A stretch of DNA of 54,815 bases, from positions 1 to 54,815 of the IMG/VR virus record IMGVR_UViG_3300046167_000572. One strand, given 5' to 3'. A program made the translations under genes and the position numbers. This document shows, in pieces, positions 1 through 54,815 of the stretch. The stretch is from a virus (lineage: Duplodnaviria; Caudoviricetes). The notes below the pieces were generated by a model. That model did no database searches. It saw only the letters and a list, made by a program, of their open reading frames with translations, and had not been told where the DNA came from. How positions within the stretch are numbered: position 1 is the stretch's first letter; the number at the start of each line of letters is the position of its first letter.

Positions 1-312
1 TTTGTTACAACCCCTATCTTTAGCCATCTCTTCAATATATTTCATATATCTCCTGTTAGCATTGTCTCTCTTGTCATATGCCACCCAAATTAACAATGAC
101 TTAGTTGGCTGAAAAACACTTGGCTTTTCCTGTAGGATAATAAAACTTTCACAGGGATTTTGTTCTATATCTATGTGAAGCTCTGCTATCCCATTTACTA
201 TAGCTGTGTATATATCTTCTGGTCTCCATTCTGGGTTTGCGACTTTTTTTATTTCCCGCAATCCAGGCTCTATGAATTCCCAATAAATTCTTACATCAAC
301 TTGAGTTAACAT
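1..312 (-). CDS. GNAT-like (acetyltransferase-fold) protein, N-terminal part; continues at 54723-54815 across the circular junction
   Basis: Hand translation from ATG at 312 gives MLTQVDVRIYWEFIEPGL...LLIWVAYDK...YIEEMAKDRGCNK with no stop up to base 1. It joins in frame to VELWTPW... at the right end. The 'A.D.GC.KVE' pattern and the position between tail and ejection genes fit podovirus GNAT-like genes. Confidence 0.7.
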   Translation of the reverse strand, partial: MLTQVDVRIYWEFIEPGLREIKKVANPEWRPEDIYTAIVNGIAELHIDIEQNPCESFIILQEKPSVFQPTKSLLIWVAYDKRDNANRRYMKYIEEMAKDRGCNK

Positions 313-353
313 TTTTCTTGTAAGATATCACTTTTTATTACATGTATCAAAGC

Positions 354-686
354 TTATTCCTCTGGTGGATGTACATAATCTATACCATAAATCATAGCAG
401 TAAATATGGTATTTAGGTCGCTTTCTTTTTCTGAAAATATTGCTATAGCCCACTGTAGTGCAATGTCATTAGTAACAGAATCTATATGCAACATCTCATC
501 ATCAAGTCTCTTTACTCTACTGTAAGGTGAAAAAGTTACCCAATCCTCTTTTGTTGCAGAAACGCTTTCATCATCTGTTCTTACGGCTGTTATGTTTACA
601 ACAACCTCAGTAATAACCTTTATTCCATGAACCATATCTGAGTTCAGTCTTACAAATTCGTATGTGTAGTTAAATTCATGAATCAT
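354..686 (-). CDS. Hypothetical tail-fibre-associated protein
   Basis: 110-aa ORF directly downstream of the long tail protein gene. Confidence 0.55.
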   Translation of the reverse strand: MIHEFNYTYEFVRLNSDMVHGIKVITEVVVNITAVRTDDESVSATKEDWVTFSPYSRVKRLDDEMLHIDSVTNDIALQWAIAIFSEKESDLNTIFTAMIYGIDYVHPPEE

Positions 687-687
687 A

Positions 688-3600
688 TTAGAATACCGTT
701 GTTACCGACCAAGTATCTTGTGTTTCTCCAACCTGGAGTATTGCATTTCTTGTATTAAATCCAGCACTGCTAGACAGTAGCTGTATAGTTATTTGATCTC
801 CGTTGCTTACAGTCCTTGCTGCGTTTGAATAAGCACCACCATTGATACTAAACTCTGCACTCGTGTGAGTTCCTGTGAGGAATGATGCCGTAGCACTTGT
901 GAAGGATCCGCTAAGAGTTTGCGTATTACTTGTTATTGTTGTGTTTTTTGCTTGCCCGTACTTATCAGTAAAAGTAAATTGATTAGGAGTGTTGACTCCA
1001 AACTTCATAAACCTTGCTTCCACATAATCTACATAGGCTGGATTGCTGTCACCCTGACCCCTAATAAAAAAGTTTAGAGTTCCACTTCCCTCATATCTAA
1101 ATGTTAGAGGTATGTTAGTGGTGTCCGCAGATGATACAAGCCTTGATTGACTAACGTGTCCTGGTAGTTTTTCTATCAATGGTGTTATATAAACTATATG
1201 GGATTGAGATTCACTGGGTGCTGTTGTATCTCCATTTGTAGACGTGTGTGTATTTACATCATATGGAGCATTTGATGTTGGACTTCCATTGTTTCCAAAA
1301 TCGCCATCAGATATAAAAAAGTTTACTGTTTTGACCTGACCTGCTCCGCCCTTTGCTCTTACAAATCCAGTGTAGAATCCTGCTCCAGTTCCTATCTCTG
1401 CTACATGAGCATGTCTCATATCATTATAATAAAACCCACCAATTTCTGTTCCTGATTTCTTTCCGCCTTTTGTTGGCAGTGCAAAGTTATCTGTATTTAC
1501 ATTTTCTACAGTTATGGTGTTTGCTTTTATTTTCCCGCCTTCGATGGTCGTGGTGTTATTGTTTATGTCAGCAGCTGTTCCGCCTGCCTCTACGGGTGTA
1601 ATTGTTAACTTGTTAGCAGAGATTGTGCTAGTTTGTATATTACCGCCGTGGATAGAAGTTTGTCCGTCTGTAGACAGATTGCCTTCAACAATTATGTTAT
1701 TAGCACTTATTAATCCATTAACATCTATTCTTGCCGCATCTATAGTGTCTGATGTTATTTTTGTTGCACTTAGACTATCAATTTTTGCATCATCAATAGC
1801 AGCGTTGCCTATTTTGGCGTTGGTTATAGCTCCGTTTTGTATAAATGCGTCTTGCATATAAACACCAGCTGGAACACTTACTCCGTTTAATGTTGTTGCA
1901 GAGCTTCTAACTATAAATGGCGAAGATATAAAACCACCATTAGGTGATACTATTTGAAAGCTATCAGTTTGAAAAGTTACATCAACAGTTCCTGTGCCAG
2001 CGGATGCATTATTTTCAATAACCATGCCGCCGATTCTTGGTGGATTGCTCCCTGCTGCTACCTGTAATACATAGGCTGCCGCTGCATTACCTTCTATATC
2101 TGCAACTGTTGAAGATAGCTGTGTAACGCTTGAAGAAACACCATTAACATCACTGGTGATTTGGGTTATAGCAGAAGCATTTGCTGTTATGTTTGTTCCC
2201 TGTTGATTAACAGAAGACTGTAAAGAACTAATAGCTGTTGACTGTCCAGATATATCATCATCATTATTTGTGATTTGAGACTCAAGCGATGTGATGCTAT
2301 TATTTATAGCTGTTATATCTCCATCATTTAAAGTTACCTGTGCTTGCAAGGACGATACTGAGCTGGACAGACCAGATATATCCGTATCATTTCCAGAGAC
2401 AGATGTTTGTAGTGCTGTTATATCACTAGCTTGTGAGGTTATAGATCCTTCTGCTGTGGTAACTCTACTATCTAATCCACTAATAGCACTAGAGTTTGAA
2501 GTTATTGTTACCTCTGCCGCATCTAAATCTGTTTGTATGGTAGTTACAGTATTATCCAATGATGTTACATCGTTAGATATGCTTGATATAGAATTGCCTT
2601 GAGTGCTGACCGTTGACTGTAAAGAAGTTATAGCACCAGAGTTAGCAGATATACTTCCATTAGCTGTTGCCAGGTTGTTTGTTAATGTTGATATATCAGA
2701 TGAGTTAGAGGTTATATTATTGCCTTGAGTGCTAACAGTGCTTTGTAGTGTGCTTATGGCTCCTGCGTTGACAACTATACCCTCATCCCTTAATAGCTGC
2801 CACTCTCCTGTTGCTATCTCATCAGCCGTAGCTGAATAAGCTCTATATACTTTATTATCATCATTTGTATTTATCCAAAGATCCCCTATTGACGTTGCTG
2901 TTGGAACGCTGCCTTGAGCGAAGGTTCTTGTCTTTGTGTCTACCTCTGTTGATAATGTGTTCAATGATGTTTGTAAAGCCGTTACATCGGTAGCCGCTGC
3001 CCTTGTTGTAAGGGTCGATTCGTTTGAGGTAACTCTTGTATCTAAACCTGTTATAGCTGAAGCGTTGGTTGATATGTTTGTATTTGCATTATTTACAGAC
3101 GTATTTAAAGAAGTTATAGACGCATTAATTGCTGTTATATCACTATCATTTGCAGACACAGAGCTTTGCAAAGTAGATATTGCAGATGTGTTTGTTGTTA
3201 TGTTTCCCTCTGCGGTTGTTAGGTCTGTTTCCAAAGATGTTACATCTGATTGCAAGGTAGATATATTTCCATTTGCTGTAGATATAGAGCTTGTCAGCCC
3301 AGTGATAGCACTAGAGTTGGCTGTTATATTTCCCTCTGCGGTTGTTACGCTTGACTCAAGGGCTGTTATATCTGACTGTGCAGTAGTTAAAGTACCATTT
3401 ATGGTTGACACGCTAGATGTCAGCCCAGTGATAGCACTAGAGTTGGCTGTTATATTGGTGTTAGCTGTGGATAAACTGTTAGTAAGAGAGGTTACGCTTG
3501 ATGATACAGATGTTATATCTCCATCGTTAGCTGTTATCTGATTTTGTAAACTATTTATTGATGAGGCATTACTCGTTATGTTGCTATTAGCTGTAGACAA

Positions 3601-4791
3601 GCTGTTAGTAAGGGATGTTATATCTTGTGAGTTTGTAGTTATACTGCCCTCAGCAGAAGTTACCCTTGTTGTTAAGTTAGATATAGCAGAGGCATTAGCA
3701 GATAAACCAGTCGTTCCGTCTGTTATGGCTGAATTTAAAGACGTTATGTTTACTGATGTTGATATATTAGTAGCACCAGCGACACCAGCAACTAAAAGTA
3801 TATTATCAGCATTGGATTCAATAGCCAGCTCGTTTGCGTCTATCTGTGACTGCAATGTTGTATCAACGGAAGATGCTGCTCCTGAAGATGTTGTTGACCA
3901 AGAAGACCCCGTATAAATATATATCTGATTATTGTTATCAGTTTCAATCCAAATATCTCCAGCCTGAAGAGAGCTGTTGTCGTTTCTGTTTTGCGGTGGA
4001 GTTTCAGATCTTATTGTTTGCGTAGCTGTAGTTGTTAGGGTGCTTAGTGTTGAAGCCAATGATGTTATATCGCTGGCTGCTGTGTTTGCTGTAGACTGTG
4101 CTGACGTTGCTGCTGCCTGTGCCGTATCAACGGCTGTATCTATAGATGTAACCGCGTTCTGTAGTGCTACCGTTTGAGAATTTAGGTTTACAGTTATGTC
4201 TGAATTTAATGTTGCAAACCCTGGAAGCTGAGATATTGATTCATTGAGCTCGCTCATAACTGCACCAATATCTATTGCAGTTGATGCCTCTACTCCATTT
4301 ATAGAATTAAACCCACTTTTCTTTCCGTTAGAGCTTACATTTCTAAGCCAGTAGTATCTTGTTTGACCCGTCCCAACCTGATGTGAAAACACCGCTGCAC
4401 TTACAGATGCTATAAATGTTTTTGTTGCAAAAGTGTCCGAGGTATTTACATAAATCTCTGTGTGCGAGTGTCCTCTATAAAATGGACTATCCCAAGAAAT
4501 TAATATGTTTTCAAAGGCTCCGTCTGCTGTAACCCCTGTTGGGACTGTTGGCTCTTCGCCCTGATCCTCGCTGCCTCCTATAATAACAAAGCTAGAACCT
4601 CCAGACGTAAAAGAGAAATTTCTTTTTGCTATACCTGAATCAATAAGATCTCTGAAAGTTACTGCTGAATCGAGCTTATCTCCTTTTTCGCCTTTGAGCT
4701 GTGCTATTGAATCATTAAGTGAATTAGCAAACCTTTTGCCTTCGTTATCGAAACTTCTTGGTACAACAAAGGTTCCCCTTGTTTTAGCCAT
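688..4791 (-). CDS. Long tail fibre / host-specificity (J-like) protein with FN3-like N-terminal domain, long coiled coil and C-terminal beta domains
   Basis: FN3-like 'PTGVTADG.FENILISWD...YYWLRNV'; about 600 aa of 21-aa-period S/T/N-rich heptads; J-like C-terminal 'AGVYMQDAFIQNGAITNAKIG'. Confidence 0.8.
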   Translation of the reverse strand: MAKTRGTFVVPRSFDNEGKRFANSLNDSIAQLKGEKGDKLDSAVTFRDLIDSGIAKRNFSFTSGGSSFVIIGGSEDQGEEPTVPTGVTADGAFENILISWDSPFYRGHSHTEIYVNTSDTFATKTFIASVSAAVFSHQVGTGQTRYYWLRNVSSNGKKSGFNSINGVEASTAIDIGAVMSELNESISQLPGFATLNSDITVNLNSQTVALQNAVTSIDTAVDTAQAAATSAQSTANTAASDITSLASTLSTLTTTATQTIRSETPPQNRNDNSSLQAGDIWIETDNNNQIYIYTGSSWSTTSSGAASSVDTTLQSQIDANELAIESNADNILLVAGVAGATNISTSVNITSLNSAITDGTTGLSANASAISNLTTRVTSAEGSITTNSQDITSLTNSLSTANSNITSNASSINSLQNQITANDGDITSVSSSVTSLTNSLSTANTNITANSSAITGLTSSVSTINGTLTTAQSDITALESSVTTAEGNITANSSAITGLTSSISTANGNISTLQSDVTSLETDLTTAEGNITTNTSAISTLQSSVSANDSDITAINASITSLNTSVNNANTNISTNASAITGLDTRVTSNESTLTTRAAATDVTALQTSLNTLSTEVDTKTRTFAQGSVPTATSIGDLWINTNDDNKVYRAYSATADEIATGEWQLLRDEGIVVNAGAISTLQSTVSTQGNNITSNSSDISTLTNNLATANGSISANSGAITSLQSTVSTQGNSISSISNDVTSLDNTVTTIQTDLDAAEVTITSNSSAISGLDSRVTTAEGSITSQASDITALQTSVSGNDTDISGLSSSVSSLQAQVTLNDGDITAINNSITSLESQITNNDDDISGQSTAISSLQSSVNQQGTNITANASAITQITSDVNGVSSSVTQLSSTVADIEGNAAAAYVLQVAAGSNPPRIGGMVIENNASAGTGTVDVTFQTDSFQIVSPNGGFISSPFIVRSSATTLNGVSVPAGVYMQDAFIQNGAITNAKIGNAAIDDAKIDSLSATKITSDTIDAARIDVNGLISANNIIVEGNLSTDGQTSIHGGNIQTSTISANKLTITPVEAGGTAADINNNTTTIEGGKIKANTITVENVNTDNFALPTKGGKKSGTEIGGFYYNDMRHAHVAEIGTGAGFYTGFVRAKGGAGQVKTVNFFISDGDFGNNGSPTSNAPYDVNTHTSTNGDTTAPSESQSHIVYITPLIEKLPGHVSQSRLVSSADTTNIPLTFRYEGSGTLNFFIRGQGDSNPAYVDYVEARFMKFGVNTPNQFTFTDKYGQAKNTTITSNTQTLSGSFTSATASFLTGTHTSAEFSINGGAYSNAARTVSNGDQITIQLLSSSAGFNTRNAILQVGETQDTWSVTTVF
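3292..3456. repeat. 39-bp exact direct repeat (3292-3330 and 3418-3456) in the coiled-coil coding region
   Basis: TGTCAGCCCAGTGATAGCACTAGAGTTGGCTGTTATATT occurs twice, 126 bp apart. TTTCCCTCTGCGGTTGTTA also occurs at 3203 and 3329. Confidence 0.85.
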
Positions 4792-6458
4792 TAGACTATC
4801 TCCTGTGGACTCTCATAAACACAAACTTCATTAACTATGTCTGTTCCTTCTAATTGTATCTCAAAAGATTTAGCCTTATATCCTCCAGGTAATCTAAATA
4901 TATTTTCACTTGTTACGGCTTGTGTATGCTTTAAATTTCCATCAGCATACATTTTAAAAGTAAGTGAGCTATACGACTCTGCACTAACTTTTGCTATTCC
5001 TGGTGACAGCGGTCTATTTGTATAAAATTCTTTAGATTTCCAAAGATAAGATCTGGGAGTTGTGCCCTGTACAAATTTTTTAAGAGTTCCGTTTATTACC
5101 AAATATAAAACATCTTCTTGTCTATCGTTATATCCTGCGGTTGCATAAAAGTCTAAGTTAACAAAAGCATTCTTCTGTCCCCTAGGATCAAATAGAAATC
5201 CTCTTTTAGTGGAGGGGTTTGTTCCGTCCCACGTGAATCCAATATACTTTCCTTCATACTCGTAGCCATCCACATTCTCTGGGTAATAGTCTTGCCACTG
5301 ATCTCTTGTCATTATTTGTTCAGTTATAAGCTGTATTCCTGAATTTGATGCTAGCACCAATCCATCTGGAGAAGAGTAAATCGCATACTCTCCCATGTCT
5401 ACTAAAGATCTTTTATTACTACAGGGCAGATTTGCATCTATTTCAACCATAGCCATAGAGCTTGGATCTGTTCCAGAAGCCATTAATGGTTTGCCTTTAG
5501 TTGTTATAAGAAGACCCGAGGCGATAGATGCTATAGCAACAATATCGTCTTTTGTCGTTAACTGATTACCAAGTGGGTATGAGTGTGGTAAAAATGCTTC
5601 ACTAAATAGTAAAGTATTTCCTGAGAAGCCTGACGTAATACCGTTTGGCATAGTAGTAAGCCCTAACATTGGTCCGTCTGGATGTGATGCTGTTACATCA
5701 TCTGGCGGTGCAAGATTGTCGGCTGATTCTATTTCTTCCCCGAGAACATCATCCAGGACAGTATCGCTAATTGCATGTGCTGTTGTTGTTGTTGTGTCTC
5801 CAACAAACCTAAACACACCATTAACATCTGTTCTATAAATCCTTCTTTTAGCTATTGAGTAGTTGCCTGATGTTATCGCGGGAAGGGTTACTGTTACGGT
5901 TGAGCCGTTCGATGCGTCAACAATGTCGCTTGAGGTGACTGCGGATGGAGGACCTTCCTCTCCAAAACTTGTAACCTCTGTGTATAAATAGGCTCTTGAG
6001 CTGATTGCAGCACCTGGATCTGCTGATGTATTATCGACAGCTATGCTTGTTATTGCTGCTGGACTTGGAAGACCAAGCCTAAATGTTGCAGTTGGATAGG
6101 GACCAGATCCTGAAAACAAAGTAGAGCTATTGCCGTACTTAGGAAAAGTACCATAGCCAGTAAAGTAGAATCTTCCATATTGGTCCTCTTTTATAGGGCT
6201 GTTAATAATGTCAACATCATCATCAAATGTAAGCCATTGATTTGCGGTTACTTTGTGTATTGTCTTTGTTGTTCCTGATATATCACTTGCTGGATGCGTG
6301 CTTGGCTCTGATGCATCATTGACATCTATTGGCAAGCCTTCTATTCTTCCTGAATCCAAAAAAACATTTTGTGCGTCCTGAGCCATATCCTCTGGTATAA
6401 GTCTTGGAGAGATCTTTTTGTTTATCCCGCTAAATGTTGTAAGTTTAAATCCAGCCAC
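4791..6458 (-). CDS. Tail nozzle / stabilisation protein (tail tubular B-like)
   Basis: 555 aa; N-terminal 'FSGINKKISPRLIP..AQDAQNV', 'FSEAFLPHSYP' and C-terminal 'WKSKEF...FRLPGG' match podovirus tail nozzle proteins. Confidence 0.7.
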   Translation of the reverse strand: MAGFKLTTFSGINKKISPRLIPEDMAQDAQNVFLDSGRIEGLPIDVNDASEPSTHPASDISGTTKTIHKVTANQWLTFDDDVDIINSPIKEDQYGRFYFTGYGTFPKYGNSSTLFSGSGPYPTATFRLGLPSPAAITSIAVDNTSADPGAAISSRAYLYTEVTSFGEEGPPSAVTSSDIVDASNGSTVTVTLPAITSGNYSIAKRRIYRTDVNGVFRFVGDTTTTTAHAISDTVLDDVLGEEIESADNLAPPDDVTASHPDGPMLGLTTMPNGITSGFSGNTLLFSEAFLPHSYPLGNQLTTKDDIVAIASIASGLLITTKGKPLMASGTDPSSMAMVEIDANLPCSNKRSLVDMGEYAIYSSPDGLVLASNSGIQLITEQIMTRDQWQDYYPENVDGYEYEGKYIGFTWDGTNPSTKRGFLFDPRGQKNAFVNLDFYATAGYNDRQEDVLYLVINGTLKKFVQGTTPRSYLWKSKEFYTNRPLSPGIAKVSAESYSSLTFKMYADGNLKHTQAVTSENIFRLPGGYKAKSFEIQLEGTDIVNEVCVYESPQEIV

Positions 6459-6461
6459 GCG

Positions 6462-6944
6462 TTAATCCTGTTTATCGTTTGATGAGTTAGAAGCACCAAA
6501 ATAAAAAGATATCACAGCACTAGCCAAACCACCTAAATATCCTAAAACTAAATTTATTAAAGCTTCGCTGTTTTGCTCTGGTGGCTGCAAGGTAACAAGA
6601 AAGATGTAACCCATGAATCCGCCAACGACTGCTATTCCCATAATTCTTGCTGTCCAATCTTTACTAAACTTGTTCCTGGCATCCTGTCCATCAGCAACCT
6701 CTAGCCTAAATACATCTACATCTAGCTCTCTCATCTGAACTTCAAATGCCTGCTCTGCTTTTTTTAGCTCAAGCATTTGTTCTGGTGTTGCTTCTTGTAT
6801 GGCTTTTTGTATTGACTTAGGTGTGTTGGGAACGCCCAAAACTTCAGATATCATATTGGCTGCCATGCCTCCCATTGGTCCGCCCAATGCAGAACCCAAG
6901 GTTGGGGCGACTGCACCTACTATGTTTTTTAATAATGCTTTCAT
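6462..6944 (-). CDS. Holin-like membrane protein (3TM type)
   Basis: Gly-rich hydrophobic N-terminus, 'DARNKF..DW', two C-terminal hydrophobic helices ending 'SFYFGAS'. Confidence 0.6.
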   Translation of the reverse strand: MKALLKNIVGAVAPTLGSALGGPMGGMAANMISEVLGVPNTPKSIQKAIQEATPEQMLELKKAEQAFEVQMRELDVDVFRLEVADGQDARNKFSKDWTARIMGIAVVGGFMGYIFLVTLQPPEQNSEALINLVLGYLGGLASAVISFYFGASNSSNDKQD

Positions 6945-6952
6945 AATTCCTC

Positions 6953-8701
6953 TTAAACTGTATATATGATTAAAGGCTTTTCTTTTCCTTTAACTTTTAT
7001 TGGTTCTAACAATTTTAACTTATTATTGACTTTTTTTGCAGTTGATTCGCCAATCAATATATCTACGCCCGCCTCCTTGGTTGCTGACTCTAATCTAGCA
7101 GCTGTATTTACACAGTCACCAATAGCAGAATAATCAAATCTAGTTTGTGATCCCATGTTTCCAATAACTGCATATCCAGTATTTACTCCAATACCAATTG
7201 CTATTGGTTCTGGTAATTCTTTTTGCAACTGTCTTATTGCTGTTCTCATATCTTGTGCACAAGCTACCGCTCTCTTCTCATGCTGATCTAAATATAGTGG
7301 TGCTGAAAAAATAGCCATACATGCATCGCCAATAAATTTATCTACCATACCACCATGAGCCTGAACGCATTCCACTTGAACTGTTAAAACCTTGTTCATA
7401 ATTTCTGTTACTTGTTCTGGTTCTAGCTTCTCACTTAAATTTGTAAAGCCTCTAACATCTGTAAATAAAAATGTTGCTTCTTTTTTTTCTCCCCCGAGTT
7501 TCAGGAGGTCTGGATTTTTTTGTAATTGTTTAACTTGTCTTGGATCTAGATAATGTTCAAATTGTTTTTTTATCTGTTGACGCAATTTATGCTGCTTTCT
7601 AAAGTTCAAATAGAACGCAATAGCTCCAGTTATAAACTGAGACACAAAAGTCCACGAAAAATCTATCAAAAACCCTTTTTGAATGCTAATAACTCCTGAG
7701 AGCCCCGTGGTTAACAGCAAAATTACTGCCATACATATGCCCTTAGTAACACCAAGATAATTAATTACAAGCCATGTCAGAGACACGAAAATTCCAAAAA
7801 TTGCAATTTCCAACGCCAAAGCAAAATCTGGAACCCTTGGAGAGTTTTTTACAAGAATTGACTCAGATAATGCAGCTTGAATTTTATGTGGTTCTAATAA
7901 TCCAACTGGGGTTGCTATTTGTGGTGAGATTCCTGGAGCAGTAACTCCAATAAAAACAAACTTATTAAGAACATTCATTTCATCCAATGTGGTTTCTGGT
8001 GTTCTTATCCAACTAATCCACTTTCTTCCCAGTGAATCTGTTTTAACAGGATCTAATCCTTTCACCCTTATCTCTTCTATACCAAGCTCATTGCTTTTGA
8101 TGACATAAGTATCTGCACCAACGAGTGCTTTTAAAACCTCCGTGCCAAACGCGGGAACATATCCGTCAGGTGTTTTTAATAATAGAGGTATTCTTCTGAC
8201 AAGATTGTCTATATCGGTAGGTGCAGTTGCAATACCCTGTTGTATATAATTTCTAAGGTTGTTAGTATTTTGAACTACACCTTTGGATAACATACCACCT
8301 TTACCTGTACCCAGCATTACAGTTCCAACTGTTTTTGGGTATATTTGATTTGGGGCTTCAAACATTGCCAATATTGATGTACCTTGTTGTAAAGACTCTG
8401 CAAATTCTTTATCTCCCCCGAGTCGATCTGGGTGAGGAAATGCAATAACCCAACCCACCCCCAAAGCACCAGCATCTAATATATCTTTATTTATTTGTGC
8501 AAGCCTGGATCTTGGAACTGGATATCCGCCCTCTTGGTTTATAAAATCTTCATCAAGATTTATGACTGTAAAATAACCAGATGGATCCTGTTCTTTGACT
8601 AAAGCATCGTATATTTTTAATTTAAGTATTTCTGTAGGAGTGCTTTTAAATACTAATGGCATTCCTAGTATTATAAGTATTGTGAATAGTATACGTTTCA
8701 T
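6953..8701 (-). CDS. CHASE2 sensor + 3 TM + class III adenylate cyclase
   Basis: CHASE2-like 'GGYPVPR..LA', 'DIDNLVRRIPL', 'TPVG'; three TM helices; cyclase motifs 'FTDVRGFT', 'DKFIGDA', 'GIGVNTG', 'YSAIGDCVNTAARLE', 'VKGK'. Confidence 0.93.
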   Translation of the reverse strand: MKRILFTILIILGMPLVFKSTPTEILKLKIYDALVKEQDPSGYFTVINLDEDFINQEGGYPVPRSRLAQINKDILDAGALGVGWVIAFPHPDRLGGDKEFAESLQQGTSILAMFEAPNQIYPKTVGTVMLGTGKGGMLSKGVVQNTNNLRNYIQQGIATAPTDIDNLVRRIPLLLKTPDGYVPAFGTEVLKALVGADTYVIKSNELGIEEIRVKGLDPVKTDSLGRKWISWIRTPETTLDEMNVLNKFVFIGVTAPGISPQIATPVGLLEPHKIQAALSESILVKNSPRVPDFALALEIAIFGIFVSLTWLVINYLGVTKGICMAVILLLTTGLSGVISIQKGFLIDFSWTFVSQFITGAIAFYLNFRKQHKLRQQIKKQFEHYLDPRQVKQLQKNPDLLKLGGEKKEATFLFTDVRGFTNLSEKLEPEQVTEIMNKVLTVQVECVQAHGGMVDKFIGDACMAIFSAPLYLDQHEKRAVACAQDMRTAIRQLQKELPEPIAIGIGVNTGYAVIGNMGSQTRFDYSAIGDCVNTAARLESATKEAGVDILIGESTAKKVNNKLKLLEPIKVKGKEKPLIIYTV

Positions 8702-9822
8702 TAATTAGTTTGAGTGATTTTAATAGTGCTACCTGTTCCGCCGTTTACTTTAATAATATTAGAAGTGCCGTCTTGTAAAAAGATAATAGTATAGCTCTGA
8801 GATGAGTCTACATCTAACCTAGCAGTATCGCTTACGCTACGCATAATGGTCAACACCTCTCCTGTTACAAAAGAGGTTATTTGTGTGTTTAGATCTTGAC
8901 CAAATTTAGTTCCAACTATATTGATAGATGTTGCGTCTTGGGCTAGCTGATCTTCCTGCTTTATTTCTTGTAGTGCATCTATTACATCTAATAAGTCTTC
9001 TAAGAAATTTACATCTAAATAGTTTATATCTAGCTCTGTAAACTCTAGATCTTTATCAGAATCTAAAAAGTCTTCTTCCAGATAATCTATGTCCAGGTCA
9101 TCAAAATCTAGAATGCTTTTTTTGTTTGTCTGAATAGAGTCTTCTATTACTTGTTCTTGCTTTGGTGGCGTTACTATTAGCATGTTGTCTATCAGGTCTA
9201 GAGTTAGGTCAAGTATCACTGGTGGGCTTGGAGATTTTTCAAAGACATCAACTGTTGTTGCCTGGTATGGTTTATTAAGAGTTACTGAACCTATTGCCGT
9301 GGTGACTATTATTTCCCCGCTTGCAACACCCAGTTCATTTGGCAAAAGGATTAATAATGATCTGCCTATCTCATCTACAGTAACCGTAAAGTCAGTACCG
9401 CGAATTGCTATGTTAGCTGTTGGCGTTTTAAGATCTATATTGTTCTTGTCTATTTTGTTTAATCCGCCAGTAATAAACCTAGCAGTACCAAGTCCAAACG
9501 TAATAGCCATTTTTGATTTACTGGGGTTGGGGTCAAATATATATTCGTCTATAGTTAGAGTTGAGTTCTCTGTTAACTTTACCTGAGACTCATCAAGGAA
9601 GGTAATAGCCATGCGACCATTAGTAGTAATAGCTTCATCATTCTGCTGTATATCAAATCTTTGTTTTGCCTGATATGGCTTGTCTCTTATAACCTGTGCT
9701 GAGCCCGTGAGCTCAGATATATTTCCTATATCAACAGCCTGTGGAGGTTCCGCCATCGTTCTGAACGACACAAATAGTGCCATTAGAACCAGTAGAGTTA
9801 ATCTGTAACCAATCAGAAGCAA
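8701..9822 (-). CDS. FecR-domain periplasmic protein (start uncertain: TTG 9822 or ATG 9783)
   Basis: 'ITFLDESQVKLTENSTLTIDEY' and 'KTPTANIAIRGTDF' are FecR-domain signatures; hydrophobic signal-like N-terminus. Confidence 0.8.
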   Translation of the reverse strand: MLLIGYRLTLLVLMALFVSFRTMAEPPQAVDIGNISELTGSAQVIRDKPYQAKQRFDIQQNDEAITTNGRMAITFLDESQVKLTENSTLTIDEYIFDPNPSKSKMAITFGLGTARFITGGLNKIDKNNIDLKTPTANIAIRGTDFTVTVDEIGRSLLILLPNELGVASGEIIVTTAIGSVTLNKPYQATTVDVFEKSPSPPVILDLTLDLIDNMLIVTPPKQEQVIEDSIQTNKKSILDFDDLDIDYLEEDFLDSDKDLEFTELDINYLDVNFLEDLLDVIDALQEIKQEDQLAQDATSINIVGTKFGQDLNTQITSFVTGEVLTIMRSVSDTARLDVDSSQSYTIIFLQDGTSNIIKVNGGTGSTIKITQTN

Positions 9823-10441
9823 GAGTTGAAGACTGTATGATGTTGAAGGTTCTACTGTTTCCCGTTTGATCAAGGTAGAAATATCCTCCTGCATAACCAC
9901 TTCCTGTAAAATTAACTGTATTGCTGTCGCCATCAACATCTACATAGTTAGTGGCACCATCATAGTTTATATCAAAATCAAATGTGTTGCTGTCGCCATT
10001 GATGATCCAATCAAGATCTAGATTTTCACTGAGTGCACTTACTCCTGTATCTAAGGTAAATGTATTAGAATTTCCAGTTACATCAACATTATAATCTGAA
10101 CCACTTATGCCGTAAGTATCTGTTGGATCTGCTTGAATTGTGAAGGTGTTGCTATCGCCGTCAAACTCAAAAAAACCCGTTACGTTATCGCCATATATAT
10201 CACCTAGAAATTTATTAGTATTACCTATTTGATTAATATCAAGTGTTAAATTAAGTCCATCAAGATCTAGTGGTGTGAGGGTTCCTGCTATTGAATTAAG
10301 ACCTCCAATAATATTAGATGATCCTAGTTGTTCTAAATCTATGTTAGCTGTAGCTCCTGATTGGTCAACATATATTTCGTTGTCAGCCGCGTATAGCGGA
10401 AACACAATCATCATCGCAGTTAATAGTTTTAATGTTTTCAT
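9731..10441 (-). CDS. Secreted curlin-like beta-repeat protein
   Basis: Signal peptide MKTLKLLTAMMIVFPLYA, then 'DNEIYVDQSG' and repeated 'Q.G.SN / GDSNTF' units; adjacent to csgG/csgF. Confidence 0.7.
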   Translation of the reverse strand: MKTLKLLTAMMIVFPLYAADNEIYVDQSGATANIDLEQLGSSNIIGGLNSIAGTLTPLDLDGLNLTLDINQIGNTNKFLGDIYGDNVTGFFEFDGDSNTFTIQADPTDTYGISGSDYNVDVTGNSNTFTLDTGVSALSENLDLDWIINGDSNTFDFDINYDGATNYVDVDGDSNTVNFTGSGYAGGYFYLDQTGNSRTFNIIQSSTLASDWLQINSTGSNGTICVVQNDGGTSTGC

Positions 10442-11249
10442 AAATGCTCCAATATCCTTTTTCTGCACCTTCCTTAATTGTTTGTAATACTGCGGTTTCT
10501 ATAGCTGTTTGTAATGCTATGTTTGTAGACTCATTCCTAACTAAACCGCCCTCAATTTCTACCAGCTCAGTTGCATCAGTTATGAATCTAAAAACATCAC
10601 TATCAATAGATGCACTAAGTATTGTCTTTGTTACCAACACTTCAAGCAAAACCTTTCCCGTACTTACAGATACAGTTCTTAATGATATAGTCACTGTGTC
10701 TTGCTTATATTGTCTAGACATTCCTATTCCAAGATATCTAGCACCTGCACCACCGCTTTTTAGGTTACTTTCATAAGATATCACACCACCCTGCATTAGC
10801 AAACCTGCAAACATTAATGGCTGTAATTGTGTATTTTCTTTAAATTCTTTTCGTGTACTTCTTATTATTTGACGTTCTTTTGTTACGTTGTCCAATCCAA
10901 CACGTTCAACAACTTCAAAAAAGCCGTCATTATTACTTCCAGCATGCTTAAGTGCTCTTATAAGATATGCGTCTGGGGATTGTGTTACTGCTGTTGAGAA
11001 TGTTGCATAGTTGCTATTACTTCTTCTTTGCCCTGTTTGGTCTGTAAAAGATCCTGCGTATATAGCTATAACTGGCTTTACCTTATTTGCATTTTTTATT
11101 GATGCAAGCTCATATACAAGAAGAGATCCAATCTCTGGCTTCTCTATTCTTTGTAACGGGGGTATGTTGTTTTCTATTGGGTCAAATAATAAAGCACAGC
11201 TAGAAAGCAAAATTCCCGATAGGAAGAGATATAGTTGTCGTATTACCAT
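10383..11249 (-). CDS. csgG: Curli secretion channel CsgG family lipoprotein
   Basis: Lipobox LLSSC; 'FTDQTGQRR', 'FSTAVTQ', 'FEVVERVGLDNVTKERQIIRS', 'GGAGARYLGIG', 'DTVTISLRTVSVSTG'. Confidence 0.93.
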   Translation of the reverse strand: MVIRQLYLFLSGILLSSCALLFDPIENNIPPLQRIEKPEIGSLLVYELASIKNANKVKPVIAIYAGSFTDQTGQRRSNSNYATFSTAVTQSPDAYLIRALKHAGSNNDGFFEVVERVGLDNVTKERQIIRSTRKEFKENTQLQPLMFAGLLMQGGVISYESNLKSGGAGARYLGIGMSRQYKQDTVTISLRTVSVSTGKVLLEVLVTKTILSASIDSDVFRFITDATELVEIEGGLVRNESTNIALQTAIETAVLQTIKEGAEKGYWSIYENIKTINCDDDCVSAIRG

Positions 11250-11697
11250 CTGAATCTGTAATGTTTAAAGTTATTATTCCGTCTACAACATTATACTCTA
11301 TAGTGTTTCCTTCTAAAGTTAAAACACCACTATCGCTGGGAGTCTCTCCAAATAGATTCTCTACAAGCTGTCTAGATAACTGTGCATATATTCTAGACTC
11401 TAAGTTTCTTATAAATCTTGCAAGTGTTGTATTTTCTTTGTCTCTTTCTATTTCATCTTGCAATGCTTTCAGCTCTGCCTTCACGGTCATACGCCTAGAA
11501 TATTGTTGATTTTCTATAGTTAAATAATGAGCTGATGTTCCTATACCCGAAAAAGAAGGCGACTTAAATTTATGTACCATTTCATCTGATTTTACATTCT
11601 GTACAAATATACATACAAATAAAACTATGCCTATCAAAGATACAATTTTAATTATTAAATCTTTTTCTTTGGCTTCTTTAATCTCTTCTTTGGTCAT
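11200..11697 (-). CDS. csgF: Curli assembly protein CsgF-like
   Basis: Signal/TM segment, then 'EMVHKFKSPSFSG' (cf. CsgF mature N-terminus F.F.NP.FGG), 'FIRNLESRIYAQLSRQL' and C-terminal 'ITDSDGNTTTISLP'; directly upstream of csgG. Confidence 0.8.
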   Translation of the reverse strand: MTKEEIKEAKEKDLIIKIVSLIGIVLFVCIFVQNVKSDEMVHKFKSPSFSGIGTSAHYLTIENQQYSRRMTVKAELKALQDEIERDKENTTLARFIRNLESRIYAQLSRQLVENLFGETPSDSGVLTLEGNTIEYNVVDGIITLNITDSDGNTTTISLPIGNFAF

Positions 11698-12025
11698 CTC
11701 TATCCGCCTTAGCAATCTTATTGCTATCTATTAACTGTGGTACTCCGAGAATAGTTTTTATAAGAGTATCTTGCCTTATAATCTCGTTGTCTAAACTTCG
11801 CACTCTGTCAATTAATGCTACCAGAATACCGTGTTGAGAATCAAGTTTAGATCCTAAACGCTCTTCTATTGCTGATATTTGTTCTGCTACCTTTTGATCA
11901 ACAACATCGAGTTTAGTTTCCATGCCGTCTACAATACGCATTATTAATTTGTATATAAACCAACCTAGTCCGAATGCAGCTGCAACAGGAAAACCTAATT
12001 CGGTTATTATCGCAACCGCATCCAT
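11678..12025 (-). CDS. Membrane-anchored coiled-coil protein (holin-like)
   Basis: N-terminal TM 'LGFPVAAAFGLGWFIY' followed by coiled coil. Confidence 0.55.
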   Translation of the reverse strand: MDAVAIITELGFPVAAAFGLGWFIYKLIMRIVDGMETKLDVVDQKVAEQISAIEERLGSKLDSQHGILVALIDRVRSLDNEIIRQDTLIKTILGVPQLIDSNKIAKADRDDQRRD

Positions 12026-12029
12026 TTAC

Positions 12030-12188
12030 TTATTTCTTGACTTTAAAATTAAGTGCAAGTAAATCTATGTAGGAAAACATCTTTCCTATCCACTTATCAT
12101 CCTTTTGAGACGGAGTCCAAGCAGCTATTAAAGACGCACCAGTAACAATGTAAGTAACTGTTGTTATTATATCTAATAAAAAATCCAT
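12030..12188 (-). CDS. Small membrane protein (52 aa, holin-like); not in ORF track
   Basis: Hand translation MDFLLDIITTVTYIVTGASLIAAWTPSQKDDKWIGKMFSYIDLLALNFKVKK; strong SD AGGAGGTG upstream. Confidence 0.7.
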   Translation of the reverse strand: MDFLLDIITTVTYIVTGASLIAAWTPSQKDDKWIGKMFSYIDLLALNFKVKK

Positions 12189-12213
12189 ATTTCACCTCCT
12201 GTGTGAAGCATTT

Positions 12214-12239
12214 ATTATATCATTTGATTGATTAATCAA
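12214..12239 (-). promoter_or_regulatory. Extended -10 promoter (TGATATAAT) upstream of the holin/curli cassette, with adjacent 12-bp palindrome TTGATTAATCAA
   Basis: Minus strand reads ...TTGATTAATCAATCAAATGATATAATAAA, about 25 nt before the ATG at 12188. Confidence 0.55.
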
Positions 12240-12275
12240 CTAAATTAGTCCACATATAATTTTCTGAAACTTATA

Positions 12276-13004
12276 CTATTCACCACCCTCCCCGCTGTTT
12301 TCAGCGGTCAAGCTAAATGTAAAACTATAAGTGTAAGTTGTGCTACCGCTCTTTTCAAAAATAAGTTGGCTGCTGAAATTCCAATCAGAGGTTCCAGGAT
12401 CTTCAAAATCTCCCCCCGAATCTAAATTTGCATCAAAGTCTACAAAAGAGGTTGATGCTGGTATTGAGACAGCTGACCCATCATATCCAATACTAGAACC
12501 ACTATAATATGGATTTTCATCGCTTCCACTAGCAGCGTCTGTCAAAGAAACCTCATTATGTCTTACTGTATATCCCGCAGGAGGATTTGTTATTCTGTAA
12601 AGAAGAGTATTGTCTGATTGAGAATCTATATCCCCCGATCCATAAAATTTTACTTCTATGTTTCCATTCAGGTATTGAACCCTAAGTTGTATACCGCACG
12701 AGGTATTACTATCTGAACTAGATGACTCAGAAGAAAAAGAATTTATATAAGTTGTTGCAGAAGAAAAATCATGGTTATACCCTAAAATTTCTCCCACCCT
12801 GTGGGGGGCTGCTGTTTTGGAAGAATAAAGAGTTCCGCCAGGATCAGAGGCTGCTGTATTGATTGCCCCATACGTTCCTGCCCAAACAGCTGCAAGAGAT
12901 GTTGGTCCTGTGGTAAACCCATACAAGGAATGAGCATAGTTATTTTGCTCAAACTCATTACGGATTTTAGCTAATGATATAGCCCCTGAAATAGGAACTG
13001 CCAT
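12276..13004 (-). CDS. Tail-fibre-associated / putative receptor-binding protein
   Basis: N-terminus 'MAVPISGAISL..IRNEF' is typical of small proteins downstream of chaperoned tail fibres; S/G-rich beta C-terminus. Confidence 0.55.
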   Translation of the reverse strand: MAVPISGAISLAKIRNEFEQNNYAHSLYGFTTGPTSLAAVWAGTYGAINTAASDPGGTLYSSKTAAPHRVGEILGYNHDFSSATTYINSFSSESSSSDSNTSCGIQLRVQYLNGNIEVKFYGSGDIDSQSDNTLLYRITNPPAGYTVRHNEVSLTDAASGSDENPYYSGSSIGYDGSAVSIPASTSFVDFDANLDSGGDFEDPGTSDWNFSSQLIFEKSGSTTYTYSFTFSLTAENSGEGGE

Positions 13005-13007
13005 AAC

Positions 13008-13280
13008 TTATGACCAAATAGCTCCGCATACAGTTTGCACTAATGCGTCTTCACCTGATACATCTGTAGCAGATCCGCCGTCTTCTACAAATTTAAAAAT
13101 ATTTTTTACTGTTGTGCTTACAGTACCGTCTACGCCAGCATCGTTGCCTGTTCCTGTTAGACTGTGATTGTAAACCACTAGTACAGATGGGTGTTTTGCG
13201 TTTGATGTATTCTCGGCACTTGTATCAGAAAGAGGATAAACCTCACATCTTTGAACTGTTGTTACACTACTAATCGCCAT
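13008..13280 (-). CDS. Small tail-fibre accessory protein
   Basis: 90 aa; coupled to the end of the tail fibre gene; ends 'VQTVCGAIWS'. Confidence 0.55.
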   Translation of the reverse strand: MAISSVTTVQRCEVYPLSDTSAENTSNAKHPSVLVVYNHSLTGTGNDAGVDGTVSTTVKNIFKFVEDGGSATDVSGEDALVQTVCGAIWS

Positions 13281-16200
13281 TATTATTCTCCTTTAAAAGT
13301 TTAAGTTCTAGTTTCATATATTCTATCTCTTTTTGTTGATCTTTTACAGCCTCAATTAGATAACCAACCAAGTTGCCATAAGCTACTGACTTAGTGCTCA
13401 TTTCATCGTCATTGGTATGAACAAGCTCTGGTGCAATCTTTTCTATTTCTTGGGCTATAACTCCTGAACTATTTTTGCCATCTTTTTCAAAACTGACTCC
13501 ACGCATTTGTAATGCTTTTTTACCATCTAATGTTTGTATGTTACTTTTTAGTCTTTCATCTGAGTAAGCTACAACATCTCCTGTAAAAGTCCCTGTACCA
13601 CTACCGTTAACTTTAAAGTTAATTTGTCCACCTCTAGCACCAACAACAAAGTGTCTAACTTCAGCAGAGGATGAATCTGTAATTCTTCCCATCTCAATAA
13701 ACATGCCGTTAGCTGTGCTTCCACTAGTATTGTTTTGATTTATATAAGTAACAGTTTTGTTATAAGTTCCAGTATTACCATTTGCTGTATAACGATGTGG
13801 AGTTGTAGAAGATGTTTCATGATAGCCTATATTAGTTAGGTTTCTTGCGGAGTCTATTACAGTAGAGCCTGAAATGCCAATACCACCTGCAACATTTAGT
13901 TTTTGTCCAGTACCTACTGAAGCCAAGCCAATACCTAAAGTCCCACTGTTAGTATAAAAATGGTTAAGACTTCCTCTATAAAATATATAGTCAGTTGCAC
14001 TGTTGTCAGTAAAACCTATACCTGTTGTAGCATCTGTTGACTTTGTTATTAGCGGTCCATCAGAGCTAGATGTAAATTCATGCTGATTACCTCCACCATT
14101 TGCTGTAATAGTACCTGAAGATATAGTGCCTATATTAGTTAGGTTTCTTGATGAGTCTATTACATTGGTATTATTAACTCTATAACCTGCAGTATTTAAG
14201 AAAGATAAATTGCCTGACATTTCAGGTGTACCTGAAGCAGTCCATTCACCTAACGTAAAATTACCATCACTAGTCATCGTTAAACTTCTTGATACTACAC
14301 TTGACCAATGGAAGTTTAAGTTTGGAGAATACTGGTTATTGGTTGAGTTATTGGTATTTAATCCTCTTTCTCTAATAGAAATAGGCGACACCTGCCAATC
14401 ATCATGACCAGTAGTATGGTGCGAATGAAATTGACTTACATTTGCTCCTGAATTTACAATAAGTCTAGCACTAGAGATAGTTCCTATATTGCTCATATTA
14501 CGAGAAGCATCTATAACTGCTGTACTTCCTATTCTTAAAGCACCATATAAATATAAATCTGAGTTACTCGCACTTTGTCCAATAAAAACAGGATATGTTG
14601 AATTGTAGTTTAAATATAAACCTTCATAACTAGCACTATTTGGAGCTTTGCCTTCTATATGTCTTACTTTAACTGATGCATTTCCAGTACCACCGACATT
14701 AATGTCTTTTGTGGTCATTTCACTGTTATCAATAACTACCCTATCGCCACCACCTGTTCTAAATGTCCAAGAATTATCTTGTATTCTAATGTATGTGTCG
14801 GTATCACCTGTGTGATAAATATATTCACTAAGATAAAGATCACCTGATGTTGTTATATCACCACTAGAGATAGTTCCTATGTTGGTTAGGTTTCTTGCAC
14901 TTGAAATAACCTCTGTTCCGCCTACATAATATCCACCATTTACATAAAGACCGCTAGAATATAATCTTGATCTCCATGTGCTTCCTAGTCTTGTCTCAAA
15001 TCTATCTGAATATCCTAATATTGAAGTTGTAGGAACTCCTCCAGTACCTGTGGCACTAAATGCGATTACTGAAACATTATTTGCTGGATTAAATAATCTT
15101 ATATTTTCGTCATAGTTATTGAAATTTGTTCCATCATTAATCCAAACCGACCCATTTTGTATTGTTCCTGCAAAAGTGGCGTTTTGTGATGAGTTTAATA
15201 ATAAAGCCTGTGTACCAACTGTAAAAAACTTCATTGTTGAGCCTAATGATTCTGCTCTAAGCTCTACATTGTCTCTATCTGAAGCATTTAATAATAATTT
15301 ACCCCTTACAGTTCCTGCATCAGTTAGGTAGATATTATCTTCTGCTGATATAGCACCTGTACTTGTTATAGCACCACTACTTATTGAATTTATATTTACT
15401 AAGGCACGAGAATTAGTTAATACATTAGTTCCTGAAATTTGAATAAGTCCATCAACATTTAAATCATCACCAACAGTTAATGCAACTCCTGAGGTATCAT
15501 TACTAATACCTCCTCTAAATCTCGCAGCATTCTGAAAATATGAGCCTTGACTAGAGGTAACATAAAAATAATTATTATTTACTAAAACTTCGCCTGTATT
15601 TAAAACCCTGAATGAATCTGAGCCATCACTACCTCTTTTTACTTCAAATGCATAACCACTAGAACCACTTCCAGTAAAAACAGTGTTACCTGTACTTGTA
15701 ATAGCACCACTAGAGATATTTCCACTTGAGATAGTTCCTACATTTAAGTTAAAAGTTCCATTTGACCTCGTAGCCCAATCATGCCAACCATTCCCAGCTG
15801 CATTTAATACTCTTAAATTATTCCTAGAATATAAATAACTAAAATGTTGTAAATAATCACTTGATGTAACATAACCAGCAAAACTTGCGTTTTGAGCTTG
15901 GTCTATAAGAAGAGCTTGTGTCGAACCTGAAGCATTTTGACTTGTAGCAGAACCGCCAGTAAATAATACAAAATCACCACTACCACTTGTTCTCAATCTA
16001 ATAGAACCCGTATTATCAGTCATAATAAGATCTGCATTAGGGTCGTCTGCTTCTAATACTAATAATTCATTATTCGTTGATGAACTAGGTTGTAATACTT
16101 TAATAGGTGCTGAAGCAGTAATAGCCCCACTTGAGATAGTTCCTATATTAGTAAGATTACGAGAGGAGTCTATTACAGTAGTTGCATTTATTCTAAATCC

Positions 16201-19200
16201 ACCAGTTCTTGCATCTATACCAGTTGCATTAATTCTAAGCCTTTCTGCTTGTTCTGTATAAATTCTCACACGATCATTATTATCATCTAAGTAAAGCAAA
16301 TTAGTGTAGCTTGTACCTGAGCCTGTTGCCCATCCAACACCGCCACTATCATGGTAGCTTCTTAGTGTTTTTGTACCAGTACCATCTATAGTTACTGTAT
16401 TTGTTCCTGAAGAATTAGCAGTTATAGCACCACTAGAGATAGTTCCTGCAAAGGTGGCACTCCCATCTTGTGTAAAACTTAAAGCGTTAACTGGACTACC
16501 TAAATTTTCTGACTTAATAATTAATTTATTATTGTTGCTATTGCCTGAACCTTCATAAAAAAATCTCCACCCATACCCAGTACCATTTCCTCTATTTCCT
16601 AAATAAATAGCGGCATCTGAACCACCTAAATCATCTCCACCAATATATAAATAATCTGTAGTTGCAGGTGATGGATTAGCACCTAAATTCATACGAAACT
16701 TGCCACTAGTTGTTATAGCACCACTAGAGATAGTTCCTATGTTTTGTAGATTACGAGAACTTGTTAAAACACTTACAGTTCCAACTTTAAAATTAGATAG
16801 TCCTGAATGCCATACACCATTACCTGCACCTGTTAAGTCTGCTGTAGTTGACCAGTATGGATGCCCATCTGTACCAACGCCAAAAAATCTTGAATGAACA
16901 CCATGAACATCAAACTTCATACCAACTTGATTAGATGAAGGGCTAGTTCTATAAATAACTAATTGATCTGCAACATTGCCTTCATTTATAGTGACTTTAC
17001 CTGCAAAGGTAGCGTTAATAGGATCAAGTTTAAAAGCATTAGTTCCAGCATTATTAAAAAAGAATCCTTCACCATTTAAACTATCAAGAATCATAGCACC
17101 TGTAGAATCTGTAGAAATATTACTTGCTATGCCATTATTTGGTCTTTGTAAAATAAGTTTGTTTCCGCTTCTTACTTCAATATCCCCTGTACTTGTAATA
17201 GCACCACTAGAGATAGTTCCTACTGATAATAAATCATCAAAATACCAATTTTCATTAGCAAAGTCATAGCCAAACTCATGGCTATAATTAGCAGTACCAT
17301 CTATTTTAGGTGCTTGATAAGTTCTATCGTTTGTACTTGCCCAGCCATAGTTCATTTCATGTTTAGTGGTATGCCCTGATTCTACTGCTGGTGCTATTGT
17401 TCTTAATATTACGCCAGAGCCATTTGCTGTAAAAGCAGTAGAGTTATTAGACTGCACAAAACCGCTTGTTGTAATGTTTCCACTAGAGATAGTTCCTATG
17501 TTGGTAAGGTTTCTGCTTAAATCAAACCACTTAGTAGAACCCATATATAAATCGCCATCTGACTTAACAGCGAAAGTATCAAACCCACTTGTTTGATTAT
17601 AAATTCTAAACAGATCATCGCCATCTAATATATACCTTGCATGAAGACCTGTATTTTTAATATCAATACCTGCCTGTCCATTAGAAACATTGTTGTTAAT
17701 GGTAAGTTTTGCCACATCTTTATTAATGGCTATGTTGCCCGTAGTATCTAATTCTCCAGTAATTGAAGCACCACCGCTAGTGGTTTCAAACTTAGGCAAA
17801 TTATTGTGATATAGAGTTACTGCACCACCATTAGTAGCAACTAAATAATTTTTTGTTCCACCTTCATTTTGTAAATTAAGATTCGTACCTTGTAATCTTA
17901 AATTACCAGTTCCAACATCTCTTACATAACTATGACTACCGTCATGGTAAATTTGTAAATCTGAAGAGTTACCAAATACTGCTTTGTCACCATCGCCAAA
18001 GTTTAAGTTAGCAGATGTAGTACCACCATCAAAAGTAATAGTTCCTGTATTTGTAATGTTCTGGGATCCCATATTAAGGGCACCAGTCATGGTTCCGCCA
18101 GCTAGTGGTAATTTTGTAGCTATGCTATTTGTTACAGTTGTTGAGAAGTTTGCATCATCCCCCAGGGCAGCTGCGAGTTCGTTAAGAGTGTTAAGTGTAC
18201 CAGGTGCAGAGTCAGCTAGGTTAGCTATAGCTGTGTCTGTATATGCTGTTGTTGCAACTTTTGTAGAGTTGTCTCCTGCTGACTGAGTAGTGGCTGTTAC
18301 TGAAGATGCTATTGAACCTGCATTAACTGTTCCTGAAAGGTGAAGGTCTTTGAATCTTCCACTTGAATAGCCTAAATCAACAGCACCATTTGAAACACTA
18401 CCAGCACTTGTTACTGGGAAAATAGTACTACCAGCAAAACGTACCCCATAGCTACTTCCTGCTATATCTAGTCCGCTTGAATAACTACCAATACTTCCAA
18501 CTGTTGTATTATCCTTTCTAAAATCAACTAAAGTTCCATCGCTTGTCATTCTATCTAAAAACAATGCTGTACTTGCGTTTCTACTTATAGCAATATTGTC
18601 AGGCTTAACAGCAACACCTTCGTTACCTGTGTCGCTTGGTGGGAAAGTATTTGTAGTTCCAACTAAAAAATTGCCTGATGCGTCTATGACTACTTTAGGG
18701 CTTGATAAATTATCATTAGCATTATCAAAAGCAAAATATGTTTGTGATGCAGGTATTCCTAATCTCCAAGCCGCACTTGTTGCACTTTCAAACTTTTGGT
18801 TTATTAAACCTGCACTTGCAGTAGTTAAATGTAACTTTGCATCTATAGTAGTTTCGCCTATACCCAAAGACTCAGCACTAGCATCCCAAAAGAACTTTGC
18901 TGTTGTGCCTGTGTCTTCGTAAAAGGATATGTCTCCATTAGACGCTATTGCTAAACGCTTTCTTGCATTTCCTTCAGCAGTAACTCTAGTAAAGAAATCT
19001 AAACCACCATTAAATTCTCCTGATGTGGCACTTGTTTTAGAACCTTTAATAACACCAAAAACTCTTTGTGTTCCACTACCATCATCACCTTTAAAACTTA
19101 TTGAAGCACCTGAACCTACTGCTTGTGTTTCAGTTGATTCAAGTTGTAGGGTTGCACCAGTATTACTTACATCTGAACCACCTTTAATTGTAGCATCGCC

Positions 19201-20677
19201 TTCTACTGTAAACCCATCACTTACGACTGTTCCTGTTATGTCTATTCCGCTTGAGCTTGTGGCTAGTTTTGAAACATTATTGTGATATAAAGTTACTGCA
19301 CCATTTTGATTTGCTGTTAAATAAGCTTCATTTGTGCCATAAGATTTAAATTCAAGATTAGTTGCTTTTATTACAAGATTTCCAGTACCACTATCTTCTA
19401 TTCTGCTTTCTGTACCATTATGAAAGATTTGTAAATCATTAGAGCCACCATACATAGACTTAACATTGTCTAAATGTTGATTATGTTTGCTAGTTATAAG
19501 ATAACCATTACCGCCATCTAGCCTAAAATATTCTGCTACACCACCACTACCATCATCACTTCTAAATACAATGTCTTTATCATCTGCAAAGTTACTTATA
19601 AATAAATCACCAGTATTATTTAAAATATGAGTGTCTGTTCCATTATGTAAGAATCTTACATCTGAGCTATTACCCAATAATAATTCTTTGTTATCAAATA
19701 ATTTTATAGATTCAAGGTTTAATAGATTTTTTGAACTATCTATAACAGTTGTGCCACCTATTTGAATATCACCTCTAACAACATTTACAGAACCACCAGT
19801 AGATATAAATAATGCTGTAGATGTAGAGCCATTTCCTGATGTATTGTTATAGTCAGTCCAAAAACTCCAAGCACCATCTCTATACATTGCCGGCAGGTTC
19901 ATTAGTATTTCCTGATGTTGGGCTAGTGCCATATATTCTTAATGAATCGTCATCCCATGAAGGAATACCTATCCAAGCATTTTTAACTGAATTGTTAAAT
20001 GCAACTCTTGCATCTACACTTCCTGAAGCTGAGTTAACAGTAATAGTTTGTGATGATGTCATACCATCAGTAGTTACTGTTCCTGTAACGTCTATGCCTG
20101 AACTGGTTGTTTTAATTTTTTGCGAACCATTATGATTTAATTCAACTGCACCATCTTCACGGGCAATCATCATTATTTCACCATCTAGTTTTTGCATAAG
20201 AATACTAGAGCTTCCCTGTATGCGAAGTGTTCCAGTGCCAGTATCCTTAATATAACTATTACTACCATCATGGTAGATTTGTAAATCATTAGAAGCACCA
20301 AACTGAGCTTTAACATTGTCTGGGAAGGTTGTGCCGTTGGCATCTAGGTAGGCTTCTACTTCTTCGTTGATTGAAGATCCAACCTGGGGAAATGATTCTA
20401 ATACAGCCTTTATTAACCTTAGCTCTGCTAGGTCGCCTGTAACAAATGATCTTGCTGTGGTATCGTCTTGGGCTCTAACAACAGTAAGTGTGTTACCGCT
20501 TCTTGCAGTAACCTTAACTATTTCATTATTTGTTCCGTCATCGAATGTGCAATAAAAGAAATCACCGCCAGTAGGCGATGGTAATACTGAACCATCTGTA
20601 ACTGTAATGCTTGTTGCACTACTGTTTATTCCACTGGCAAGTGTCGTCCTTGCATTATTTTGAAAGACAATCGCCAT
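13270..20677 (-). CDS. Giant modular tail fibre (~2,470 aa) with C-terminal peptidase-S74-type intramolecular chaperone; split by one apparent indel near 19890
   Basis: ORFs 19880-20677 and 13270-19932 join if one G is removed (EPA-AMYRDG). Repeats 'IDSSRNLTNIGTISSG' and 'SNDLQIYHDG'; chaperone cleavage motif 'YSDERLKSNI' and 'GVIAQEIEKIAPELV'. Confidence 0.88.
14468..17497. repeat. Dispersed 18-bp repeat CCACTAGAGATAGTTCCT in the tail fibre gene
   Basis: Exact copies at 14861, 16430, 16721, 17204 and 17480; one-mismatch copies at 14468, 15722 and 16127; encodes GTISSG. Confidence 0.9.
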
Positions 20678-20694
20678 TAACTACCTCTTTTTAT

Positions 20695-21126
20695 TTAACT
20701 AACTGTGACCGTCCAAGTAATTGTCATTGAGTCAGCAGATCCTTTATTTACAACAGAAAAGACTGTTCTACACAACATTGTACCACTAGACGATGCATTG
20801 AATATACCAGCTTCAGTTATTGCACCAGTTCCTGTACCTGGACCGAATGTTGCAACATATACAATGTCATTACCTGTAACATTTGTTGATGTTAGTGCGG
20901 TTCTGCTTCCTGATATCTGTGATCCCAGGGCTGAGTCTGAAGCCGCTGCTGCTGTAGATCCTGTGCCAACAGACATGTGTGTCATTGCAGTAGTAGAAGC
21001 ATCCTTCATTCTTGATGCCACATATTCCTTACCGTCAGTAACGACTATGTTAGGTACCTCTGCAACAACCTCGTTGTTGACTTCTATTTTCAATTTACCT
21101 GTTAGTTTAAAATTATCAACTATCAT
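20695..21126 (-). CDS. Virion structural protein (tail-fibre anchoring type)
   Basis: 'NIVVTDGK', 'GTGSTAAAASD.ALG', 'ITEAGIFNA..GTMLCR', 'TITWTVT' motifs are common in phage tail proteins. Confidence 0.65.
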   Translation of the reverse strand: MIVDNFKLTGKLKIEVNNEVVAEVPNIVVTDGKEYVASRMKDASTTAMTHMSVGTGSTAAAASDSALGSQISGSRTALTSTNVTGNDIVYVATFGPGTGTGAITEAGIFNASSSGTMLCRTVFSVVNKGSADSMTITWTVTVS

Positions 21127-21134
21127 TTTTGCTC

Positions 21135-22358
21135 CTAATTAAGAGCACTTGTATTAAGTGCTGCTGTATTTAAAACGCTTTTAGAACTTACTATAACTTT
21201 AAAGTTTATGTTCTCAGTTATAGTTAAAGCGTCATCAATACTTTTGCTAAAAGATATCACATCCTGTTCTGATATGGAAAGGATATCTGACCGCGAAAGG
21301 CTTGATAGTAAGGTCGCGGACTCATTAACGGAAAGTGTATCTGATGCGGGTTTGCTTATAGAGCTAGCTATTTGCTCTACTATACTTGTGCTGTCTGTCA
21401 GTGCCTTACTTAAAGAAAAAATATTCTCTTCTGTTAAAAAGGCTACATTGTTCTTGATGCTAGCTATATCTGTTTGCAACGGGTCATCCACACTGGCTAT
21501 ATCATCTAAGCTTATAACATCCAGGAATGATCTATTAAAAGATACTGTTCTACTTAAAGACTCTCCCATAGATAAGCTGTCTGCCTTTGAGAGTAACGGT
21601 TGCAGTGTCGCTTGCTCGGTGAGAGAGTAGCTGTCTGTCTTTGAGGTGCTAAGGCTTTTTGCATTTGCCTCTGTAACGCTAATATCATCTTGCTTGGGTA
21701 GTGCGGTGTTAAATGCCTGCGTGTCTGTAAGGGGTATGGTGTCGCTTTCATTTTTCCCCAAATCAAAATCTGAGTTTTCAAATATAAGAAACGCGTCTAA
21801 GTGATTCTTGTTGAACCCAAATAACTGACTATCTGCAAAAGCAAAGCTGTCGCTTTCTGGTCTTGATACTAATAACGCTGGGACATCAATAATAGTTGTT
21901 GTATCGCTGAACTCTCTCAAGAACTCTAATAGAATTTCTATGGACTCAGTTATGCTAGTTGTATCATTAAGAGCCTTAGATATGTCAAAAGTCGTGTCGT
22001 CAGAAAAACCAAAGGTATCTGCAAATGGCTTGTTAACACTGTAAGCTAGGTCCTCTAATATATTAAGAACGACTACATTTGGATTGTCGCCAGTAAAATA
22101 AAGGTTCTTAGTATCTGGATCTGTGATTATGTCAGCAAAAAGATTTACACTGCTTATTAATAGGTTCGGCTGTACATAGTTAAGTAATGTTCCAGATATA
22201 GGAGCAATAGTTGAAACGCCAACATTTACACTCGGGCTAACTACAGATGTTTGTAATGAGGGGGAATCAGATTCTGCTGGCTGTACTAATAAAGATAGTT
22301 CTTGGCTTTGTATTGCCGCTTGTAGATTCGTATATTCTACAATTAACTTTATAGCCAT
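21135..22358 (-). CDS. Repetitive virion protein with ~19-aa 'K..D...(I/L).E' repeats
   Basis: Tandem degenerate repeats such as KPFADTFGFSD, KALNDTTSITE and KSIDDALTITE. Confidence 0.6.
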   Translation of the reverse strand: MAIKLIVEYTNLQAAIQSQELSLLVQPAESDSPSLQTSVVSPSVNVGVSTIAPISGTLLNYVQPNLLISSVNLFADIITDPDTKNLYFTGDNPNVVVLNILEDLAYSVNKPFADTFGFSDDTTFDISKALNDTTSITESIEILLEFLREFSDTTTIIDVPALLVSRPESDSFAFADSQLFGFNKNHLDAFLIFENSDFDLGKNESDTIPLTDTQAFNTALPKQDDISVTEANAKSLSTSKTDSYSLTEQATLQPLLSKADSLSMGESLSRTVSFNRSFLDVISLDDIASVDDPLQTDIASIKNNVAFLTEENIFSLSKALTDSTSIVEQIASSISKPASDTLSVNESATLLSSLSRSDILSISEQDVISFSKSIDDALTITENINFKVIVSSKSVLNTAALNTSALN

Positions 22359-22732
22359 TAGTCAAAATCATCTCTCACATTGAACTTAATTAAATCATTA
22401 ATTGTTTGAATGTTGCTGTCAGCCTTGGTTATTTCTATTTCTCCCTCGTAGAACCCTGCCTCTGCGAACGTAGATGATGTGAACACCATTGCACACTTTC
22501 CATCGGAGGGAGCTGTATTAGAACATGTTATTGTTGACAGTACGTTTGTTGTTCCAATCTTTCTTATTCTTACTCTTACGGTAGCACCCGTTAAGTTTAT
22601 AGGTGCAAATGTTGTAGGGTCTTCTGGGTTTAATGTTTTCCCAGAAGCCGCCGTGTTTGAGTCGGTTAGTGTGAAGTTTAGCTCTGGATGAGTATCGCCT
22701 ACTACTGCTTTAATTGTTGTTGAATATGCCAT
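22358..22732 (-). CDS. BppU-N-like Ig-fold structural protein
   Basis: 'GDT.P.L.FTL.D', 'INLTGATV', 'AGFYEGEIEIT'. Confidence 0.6.
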   Translation of the reverse strand: MAYSTTIKAVVGDTHPELNFTLTDSNTAASGKTLNPEDPTTFAPINLTGATVRVRIRKIGTTNVLSTITCSNTAPSDGKCAMVFTSSTFAEAGFYEGEIEITKADSNIQTINDLIKFNVRDDFD

Positions 22733-23410
22733 CTATACAAACTCCTGGTATCTTATTGTTAGCGGAGCACCAACCAATCCGTATTTAGATTTTCTTACAG
22801 CCTGTGCCTCTCCTTTGTCATATAGTCTTTTATTAAGATCTGCTGCCTGTACGTCATACCATGGACTGTCTTTCATCATCTGCAATCTATATAAAGCACC
22901 ATGAATGATTAGCTCCTGGTACTCATTAGCTATAATGTTAGGTACTGTGCTTGCTGTCGCTGTAGGCTTTAGGCTATAAAGAGCGTAGAGCGAATAGTTT
23001 TTGTCTGGCGTGGGAGCAACAAGGATTGTTTCTTGATCTTTCTGACTATAAAACCTAGGTCTGCCTTTACCATATGCGTCAAACAAAGAAGGAGATCCTA
23101 TAAGTGATTTTGGCTCAAGTCTTGTAAAGCTTTTCTCAGATACCTGTACTGACGAATCTCCAAACTCAGAAAAGAAATCTATTAAATGATTAAGCTCTGT
23201 GCCGACTGGTATATCTAGGTCAGCAGCCTCGTACTCGTTAATACCTGTAACTGTTTGAAATAAGGTAAGATCTGATAAGTATATGTCTGTGTTTATACAA
23301 AAATCTATAATAGTGTTCCTTAGTTCTTCTATAGCTATAAACGATGGACAGCTTGGTGCCTCGCGTTTTACTTTAGGAACTAAAGACTTTATATTTTTTG
23401 CTACTGCCAT
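22733..23410 (-). CDS. Head-tail adaptor-like protein
   Basis: 'PSCP....E.LR....DFC', 'LKPT', 'Y.E.I.HGALYRL'; lies downstream of the capsid gene. Confidence 0.65.
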   Translation of the reverse strand: MAVAKNIKSLVPKVKREAPSCPSFIAIEELRNTIIDFCINTDIYLSDLTLFQTVTGINEYEAADLDIPVGTELNHLIDFFSEFGDSSVQVSEKSFTRLEPKSLIGSPSLFDAYGKGRPRFYSQKDQETILVAPTPDKNYSLYALYSLKPTATASTVPNIIANEYQELIIHGALYRLQMMKDSPWYDVQAADLNKRLYDKGEAQAVRKSKYGLVGAPLTIRYQEFV

Positions 23411-23416
23411 ATATCA

Positions 23417-24082
23417 CTATTGTGCTGGTGTTGAAGGCTGAGGAGTAGATCCTGCATCAACTTGGTTTTTTATTCCTAATGCATTTTGAATGACTGCAAG
23501 TAAACTCCAGATCTGTTCATGTCTCCAGCGTACTCCGTATCTTTTTGGTAGGCTCTATAGAGAATGTAATCCAGTATAGCGTTTGCATAAATGTCATCCA
23601 ATGAAATTACTGTGCTCGTTGTATTAAAGTTTGCTATGGTTACATCCACAGGTGCCGAGCTGTAAACCAAATCTATTGTTGCGTCCGATGCTGTGGAATG
23701 TGGATAAACATAAAATACTTTTGGATCCATAGGGTCATAAACATAGTGCTCTACGTTTGTATCTGTGGTTCCATGCCAGTCTTCTATCTGATCATCCAGA
23801 ACTCTTCTTTCAATATTTGTTATTGGTTTGGTCGTTGGGCTAGCGTTTTTATAGATTGATAGCAATCTAAGTGCAGGCACCAGGCAGTGTCTGTTTCGCA
23901 CTGTTGGCAGTCAAAGTAAAAGATGTATTTACTGGATTGGCATCTGGTCTAAAAAGCACAACCTCTCTTTGACCATCGTTAAGATAATCAAGAAGTGTTT
24001 GCTGTGACCATCTCACATTGGTTGTATCCTGGAGAATCTCTTCAGCCCTATCTATTAAATCAATTACTTTAACGGTTGCCAT
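23417..24082 (-). CDS. Head-tail adaptor (tail tubular A-like); split by two apparent indels near 23878 and 23487
   Basis: 'LQD....RWS...LLDYLNDGQRE....RPDA' and 'AILDYILYRAYQKD.EY'; removing one C and restoring one base gives a single ORF ending ...PSTPAQ*. Confidence 0.75.
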
Positions 24083-24367
24083 TTATAGTCCTAGTTTCTT
24101 AAGTTCTTCTTTTTTTAAATCAGATTTTTTATACACGAAAGTCCAACTTTCCTCTCTGTGTAATGGATGCCATGGTACAAGTTTTCCATGTTCACCCCTC
24201 GAAGCTATAGGATCAGAACCCTCTTTAACGACCTCAACCTTTTCTGCTACATCTACGTTATCTTCTAATGAAGATAGCTTTACTTCTAAGTCTGCAAGTT
24301 TGTCTTTTGGGTTTAGTGAAACATTATATTCTTCTTTAGCTTTCTTGATTAATTCATCTTTAGTCAT
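24083..24367 (-). CDS. Hypothetical protein
   Basis: 94-aa ORF with SD GAGGT, downstream of the capsid terminator. Confidence 0.6.
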   Translation of the reverse strand: MTKDELIKKAKEEYNVSLNPKDKLADLEVKLSSLEDNVDVAEKVEVVKEGSDPIASRGEHGKLVPWHPLHREESWTFVYKKSDLKKEELKKLGL

Positions 24368-24440
24368 ATTTACCTCGCTATGTTTAAGCTACGTTTAAGG
24401 TATCACAAATATGTGGTTTCTATCTAGTGGGGATTTGAAT

Positions 24441-24467
24441 AAAAAAAGGGGAGCCGAAACTCCCCTT
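24441..24467 (-). terminator. Rho-independent terminator after the major capsid gene
   Basis: Minus strand AAGGGGAGT-TTCG-GCTCCCCTT followed by a T run. Confidence 0.9.
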
Positions 24468-24475
24468 AAGCAATG

Positions 24476-25342
24476 TTAAGCAGTTTGCAGCTTAAACTCA
24501 CCAACAGCTGTTGGAAGGATAACTTTGTATCCGTATACAGCCAAGCCTCTAACGCCATCACCGAATGAAGACTCAAGTCTTACAGTTTCAGTGTTAGTCA
24601 TTTGAGAAGCATAAGCAACAGCTTTAGGATGCCCATACAGACCAGATGTTACTCCGCCTGCTGTGCTTAAGTTGTTAGATACATACATGTTGAATCTATC
24701 AACCGTTCCAATAAAGCCATTTCTTAATGGAGATACATTATCACCAGTTAAGTATGCTTGTCTTAGTTCTGATTGCTTTAATACTGTTGCAACAGCAGGA
24801 TTGATGATCATGAATCTTCCATCTTCTGGAATGTTATTCTCATCAAGCTGTTGTCCAGCATCAAGGATATGCCCAAGAACATTTGCAGATGTTACGTTTG
24901 CAGGTGTTCCGTTGATGTCTGTTAAAGACGAACCAGCGGCTACGTTTGCGAACACATCTTGCTCAATAGCGATTTTCATGTTCTGAGCTGCGTCATTAGC
25001 TGCTTCGTTCATGAAGTCGATATCTGCTTGTTCTCTTAAAATATCGTCAACTTTAAAAGCATAGCTTTTAGCCTTGTTGATATCTAACTCAATAGTAGAT
25101 GATGTTACATCACTATATGAGATTGAGCCAGAATAGTCAGCTACTGATACAGCAGGAACTGTTCTGATATTTACTTTATTACCTAACCCTGAGATCTCTC
25201 CTTCGTACTCGTTAGTTGTAACTTCAGACAACATGGTCTGAGAATAGAACTTAGCTTGTAACTTCTTTGAGAAGACTTCAGGTATAAAATGATTCTCACC
25301 AGCAGCGAAAGCAAAGTTTCCGCCTGAAGTTGAATATGCCAT
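24476..25342 (-). CDS. Major capsid protein
   Basis: 'FIPEVFSKKL', 'YEGEI...G.KVNI', 'LDENNIPEDGR', 'FGDGVRGL.VYG.KV'; follows the scaffold gene and precedes a terminator. Confidence 0.9.
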   Translation of the reverse strand: MAYSTSGGNFAFAAGENHFIPEVFSKKLQAKFYSQTMLSEVTTNEYEGEISGLGNKVNIRTVPAVSVADYSGSISYSDVTSSTIELDINKAKSYAFKVDDILREQADIDFMNEAANDAAQNMKIAIEQDVFANVAAGSSLTDINGTPANVTSANVLGHILDAGQQLDENNIPEDGRFMIINPAVATVLKQSELRQAYLTGDNVSPLRNGFIGTVDRFNMYVSNNLSTAGGVTSGLYGHPKAVAYASQMTNTETVRLESSFGDGVRGLAVYGYKVILPTAVGEFKLQTA

Positions 25343-25392
25343 TATAATTACCTCTTTTTTAAAAAAATTTTAATTTAATAGCAACAAATTAA

Positions 25393-26367
25393 TTAAGGCT
25401 TCACTCTTCCATCGGCATAAGCTTGATCAATTTCTTTCTCGTGCTTACTAAACTGTTTATCATTTAGCTTGCCAATTTCGCTTGCAGTCCAAATTCTTTT
25501 GCTACTACCTACGTTTTGTTTCCTGGCTTTAGAGAGTGAAGGTTCAATGTTTTGTTTCGCCTTTTCTACTAATTCCTTTTTAGAAACTTTTTTGGAAATA
25601 AGACCTAAATCAGTTTTATATTTTGTTAAGAGGGATATTACATCCTCAGCATCACCGCCACTAGCTGCGTTCTGCCACATATTAGACTGCCTTCCTAACC
25701 ATAAAGTGAAATCTTCACTCTGTGATACAGACTGCCAATCCGCATGTGCATCTGCAATAGCACCATAATGCTTCTTATCTGCTTCTTCTTTCTGAGTCTT
25801 CAAGACCTCTTCTGTAGCCTGATTAACTTTTTGGTCAACAGACGCGATGCGAGCATCAACGTATTTTTGAAGTGGCTTTACGATCTCTGGATAATCTTTC
25901 ATTATCTCACCCAGATCAACATTAACCTCTTCTTTCTGTTGCTCAATCCGTACATCGGACTTCATAACTTCCATAGCTTTGATTTTATTATCCATCTCTG
26001 CTATTTTCGTTTCGAGCTCTTTCTCTCTCTGGGTTGCCTTGGTCATTCGTGCCTGAGCATTCTTGTACCTTTCTTCCCATTGATCAGCAGATAATAAACC
26101 CTTATCAGATTTAACATCTTCTTCCTGAATCTCTTGTTCTTCCTGATCAGATGCTTCTTCAGTTTCCTGAGATTCATCGGGTGAAGTTTCTACTAGTTCC
26201 TCTTCAATCTCTTCGGGGGTGTCTGTGGTTTCATCTTCTTGAGTAGCTAACCCTTTAGATTCAACTTCAGATTCCGTCTTAGATTCAGCAACTTGCTTCA
26301 TCATCTCATCAGCTTCTAGTTCAAGCTTTTCGGCGATTACCTCGCCTCTAGTTTTTTCTCTTTCCAT
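25393..26367 (-). CDS. Capsid scaffolding protein
   Basis: Acidic N-terminus, 'WEERYK', coiled coil, C-terminal 'EIDQAYADGRV'; lies between portal and capsid genes. Confidence 0.8.
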   Translation of the reverse strand: MEREKTRGEVIAEKLELEADEMMKQVAESKTESEVESKGLATQEDETTDTPEEIEEELVETSPDESQETEEASDQEEQEIQEEDVKSDKGLLSADQWEERYKNAQARMTKATQREKELETKIAEMDNKIKAMEVMKSDVRIEQQKEEVNVDLGEIMKDYPEIVKPLQKYVDARIASVDQKVNQATEEVLKTQKEEADKKHYGAIADAHADWQSVSQSEDFTLWLGRQSNMWQNAASGGDAEDVISLLTKYKTDLGLISKKVSKKELVEKAKQNIEPSLSKARKQNVGSSKRIWTASEIGKLNDKQFSKHEKEIDQAYADGRVKP

Positions 26368-26399
26368 TTTTTCGGTCCTTATGTGGGGTGTCGATAAAA

Positions 26400-26669
26400 T
26401 TATTTATAAATGTTAGGTGTGTCCCTTCTGGAGCCTAACGATTCTATTACCTTTGTGGCAATTGTATCTAAAGATACAACAAATTTAAGTATGTCGCAAC
26501 GACCTTGGCTAAAGCGGAAGTCCTCCGTTATTTCCAACTGGTCCCGCTCCATTTGGCGGAGCGACTCCATTTCGTCCATCAGCACCGACCATTCCTTCGG
26601 CATTTGGGACTTGATTAGCCTCACCGCCTTGCTGGCTGGCAAGGATAGCTTGTTGTAGTGCTTGCTCAT
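26400..26669 (-). CDS. Small conserved protein between portal and scaffold (Bbp19-like); start uncertain
   Basis: 'ESLRQMERDQLE...FSQGRCDIL' and syntenic position. Confidence 0.6.
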   Translation of the reverse strand: MSKHYNKLSLPASKAVRLIKSQMPKEWSVLMDEMESLRQMERDQLEITEDFRFSQGRCDILKFVVSLDTIATKVIESLGSRRDTPNIYK

Positions 26670-28520
26670 CCATTAACTCCTTTTGTGATTTTATAACTTC
26701 TTCTGGATCTATATCTAATGATTTAGCTATATCAGTTAGTAGTTTCTCACGATCAACTAGCTGTGCGTCCATTGGGTTATTTATTAAAGAAAGGAACTGT
26801 AGCAATCTTTGTGATTGTACTTCTTTCTGTATTAGGGCTGTGGATCCTTTAGCGACAACACGCATATCTGATTTAACTAACTCGTTTTCATTCCAAGGTC
26901 ATATTCCAATCATATAAAGAACGTATCATTGGTTTAGTTAAATAGTCGTCAATGTTTTTAATAACTGATTTGAGAACTATGTTTGCGTTACTCATTAGAA
27001 TAGATATACCTGTAGCGGTTCTATTTAATGAGCTTTGTGTTTGTCCATGTGTATAAGATGGCAACGCGGTGGTTTCATCGGCGAACCTTCTAAATAATTC
27101 TATAACAGATACAAGGGCTGGTGAATTAGATTGTGGTTGATAGAATCTTACCATTGGCTGATTACCATCTCCCCCCTCTCTTAGGAATACTCTCCAAGGG
27201 TAAAGCTCTGTTGGGTCTTCCCCTGAAGCCATGATATCGGTATTAACTTCAACCATTGGTCCTGACGATAATGCTACGTTATCTAAGTAGATTCTGGTTG
27301 CAGCATTCATTGTTGTCTGTGAATCACGCATCATTCTTGGAACCCCTGTTCCCCAAAACGCGTGTGGATTTTTTTCATACGGGAATATAAAGTATGGCAT
27401 TACTTGTCCAGGTAGTGGGTTCAACTGTGCCTTTACAACCTTGCCATCAACTATCCATACGTTAGCACTGTACTCCTGTGAAAGATCATCATCTGAATTA
27501 AACTCAACTCCTGCATCCTCTAAATCATATCCATTTAATGATCCCCAGAACTCAAGTAACTCAAATTTATTTGTTTGTGTTGTTCTGTCGGTTACGTTGG
27601 CTATCTCTCTTCTTGATCTTTCGTGTTGTGCTTCATCGTGGTTCCCATCGGGATTCATTTCTATACACTCATTAATTAGATCTACATTAAATCCTGGATA
27701 GTCCTTAAGGTCAGTAAACTCCTGTCTTGATATAATATGTCTTCTAAATATATCTCTTAGATCTTCCATAGAGGTTGCTACTGGATCTGGATATAAATCA
27801 AATATAGATACTGCCTCCATCTCTGGGGCTGGGCTTTCTTCATATATTAAATTAAAGCCTTCTTCCGTTTTGACCCACTTATGATCTTTTTCTACTTTTA
27901 AAGTACCAGCCTTCATAGCACCAGTACCAAATATAACTTGTTCCATGATGGCATCTTTCATCTTGCCCTCAAGGTTAGACTCAAGTGCTTGGTCAAGGAT
28001 AGCCTCTTCCATGTTATCGACCCTTCTTTCTGTTTCCTCGGCGAGCTCCTCTTTGAGCTCTTCAAGTCTGGCTTGTATTAAATCATCAACAAGACCTGGA
28101 TCAACAACCTGTGCTGCCTGCATTATTTCTAGTGCAGCGGCTTCGGTTAATTCTTTTTCTACTAATGGCTGCTTGGCAATCGGAGTTGATTCAATTGAGA
28201 AGAACTTTTGTCCTGGTTGGAAAAGTAAGTCTGTCATCCTTGAGAATGCAGCAAGTACCTTTGTCCTAGTAAGACCAACGTAGACCTTGGGATCTATCTC
28301 CCTTAGATTGAATCTTCGCGAGAACATCGGGATCGTATTGACCCATGAATGCTCTGAGATCTTCTATCCAGTCATCCTCTATATCATCACGAGCATCTTT
28401 ATACTCTGTGTATTTTGATTCTAAAATTTGTCCAAGGGAATTTAGTTCTTCTTGCTCCTGACCATCAGTGTCATTTGCAATATCTACTCCCCCCGGTTTT
28501 AACTCTTTATCTATATTCAT
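26509..28520 (-). CDS. Portal protein; split by two apparent +1 indels near 28290 and 26895
   Basis: Three ORF pieces rejoin if one C (GDRS-KVYVGLTRTK) and one T (NMT-WNENELVK) are removed; 'FWGTGVP', 'RTATGISILM'; follows terL. Confidence 0.88.
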
Positions 28521-30101
28521 TTAAAAAAATTGTTTTTTCACCCGTTTAAAGTTTTGTCTATGCTTCCTCGGCATACTATTCAATCCGAACAAAGCAATCG
28601 CATATGCCATTATTCTATCATCAAAACACCCATGTTGGGCATTTGATATTCCCCTTGCGTCTACGACATAAGTTCTGAGCTCATCTATAAGCTCTTTATC
28701 AACTATACCACTTTCTCCTTGTCTCAGTAAGTGTGCTAAGTTATCAATAATTAAGGGCTTTGTCTTGCTTGTTGTTAAAAACCCTGCACGCCTTGTTAGT
28801 TTATCGGTGTAGGCATCATCTACGGTTTGTTGTACATAAAGGTTTGGATAATTAAGTTCTTGTATTTTTCTTATTGTAGTTAGACCGTGGTTGTTTCTTT
28901 CAATCAATGTCCACGCCTTATTGTAGTGCAATCCGATTTTGGAAACTATGTAGGCTAGGTCGAAGGGGTCAACGTGTCCAGACCAGGTTGCAACTTGACA
29001 CCCCATATGATCTAGGACTTGGATGCAGCTGTAGTCTCCATGCTCCAATCCCTCCGCAACGTCTACTCCAATACAATACCTTAGAGAATCCTTTGGATTC
29101 TCGAAAATTTTTAGGAGCCCTTTTGCATGTGATACGAACTCTGTATCTCGCACGTCAAATCGGGAAACGGGGGTGTAGCACTCTACTGCTGCCTGATCTA
29201 TAAACTTAGGCTCAACAAACAATCTACCTGTAGTCAAAAACGCTTCTTGCGGGGTAGAGGGGTATTCCTGTCTAAACAAGTCTTCGCCACCTAGCTCTTG
29301 TATTTTTAAACGCCTAAACATTATTTGCTCATCGTCAAGATTAAACATACGTTTAATATCTTCCTCTTCACGCTCTAGCTCAAAGTAAGGATCAACTTTA
29401 CGCTTGTAGTCAGCCATCATAAACCAAGGTATAAAACATATCTGCCACTCCCCCTCGCCTCGCAACGCTCTCATGCATGCATCATAGAACCATCCGCCTG
29501 CTCCATTCGCGGTGGACTCAAGTAATATTTCGGACTCTGCTTCGGGGACTGTTTGTAATAATCCTGGAATAATATCTGCGTTTGGATAGAAGGCTACCTC
29601 AGAACCATGTAGATAGTTAGTAGTCCAACCCCTTCCGACCTCTCCCGTTCGTGCTGTAGCGATTCTCCATCTTGATCCGTGGGTAAAAGCCATTGAATTA
29701 CTAGTAGACTCTTTTAATTCTGGTGTAACTATTGGGTGTGGTAGGTTGTCATAGAAGTTTCTGACCATTCCAAAGATAGCTTTTGTGGATTCATTAAGAT
29801 GTGATACCACTACGGCGTTCTGATTCTGTGCTGTTACTGTTTTCCAGAACCCTCTTGCCTGGCAGTATGTAGATATACCCGTTTGCCTGGACTTTAATAT
29901 TAATATTCGGACGTGCCCACGCTCTTTTATTTGTTTATTAATTTGTTCATCTAGCATTTTTTGTGCTTCGTTGAACTCAAACTCAATTAACTTACCTTGT
30001 TTATTTATAATTTTTAAACAGTGCTTTGCGTAAAGAGGCAAATTCGATTTAAAGGTATTTATAATTTTTTTGATTTCTGGTTTTTTGCTTTCTAAGTCCA
30101 T
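28521..30101 (-). CDS. terL: Terminase large subunit
   Basis: Walker A 'LKSRQTGIST', Walker B 'LHGSEVAF', coupling motif 'LESTANG', nuclease 'IGVDVAEG' and 'DDRIMAYAIA'. Confidence 0.96.
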   Translation of the reverse strand: MDLESKKPEIKKIINTFKSNLPLYAKHCLKIINKQGKLIEFEFNEAQKMLDEQINKQIKERGHVRILILKSRQTGISTYCQARGFWKTVTAQNQNAVVVSHLNESTKAIFGMVRNFYDNLPHPIVTPELKESTSNSMAFTHGSRWRIATARTGEVGRGWTTNYLHGSEVAFYPNADIIPGLLQTVPEAESEILLESTANGAGGWFYDACMRALRGEGEWQICFIPWFMMADYKRKVDPYFELEREEEDIKRMFNLDDEQIMFRRLKIQELGGEDLFRQEYPSTPQEAFLTTGRLFVEPKFIDQAAVECYTPVSRFDVRDTEFVSHAKGLLKIFENPKDSLRYCIGVDVAEGLEHGDYSCIQVLDHMGCQVATWSGHVDPFDLAYIVSKIGLHYNKAWTLIERNNHGLTTIRKIQELNYPNLYVQQTVDDAYTDKLTRRAGFLTTSKTKPLIIDNLAHLLRQGESGIVDKELIDELRTYVVDARGISNAQHGCFDDRIMAYAIALFGLNSMPRKHRQNFKRVKKQFF

Positions 30102-30259
30102 AAATACATGCCCCCCCTATTTATATATTTTATATTTTGGGGAAGAGAGAGGGAGAGGGATATGGGTATATGTATATGAGGTACCTTGTCCAGCACTCCC
30201 GCCCCTTATAAACAAAGGGTTCTTGATGAGGTCTATGATGATATTGATGAAAGTGTCAC

Positions 30260-30670
30260 CTAATTAAGGTGATCCTCTTTACTGGCAAAATCTAAAGTCT
30301 CAAACCAAGAATCTTTCATTGAAACCTCTAACTTAGAAGAGGAATCAATCATCTGGTAATACTTCATGAGTAGCTCTAAGGCTTTGACACGGCTTCCTGC
30401 GGTGTGACCGCCTACATCGCCAAGGGCTTCTGCTTTGAGTTGCTCTATGATGCTGTCATGGTCTTGTAGGTTGCGTTCCTTGGACTCTGACAACTCTTTT
30501 GCAAGCATTTCTTGGACCTCATCATCGTTCATCAATCTGTACCCACTATTGTAAGCAGACCTCTCTGAGTATCCACATCTTTTGGCTGACTCAGTTGCGT
30601 TCTTTGTTATCAAATAATGCTGAACAAATTCCTCTTTCTTTTGCTTCATTGTCTTGTTGTTAATTGGCAT
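30260..30670 (-). CDS. terS: Terminase small subunit
   Basis: 'FVQHYL...NATESAKRCGYSERSA...G.RL' helix-turn-helix and 'KALELL'. Confidence 0.9.
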   Translation of the reverse strand: MPINNKTMKQKKEEFVQHYLITKNATESAKRCGYSERSAYNSGYRLMNDDEVQEMLAKELSESKERNLQDHDSIIEQLKAEALGDVGGHTAGSRVKALELLMKYYQMIDSSSKLEVSMKDSWFETLDFASKEDHLN

Positions 30671-30672
30671 AG

Positions 30673-31185
30673 TTATTCCTCGTTATGTAGTGCTACTAGT
30701 TTACACCATTTGATCAAATCTTTTAACTCCATCGTGTACTTCATCATGTTACAAGACAGACACACCAGAGCTATGTTTCCTTGCACATATCCAAGATCAT
30801 TATTGATGCGATCAATAGAGATGTTTGATAGGTGATAGCCTGTTCCATCCTTGATATGAGTCATTGATACTCCTGTGTATTCACACCTACCTTTTTGCTT
30901 GTCGTATATACGGTATAAGTCGTCTCTGTCTATATCAAAGTTGTGTGTCTTCTTACGTCTATATGCTAACTGTGAGTATAGGTTGCTTATGTAAGAGTAC
31001 GGGCTTGTTGTCATTCTTTTTCTTCTCCCCGCGGAACGGCACGCCTTACACTTCCTAGCTCTATATCCTTTGCTTATTTCAAAGTTCGTTATGTCCTTGC
31101 AGGTTTTGCAAGTTGTGCATGTTCTAGTCTTACGACCAGTCGTATGGAGTTGTGTCTTTGACTTCGATATCGAACTCTTTGACAT
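30673..31185 (-). CDS. Zn-finger + HNH-like endonuclease
   Basis: CxxC pairs; 'SIDRINNDLGYVQGNIALVCLSCN'. Confidence 0.75.
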   Translation of the reverse strand: MSKSSISKSKTQLHTTGRKTRTCTTCKTCKDITNFEISKGYRARKCKACRSAGRRKRMTTSPYSYISNLYSQLAYRRKKTHNFDIDRDDLYRIYDKQKGRCEYTGVSMTHIKDGTGYHLSNISIDRINNDLGYVQGNIALVCLSCNMMKYTMELKDLIKWCKLVALHNEE

Positions 31186-31558
31186 CTTGGAGTGTATCCC
31201 TGAATCGTTTCATTGCCACCTTGCTTGATGATACTGCGGTGGTTCCTTTCATTAAGCTCTCACCTACAAGAAGACATCCGTGTGAGTCCTTCTCAGGGAA
31301 GTTGCCTACATGGAATAGTATGTATGTTCTGTCTTCTACGTCTGTGATCTCGAACGTGTTGCCAAATCTTTTTGATGTATACGCCTTACATGTATATGTG
31401 CCTGTTGGTATACAGCTGACCTCTTTTTTATTTCCCCGCCACGGACGCTCTGCGATCCAAAAGACTTGATCATCTATTGTTAGTTTGCCAAGAGTTCCGT
31501 CTGGTAGATATGCGAATCTTTCAAGTATCGCCTCTGGTTCGTTTTTCTTAAAGAACAT
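31130..31558 (-). CDS. DUF5675-family protein (putative cell-wall peptidase, candidate endolysin)
   Basis: 'GTLGKL', 'ERPW.GN....SCIP.G.Y', 'ILFHVGN...DSHGCLLVG'. Confidence 0.75.
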   Translation of the reverse strand: MFFKKNEPEAILERFAYLPDGTLGKLTIDDQVFWIAERPWRGNKKEVSCIPTGTYTCKAYTSKRFGNTFEITDVEDRTYILFHVGNFPEKDSHGCLLVGESLMKGTTAVSSSKVAMKRFRDTLQDVKEFDIEVKDTTPYDWS

Positions 31559-31817
31559 AAGTAAATATTGCTCCGCCAATTCCCATGATAGAACCAATTG
31601 CAACACCGCCAATAATTCTTTCAGCCCACTTTGATTGCACGTTGTCTCTCATTTGTGATTTCTCAAGAGTTCTGAGTCTTATCTCATGATCTGAAGACTG
31701 GCTTAATGATCTTCCAACTCTTTCCTCAAGCACAGGTATGTGCCTCACAAATGAAAGTACCTCTTCCATATGTTTCTCAAGGTTTGCTATACGCATTTCT
31801 ATTCCTGATGTATCCAT
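31548..31817 (-). CDS. Coiled coil + C-terminal TM protein (XhlA-like lysis accessory)
   Basis: 'DHEIRLRTLE...KW' followed by one hydrophobic helix; probable start MDTSG. Confidence 0.55.
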   Translation of the reverse strand: MDTSGIEMRIANLEKHMEEVLSFVRHIPVLEERVGRSLSQSSDHEIRLRTLEKSQMRDNVQSKWAERIIGGVAIGSIMGIGGAIFTYVL

Positions 31818-31910
31818 TTCTTTCAGATAAAAGTTCTGTTGATGATGAAATAAAGATACAGGATCAAGACAAACATTTCTATAGATCAAAAAAATAATTG
31901 CAGATATTTG

Positions 31911-31940
31911 TTGACACTACATATCGTATGGCATTAATAT
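31911..31940 (+). promoter_or_regulatory. Sigma70-type promoter for the early island
   Basis: TTGACA (31911-31916), 18-bp spacer, TAATAT (31935-31940); A-tract upstream. Confidence 0.75.
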
Positions 31941-31980
31941 GTAATCAATGTTTACAAACAAACACCCAAAGGAGGGCAAT

Positions 31981-32358
31981 ATGACAACATTAAGACAGAC
32001 AACTAATAACGAAATACTAGCTAACGCTATGAAGCATGCAGAAGAGCCAACACTTTCAAGCATTATCCTTATGTATGTATGGGCATACAAAAGTAAACCT
32101 GCAAGCGATGCAACATATGTTGGAATTCTTGAGGCTGTATTTGAGTACATTGATAACACTCGCTGGGTTGCAGTGAGCCCATCAGAAAAATTAATTCAAT
32201 GGATAAACAGCTCTAACAAAATTGCAAACTCTGGGTATGAGAATTACAAGCAAGCAATAGACTCAGTGCTTGATCAGTATATTGGCAACAGTGGGGTTCA
32301 AGAGCATCCTATATCTTGGACCGCAACTGTAGGTAAACCTGTAAAAATACAAGACTAA
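31981..32358 (+). CDS. Hypothetical early protein (unit 1)
   Basis: SD AAGGAGG before the ATG at 31981 (MTTLRQ...); its stop TAA is part of hammerhead 1 stem I. Confidence 0.75.
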   Translation: MTTLRQTTNNEILANAMKHAEEPTLSSIILMYVWAYKSKPASDATYVGILEAVFEYIDNTRWVAVSPSEKLIQWINSSNKIANSGYENYKQAIDSVLDQYIGNSGVQEHPISWTATVGKPVKIQD

Positions 32359-32402
32359 CTGATGAGACCTGATTGGTCGAAACGCCGTGAGGCGTCTTAG
32401 TC
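32353..32402 (+). ncRNA. Type I hammerhead ribozyme 1
   Basis: GACUAA-CUGAUGA-GACC(UGAUU)GGUC-GAAA-CGCC(GUGA)GGCG-UC^UUAGUC; complete core; predicted cut after C32396. Confidence 0.93.
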
Positions 32403-32426
32403 AAACAAACAGCCAAGGAGGCAATT

Positions 32427-32846
32427 ATGACAACATTTAACGTATATCAAATAACAGTAAGCAATGAGGTCTATGACTTTGTTAATACAGATGGTGAGAG
32501 CCATACTTCTGCTGGTGAGAAGTACCCTGAGTACAAAGCAAAATTAGAAACAATGATGGGTTTTAAAGATTGGAGTGATTCCTACTTCAAACATTACACG
32601 CATGTTTGTGATGTAAAGATCGAGGGAAACAATCCTGAAGATGTTTTTATTGCTCTTAACTCTGGTTCTGATTATGCACTTGATACAGCACCATCAATCG
32701 TCAAGCATACAAACTTTCACAGCTTGAGCGTTGGTGACATTGTTGAAGATGATCTGGGTAACTTTTATTTCTGCGACAGTTATGGCTTCAAGAAGTTTAA
32801 TAACCCAAGAGTGTTACAAGAGGAGGTGATACGCAAAGCAGGCTAA
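32427..32846 (+). CDS. YodL-like domain early protein (unit 2)
   Basis: 'YQI...EDVF..LN...FHSLSVGDIV....FYFCDSYGFKK' resembles the YodL motif; SD AAGGAGG. Confidence 0.7.
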   Translation: MTTFNVYQITVSNEVYDFVNTDGESHTSAGEKYPEYKAKLETMMGFKDWSDSYFKHYTHVCDVKIEGNNPEDVFIALNSGSDYALDTAPSIVKHTNFHSLSVGDIVEDDLGNFYFCDSYGFKKFNNPRVLQEEVIRKAG

Positions 32847-32892
32847 CTGATGAGCTCTCAATGAGCGAAACTCCCTACGGGGAGTCTTAGTC
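32841..32892 (+). ncRNA. Type I hammerhead ribozyme 2
   Basis: GGCUAA-CUGAUGA-GCUC(UCAAU)GAGC-GAAA-CUCCC(UACG)GGGAG-UC^UUAGUC; predicted cut after C32886. Confidence 0.93.
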
Positions 32893-32915
32893 AAAACAAT
32901 TACTGGGAGGTAAAT

Positions 32916-33299
32916 ATGACAAAACTAAATACTAAAACTGATGCTCAAATAACTTGGGAACAAGAAATTGCTATTGCTACTAAGATTAACAGTACAGCTG
33001 ATAAGGCTGAATTGTCTTTAATCAATCCTATTAGATTCTTGAAATATGTTGAGCTTAAAAGATCATTCCATGATCAAGCAGAAGATATGGCTAAATGGAT
33101 CACTAAAGAGCAGTCCAAGGATCATGGACTGGTCCAATCCTTTGCCTACTTCATGGACAAGGGCTACACCATTAACAAGCCTGACAGATATGAGTACAGA
33201 TCAGCGGTCTTCAATGATCTTGCTGAGGCTATCAAGAATGATTCTGAGTACAACATATATGACATAGTTCGTAGATGGGATATGTACTATCACTCATAG
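32916..33299 (+). CDS. Hypothetical early protein (unit 3)
   Basis: 127-aa ORF with SD GGGAGGT. Confidence 0.75.
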   Translation: MTKLNTKTDAQITWEQEIAIATKINSTADKAELSLINPIRFLKYVELKRSFHDQAEDMAKWITKEQSKDHGLVQSFAYFMDKGYTINKPDRYEYRSAVFNDLAEAIKNDSEYNIYDIVRRWDMYYHS

Positions 33300-33365
33300 G
33301 CTAACTGATGAGACCTGATTGGTCGAAACCTTCTCTTTTCCCCGCGAATCGAGGAGGTCTTAGTC
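33299..33365 (+). ncRNA. Type I hammerhead ribozyme 3
   Basis: GGCUAA-CUGAUGA-GACC(UGAUU)GGUC-GAAA-CCUUCUC(15-nt loop)GAGGAGG-UC^UUAGUC; predicted cut after C33359. Confidence 0.9.
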
Positions 33366-33386
33366 AAACAAACCGTAGGAGGGAAT

Positions 33387-33599
33387 ATGACAACAATAGA
33401 AATGAAAATGAAAAGATCAATAGAAGACATGGAGCAAATCTTAGTAGATGCAAAAGTTACTACTTGGGATGCTTTAGAGAATCTATATGATCACATGAGC
33501 CAGTATGCAATTGATCCTGACGGAGATTTTGAGGGCGTTGTTAGGCAAAAGTACAGAACGTATTTATTTGAACAAAGAAAAAATGGAGGGCAATCATAA
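33387..33599 (+). CDS. Hypothetical early protein (unit 4)
   Basis: 70-aa ORF with SD AGGAGG. Confidence 0.7.
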   Translation: MTTIEMKMKRSIEDMEQILVDAKVTTWDALENLYDHMSQYAIDPDGDFEGVVRQKYRTYLFEQRKNGGQS

Positions 33600-33781
33600 T
33601 GGATAACTACACAGCTGTAGGTATTGCAGAGGGATTCATTCCAGCTGATCATGAGGATCAAGTCAGGGAGGCATGGCAACATTTAGTTGACACTGGTCTG
33701 GCTTGGCAACTTCAGGGCTGGTTTGGTAGAACTGCAATGGGTTTAATAGAACAAGGTTTAATAACACAAGGAGGTGAATAA
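33599..33781 (+). CDS. Small hypothetical protein
   Basis: 60 aa; 'AWQHLVDTGLAWQLQGWFGRTA..LIE.G' resembles a recurrent small phage protein; SD GGAGG. Confidence 0.75.
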   Translation: MDNYTAVGIAEGFIPADHEDQVREAWQHLVDTGLAWQLQGWFGRTAMGLIEQGLITQGGE

Positions 33782-34017
33782 TGAGCCTAAATAATCAGAA
33801 CTCTAAATTTGTTTCTTACTTTCTAGATTTTTATCGTGATAGTGGAGATGACATAGCACCCTTAGAGGCGTGCAAGTATTTAAAAATGTATAAAACAAAT
33901 TTTCCTAATCTATGGAGCGGTGGAGACAGCCTAGACAGAGAAAAGGTTTATGAATTATTTTTAATGGGTAGAGCAGATGCTATTGCCAAAGAACACAAAC
34001 AAATGGAGGTGAAATAA
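33781..34017 (+). CDS. Hypothetical early protein
   Basis: TAATG coupling; SD AAGGAGGTG. Confidence 0.7.
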   Translation: MSLNNQNSKFVSYFLDFYRDSGDDIAPLEACKYLKMYKTNFPNLWSGGDSLDREKVYELFLMGRADAIAKEHKQMEVK

Positions 34018-34307
34018 TGACTAATTGGATAACTAAACAAGAACTTGAAACAGCTAAAACCATGGCTTCTGAAATATTTCAAGATTTTAATAGAGTCTAT
34101 TGCTATCAAGAGGGTGAACAAACATGGACAGAGATTGATATAAACGGAAAGTTTTTTGATGTTGAGTGCTTTGATGATGACATGGATAAACCAAGAACTG
34201 ACACATATTGCTCTATATATCCTGTATACCCTACAGAGTGCGGAACGTGGAGAGAAACAGATGGTTCAAAATGGATAAGATTATTTACAAACAAGGAGGT
34301 GAAATAA
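34017..34307 (+). CDS. Hypothetical early protein
   Basis: TAATG coupling; SD GGAGGTG. Confidence 0.7.
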   Translation: MTNWITKQELETAKTMASEIFQDFNRVYCYQEGEQTWTEIDINGKFFDVECFDDDMDKPRTDTYCSIYPVYPTECGTWRETDGSKWIRLFTNKEVK

Positions 34308-34807
34308 TGAGTGCGTATTTATGTAATGCAGATCATATAGGTGAGATGAGCAAGTTCTTTGCTAATGGTAGTGTGCCAATGGCTAGTAGTGAGCTTGTGA
34401 CTCATGCCTATAACATGGTGACAAGGGAGAAGATTTCTTTTTCTTCCCCGCAAGAGGCGGCTGAAATATTAGCCAGAGAGAATATCAAAAGCTTACAGGC
34501 TAGATATCCAGATAGCTGGAAGGGTTTCTTTACATGGAACCCTGAAGGCAAGGATGATGAGTTTGATGAGAGCATGATCCTGCTCTTTGTTAATCAATGC
34601 CAAGCCAAAGCTAAGGGATATCCCAAGGTTAATAAGAAACAGCTTTACGGCATGATCAACTGCTACAGGTATCAAGCCTGCGAAGATGAGAGCTGGGTCC
34701 AGTCTGATGCCTATTGGCTGACACAAAGCCTAAAGAATATTGTGTCAAGCAAGCTCATTGGTGATGTTGATATGTGGGAGTTTAGACCAGAGGAGGACGT
34801 AGCATGA
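34307..34807 (+). CDS. Hypothetical early protein (start MSAYLC)
   Basis: TAATG coupling; SD AAGGAGGTG; 'LARENIKSLQARYPD...CYRYQACE..W..SDA'. Confidence 0.75.
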   Translation: MSAYLCNADHIGEMSKFFANGSVPMASSELVTHAYNMVTREKISFSSPQEAAEILARENIKSLQARYPDSWKGFFTWNPEGKDDEFDESMILLFVNQCQAKAKGYPKVNKKQLYGMINCYRYQACEDESWVQSDAYWLTQSLKNIVSSKLIGDVDMWEFRPEEDVA

Positions 34808-35085
34808 TTATTGATGGAAGTTTTGAATTAGACTTTGTTGACAAAGGAACACCACATAATGGCATGCGTACTGACTATGATGGCTTTAAACCTTTCTGGG
34901 AAGTTCAGTGTCTAAGCAATAGCAATCTATGGTCAGGGAGCAAGCAAGACTGTATTGAATGGATGGCTGATCATTATGTGGATCACTTTAATGAGAACTC
35001 AAAAACTGAAGAGCAAGCTCTAAAAAAATCTTTAGCTTGGGTCAATAAGTGTTTGAAAAAAGCTGAAGCAGAGGAGGTGTCATGA
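34804..35085 (+). CDS. Hypothetical early protein
   Basis: ATGA overlap; SD GAGGAGG. Confidence 0.7.
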
Positions 35086-35228
35086 CTTGTTCAGAATGTG
35101 GCGGCAACTCCAGAGTTGTAGATGTACGCAAGTACGTTGACGGATCAGTCAACAAACGCAGACGAGAATGTCTGGAATGTAAAAGAAGGTTTACTACATA
35201 CGAGGAGGAATATAAAAAGAAAAAGTAA
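35082..35228 (+). CDS. Stand-alone NrdR-like zinc ribbon (48 aa); not in ORF track
   Basis: Hand translation [48 protein letters not shown] matches the NrdR N-terminal pattern CxxC...V.D.R...RRR.CxxC..RFTT.E; SD GGAGGTG. Confidence 0.8.
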
Positions 35229-35242
35229 ACAAATTAAAAGAG

Positions 35243-35270
35243 AAGCGGGGTAATTACCTCGCTTTTTTTT
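35243..35270 (+). terminator. Rho-independent terminator closing the early island
   Basis: AGCGGGGT-AATT-ACCTCGCT followed by a T run. Confidence 0.85.
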
Positions 35271-35497
35271 GCCTTTTTTAAATGTCAAGACTGTTATTGA
35301 TTTTTCTTTTTGGTAGACTAGTAGGTTCCATGTTAATAAAAGAAGCCATAATAAAAATAGCTAGAGATCTGAAATCAGAGAACGGCTTTCACTATCAAGA
35401 AAAACTAATTCTTGATAACTATCCTAATGATCTGACAGAATCAGATATTAAAAAAGCAATGATGGCTGTTGCTTCAGTATCAGACGTGTTGCTTGAT

Positions 35498-35695
35498 CTA
35501 AAGTAAATCTATTTCTTTTATTGAATCTTCGTAGTTGTTTCCAAGTTTTGACCACTCAGCATCTCCACTCATTTTGTATACCCATCCGCTTGCCTTGTGC
35601 TTTCTGCCATGAGGGTTGCTTGGTATCCATCTGATCATAACTCTGTCGTGTCCATTTTCTAGAAACTTTTTTTGAAGCTCTTCTTTTTTGCTCAT
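35498..35695 (-). CDS. Hypothetical protein
   Basis: ORF 35498-35743; probable start MSKKEE. Confidence 0.5.
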   Translation of the reverse strand: MSKKEELQKKFLENGHDRVMIRWIPSNPHGRKHKASGWVYKMSGDAEWSKLGNNYEDSIKEIDLL

Positions 35696-35874
35696 ATCAG
35701 TGTATGGTTTTTTTACCGTCCTTATGATAAACGAAAACCTCACTTAATTCACCCATAAGATCTAATCCTACTTCGTGCAGTGCCTCTTCCGCCTCCTCCC
35801 AGTTTGGAGCAACTATGATTAATTCTTGTGATGTGTCATCAATGTTGGTAAGTGAACCAAGGAATATTTTCATA

Positions 35875-36156
35875 TTACCATTTAACTTTGTTTGCCCAGT
35901 AAGCGGCAGACATCTTTCCTCTTGATATATTTTTGGCGTGTCTTGCTTTGAATGATTTCTTTCTGGCTTTGTTTTTTGCGGTGGTTGGATTTTTTCCCGC
36001 CCCGCTCACGCCCTGCTGACCAAACCTAATTGTTTTTACTTTGGTTCCTTGCTTGGCTACTACAACGTGTGATTTAGTTTTATGACTTGGTGTTCGTTTA
36101 GGTTTATTAAAACCACTAACGCCAGCTCTTGTAAGTCTTGAATCTTTTTTAGACAT
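35875..36156 (-). CDS. Small basic protein
   Basis: 'GFNKPKRTPSH..KSH.V.AK.G...K.IRFGQQG...RKKSFKARH...SAAYWA.K.KW' resembles a recurrent marine phage protein. Confidence 0.75.
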   Translation of the reverse strand: MSKKDSRLTRAGVSGFNKPKRTPSHKTKSHVVVAKQGTKVKTIRFGQQGVSGAGKNPTTAKNKARKKSFKARHAKNISRGKMSAAYWANKVKW

Positions 36157-36398
36157 TATCTTTTCTTTCCTTTGTGCAAACCATGTCTTGCGTGTTGTTT
36201 GCCCTTGGCGGTAGCTTGTCTTTTCTTTTTGTTTGCCTGTGCTAGCTTGCTTCTTCCTTTGGCTGTGGACTTTAGTTTCTTAATTGTTTTAGCTGGGGCG
36301 TAGACCTCTCCAGTAGTTGAGGACTTCTTTCCGCTTGGAGTTCTCCATTTCTGCTTGGTCCATCTTTTTAAAGACTTTTGTTGTTTCTTAAGTGGCAT
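36156..36398 (-). CDS. Small basic protein (DUF5872-like C-terminal portion)
   Basis: 'QKSLKRWTKQKW.T.SGK.S..TGE.Y.P'. Confidence 0.65.
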   Translation of the reverse strand: MPLKKQQKSLKRWTKQKWRTPSGKKSSTTGEVYAPAKTIKKLKSTAKGRSKLAQANKKKRQATAKGKQHARHGLHKGKKR

Positions 36399-36527
36399 TC
36401 TTTTTCTTAGCGTTTGCCTTCCTTCTAACTCTAGAAACTTTTCTTTTTGGCTTTGGCTCTTTCATTAGGCGTGATTCCTGCCTGTTGAGACTCCATTCAA
36501 CAAATCTGTCAAATAATTTTCCTATCA

Positions 36528-36722
36528 TTACTTGTATCCTCCGCCTTTTGCTTTATACATTTTTGCTAGCATCTGGGCTTTTCTTGCGGACCACTGTCCA
36601 GCCCGTCCACCCTTTGATCCAGCCTTGATCCTGTTAAAAAGATTTTTACGCATAGTTGGTTTAGTATAGTTACCAGCAGAATTAACAGTGGACTTTTTCT
36701 TTCCTGGTTTTTTAGCAGGCAT
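36528..36722 (-). CDS. Small basic protein (DUF5872-like N-terminal portion)
   Basis: 'NYTKP.MRK....IKAGSKGG.AGQWSARKAQ.LAK.YK..GGGYK'. Confidence 0.7.
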   Translation of the reverse strand: MPAKKPGKKKSTVNSAGNYTKPTMRKNLFNRIKAGSKGGRAGQWSARKAQMLAKMYKAKGGGYK

Positions 36723-36812
36723 TACTTTTTAGTTTTTTTGCCTTTCTTTGCACCCTTTTTCATTGGGGGTCTTCCTCTTGTTTTTCCGTATGTTCCTTTT
36801 CCTTGTGGCATG

Positions 36813-37106
36813 TTATGTACTCCTAAATTTTCTTACTACTCTATGATAGACCATATCCTTCATGCCCTTCATAGACCTTGTATGCTCTGGTAGTTCGTCC
36901 CATGCTTTTTTTCTTTCCTCCCGCGTTGGAAGTTCAGCAATGGTGTTGACGATTCCCATTTGCATAGATGTAAGATATACCAAATCTATAAAATTTTCAT
37001 CTATATCACTAAGATAGTTCATACGCTCCTGATGGGATTTTAAAAGACTAATTCTATGTGCGTATTGTAATATGTTTATTTGACCTGTCTGATCTGTGTG
37101 CTTCAC
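36813..37106 (-). CDS. Hypothetical protein
   Basis: 97-aa ORF coupled to neighbouring genes. Confidence 0.55.
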   Translation of the reverse strand: MKHTDQTGQINILQYAHRISLLKSHQERMNYLSDIDENFIDLVYLTSMQMGIVNTIAELPTREERKKAWDELPEHTRSMKGMKDMVYHRVVRKFRST

Positions 37107-37393
37107 TTCTTGTTGTGCAGATCATGATTGTATAAAGCAAAGAACCCATAATGAATCACCTTAAGTATATCAGCCCTGTTCTTTCCTTCTTTTTTGCCAT
37201 AGCGTTGTGCATATTTCATCACATTACCCATGCAGAACCCTTCACCGTGCCCACTATCCATTATGAACTCTGTGGCTTGAAACCTGTTTAATGAATAATG
37301 CTGGTCATAAGTCTTGTCCACATATTTTGCAAACTCTTCTATAAGATCTGCTTCGTTATATTTATAATCTATTTCTGTTTTTTTTCTTTGCAT
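37103..37393 (-). CDS. DUF3310-like (T7 gp1.7-related) protein
   Basis: 'HY...GFCMGNVMKYAQRYGKKEG...DILK..HY'. Confidence 0.7.
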   Translation of the reverse strand: MQRKKTEIDYKYNEADLIEEFAKYVDKTYDQHYSLNRFQATEFIMDSGHGEGFCMGNVMKYAQRYGKKEGKNRADILKVIHYGFFALYNHDLHNKK

Positions 37394-37533
37394 TCTTTAT
37401 CCTTCTTTTTTTTCTTTTCCCCAAAAATCTTATCAAAGTTTTCATTAAACTTATCTTTATTGGAAACCCTGTCGCGATCTCCCTTTCCACCATGCCAGCC
37501 CCCAAGCCTTTCTCGTGTTGTCATAATTTTTCC

Positions 37534-37836
37534 TCAGTCATTTTCTATTAGTTCTACAAGTCTATCCAGTAAATCTGTTTGCTTCCCGTACCTTCTTTCA
37601 AATTCATTTTTAAAAGGATGCCGTGAAACATACATGTCATTGTTTGCACCCTCTCTGTGATGTTTATAACAAAGAGGTAAGGTTAAAAGATGTGCCTGCG
37701 GTTTTGTTTTTCCGTCAATGTGATGTATTTCTGCGGGAGAGTAACAACCATAAAACAAATGACAGACTACACAGCCAAAATTGGCTATGGAATCCATCCA
37801 CTCTTTTTCTTTTTTAGTTGGTGATCTTCCTCGCAT
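37534..37836 (-). CDS. Ref-like (recombination enhancement) HNH nuclease
   Basis: 'GCVVC...PAEIHH...LPLC..HHR...H....FE.RYG.Q..LL'. Confidence 0.8.
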   Translation of the reverse strand: MRGRSPTKKEKEWMDSIANFGCVVCHLFYGCYSPAEIHHIDGKTKPQAHLLTLPLCYKHHREGANNDMYVSRHPFKNEFERRYGKQTDLLDRLVELIEND

Positions 37837-37961
37837 AGTCCTTAAGTAACATTTTGTTATTGTTTGTAACGTATTCCTTGTATGTAATTTCAGGTTCGTT
37901 ATGTTTTCTTCTCTCAGTTTTGCACTCTTCGTACATCATTTTGCAATAATCTTTAAAGGTA

Positions 37962-38297
37962 TTATGCTCCATATCTATTCCTCTCTGATCTTAGGTTAGC
38001 CATTTTTGTTCTCCACTCTTCAAACTGCATATCAACAGCCTGCTTCTCTGTCTGCAAAGCATCAAGGCTAGCCTTAGCACCTGCAACGTGTAAGGATGCC
38101 TCATAATAGCTCTCAGTAGCCTCTGCTTTAGATTTTTGAGCATTGTAACTACGCTCTCCATCCTCCTTGGCTTGGCAAAGCTCTATCCAAAAAACTCTTT
38201 TAAGATTTACTTCAGACTTAAGCACGTTGACTCTTGCCTCAGATATTTTTGGTATAATTGCTCTTAGTTGTTCGTGAAAGTTCTCAGATCTGTCCAT
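37962..38297 (-). CDS. Hypothetical helical protein
   Basis: Coiled-coil ORF downstream of dnaB; probable start MDRSEN. Confidence 0.55.
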   Translation of the reverse strand: MDRSENFHEQLRAIIPKISEARVNVLKSEVNLKRVFWIELCQAKEDGERSYNAQKSKAEATESYYEASLHVAGAKASLDALQTEKQAVDMQFEEWRTKMANLRSERNRYGA

Positions 38298-39591
38298 ATT
38301 CTTTTCTTCTCCCGAATGCGATGTCTGCTGGATCAAGGAACTTAGATCGACTTCCATCGAACCCTAGCTCAAACTCTCCTAGCTCACCCATTCTATTTTT
38401 TCTTACTATAACCTCTGAGTTTCCTGTTTCAAGTGAATCATAATAATCACCCCTGTAAAGCATGATTACCATATCAGCATCTTGTTCAATAGAACCAGAG
38501 TCCCTTAAATCTGAAAGAACTGGTCTCTTATCCGTTCTCGACTCCACACCCCTGTTTAATTGAGATAACGAAATTAGCGGACAACCTACGTCCTTTGCCA
38601 ATCCTTTCAGAAGATTTGAAATATAAGTCATCGAAGCAGTTCTGGAATCAGAGTTGCTTGGTGCTTTATTTGATGTCATTAGTAGTTGTAAATAATCTAC
38701 TACTATTAAATCTATATCCTTAACCGCTTGTATAGATTTAGTTTTATTAATTAATGTTTCTATTGTAATTGGTGACTTATCATAGACATATAGATTTGTT
38801 TTAGATAACTTTTCTTTATGGTCCCTGAAGGTTGTCCACTCTGTCTGGCTCATTCCTCCAGACATCATCTTGTCTATTGTTAGACCAGAGTCTGAGCTTA
38901 TAATCTTTTTAATTAACTGTTCGTTTGTCATTTCCAAACTAAACATCAAGACAGTCTTACCTTTAAATATATTATGTGATGCTATGTTTAAAGCCCAAGT
39001 AGTCTTACCCATTCCTGGTCTTCCAGCCACAATAACAAGATCTCCAGACTTAAAGCCCTTGATCTTTTCATCTATTTCACCAAATCCTGTAGAAATAACA
39101 TTTTGATCCTCTGTGCCAGCAAGCCTTATCTCTTCCTCAACACTGTCTAAAATATCAGAAACTGGTTTTGGAGTTCCAATGTTTTTTATAATTTTATTAT
39201 CTATCAGGGATTGATTGACCTGATCTATCTTTTCCTCAATTGTAGTTCTTGACTCTACAATTTCTGGTATTTCTTTTGATAGTTTAAGAAGCTTGTTGTT
39301 AGCTGTCTTGTATTTCATTTGCTTAAGCCATCCGTCAAACCCAGCAGGGCTAATACAATAGGTTGCAGCATATTTTATTTCATCAAATAGAATATCATCT
39401 TTAATATTGTTTCTAAGAGTAACCATATCTGATGCACGAAGGTCTAGCATGGTTGTATATGCTTTGCCGTATGCAACGCTTTCAAACTCTTCTGGCTCCA
39501 AGCCAAGATCCTGTGCGTCCTGAAACTTTGCATGACTTAATATCATTGCACCAATAACATTTGCTTCTAATTCATATATTTCTTTATCCAT
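38284..39591 (-). CDS. dnaB: Replicative DNA helicase
   Basis: 'AGRPGMGKT', 'FSLEM', 'VVDYLQL', 'LSQLNR', 'DLRDSGSIEQDAD', 'KNRMG'. Confidence 0.96.
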   Translation of the reverse strand: MDKEIYELEANVIGAMILSHAKFQDAQDLGLEPEEFESVAYGKAYTTMLDLRASDMVTLRNNIKDDILFDEIKYAATYCISPAGFDGWLKQMKYKTANNKLLKLSKEIPEIVESRTTIEEKIDQVNQSLIDNKIIKNIGTPKPVSDILDSVEEEIRLAGTEDQNVISTGFGEIDEKIKGFKSGDLVIVAGRPGMGKTTWALNIASHNIFKGKTVLMFSLEMTNEQLIKKIISSDSGLTIDKMMSGGMSQTEWTTFRDHKEKLSKTNLYVYDKSPITIETLINKTKSIQAVKDIDLIVVDYLQLLMTSNKAPSNSDSRTASMTYISNLLKGLAKDVGCPLISLSQLNRGVESRTDKRPVLSDLRDSGSIEQDADMVIMLYRGDYYDSLETGNSEVIVRKNRMGELGEFELGFDGSRSKFLDPADIAFGRRKEYGQI

Positions 39592-40216
39592 ATCTTCTCT
39601 CTATGATTGCTTCAAACTGATTAATTCCTAACATTGTTGTAAGAGGTGGCTTCTTATCCCAAAAAGATCTTATCCATTTTCTATGACCGCTTGAGTTTGC
39701 TATTTGAAAATAACTAAACCAAAAATCTTCTGCTACTAAATCTATTTTATTTCCAGTCTTTGGCGAGACTATTCCTTTTCTCCCCAGTTCACGCAGTTCT
39801 TTCCATCTTGGTTGTGCCTTAAATGCGTTAGCACTATGTTGATAGAACGACTTGTCTGTCACCTCTTTAAAAATTTCATTAATCCTATCCAAATCTAATA
39901 TATATATCTTTTTAGTATAGTCTTTAGTATTGTAGCCACCTGACGGCGGGGGGTAGCCAGCATATGGCGATACCTGTATTTTATAAAGATTGCTCGTGTT
40001 ATCTCTTCTTTCCCAATCGATCAGCTCCATTTCTTTAAGCTTTTTTAAATTACTTTTTATGGCTGACAAAGACAAGTTTGTAAGCTCAGTTAATTTTTTG
40101 TGTGATGGATATGATTGACCAAACTCATCTGAGTAGTTTGCTAAAACTATTAAAATTAATTTTTGTGTTGAATTGACTTCAACCTTTAAAACTTTTGTGA
40201 TGTATTCAAGTGACAT
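39584..40216 (-). CDS. Replication initiator with N-terminal winged HTH
   Basis: 'KLILIVLANYSDE.GQSYPS...L...T.LS...I...LK.L....LI'; directly upstream of dnaB. Confidence 0.8.
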   Translation of the reverse strand: MSLEYITKVLKVEVNSTQKLILIVLANYSDEFGQSYPSHKKLTELTNLSLSAIKSNLKKLKEMELIDWERRDNTSNLYKIQVSPYAGYPPPSGGYNTKDYTKKIYILDLDRINEIFKEVTDKSFYQHSANAFKAQPRWKELRELGRKGIVSPKTGNKIDLVAEDFWFSYFQIANSSGHRKWIRSFWDKKPPLTTMLGINQFEAIIERRYG

Positions 40217-40267
40217 GCTTTTCCCTCATGCAGACATTTAACTAAAAAAAATAATCATTGTAAAGTA

Positions 40268-40296
40268 TTGTTTTAAAATTAATTAAATATTACAAT
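40268..40296 (+). promoter_or_regulatory. Sigma70-type promoter for the recombination operon, in an AT-rich divergent intergenic region
   Basis: TTGTTT-17 bp-TACAAT, then SD GGAGG and ATG at 40315. Confidence 0.65.
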
Positions 40297-40314
40297 CATT
40301 GCGGAGGTTTTATA

Positions 40315-40932
40315 ATGACAAAACAAAAAATATACACAGCACTATCTAATGTGCAAAAACATATGCTAGCAAACCCTATTGCAAAAGAAGGTGTGAATAG
40401 CTATCAAAAATATAAATACAGGGGTATAGATCAGATCATACAATCTTTTTCTAAACCACTACACGACAATAATGTTCTTACGTTGGTTCAACCAGACTTG
40501 AATGTATCAACTAAGTTTTTAGATGATGGTAGGTCAACACTAACAAGGGTTGTTGGAACTTTGAGGTTTGTTTGTACTGATGACGGGTCTTATGTAGACA
40601 GATCATATGTTGGTCATAGCAAATCACAACAGGGAAAAGATCTGGAATCTGCAAGATCTTTTGCTTACAGAAATGCTTTACTTGAAACATTCTGCGTACC
40701 GTTTGAGGGTATAGAAGAGCCAGAGTTAGAGGGTGTTGATAAATCCTCACAACCTGAACAGGATCAAGATGAGTTTTCTGTAATAGAGGACTTCAAAAAA
40801 GAACTCAAATCTGCTGAAACTAAAGAACAGGCACAACAAATATTTAAAAACTATGACAAGGTTGCAGAGCTTAGTAATGATAAAGAAACAAGAGTGCAAT
40901 TAAATCTTATATATAGCAAGGCGGTGAAATAA
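40315..40932 (+). CDS. ERF-family single-strand annealing protein
   Basis: 'IAKEG.N..QKYKYRGID', 'DGS...S.....S...KD...A.SFAY.NALL.TF..P'. Confidence 0.85.
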   Translation: MTKQKIYTALSNVQKHMLANPIAKEGVNSYQKYKYRGIDQIIQSFSKPLHDNNVLTLVQPDLNVSTKFLDDGRSTLTRVVGTLRFVCTDDGSYVDRSYVGHSKSQQGKDLESARSFAYRNALLETFCVPFEGIEEPELEGVDKSSQPEQDQDEFSVIEDFKKELKSAETKEQAQQIFKNYDKVAELSNDKETRVQLNLIYSKAVK

Positions 40933-41879
40933 TGGTGCAGATAAAACAAGGCACCCCTGCTTGGCATGATCAAAGATCTAACAGGATTACTGGGACAAGA
41001 CTTCCAAAGGCTGTAGATGAATGTATCTGGACAAAGGGAGATCAGTGGGAGGCACTAGGAAGAGATATCTTTAGAGAGGCAAACCATTTAACACAGGACC
41101 CTTTTAATCAATTTGCTATGTTTGCAATGAAGCACGGTACTGACAGTGAGCCCTTAGCCTTAAAAACTTTGGCTGGCATGGGATATAAAATAACACAGCC
41201 GTCTTTTGTTGTTCACCCTGAACACAATTGGATGGGCATATCACCAGACGGAATAATGCTTAAGGGTAGGAATGGATCTATATCAGCGGTAGAAATAAAA
41301 TGTCCGCAATCTAAGCCATGTACAAACGTAAAGGAACAGAAAAGAAACTACTGGCATCAAATGCAAATGGCTATGGAATGCATGGACATTGATGAAATGC
41401 TTTTCTTTCAATGGTATAGCGATACAGAATATTTTGAGCAATGGATATCAAGAGACACCAAGTGGGCTCAAACATATATACCTAAAGCACAAAAGTTTAT
41501 GGACTGGTACAACGAAAAATCTAAGGATCTTACTTATATTGAAAGATGGTCAGAAGATAAAGATGAACCAGGAATTAATTATAAAACGGTTGAAGATACT
41601 GATGAAACATCAGAGCTTGCAACTGTATTAAAAGAACTAAAGCAGCTCAAAGACAAGTCTTCTGTCCTAGATCTTAGGAAAAAAGAATTGTCTGCTATGT
41701 TGATAAAAAAACATGGCGGGGCGTTTGGTACGTCTTCAGTGAAATGTCACATGACACAAGCTAGAGGCAGAATTAACTATAGTCGACTGGTCAAGGATCA
41801 GAACATTGAAAGAGATGTGTTAGAAGAATACAGATCTGAAGGTGATTCAAGGATTTATACCAAATTACTAGAGGAATAA
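40932..41879 (+). CDS. YqaJ / lambda-type exonuclease
   Basis: 'QGT..W...R..RITGT', 'M.HG...EP.A', 'SPDG', 'EIKCP', 'Y..QMQ..M'. Confidence 0.9.
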   Translation: MVQIKQGTPAWHDQRSNRITGTRLPKAVDECIWTKGDQWEALGRDIFREANHLTQDPFNQFAMFAMKHGTDSEPLALKTLAGMGYKITQPSFVVHPEHNWMGISPDGIMLKGRNGSISAVEIKCPQSKPCTNVKEQKRNYWHQMQMAMECMDIDEMLFFQWYSDTEYFEQWISRDTKWAQTYIPKAQKFMDWYNEKSKDLTYIERWSEDKDEPGINYKTVEDTDETSELATVLKELKQLKDKSSVLDLRKKELSAMLIKKHGGAFGTSSVKCHMTQARGRINYSRLVKDQNIERDVLEEYRSEGDSRIYTKLLEE

Positions 41880-41883
41880 AAAA

Positions 41884-42048
41884 ATGGCTAATAATAAAAA
41901 ATCAATTAGTTCAAGAATTGAAGAGGATGTTTACAACAAACTTATAGCAATAAGTAAAAAAGAAGACCACAAATTCTTTGATAGAAAAATTGCTTATATG
42001 GTAAATAAAATTTTAGAGTCTTGGGTTAATAAGGAGAAAAATATATAA
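41884..42048 (+). CDS. Small ribbon-helix-helix-like protein (54 aa); not in ORF track
   Basis: Hand translation MANNKKSISSRIEEDVYNKLIAISKKEDHKFFDRKIAYMVNKILESWVNKEKNI; SD GAGG. Confidence 0.55.
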   Translation: MANNKKSISSRIEEDVYNKLIAISKKEDHKFFDRKIAYMVNKILESWVNKEKNI

Positions 42049-42305
42049 TGACATACGATAATACTAATCGCGGTGCGATCTGGAAAAACGACAAAAAGGA
42101 AACGGAAAAACATCCTGACTTCAGGGGAGAACTGAATGTTAAAGGTGAAGATTTTTTTGTTAGTGCTTGGAAAAGAAAACCTGGTGCTAATGAAAAATCC
42201 CCAGCCCTTAGCTTTAGCATACAACCTAAAAGCGATGTTTCTTTTAAGCCAAAAACTGATGAAGTTTTTCCTAAAAGTACAATTGAAGATGATTTACCAT
42301 TCTAA
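42048..42305 (+). CDS. Single-stranded DNA-binding protein (short type)
   Basis: 'GAIWKN..K..EKHPDFRG.L.V.G....SAW' and acidic tail EDDLPF. Confidence 0.75.
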   Translation: MTYDNTNRGAIWKNDKKETEKHPDFRGELNVKGEDFFVSAWKRKPGANEKSPALSFSIQPKSDVSFKPKTDEVFPKSTIEDDLPF

Positions 42306-42316
42306 AAGGAGCAAAA

Positions 42317-42595
42317 ATGGAACAACAAGAAAATAAAAACATTATCTTAAATGTAGACGGAGAGGCTAGAGAGTATGAGATTGACTCTTTATCCAAGGAA
42401 GCCAAGAACAGGTTAAATGTTCTGGGATTTCATACAAATACAATCATGCCTTTGCTTACTGAGATAGTAAGACTGGTACAGCTTGGAAATCAAGTGGATC
42501 AGGGACAGCTCACCGAGAAGTTACCTGAGAAGTACGAAGTTGTACAGCAAGAAGAGGTAGAGGCTGTAGAGGCTGAGGAAGAGCCGTCTAACTAA
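42317..42595 (+). CDS. Hypothetical protein
   Basis: 92 aa with SD AAGGAG; 'VDG...EYEIDSLS.EAK'. Confidence 0.6.
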   Translation: MEQQENKNIILNVDGEAREYEIDSLSKEAKNRLNVLGFHTNTIMPLLTEIVRLVQLGNQVDQGQLTEKLPEKYEVVQQEEVEAVEAEEEPSN

Positions 42596-42597
42596 AG

Positions 42598-43311
42598 ATG
42601 GATGACAAACTAGAAAAGAGTCTCTCTCACTCAGAGAGGCTCTCGTCTATTCTAGGCGAAGGTAGCCTATCAGGATCTCCGTGCAACGGCGGGGTGTGTT
42701 CAACGATGATAGGTGATACAAGATGCAAGACATGCGGACGACATGAAGACGAAATCAACAAATGGAACCAGCTTCCAGAAGAACAAAGAAAAATCATAAA
42801 CATTAAAAATGCCGCTGAAGGTTTTAAAATAAGACAAGTTTTATCACAAGAAGATAGGTGGAGGGATTTACAAAAATTGAAAACAGATACCAATAAAGCA
42901 TTTGAAAAAGATTTAAGGGTTGGTCAGGAACTAGAACAATTAGTTCTTGATGCCATAAAAAAGAAATACCCATCAGCAGTACAGGTTCCTGGTAAGTTTA
43001 AACCATACGATATATTTGTAGCAGAGAAAAACCTAAAGGTAGAAGTTAAGGTTGACTACAAGAGTCAAGAGACTGGAAACATTATCATTGAGCTTTACAT
43101 GTTTAATAAACCATCAGCACTATTAAGCACAGAGGCTGACTACTGGATCATACATACGGGAAAAGAGATTCTTTGGGCTAAGCCTAAAAAGATTATTGAG
43201 TGCATAATGATAAACAATATAAAATCAAAAGAGATTCTTGGTAGCGGTGATGCACAAAAGAAAATAGCATGCCTTATACCAATAGAGTTATTTAAACAAT
43301 ACACTATTTGA
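42598..43311 (+). CDS. DUF1289-like Cys-rich domain fused to a PD-(D/E)XK nuclease
   Basis: 'SPC.GGVC......CKTCGR..DEI.KW' followed by 'YDI.......EVK.D.....TGNI.IE...S.L.ST.ADYW'. Confidence 0.7.
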   Translation: MDDKLEKSLSHSERLSSILGEGSLSGSPCNGGVCSTMIGDTRCKTCGRHEDEINKWNQLPEEQRKIINIKNAAEGFKIRQVLSQEDRWRDLQKLKTDTNKAFEKDLRVGQELEQLVLDAIKKKYPSAVQVPGKFKPYDIFVAEKNLKVEVKVDYKSQETGNIIIELYMFNKPSALLSTEADYWIIHTGKEILWAKPKKIIECIMINNIKSKEILGSGDAQKKIACLIPIELFKQYTI

Positions 43312-43336
43312 CTTTGATAATTTAACAAATTACAAT
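43308..43336 (+). promoter_or_regulatory. Sigma70-type promoter for the integrase unit
   Basis: TTGACT-17 bp-TACAAT. Confidence 0.75.
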
Positions 43337-43363
43337 GTTTACATTACTAACTATGAGGGAATT

Positions 43364-43546
43364 ATGGTAATAGATATAACAATAGAAGACATACAAAATC
43401 TTAAAATTCATTGTGAGTCTAAGATTTCAGAAATATATGACAAAGAAGGTTTAACAATTCAGCAAAAAGCAGACGAAGCTTCTGTTTACAGACAAAGAAT
43501 TGAGAATCTTATTGATGTAATACATCAAGCAAAACTAATTAAATAA
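43364..43546 (+). CDS. Hypothetical protein upstream of the integrase
   Basis: 60 aa with SD GAGG; TAATG-coupled to the integrase. Confidence 0.6.
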   Translation: MVIDITIEDIQNLKIHCESKISEIYDKEGLTIQQKADEASVYRQRIENLIDVIHQAKLIK

Positions 43547-44346
43547 TGAATACTTGGCACGACACTGTTAGGCAATATTACAGGTTCAATAAAATGGGTA
43601 AAAACGATTTTACCTATAGAAAATATTTTGATCCTTTGTTTGCTGACATGGACATAAAGAGTATTACTAAAGAACAAATAGCTATTGCAAGGTCTGGGAT
43701 AAACGGATCACCAGGAACTGTTAATAGATATTTAAACTACTTCAGAGCCGTACTTATGTATGGCTACGAAGAGTTAGGGTGGTTGGACACCAAGCCTATG
43801 ATTAAAAGAGTAAAGGAACTCCCTAAGAGAACCAAGTATTTTACTCTGGAAGACATTAAAGTTTTACATACAGTGCTCCCCCTGCACTTAAAAAAACCTT
43901 TTGTCTTCTCCCTCCTTACTGGGGTGAGGATGTCCAACTGCTTTAATCTTAAATGGGATGACATAAATAAAGATCAGATTTCTATAGATGGAACTGAAAC
44001 AAAGAACGGAAAAGGTCTTTCGGTCCCGCTTAACAAGAAATGCAGAGAGCTTCTGTATTCAATTAAAAAAGAAAGCCCGTATGTTTTCACATATTCTGGC
44101 AGAAAGATTAACAGAGCCTCTAACACTGGATGGTATAACGCTTTAAAGAAAGCAAACCTAGAAGGATTTAGATGGCACGACATACGTCACACTTGGGCTA
44201 CTCATCATGTGCAAAATGGAACCCCCTTACATACATTACAGCATCTTGGTGGGTGGTCTGATTTTAATATAGTGAATAGATACGCTCACCTTTCCAAGGA
44301 CTATCTTAGCGATGCTTGTGAGGTCAGCAATAGTTTGGTATCTTAG
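43546..44346 (+). CDS. int: Tyrosine recombinase / integrase (short; no arm-binding domain)
   Basis: Catalytic R 'TGVR', K 'TKNG', H..R 'WHDIRHTWAT', 'LGGW', Y 'NRYAH'. Confidence 0.92.
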   Translation: MNTWHDTVRQYYRFNKMGKNDFTYRKYFDPLFADMDIKSITKEQIAIARSGINGSPGTVNRYLNYFRAVLMYGYEELGWLDTKPMIKRVKELPKRTKYFTLEDIKVLHTVLPLHLKKPFVFSLLTGVRMSNCFNLKWDDINKDQISIDGTETKNGKGLSVPLNKKCRELLYSIKKESPYVFTYSGRKINRASNTGWYNALKKANLEGFRWHDIRHTWATHHVQNGTPLHTLQHLGGWSDFNIVNRYAHLSKDYLSDACEVSNSLVS

Positions 44347-44360
44347 ATACTTAAACCTTC

Positions 44361-44419
44361 AGCGGGGTTGGTTATTTTTCATACCTCCCTCAATAGTATG
44401 TTTACTAATCCCGCTTTTT
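44361..44419 (+). terminator. Extended hairpin at the convergence of int and the polyvalent gene; probable terminator
   Basis: AGCGGGGTTGGT pairs with ACTAATCCCGCT; inner stem CATAC/GTATG; followed by a T run. Confidence 0.55.
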
Positions 44420-47400
44420 CTTCTTCTTAATTCTTTCTAAACCGTCTTGTAGGATCTTATTATATTTAAGATGTATTTTGTGCTTATCTTCGTCTATCTG
44501 ATCTGACAGTCTTGAATACCTTGCGTAATCTTTTTCTCGCAAATTCATAATTGTCTTTTCTCTTTGACCTAGTTTTCTAAGTTCTTTGTCTGCCGATTTC
44601 ACAGCCTCTCCTAGTTTAAGATATTCTGAATCAAATCCTGTTCTTTCTACATAGTCTCTTAATGCAGCTTTATTGTTATCTTTTTTATAGTTTGTAAACT
44701 CTCCAACTTTTTGAGAAATAATATCTTTGTTTTTATAAAAGTTGCTTGCGTCAACATAGTCCATGGGGTCTGCTGTTAGGACTCTAACGAATGGAACCTC
44801 GTTTAATTCAATGCTTTCGTTTGTTCCTGTTGTAAGGTTGTTATATACCTTTCCAGATATTGATGCTGTTCTTTCAGCCATGGTATACATGCCACCAAGA
44901 TAGGACTGCAAGTAGAACTTTATTTTGTCTGGGCTCCAGTCAACCATTCCTTTGTCAAACTTACCGCCACCAGTAGCACTGTTAACCATCATTGTAAATT
45001 CTCTATAGAACTCATTAGTGTTTCTAAGCTTTCTTGATGATTGTGGGGTTTCTGCTGTTCCTGGAAACTGTTCTTTATAAACTGGAGCTCCTGTCCATTT
45101 TTCATTTACCCTGGATTCATACAATGGCTTAGCTACTGATGGAACAATTGTTTTTATAAAGTCTATTCCTTGATCCTGAGAATAGCCTATGCCCACTGGG
45201 GAGAATGCCCCAGATACTATTCCAGCCATATCCTTGCCCATTTCTACTGGTGTTCTTTTTTGATATCCAAGTATTGGTTTACTTGCCACCTCGGTTCCCA
45301 TTCTTCCTAAGTTATAGAATATGTTATACCCATATGGCAAAGGAATAGCTAAAGCAAATGGCTTGCCATTAACGGTATATCTTCTGCTGTATTTATTAAA
45401 TTTAACCTCGCCATCCTGAAACTTTACGCCAGGTATCGGGATAACCATAAATCTTTCTTTTTCGTGATCTGGTATCTTATCAATAAGAAGTTTTCCATCC
45501 TCGTCCTCATCTGATATTAACATTGAGTACATCTGCACAAGTGCACCAAGACCAGTAAGACCGCCGATTATATTTTTTGCGGACTTTGAAACCCCGCTCC
45601 AAACAACTTTTCCATTCTGAAATCCTATTGGGTTCATTCCTCTAAACATGTTTACAGAACCCTGAACAGATGCGTTTGCAAAAATATAAAATGCGTTAAC
45701 TACAGGTCCAAGTTTTCCAGATCTGTTAAAGTTTATAGTTAAGTTCTTTGCCAGAACTGCGGCATCATCGAAGTCTTGTTTGGATGCTTTCTTTGTACCG
45801 CCAGCGGCGTTAATGTATTCTTTAAAGACAGCAAACCTTGCAGTGTTTTCAATAGCATTGTTTACATTTTCAACCATTTTAAATGTTGAGTTATAAACCT
45901 TCTTGGCGTTTACCTTTCCCTTTCCAGAGTGAACTAAAGAAAGCTCTTCCATGGCTTTTGCTATTTGATCTATGTCTTTGGCATTCACATAACCAGTCTG
46001 ACCACCAAACTTCTGGAACGCATCAAAGAGTGCAAATGTTTCTGGATCTTTTTCTTGTAAGCTTTTAGTTACATAGCCATCCTTAAGCTGCCTCATTGTT
46101 TTGGCTATATTGTTTGGCTTAAAAGCTTTTGCAAGATCTAGGTTCTGTGCTCTTCCCCCCTCTATCTCTTGTTCTTTTAATAAATTAAAGTACCCAGTTT
46201 GATAATCCCTAAAGAAGTTTCCAACAATAAATTCTGGAGCGAGTGATGTATATAGGCTGGAAAGTGTTCCTGTAAGTCCTCTCATTACACCAATTGACCA
46301 ATGCATACTGTTATTTCCCCAAGCATCTAATCCCTTTGCTAGTCTCTCGTCTCTTATAACAATAAACTTTTGTTTGCCATTTTCCTTAAATCCTATTTTA
46401 GATTCTTTGCCATCCCACTCGTGTGGTCTTTCGTTTCTTTTTACACCCCTGACCTGCCATAGCTTCTTATCTGGGAATGTATTAACAAGCTCCGCCAAGG
46501 ATTTGTCTATGAAGTTCTTTTCTCCCCGAACCACAGCCGACTGCCTTCTTATAACAGCCTGTTCTAAAGGTGGTCCTGACTCAGAGGTCCTTCCCTTAGC
46601 CTCCATTACCTCTCTTCCAAACACACTTATTCCGCCGCCAGTTGCTCTTGGTGAGCTGTCTTCAATAGTTTCAACAGAGAATCCAACTAGCGGCACATAG
46701 TATCTATATGAGCTATCCCAGTCCTCCAGGGTTTGCTCATCCACAAGATCTTGATCTCTGTATATATTTAATGTGTCCTGTTGATATGATTCAAGTAGCT
46801 TGAATGCATTTAAGAGGTTCTTACCTTTTTCATTATTTGCACTTGCCTTGTTTGTCTTTTCATCAAACTTAATTCCAATAGACTCGAGAGTCTCAATCGC
46901 TTTGTCTGTTTTTATTCCAGATCCGCTGTCTTGGTATTTTGCTAATACATTTTTTCTTTTAGTGATCTTTCCTTTAAGGACAGTTCTTTTGCTTTTTTCC
47001 GTTTCAGCAAGAAGTTCAGCCTCAAGCTCGGGTATTTCTTTGTTGTATTTTTCATTGATCTTTTTATTTCTTTCTGGGGCGTGCAGGTTTTTAAGAAAAT
47101 CGTTGAACTCTTCTCTTGATATATTGACGCTATTTAAGAACTCAGATATTTCTGTGGTTGCCTCCACAGCCTTGTCCATTCCGTACTTAACCTTTCCATG
47201 ATACACATCTGTTTTTCTTACAACAGACAGTCTCCTCATTTCTTTTGGGCTAACTAATTTTCCTAGCTTTTCTTCAAAAGCCTTTAGCCTGTCTAGTTTA
47301 TCTACAGCCTGTTCTTGAAAAGTTGAGAATGTTTGAAATAGTTGAGACGCATCGTTGGATGTCATTGTCTCGTAAATATCGAATTGAGATTCTTCTTCTG

Positions 47401-50400
47401 GTAGAACCTTTTTAGATAGGGTTGGGGGTGTTAGGTCTGCTTGTCCTGTGTAGTTTGAGTTGATTGATTCATCTCTTTTCCATCCGTATTTTTCTGAGAA
47501 GGTTTGGTCGACTTCATCAATTCTCTGTTTGAGGTCCCTGACGATATTCTCAACCCTTCCCTGAAGATCGGGTGAGATTCCTCTAATACTCTCAATGTAA
47601 CTTTCGCCATTTTTATTTTTACTCCAGTTGTTAGAAAGATATCCTTCGCTAGACGCAAATTGTCCAAGATCAACATCTTCGTTATTTTCAAATTGTACAC
47701 CATTTAAAACATTGTTTACAATCTTTTTAAATTTTAAGTTTGGTATGTCAAGGTATGAAAAGTTAATTAGCCTTGCACCATTTGCTGTCCCTATAGGGTT
47801 ATAGTCCTTGATTCCTGACTCTTTTTCCATTGCCTCTGCAAGCATCTGTGTTTCGTTTTCAGTTAATGGTCTTCCTATATTAATATCCATTCCATTTAAC
47901 TTAGTCTTAGCTATTCCCTTTTGGAAGAATGGTTTGTGATACCCAATACCGTCCTGCTTTAAAAGTATTCCAAGGGCTGCCGAGTATGCTTTTGCTAGGT
48001 CCTCTGACGCTGGTTCTAGTTTTGCAAATTCCGTTTTTGGATCTGCTTTGTATATCTTTGTTAAAGCTATTTGTGTTTGTGATCCTGGGCTGACTTTACC
48101 CTCAAAGAATCCTGGTGCCTCGACTATTCCAGGCGATAGTATCCCCAGAGTATTGGCAACAAGGTCTGATCCGCTTTCATCTTGTAAAGCTTTCGATATT
48201 GCAACATGGTATTCCTGCAACTGCTCGTATGGTGCATTAAACATCTCAGGCATATGCCCTGATGTTCTTCCTGGTATAGACTCCCAGCTTATTTGACCTA
48301 ATGATTTTTCTAGTGCATTGGCATAATTAAACCCAGCAGCATTTACATCGGTCCCTTCATCTCTAGCCTTTTGAGCCGTCCATATAGCAGCCTGTACCTG
48401 TTGGGGTTCCCAACCAAGCTGATTAGATATTTTTTGTATTTCATTTTCTACGAATGAGTATTGTGCTGGCGTTGGTGCGTCAGTATCAAAGTTAAATGCC
48501 CTGACCATCCAAACATCTACGGTTACTCCCTGTGTCCTGGACGGATCTATAACCCTCATAATATTGTTATAAAATTCGTTGGTTTTTCTTCCCCCCCAGT
48601 CCTTGCCCTCAAAGACATTAATTATCTTTTCGCTCATTGCTTTAGGAAATCTTCCAGTCTTTACTGTTTCTCCAGCAATATATTGATAGTAAGCCTGTAG
48701 TGCATAGTTAAAGTTTGCCTCCACTGGGGTTCCTGGTGATGTTATTGCAATAACCTGTGCAAGTTTGTCTGCGTTTTCTTTGTTGTTGTTTGTTATATCT
48801 AGTAGTGCTTGACCACTTTGCTCATACCAGAATCTTTGAGAAACGCCTTCCTTGGCTAGACCTCTCATTTTTCGCCTGAGTGCACCTACTTTTTGTTTGG
48901 AGTCCATTCCCTCTGGAGCTCCAACAACCTGACCAGTTGTACCTACTTGTTTTAGTTCTGATATTTCAGGTCGAACACCGTCCCTGTCTGTAGATTCTTC
49001 CTGTCCAACCAGTCTTGCACTGGTTTCTGAGACGATATCGCCTGATCTATCATCTTCAACGTCTGTTCTTCTGTCTGAAACCTCAATACTTCGCTGGGCA
49101 CTGGGTGTTTGAAAAGCAAGTTGTACTCTCTCAGCTTTCTTTGTAGTTCCGTCAATTGAAATTGCATCGTTTAGTTCCTCTATTAATTTTAGTGCTGTTG
49201 GAGCCTTCTCTTCTAGCAGTGATCTATTAGTATAATATAATTCATGAAGCTGACCAAACACCTCTGCTTTAATCATTCTTTCTTGAGCTGGGTTCATACT
49301 TCCATTCATTCCAATCATTTCATTAAATGGATATCTAAGCATGTTGCCGTCATAGTATCTGCCCTTCTGACCCTCATTGAACATTCTGAGTGCCTCTTTC
49401 ATTATCTCCCCGCCAGAGTTGTCCGCAATATCTAGAGTGCCTGTGCCTTCGTTGTAGCTAAAGTTTGGTAAATTAAATAAAGGAGACCCTGCTGTTGCTG
49501 GTTGAAGTATATTAAGATTATCGCTAGGAGATCTTGCAATTGTAAAGTCTATATGATGTCCCATTTCATGGGCTATGGTTGATCTTAAATTTAACTTAGA
49601 TCCTAACTTGTTTGTAAATTTTAACTCTGATATTCCAGATATAGGAGAGAAGGATACGCCCCTGAGTGTCGGCATGTAGATTCCATATGAGGCGTCAAAT
49701 GTTTTATATCTATTGTCTTTGGTATGAACGCCAACAAAATCAAGATCTGTAAATATATCAAGTGGCATTCCTGACTTGGTTAAATCTATAATTCCTTTAG
49801 AAGCGTTTATACCCTCTTCGTTATTTAAGTCTCTAAACCTATAATACTTTTGTTCTCCAGACGGGTCCTCTAATAATTTTTCTTCAAAGGTTCTTGCATC
49901 TATTATTAAACTTTTTGTTAGATCTAATTCTTTTTGATCATATGTATCATTTCTTATCTGGTCTATATTTAAAGGTTGGGTTGAGGGGCAGGTCTGTCTC
50001 AAGAAGATTTATATTTGCGTCAAGCCTTTGAGTTATTATTGGAGATAGATTTAAATCTATTTCAGAAGTTTGTGGTCCCGCAACTTTCTTTTTAAAAACT
50101 CCTGAAAGAGGGTCATCAAAATTAAACTCTTCTTGTTTTTTTGCTGGAAACTTAAGCTGAAGAGATTCCATATATTCATCTGGCTGAGAAACTTCTCCCT
50201 CTTCTCCAACCACTAAAGGCTTTCTGAAATCTATAAAAGGTTGATTAAAGTATTCTAATGCAATTACCTCATCTGCGGTCCATCCCTTGCCATTGGCGTT
50301 TGGATCTAAAAGTATTCTTGACGCACTATCAATTGCGTTGTAGTTAAGGGTTAAATTATTAACATTGTTATTAAAGTTTTCTATAAATAATTCTAGTTCA

Positions 50401-51634
50401 GGATTATCCTTTTGACTTCTTATAAAGTCTTTTACTTCTTGACTATAAACAACACCACCAGCCGATCTGGTTGCAGATATAGATCCTGAAGCCATTCCAG
50501 CAGACAGGGTGGTGTGACCAGCTATATCTACTAGAACCTCTCCAACAGATCTTCCTTCATACAGAGGATTGTTTTGATTGTCATATGCTGTTTTTAATTC
50601 TGACTCAAGATCAAACCAAACTGAATTATGCTCTTGTAGAAAGCTGTTAATATTCTCCATCCCAACATCAGCGGCAACTGTTATTAGATCGGTTTTAATT
50701 ATGTCTTTAATTGTTCCTCTTCCCTTGGGCGAAAGAAATCTCACAATTGGCACCACTTCCGTTCCAGCTTCTAGTATTCCATTTATGGTTGAATAGCCCA
50801 AAGCAGTTTCATGCGGCAATCCTTGCTGGACTGCCTCTGAGTATGAAGCAGCTGCGGTCTGTATACCAAAATATGAAAGAGTTGCACTTGTTACGGCTGG
50901 AGCAGCTGATCCACCACTAAGGTAATTTACAGCCATTCCCGTTCCTATAACAGCAATACTTTCAACTGCACTTGATATATCACTTCCGTAAGGACCCAGG
51001 TTGTTGTCAGCTCTTTTCTTTGCAATAGCTTTGTCAATTCGTTTAAATTCTTTTTGTGATTCTTCTTGAGCTTTTTTTAAATTATCATCAACAGCTTTTT
51101 TATATTTTGGATCGTTCTTGTATTCTATCTTTAGACCTGATCTGAAGCTGTGCGTTGTACATGTCGGCATACCCGCTTCCACCATAATCAATACCACCTA
51201 ACTGAGCTTCACCCTTTGCATACTTTGTTGCTTCTTCTGTTGAAACAATTGATGCAAAAGTAAAAACCTTTTCTGCCGCAGATTTTAAGTCTGTTGCCTT
51301 AATACCATCAAGTATATACTTTGTATTTTCAAAAGACTGTGTCAGGATATCTTTCTTCTGCTTCTTTTCCCCAGCTCAAGAACTAGGCTTAACGAAAACA
51401 TCTCCTATAAATCCAACGGCAGCACCTATTGGAGCTTCCATCAAAGTCAGAAGGAACTGGACCCGTTGCTGTTCTTTCTTAGGTATTCTTGCTCTTAAGG
51501 GGGTCTTCAAAGCTAAACTCTGAGGGCTTATCTTCTTGCGGTTTTTCAATATCAGGTGAGCCCAATAAAGAGTTTTCTTTTTCTAGTTCCTCGTCAAGTC
51601 CGAGAGGGTTGTTGAAGTCAAATGTATCTGCCAC
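44405..51634 (-). CDS. Giant ejected (internal virion) polyvalent protein, ~2,400 aa; broken by several apparent indels (~51200-51500 and ~49990)
   Basis: GTG at 51634 (VADTFDFNNPL) follows AAGG; the ORF pieces are contiguous; zincin motif 'IAHEMGHHIDF'; HhH-glycosylase-like block; LPD38-like C-terminus 'KIPDHEKERFMVIP...IPLPYGY'. Confidence 0.75.
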
Positions 51635-51637
51635 ACC

Positions 51638-53215
51638 TTAGTTTCCTATAGTTGAGTTTCTTTCTATAAAGGCTTCCATAAATGCAAGATACTCTGCATC
51701 GGTTGCATCTTCAAGACTTCTGCCATTGTAAGCTCTTTCGTATTGAATAGATGCGTCTTGTTTGTATTTATTATAGAGGTCTGCACCGTAGGTATCCTCA
51801 AGAATTGCATCCACATAGGATTTTGTTTTATCAAATGACATAGATACTGGTCCAAAACTATACATTGCTTTTTGTCCTGGTAGTCTTTTTTCAAGGTTTT
51901 CAAAAGCAGCATATGCGTTTTCAATATCGCCTGTTATTTTCTCTAAATTTAAATATTGTTTATGGTATTCTGCGGTCAAGGTATCTGCATTTTTTCCATC
52001 CTTGTATTCATATGTCTCGTCACCATACTCATCTGTTGTCTTTTGAATGTTTGATGTTGTTATTGGTGCTGGTAGATTATTGTAAAGATATTGCAGATAT
52101 TCACTTTCTCCCCCGTATTGCTCTTCAGAAAACTCAGTAGCTTTTTTAAGTGCTTCGCCCAGGGTTTTTGTTCTTTTATCTTTAGTTTTATTATAGATAT
52201 CTACTTTATTTTTCTTGTCAGCAGGCGAACCAGTAAGGCTAATACTGCCCTTAGATGCTTTCATTAAGGAGTTAAATGTTTCGGGACTCTGTATTAAATA
52301 CATAGCGAAGTCCTTCTCTGCGGAAACCTTGTCTACCATATCTGCAATAGAAACAACCTTGGCATCAGAACCTTCCTGATCTTCTTTTATGGTTTTTGCA
52401 TACTGTGCCTTGTCTGGCATAAAAGTAAACACATCCTCTGGCTCTGTTTGTCCTTCAAAAAGAACAGAATATGTTCCCCCGACCAAAGAGTTTGCAGATT
52501 CAGGTATGGGATCAAAGGCTCCTGAAAGCTTTACTCCCTGGATAACTCCCTTCCTTCCGTCTTTTGCAACAAAATCTTTTCCTTTAAATGTATCTAGGCT
52601 GTCTTTATATATGACGGAAAGAACATCTGAATGATCTCTTGCTATGCCCTCAAAATCACCAGACTCAAGTTGTGGGCTAATTTTTTCCCAGCCCTGCCAA
52701 TAGCTATCATCTAAGTATTTTGTCCAGTCGATGTATGGTCTTACTTGTGTTAACGAATCCTCCACCATGGATGCCCTTACGTCAATATCTATTGAAGCAT
52801 CGCCTGCAATTGCATATGTGTTCATTAAATTTGTAAAAGCTCTAGACTTTACTGCGTCATCTGTTTTAATTGCCTGTGCTGTTAGTTGCAAGTCTGTAAT
52901 TTCTAAATTATTTTTGTTTGTTTCAAGAAGCAAATCTGCATTTTGTTTTCTGTTGTTTGCTTGAGCAATAAATTCATCTGTTTCGGTTCTTGTTTTTTCT
53001 GCTCTTGCGGTTCTAAATTCTGTTTCAGATTCTATGCCTGCGATTCTTGTATCTTGAGTAGATTTTTTTTCTTCCAATTCAAACTGATAGCTTTCTTGTC
53101 TAAGCTTTTCTGTTTTTAATCTTTCTTCGTCTAAGAGTTTGTTCTGCTGCATTTCTGCAAACTTAGTATAATAGTTTAATCCCTGACTAAAACCTGTTCC
53201 AAATTCATTTGCCAT
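51638..53215 (-). CDS. Internal virion / ejection protein
   Basis: 'FGTGFSQG' N-terminus followed by coiled coil; lies in the ejection-gene cluster. Confidence 0.6.
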   Translation of the reverse strand: MANEFGTGFSQGLNYYTKFAEMQQNKLLDEERLKTEKLRQESYQFELEEKKSTQDTRIAGIESETEFRTARAEKTRTETDEFIAQANNRKQNADLLLETNKNNLEITDLQLTAQAIKTDDAVKSRAFTNLMNTYAIAGDASIDIDVRASMVEDSLTQVRPYIDWTKYLDDSYWQGWEKISPQLESGDFEGIARDHSDVLSVIYKDSLDTFKGKDFVAKDGRKGVIQGVKLSGAFDPIPESANSLVGGTYSVLFEGQTEPEDVFTFMPDKAQYAKTIKEDQEGSDAKVVSIADMVDKVSAEKDFAMYLIQSPETFNSLMKASKGSISLTGSPADKKNKVDIYNKTKDKRTKTLGEALKKATEFSEEQYGGESEYLQYLYNNLPAPITTSNIQKTTDEYGDETYEYKDGKNADTLTAEYHKQYLNLEKITGDIENAYAAFENLEKRLPGQKAMYSFGPVSMSFDKTKSYVDAILEDTYGADLYNKYKQDASIQYERAYNGRSLEDATDAEYLAFMEAFIERNSTIGN

Positions 53216-53217
53216 TT

Positions 53218-53676
53218 TTAATCAAATAACTTCTTAAGAAGATATCCTCCGCCTATAATTAATGCTGCCCATGGTGCTGCTGCTGCCAATGCTCCAGCTC
53301 CGCCTGCCGCGGCTGTTCCACCTGCTGCTGCTGTTCCTGCTGCTCCGCCTGCTGCTGCTGTTGTTCCACCCAACAAACCCATCTGTGCTGCTATTGGGTT
53401 TGCTGCTGCTGTTGCAGCGGCTGTACCTCCTGGCACTGATGACATTAATGCACCGCCTGCTACTTTTGAAGCACCACGCTTTGCTAGTAAAGACGCAGCT
53501 GTAATTCCCCCGCCAGTTCCAATGACATTCATTTGTGCAGCTTTCTTTTGTGCAGAAAGTTGCCTATTAATATTTTCTGTTTGCGTTTCTAATTGTGCGG
53601 ATCTGGTAAGACCAGCAAGAGCTTGCTCTTTTTGTATTCTACCAGCACCTATTAAACCACCTAGTCCTTTAGCCAC
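53218..53676 (-). CDS. Gly/Ala-rich ejection (pilot-like) protein
   Basis: A/G-rich with a C-terminal hydrophobic helix. Confidence 0.6.
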   Translation of the reverse strand: MAKGLGGLIGAGRIQKEQALAGLTRSAQLETQTENINRQLSAQKKAAQMNVIGTGGGITAASLLAKRGASKVAGGALMSSVPGGTAAATAAANPIAAQMGLLGGTTAAAGGAAGTAAAGGTAAAGGAGALAAAAPWAALIIGGGYLLKKLFD

Positions 53677-54160
53677 TTAATGTACTCCTTTGTGTCATAG
53701 CACTTCCAAGACCGCCAGATAGAATTTGTTGTCTTCTTTCCCCTGATCTCATTCGTGCAAAATTTCTTGCTGCTACTAACGCAGACGTTTCTGATCTTTG
53801 AAAATCTCCTTGGGACTCAGGTCTTAAATTAAGCCCATATCCTTGCTGTCTTCTTGTTTCCTGACCCCTTACATTAGCATACTGCTTTGCTACGGCTGAC
53901 TGTGCTCTGCCTATTTCTTCTTGTTGTAGTTCCTCAAAGCCTGTTGTCATTTGTGCTATAAGATCTTTTTCTACAGGAAAGAATCTATTCAAGTAATCTT
54001 GAAATTCTTGTTCATATAAATCCGAAAGAGTGTCTTGGGCTGATTGACTTCCGCTTCTAAAAGGATTTACATATAAATTATTATTTTGATTAAAATACCC
54101 ACCCTGTCCATACATAGAGTTACCAAACAGACCTTGAAAATTTCCGTAATTATTATCCAT
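53669..54160 (-). CDS. Putative internal virion protein
   Basis: Q/G-rich helical protein in the ejection cluster. Confidence 0.55.
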   Translation of the reverse strand: MDNNYGNFQGLFGNSMYGQGGYFNQNNNLYVNPFRSGSQSAQDTLSDLYEQEFQDYLNRFFPVEKDLIAQMTTGFEELQQEEIGRAQSAVAKQYANVRGQETRRQQGYGLNLRPESQGDFQRSETSALVAARNFARMRSGERRQQILSGGLGSAMTQRSTLSG

Positions 54161-54723
54161 TAACCCTTGCCTTTATAATAACCATAACCCAAACCAGCTG
54201 CTGTTCCTGCGGCACCTAGTGCAGAGGTGTAATCTCCCATGGATTCTTGTGCAATAGATTTTGCTCTTGACTGTGCAAGCTGACCGACATCGCCTAGACC
54301 TGACATAGCCTGACCAGCCTGTCCCTGACCCATTGCTACTATATTTTGCATGCCTTGATAGTATCTATCTAGCTGACCAGAAAGACCTTCAGCGGTCCCT
54401 CTTCCCATTCCTTGTGCTTGAGCTTGCTGCATTTGTGATGCTACTGCCTGATATTGACCGCTTGTTGGATCTGCTCCCATAGAGAATGCTCTTTGTTGCA
54501 TGTTTCTTCTTGCAGATTGAAACTCTGGTTGTTGGATTGCTGTGACAAAACTTTCTACATTAGAAAAAGCTGCATCGTCTTTCATAGAAAAAACATCTGA
54601 CATATATTGATTTTCTAAAGGTACATAATATTGTTGATAAAGATTAAACCTTTGTGCGGCTATAGAAGCTAACTTCTTCTGTGCTGCCGTATCTTTTACT
54701 TGTGTTGATCCGCCGCCTGACAT
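54160..54723 (-). CDS. Putative internal virion / ejection protein
   Basis: 'MSGGGS' N-terminus; Q/G/A-rich; C-terminal 'GAAGTAAGLG'; follows the GNAT-like gene. Confidence 0.6.
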   Translation of the reverse strand: MSGGGSTQVKDTAAQKKLASIAAQRFNLYQQYYVPLENQYMSDVFSMKDDAAFSNVESFVTAIQQPEFQSARRNMQQRAFSMGADPTSGQYQAVASQMQQAQAQGMGRGTAEGLSGQLDRYYQGMQNIVAMGQGQAGQAMSGLGDVGQLAQSRAKSIAQESMGDYTSALGAAGTAAGLGYGYYKGKG

Positions 54724-54815
54724 TATATTTTTTTCTCCACTATATATTGTTTAGTCTCGTAGCCCTGTTTTGATAATACAGTTGCCAATGCATTCCATGG
54801 TGTCCAAAGCTCTAC
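54723..54815 (-). CDS. C-terminal part of the GNAT-like gene starting at 312
   Basis: VELWTPWNALATVLSKQGYETKQYIVEKKI*; its TAA overlaps the ATG of the next gene. Confidence 0.7.
   Translation of the reverse strand, partial: VELWTPWNALATVLSKQGYETKQYIVEKKI

Follow-up and report, generated by a model that had tools for sequence, protein, structure and literature searches.

Three type I hammerhead motifs between the genes of a phage operon and their proposed role in cutting its transcript

The locus described here raises the question of what a row of hammerhead ribozymes does when it is set between successive genes of a phage operon. The available text of a 2019 review calls the role of clustered phage hammerheads unknown (PMC6765202), our literature search found no paper that settles it, and the available text of a 2026 paper on fungal viruses holds nothing that resolves it (PMC13725137). 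The stretch of DNA that was analyzed (hereafter, the window) comprises 54,815 nucleotides, positions 1 to 54,815 of IMG/VR record IMGVR_UViG_3300046167_000572. It is an informative case in that three hammerhead copies occur in one promoter-to-terminator unit, beside six junctions that are free of ribozymes, and that the array belongs to a large family of arrays with up to nine copies. Testable predictions for function follow from four features of the family-wide anatomy, namely that stem I contains the stop codon of the gene before it, that the leader left after cutting is fixed at about 27 nt, that this leader resembles that of the promoter-proximal gene, and that the modules are conserved between unrelated genes.

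The operon and its three hammerhead motifs

The record holds a complete phage genome, in which genes for terminase, portal, tail, and integrase are present and, judged by its sequence, the phage is a temperate-type tailed phage. The best match of its terminase among cultured phages is that of Roseobacter phage CRP-7 (35.6%), which by this gene places the phage far from cultured ones, and a blastn search of 31900-34900 against cultured phages returned no match. The operon is presumed to start at a promoter-like site of the sigma-70 type on the plus strand (31911..31940), which consists of TTGACA, 18 nt, and TAATAT. The site has 10 of 12 consensus matches and is the best of 11 in 31400-36200, a region in which the total number of such sites does not exceed the shuffle expectation, and it is called a promoter by consensus match only. 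In a transcript starting there, the leader of gene 1 would be about 34 nt long. The stretch from this site up to the beginning of gene 1 is conserved in relatives, unlike the body of gene 1.

All of the genes lie on the plus strand. Gene 1 (31981..32358, 125 aa) is without a family match, and its TAA stop (32356-32358) makes up the final three positions on the 5' side of stem I in the first ribozyme. Gene 2 (32427..32846, 139 aa) has a weak YodL-like match to PF14191, at 23.7 bits against a cut-off of 24, and its TAA stop lies within stem I of the second ribozyme. Gene 3 (32916..33299, 127 aa), which has no assigned function but has relatives at six other loci, ends with a TAG stop whose last base is also the first of stem I in the third ribozyme. 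Genes 4 to 10 (33387..35228) follow with overlapping stop/start joins and no ribozyme between them; within this group, gene 5 matches DUF7417 and gene 10 encodes an NrdR-like zinc ribbon. The presumed end of the operon is an intrinsic-terminator-like hairpin on the plus strand (35237..35270), with 15 pairs followed by a T run. The preliminary description had placed one ribozyme at each gene junction of an early operon. This is true of the first three of the nine junctions in this 10-gene operon, but not of the other six, which are the overlapping joins. The label "early" is plausible by gene order.

The three elements are of type I and read on the plus strand. Copy 1 occupies 32353-32402 with the predicted cut after the C at 32396, copy 2 occupies 32841-32892 with the predicted cut after the C at 32886, and copy 3 occupies 33299-33365 with the predicted cut after the C at 33359. 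The spacings between copies are 488 and 458 nt, and one gene lies within each interval. Every copy runs in the order stem I 5' strand, CUGAUGA, stem II, GAAA, stem III, and UC. Stem I has 6 bp in all three, with GACUAA or GGCUAA paired to UUAGUC (GACUAA/UUAGUC in copy 1). Copies 1 and 3 share an identical stem II, GACC/GGUC, and copy 2 has GCUC/GAGC. Stem III differs between the copies, being CGCC/GGCG with a GUGA loop in copy 1, CUCCC/GGGAG with a UACG loop in copy 2, and a long CCUUCUC/GAGGAGG stem with an internal loop in copy 3. The catalytic core (C3 U4 G5 A6 N7 G8 A9, G12 A13 A14, and A15.1-U16.1) is in register in all three copies, as is the U-C cleavage dinucleotide. Base 17 is non-G throughout, a property that the search patterns impose and that is thus no independent test of this position. 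Helix I is open and helices II and III are closed by loops, which is the type I topology.

Folding gave a consistent picture for the isolated elements. The minimum-energy fold of each copy alone is the hammerhead, at -16.4, -18.3, and -20.4 kcal/mol for copies 1, 2, and 3, respectively. Copy 1 retains the hammerhead as its minimum-energy structure when folded with its flanks; when 30-40 nt of flanking sequence is added to copies 2 and 3, stems II and III are retained in the minimum-energy fold and stem I gives way to other weak pairings. Inspection by eye found no pseudoknot of loop II with the flanks in the three window copies.

The pattern CTGATGA..GAAA..TCTTAG has three matches in the window and none in each of 100 dinucleotide shuffles, and a generic hammerhead scan of both strands returned the same three elements only. 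A search with the Rfam hammerhead models, suggested in the preliminary description, had a divided outcome. At gathering scores nothing was reported for the whole window, so that the elements lie below all curated cut-offs, while E-value mode gave sub-threshold matches. Copy 1 scored 27.1 bits (E 0.0013) against RF00163 (Hammerhead_1), for which the gathering cut-off is 34, and copies 2 and 3 were not reported for this model even in E-value mode. The RF00163 cut-off is one model's threshold and is not a defining trait of the hammerhead class. Copies 1 and 3 reached 23.4 and 23.1 bits against RF03152 (RAGATH-1, cut-off 56.3), and copy 2 reached 17.3 bits against RF02275 (cut-off 52). The stem I and core sequences resemble those of RAGATH-1, but the 5' hairpin that defines it is absent from the window copies. 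Membership was rejected on the score, which is below 56.3, and on this hairpin, for which no convincing alignment was obtained.

A covariance model, R1, was built from 95 family members, with copies 1 and 2 in the training set and copy 3 outside it. Copies 1 and 2 scored 76.6 and 75.4 bits, and copy 3 scored 61.4 bits (E 1.3e-14). The next best match in the window was at 12.9 bits (E about 1).

A family of arrays and the leaders after the predicted cuts

The same hammerhead subclass (type I with a CUAA/UUAG stem I) was found on at least 118 IMG/VR contigs and is rare in 185,579 species genomes, where it occurs on four contigs. As the preliminary description anticipated, related phages hold gene-ribozyme-gene arrays: 48 of 105 loci carry two to nine copies, the median distance between copies is about 520 nt, and the largest array (locus L118) has nine copies in 3.6 kb. 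The cultured Flavobacterium phage vB_FspP_elemoA_7-9A carries one copy and is a cultured system in which predictions for the family can be tested.

In an alignment of 95 members the core positions are invariant except for position 7 (U in 84, C in 6, and A in 5), at which hammerhead rules permit variation. Position 17 is C in 91 members and A in 4, G having been excluded beforehand by the scan and the search pattern. Paired cells make up 98.5% of the stem positions in this alignment; shuffled controls reach 74.4%, and controls with slid partners do not exceed 36.3%. Changes on both sides occur in 12 of 15 pairs, and the covariation score is 0.621 versus 0.146 in shuffles. A pairing test free of selection bias was carried out on 114 unique pattern matches, for which complementarity was not required in the search. 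Three free positions of stem II are fully paired in 106 of the 114 and three positions of stem III in 108, while the shuffle control gave 183/2280 and 143/2280, respectively. Taken together, the intact core and the family-wide covariation strongly support the identification of the three window elements as complete type I hammerhead motifs. The preliminary description had reported three full hammerhead cores in three consecutive gaps, with stems that covary. All of its sequence details hold, and the covariation is borne out by the stem variants in the window as well as by the family.

Natural hammerheads need a tertiary contact between loop II and distal helix I for activity at the low Mg2+ of cells. 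Loop II of the 95 members is conserved at three positions (U in 86/95, A in 80/95, and U in 72/95), and an A adjoins each end of stem I in 86/95 and 81/95. These A's co-vary with the type of loop II, with mutual information values of 0.47 and 0.56, a signal that is confounded by subfamilies, and a loop II-helix I contact in the family is thus only hinted at by the alignment.

The placement of the motifs at gene junctions, ahead of a short leader and a Shine-Dalgarno site, is supported as well. The distance from the predicted cut to the next ATG is 30, 29, and 27 nt for copies 1, 2, and 3, in agreement with the 27-30 nt, A/C-rich leader, and Shine-Dalgarno site first noted. The leader after the first cut (32397..32426, plus strand) consists of the stem I 3' strand, an A/C-rich stretch, and a GGAGG Shine-Dalgarno site, and it is nearly the same as the gene 1 leader. 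The window's post-cut leaders as a group are G-poor, contain a Shine-Dalgarno site, and are close to that of gene 1. Across the family, too, the leader columns contain G less often than any other base. A downstream ORF on the same strand (at least 40 codons, within 120 nt) follows 195 of 212 family copies, and a Shine-Dalgarno-like site is present in 158 of these 195. The distance from cut to start has its peak in the range of 23-32 nt and is most often 27 nt, and an upstream ORF stops in or abutting the ribozyme in 150 of 192 copies. Separately, we considered a possible masking of the downstream Shine-Dalgarno site by the 5' strand of stem III in the uncut RNA. The two are complementary in copies 2 and 3, but many stem III sequences that are frequent in the family lack this complementarity, and sequestering was therefore rejected as a general rule.

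Proposed cutting of the transcript and competing readings

From the motif, its covariation, its placement, and the likeness of the leaders, we infer that the ribozymes are probably active and cut the operon RNA after C17, with consequences for translation and stability. A single transcript of about 3.3 kb with 10 genes would be made from the host-type promoter. At each junction the hairpins of stems II and III would fold first, during transcription, and the 6-bp stem I would close after them. Self-cutting after C17 (32396/32397, 32886/32887, and 33359/33360) would free genes 1, 2, and 3 as separate mRNAs whose 3' ends would be the two ribozyme hairpins with a 2',3'-cyclic phosphate, and genes 4-10 would stay together as one translationally coupled mRNA. 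Each downstream RNA would begin with a 5'-OH, the 27-30-nt G-poor leader, and a strong Shine-Dalgarno site. Because the leader after cutting is nearly the same as the one that the promoter gives to gene 1, every cassette would receive the same translation start region, whatever its upstream neighbor. Processing into single-gene mRNAs with 3' hairpins fits the anatomy of the operon. It would not be needed for expression of the operon as such, since a ribozyme is present at only three of the nine junctions.

RNA records of the phage are sparse. Nine sequencing runs contain it, of which five are recorded as RNA, all with small shares. Four of the nine were compared with the window, all as contigs, which break at repeats and cannot show RNA ends, so that they carry no weight for or against cleavage. 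The RNA contig pieces lie in gene 1 (31956-32164), in gene 2 (32621-32826), in gene 3 (32910-33060, 32918-33068, and 33038-33297), and at 33383-33415, and none covers or bridges a ribozyme. No position was listed at which many molecules start or stop. The preliminary description also proposed that the 5'-OH ends would be poor substrates for 5'-monophosphate-stimulated RNase E. Stabilization by such ends depends on the host; in Bacillus, the 5'-OH RNA that the glmS ribozyme produces is broken down by RNase J1.

A second reading, which is compatible with transcript cutting and which we hold to be possible though clearly less likely, is that ribozyme, leader, and start codon form a portable module under selection. 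At the RNA level the module would insulate the expression of a gene from its neighbors, and at the DNA level its conserved stretch of roughly 80-100 nt would be a homologous joint for the swap, gain, or loss of small genes among related phages. We found 124 pairs of modules with at least 90% identity at different loci, which come from related contigs and are not independent. Both flanks are shared in 44 of these pairs, the downstream flank only in 36, the upstream flank only in 9, and neither in 35. Among 34 module clusters with at least two members, two or more upstream contexts occur in 18, and two or more downstream contexts in 11. At locus L028, for example, a module with 99% identity to the third in the window comes after the end of gene 2, and a different gene follows it. 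Long blocks of homology with relatives start 1-3 nt from the 5' edges of the ribozymes (32350, 32840, and 33298). The phage also has its own Erf-like and RecE-like recombination genes (40315-41879).

Several observations weigh against a role of the module in exchange. The ribozyme-free junctions at 33599, 33781, 34017, 34304, and 34804 are mosaic breakpoints too, so cassette exchange needs no ribozyme. Conservation of the module could stem from RNA function alone, with breakpoints at its edges merely tolerated. In addition, when crossovers inside the ribozyme, from stem II to stem III, were sought by a four-gamete test, only two quartets emerged, both of near-identical variants with a one-base difference, which is a weak result. 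By their sequence contexts, the ribozyme-plus-leader modules are conserved joints between unrelated gene cassettes, which is an addition to the known arrays. Tentatively, the module may be a natural plug-and-play adaptor that provides a uniform 5' end and ribosome-binding region by self-cleavage, with its conserved DNA as the exchange joint. If so, it would also supply stop codons in two frames to the preceding gene, its DNA would be a joint for the exchange, duplication, and deletion of small accessory or host-takeover genes, and ribozyme arrays would mark and help to create the hypervariable cassette zone of these phages.

A dampening or timing role, for which the glmS ribozyme with its RNase J1-degraded product is the model, appears unlikely. 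Cleavage would then destabilize or uncouple the messages, and genes 1-3 would be expressed briefly or at levels unlike those of genes 4-10. The confinement of the ribozymes to the promoter-proximal part of the operon would suit such a role, and the available text of the 2019 review states that such processing could yield transcripts that differ in stability or translation efficiency (PMC6765202). However, the strong Shine-Dalgarno site and G-poor leader after each cut suit efficient downstream translation and not disposal, and the upstream product would keep stable hairpins at its 3' end, which suggests protection.

It is very improbable that gene-length RNAs are excised between two ribozymes and then circularized or spliced. 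Cutting would leave 5'-OH and 2',3'-cyclic phosphate ends, which RtcB-type ligases, or the ribozyme itself by its reverse reaction, can join, and genes 2 and 3 each lie between two ribozymes. This possibility was raised by Perreault et al., who according to their main text detected neither circular nor spliced products (PMC3088659), and no RNA ligase was found among the 30 window ORFs scanned. The RNA contigs, whose cover is too thin to count, showed no such joints. We give equally little credence to non-catalytic structured intergenic repeats or chance look-alikes, which the sub-threshold Rfam scores would allow, given that the three-match pattern is absent from all 100 shuffles and that the catalytic positions are invariant while the stems covary over hundreds of copies, as selection for catalysis predicts and as a mere hairpin repeat would not show.

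Comparison with known systems

Proposed cutting of the phage transcript by its own ribozymes has counterparts in several settings. In the early region of T7, RNase III sites lie between the genes, and one transcript is converted into separate mRNAs with hairpin 3' ends. RNase III cuts long irregular hairpins and leaves a 5'-phosphate and a 3'-OH. In T7 the cutter is a protein enzyme of the host, whereas the window RNA would be its own cutter, and the ends produced would be a 5'-OH and a 2',3'-cyclic phosphate. The window junctions fold as a three-way hammerhead without a long hairpin, and T7-type RNase III sites were rejected for them. The likeness to T7 drawn in the preliminary description is sound as to the idea of intergenic cutting, but the phages are unrelated. 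Since an integrase is present and no phage RNA polymerase was found among the 20 large and 10 operon ORFs scanned, T7 is an analogy only.

RiboJ is an engineered insulator in which a hairpin has been added to a type III hammerhead of satellite-RNA origin. As in the window, its hammerhead is placed just before the ribosome-binding site, and cleavage fixes the 5' leader whatever lies upstream. RiboJ is engineered and of type III, while the window copies are natural, of type I, and repeated along an operon. If they do act as DNA joints, the modules could be likened to the attC sites of integrons, with general homologous recombination in place of the integron route.

Type I hammerheads have also been described upstream of ORFs in fungal dsRNA and ssRNA viruses, where 5' ends at the cut sites were confirmed in vivo by RACE (PMC13725137). 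Per the available text, these share with the window copies the type I form, a long helix III, and a position that fills the intergenic untranslated region before a start codon. They differ in residing in RNA genomes with eukaryotic hosts, in their proposed role in cap-independent translation initiation, and in cutting about 7 nt from the start codon (one example) as compared to 27-30 nt here (PMC13725137). The HHphage hammerhead of haloviruses HF1 and HF2 lies immediately ahead of the first gene in an early polycistron, and a 5' end was mapped within 3 nt of its cleavage site (PMC3088659). In the main text of that paper it is a single copy of a structural variant that needs high salt, in a virus of an archaeal host and 13 nt from the start codon, while the window has three copies at 27-30 nt (PMC3088659).

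The closest counterparts are the prophage clusters of Perreault et al., who reported in 2011 that several hammerheads flank single prophage genes and proposed processing into single-gene mRNAs (PMC3088659). Triple arrays occur in prophage regions of Agrobacterium tumefaciens, Azorhizobium caulinodans, and Clostridium scindens; self-cleavage was shown in vitro for three triple arrays and in E. coli for one (PMC3088659). The novelty that the preliminary description implied is not upheld, as both the layout and the processing hypothesis were already published there. As presented in the main text of that paper, the clusters consist of multiple hammerheads in one orientation, each between small changeable phage genes, and the functional proposal is the same, namely that long transcripts are cut to single-gene or operon-length mRNAs (PMC3088659). 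They reside in bacterial chromosomes, whereas the window array is in the genome of an uncultured marine-type phage. Compared with the arrays in the main text of that paper (PMC3088659), those described here are all of one type I CUAA/UUAG subclass. The window array shows the features of clustered prophage hammerheads, with at least two copies in one orientation, spaced by a few hundred bases and single small genes, and it is a clean further case of an array layout known from prophages since 2011.

Three hammerhead motifs in the window

Three predicted hammerhead ribozymes lie on the plus strand of the window at 32353-32402, 32841-32892, and 33299-33365 (copies 1-3), with predicted cuts between nucleotides 32396 and 32397, 32886 and 32887, and 33359 and 33360, respectively. 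In each copy, stem I consists of 6 bp (GACUAA or GGCUAA with UUAGUC) and the core CUGAUGA is followed by a 4-bp stem II with a 5-nt loop and then by GAAA. Stem III extends beyond the A15.1-U16.1 pair by 4, 5, or 7 further pairs, its loop is GUGA, UACG, or a larger loop, and U and C follow it, with the predicted cut directly 3' of the C. Because stem I is open and stems II and III are closed, the copies were assigned to the type I hammerheads, which a passage of a 2026 paper describes as usual in bacteria and phages (PMC13725137). The layout pattern matched three times in the window and not once in 100 dinucleotide shuffles, and a generic hammerhead scan of both strands of the window returned nothing besides the three copies. 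Core, stems, and positions at the three sites agree with the preliminary description, whose observation of three hammerhead motifs is confirmed at the sequence level.

In a comparison with the Rfam models, also suggested there, the whole window had no match at gathering scores; with permissive filters, all three copies were matched below the cut-offs, copy 1 by Hammerhead_1 (27.1 bits, E 0.0013, cut-off 34), copies 1 and 3 by the RAGATH-1 hammerhead (23.4 and 23.1 bits, cut-off 56.3), and copy 2 by HH9 (17.3 bits, cut-off 52). A custom covariance model, trained on 95 family members that included copies 1 and 2 and left out copy 3, scored the three copies at 76.6, 75.4, and 61.4 bits, and its next best match in the window reached 12.9 bits (E about 1). 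The hammerhead was the minimum-energy structure of every copy when folded in isolation. When 30-40 nt of flank were included, the entire fold persisted in copy 1, and copies 2 and 3 retained stems II and III with other weak pairings in place of stem I in the minimum-energy structure.

In copy 3, the long stem III (33329-33357) contains an internal stretch, UUUUCCCCGCGAAUCG, which is unchanged in relatives though covariation has altered the flanking stem from CCUUCUC/GAGGAGG to CCAUCU/AGAUGG. This conserved unpaired insert might act as a protein site or make a tertiary contact.

A hammerhead subclass of phage genomes

A scan of IMG/VR that required the core with an identical stem I and placed no constraint on stems II and III matched at least 118 contigs. 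The same pattern was found on only 4 contigs in 185,579 species genomes, namely Daejeonella (2), an uncultured Bacteroidetes MAG, and a Thermodesulfobacteriota MAG, which places the subclass mainly in free phage genomes. Among the 118 loci listed, a generic scan located 209 copies in 105 loci, with a median spacing of ∼520 nt. The gene-ribozyme arrays for which the preliminary description proposed a search of related phage genomes are present: among the matches listed, 57/105 loci carry a single copy and 48/105 carry 2 to 9, these counts being lower bounds since the loci are often short pieces. The densest array among the loci fetched has nine copies in 3.6 kb on a single strand, spaced about 360-520 nt apart (L118:2808-6441, plus strand); locus L042 likewise has nine, across 7.3 kb.

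In the alignment of 95 distinct copies, all core positions but position 7 are invariant, 98.5% of cells pair (compared with 74.4% after shuffling and no more than 36.3% when the partners are slid), and 12/15 pairs show changes on both sides. As this set was selected with some pairing demanded, raw pattern matches were tested with no stem II or III pairing required. All three free positions of stem II were paired in 106/114 unique raw matches as compared to 183/2280 shuffled ones, and the three positions of stem III in 108/114 as compared to 143/2280. The hammerhead subclass is real and under selection. In a subgroup of the alignment (for example, L042:7040-7108, L070:5269-5337, and L082:6561-6629), a GUAA or GGAA tetraloop replaces the U-rich pentaloop of stem II, and C and U stand beside the stem I ends where the others have A and A, a pattern that suggests two alternative tertiary-contact designs.

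One copy is found in a cultured phage, Flavobacterium phage vB_FspP_elemoA_7-9A (MT497017.1; 56.9 bits, E 3e-13), and the same match occurs in 9 records of this phage group. It lies within a run of small genes upstream of the Erf and exonuclease genes, with a predicted cut 29 nt before the next ATG and a leader without a Shine-Dalgarno site. A 35-aa antisense ORF annotated as 'hypothetical protein' (L122:5975-6082, in MT497017.1) overlies the hammerhead and is probably a spurious gene call over the RNA element.

Operon context and predicted processing

The window, 54,815 bp long, is an entire IMG/VR virus record and is rated complete by CheckV. PHROG matches include structural proteins (large terminase, portal or adaptor, internal virion protein, and tail fibres) and DNA functions (DnaB-like helicase, O-like replication initiator, Erf-like annealing protein, RecE-like exonuclease, and integrase); the closest cultured terminase is that of Roseobacter phage CRP-7 (35.6% identity), and no phage RNA polymerase was detected among the 20 large window ORFs scanned. 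Two very large ORFs lie on the minus strand, one of 2220 aa with tail-fibre-like parts (13270-19932) and one of 1865 aa that matches only the function-unknown phrog_14770 and phrog_616 (44405-50002).

The ribozymes are located in a plus-strand run of ten small genes between a promoter-like site at its start (31911-31940, 10/12 matches, the best of the region) and a terminator-like hairpin at its end (35237-35270, 15 pairs and a T run). From this layout, "early operon" is a fair guess. One ribozyme had been proposed for each gene junction, which holds for junctions 1-2, 2-3, and 3-4; the other six (33599, 33781, 34017, 34304, 34804, and 35082) are overlapping stop and start codons without a ribozyme. 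Genes 1 and 2 both stop at the TAA within stem I, and the stop codon of gene 3 ends at the first base of stem I. As described previously, the predicted cuts lie 27-30 nt before the next ATG (30, 29, and 27 nt for copies 1-3), each followed by an A/C-rich leader that contains a GGAGG-type site. In gene 2, the leader and initial codons nearly match those that the promoter gives to gene 1. Gene 2 has a weak YodL-like match, and the last gene (35082-35228, plus strand) encodes a 48-aa NrdR-like zinc ribbon (PF22811, E 4.2e-14) with no other domain.

Across the family, the downstream ORF is at most 120 nt away in 195/212 copies, the cut-to-start distance (212 copies) peaks at 23-32 nt, and 158/195 copies have a Shine-Dalgarno-like site. 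The stop of the upstream ORF lies within or abuts the ribozyme in 150/192 copies having such an ORF, and G is the rarest base in the ten leader columns. Genes that follow a ribozyme are small, with a median of 97 aa, and highly diverse, their 167 unique proteins falling into 112 clusters. The few Pfam matches among them include DUF932, the ArdC N-terminal domain, pentapeptide repeats, YodL-like, single-subunit RNA polymerase, DNA polymerase A, and DNA ligase.

Processing of the operon RNA by the ribozymes, an already published hypothesis, is plausible and the most likely mechanism. The nascent RNA would be cut such that genes 1-3 become single-gene messages whose 3' ends are two ribozyme hairpins, and genes 4-10 remain one coupled message. 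Since the cut falls 38-60 nt past the upstream stop codon, the upstream message would remain complete, and every downstream product would begin with one shared leader, short and unstructured, that insulates the region where translation starts. A ribosome terminating within stem I would hold the ribozyme unfolded until its departure, and cutting may in this way be coupled to translation.

Ribozyme modules as mosaic joints and their precedent

Sequence comparisons indicate that the modules, each a ribozyme with its leader and start codon, are mosaic joints between gene cassettes, an addition to the published picture. Long homology blocks shared with related loci start 1-3 nt from the ribozyme 5' edge (32350, 32840, and 33298), and short blocks stop a few codons inside the next gene. 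In one related locus (L028), the end of gene 2 is followed by a module 99% identical to the third of the window and then by a different gene. Among 124 module pairs from different loci (≥90% identical and not independent), 44 share both flanks, 36 only the downstream, 9 only the upstream, and 35 neither. Upstream contexts vary in more module clusters (more than one in 18/34) than downstream contexts (11/34), and the ribozyme thus tends to stay with its downstream gene. Among relatives, genes 5 and 8 are less variable than those in the part of the operon that carries the ribozymes.

These joints could reflect a special role of the ribozyme module in recombination. However, testing for crossovers within the ribozyme gave a weak result, and five of the six ribozyme-free junctions (33599, 33781, 34017, 34304, and 34804, not 35082) are also homology breakpoints with related phages, which makes the entire operon a mosaic of cassettes of one gene each. 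Our literature search found no publication on this aspect of hammerhead modules.

Clustered prophage hammerheads were described by Perreault et al. (PMC3088659), in passages which state that the gene identities are not constant, that three tandem arrays examined in vitro, and one in E. coli, gave the expected products, and that long phage transcripts may be processed to operon-length or single-gene mRNAs. A passage of a 2019 review repeats the processing idea, with the purpose still to be defined (PMC6765202). Accordingly, the array in the window adds a case to a known kind, interpreted by a hypothesis already in print.
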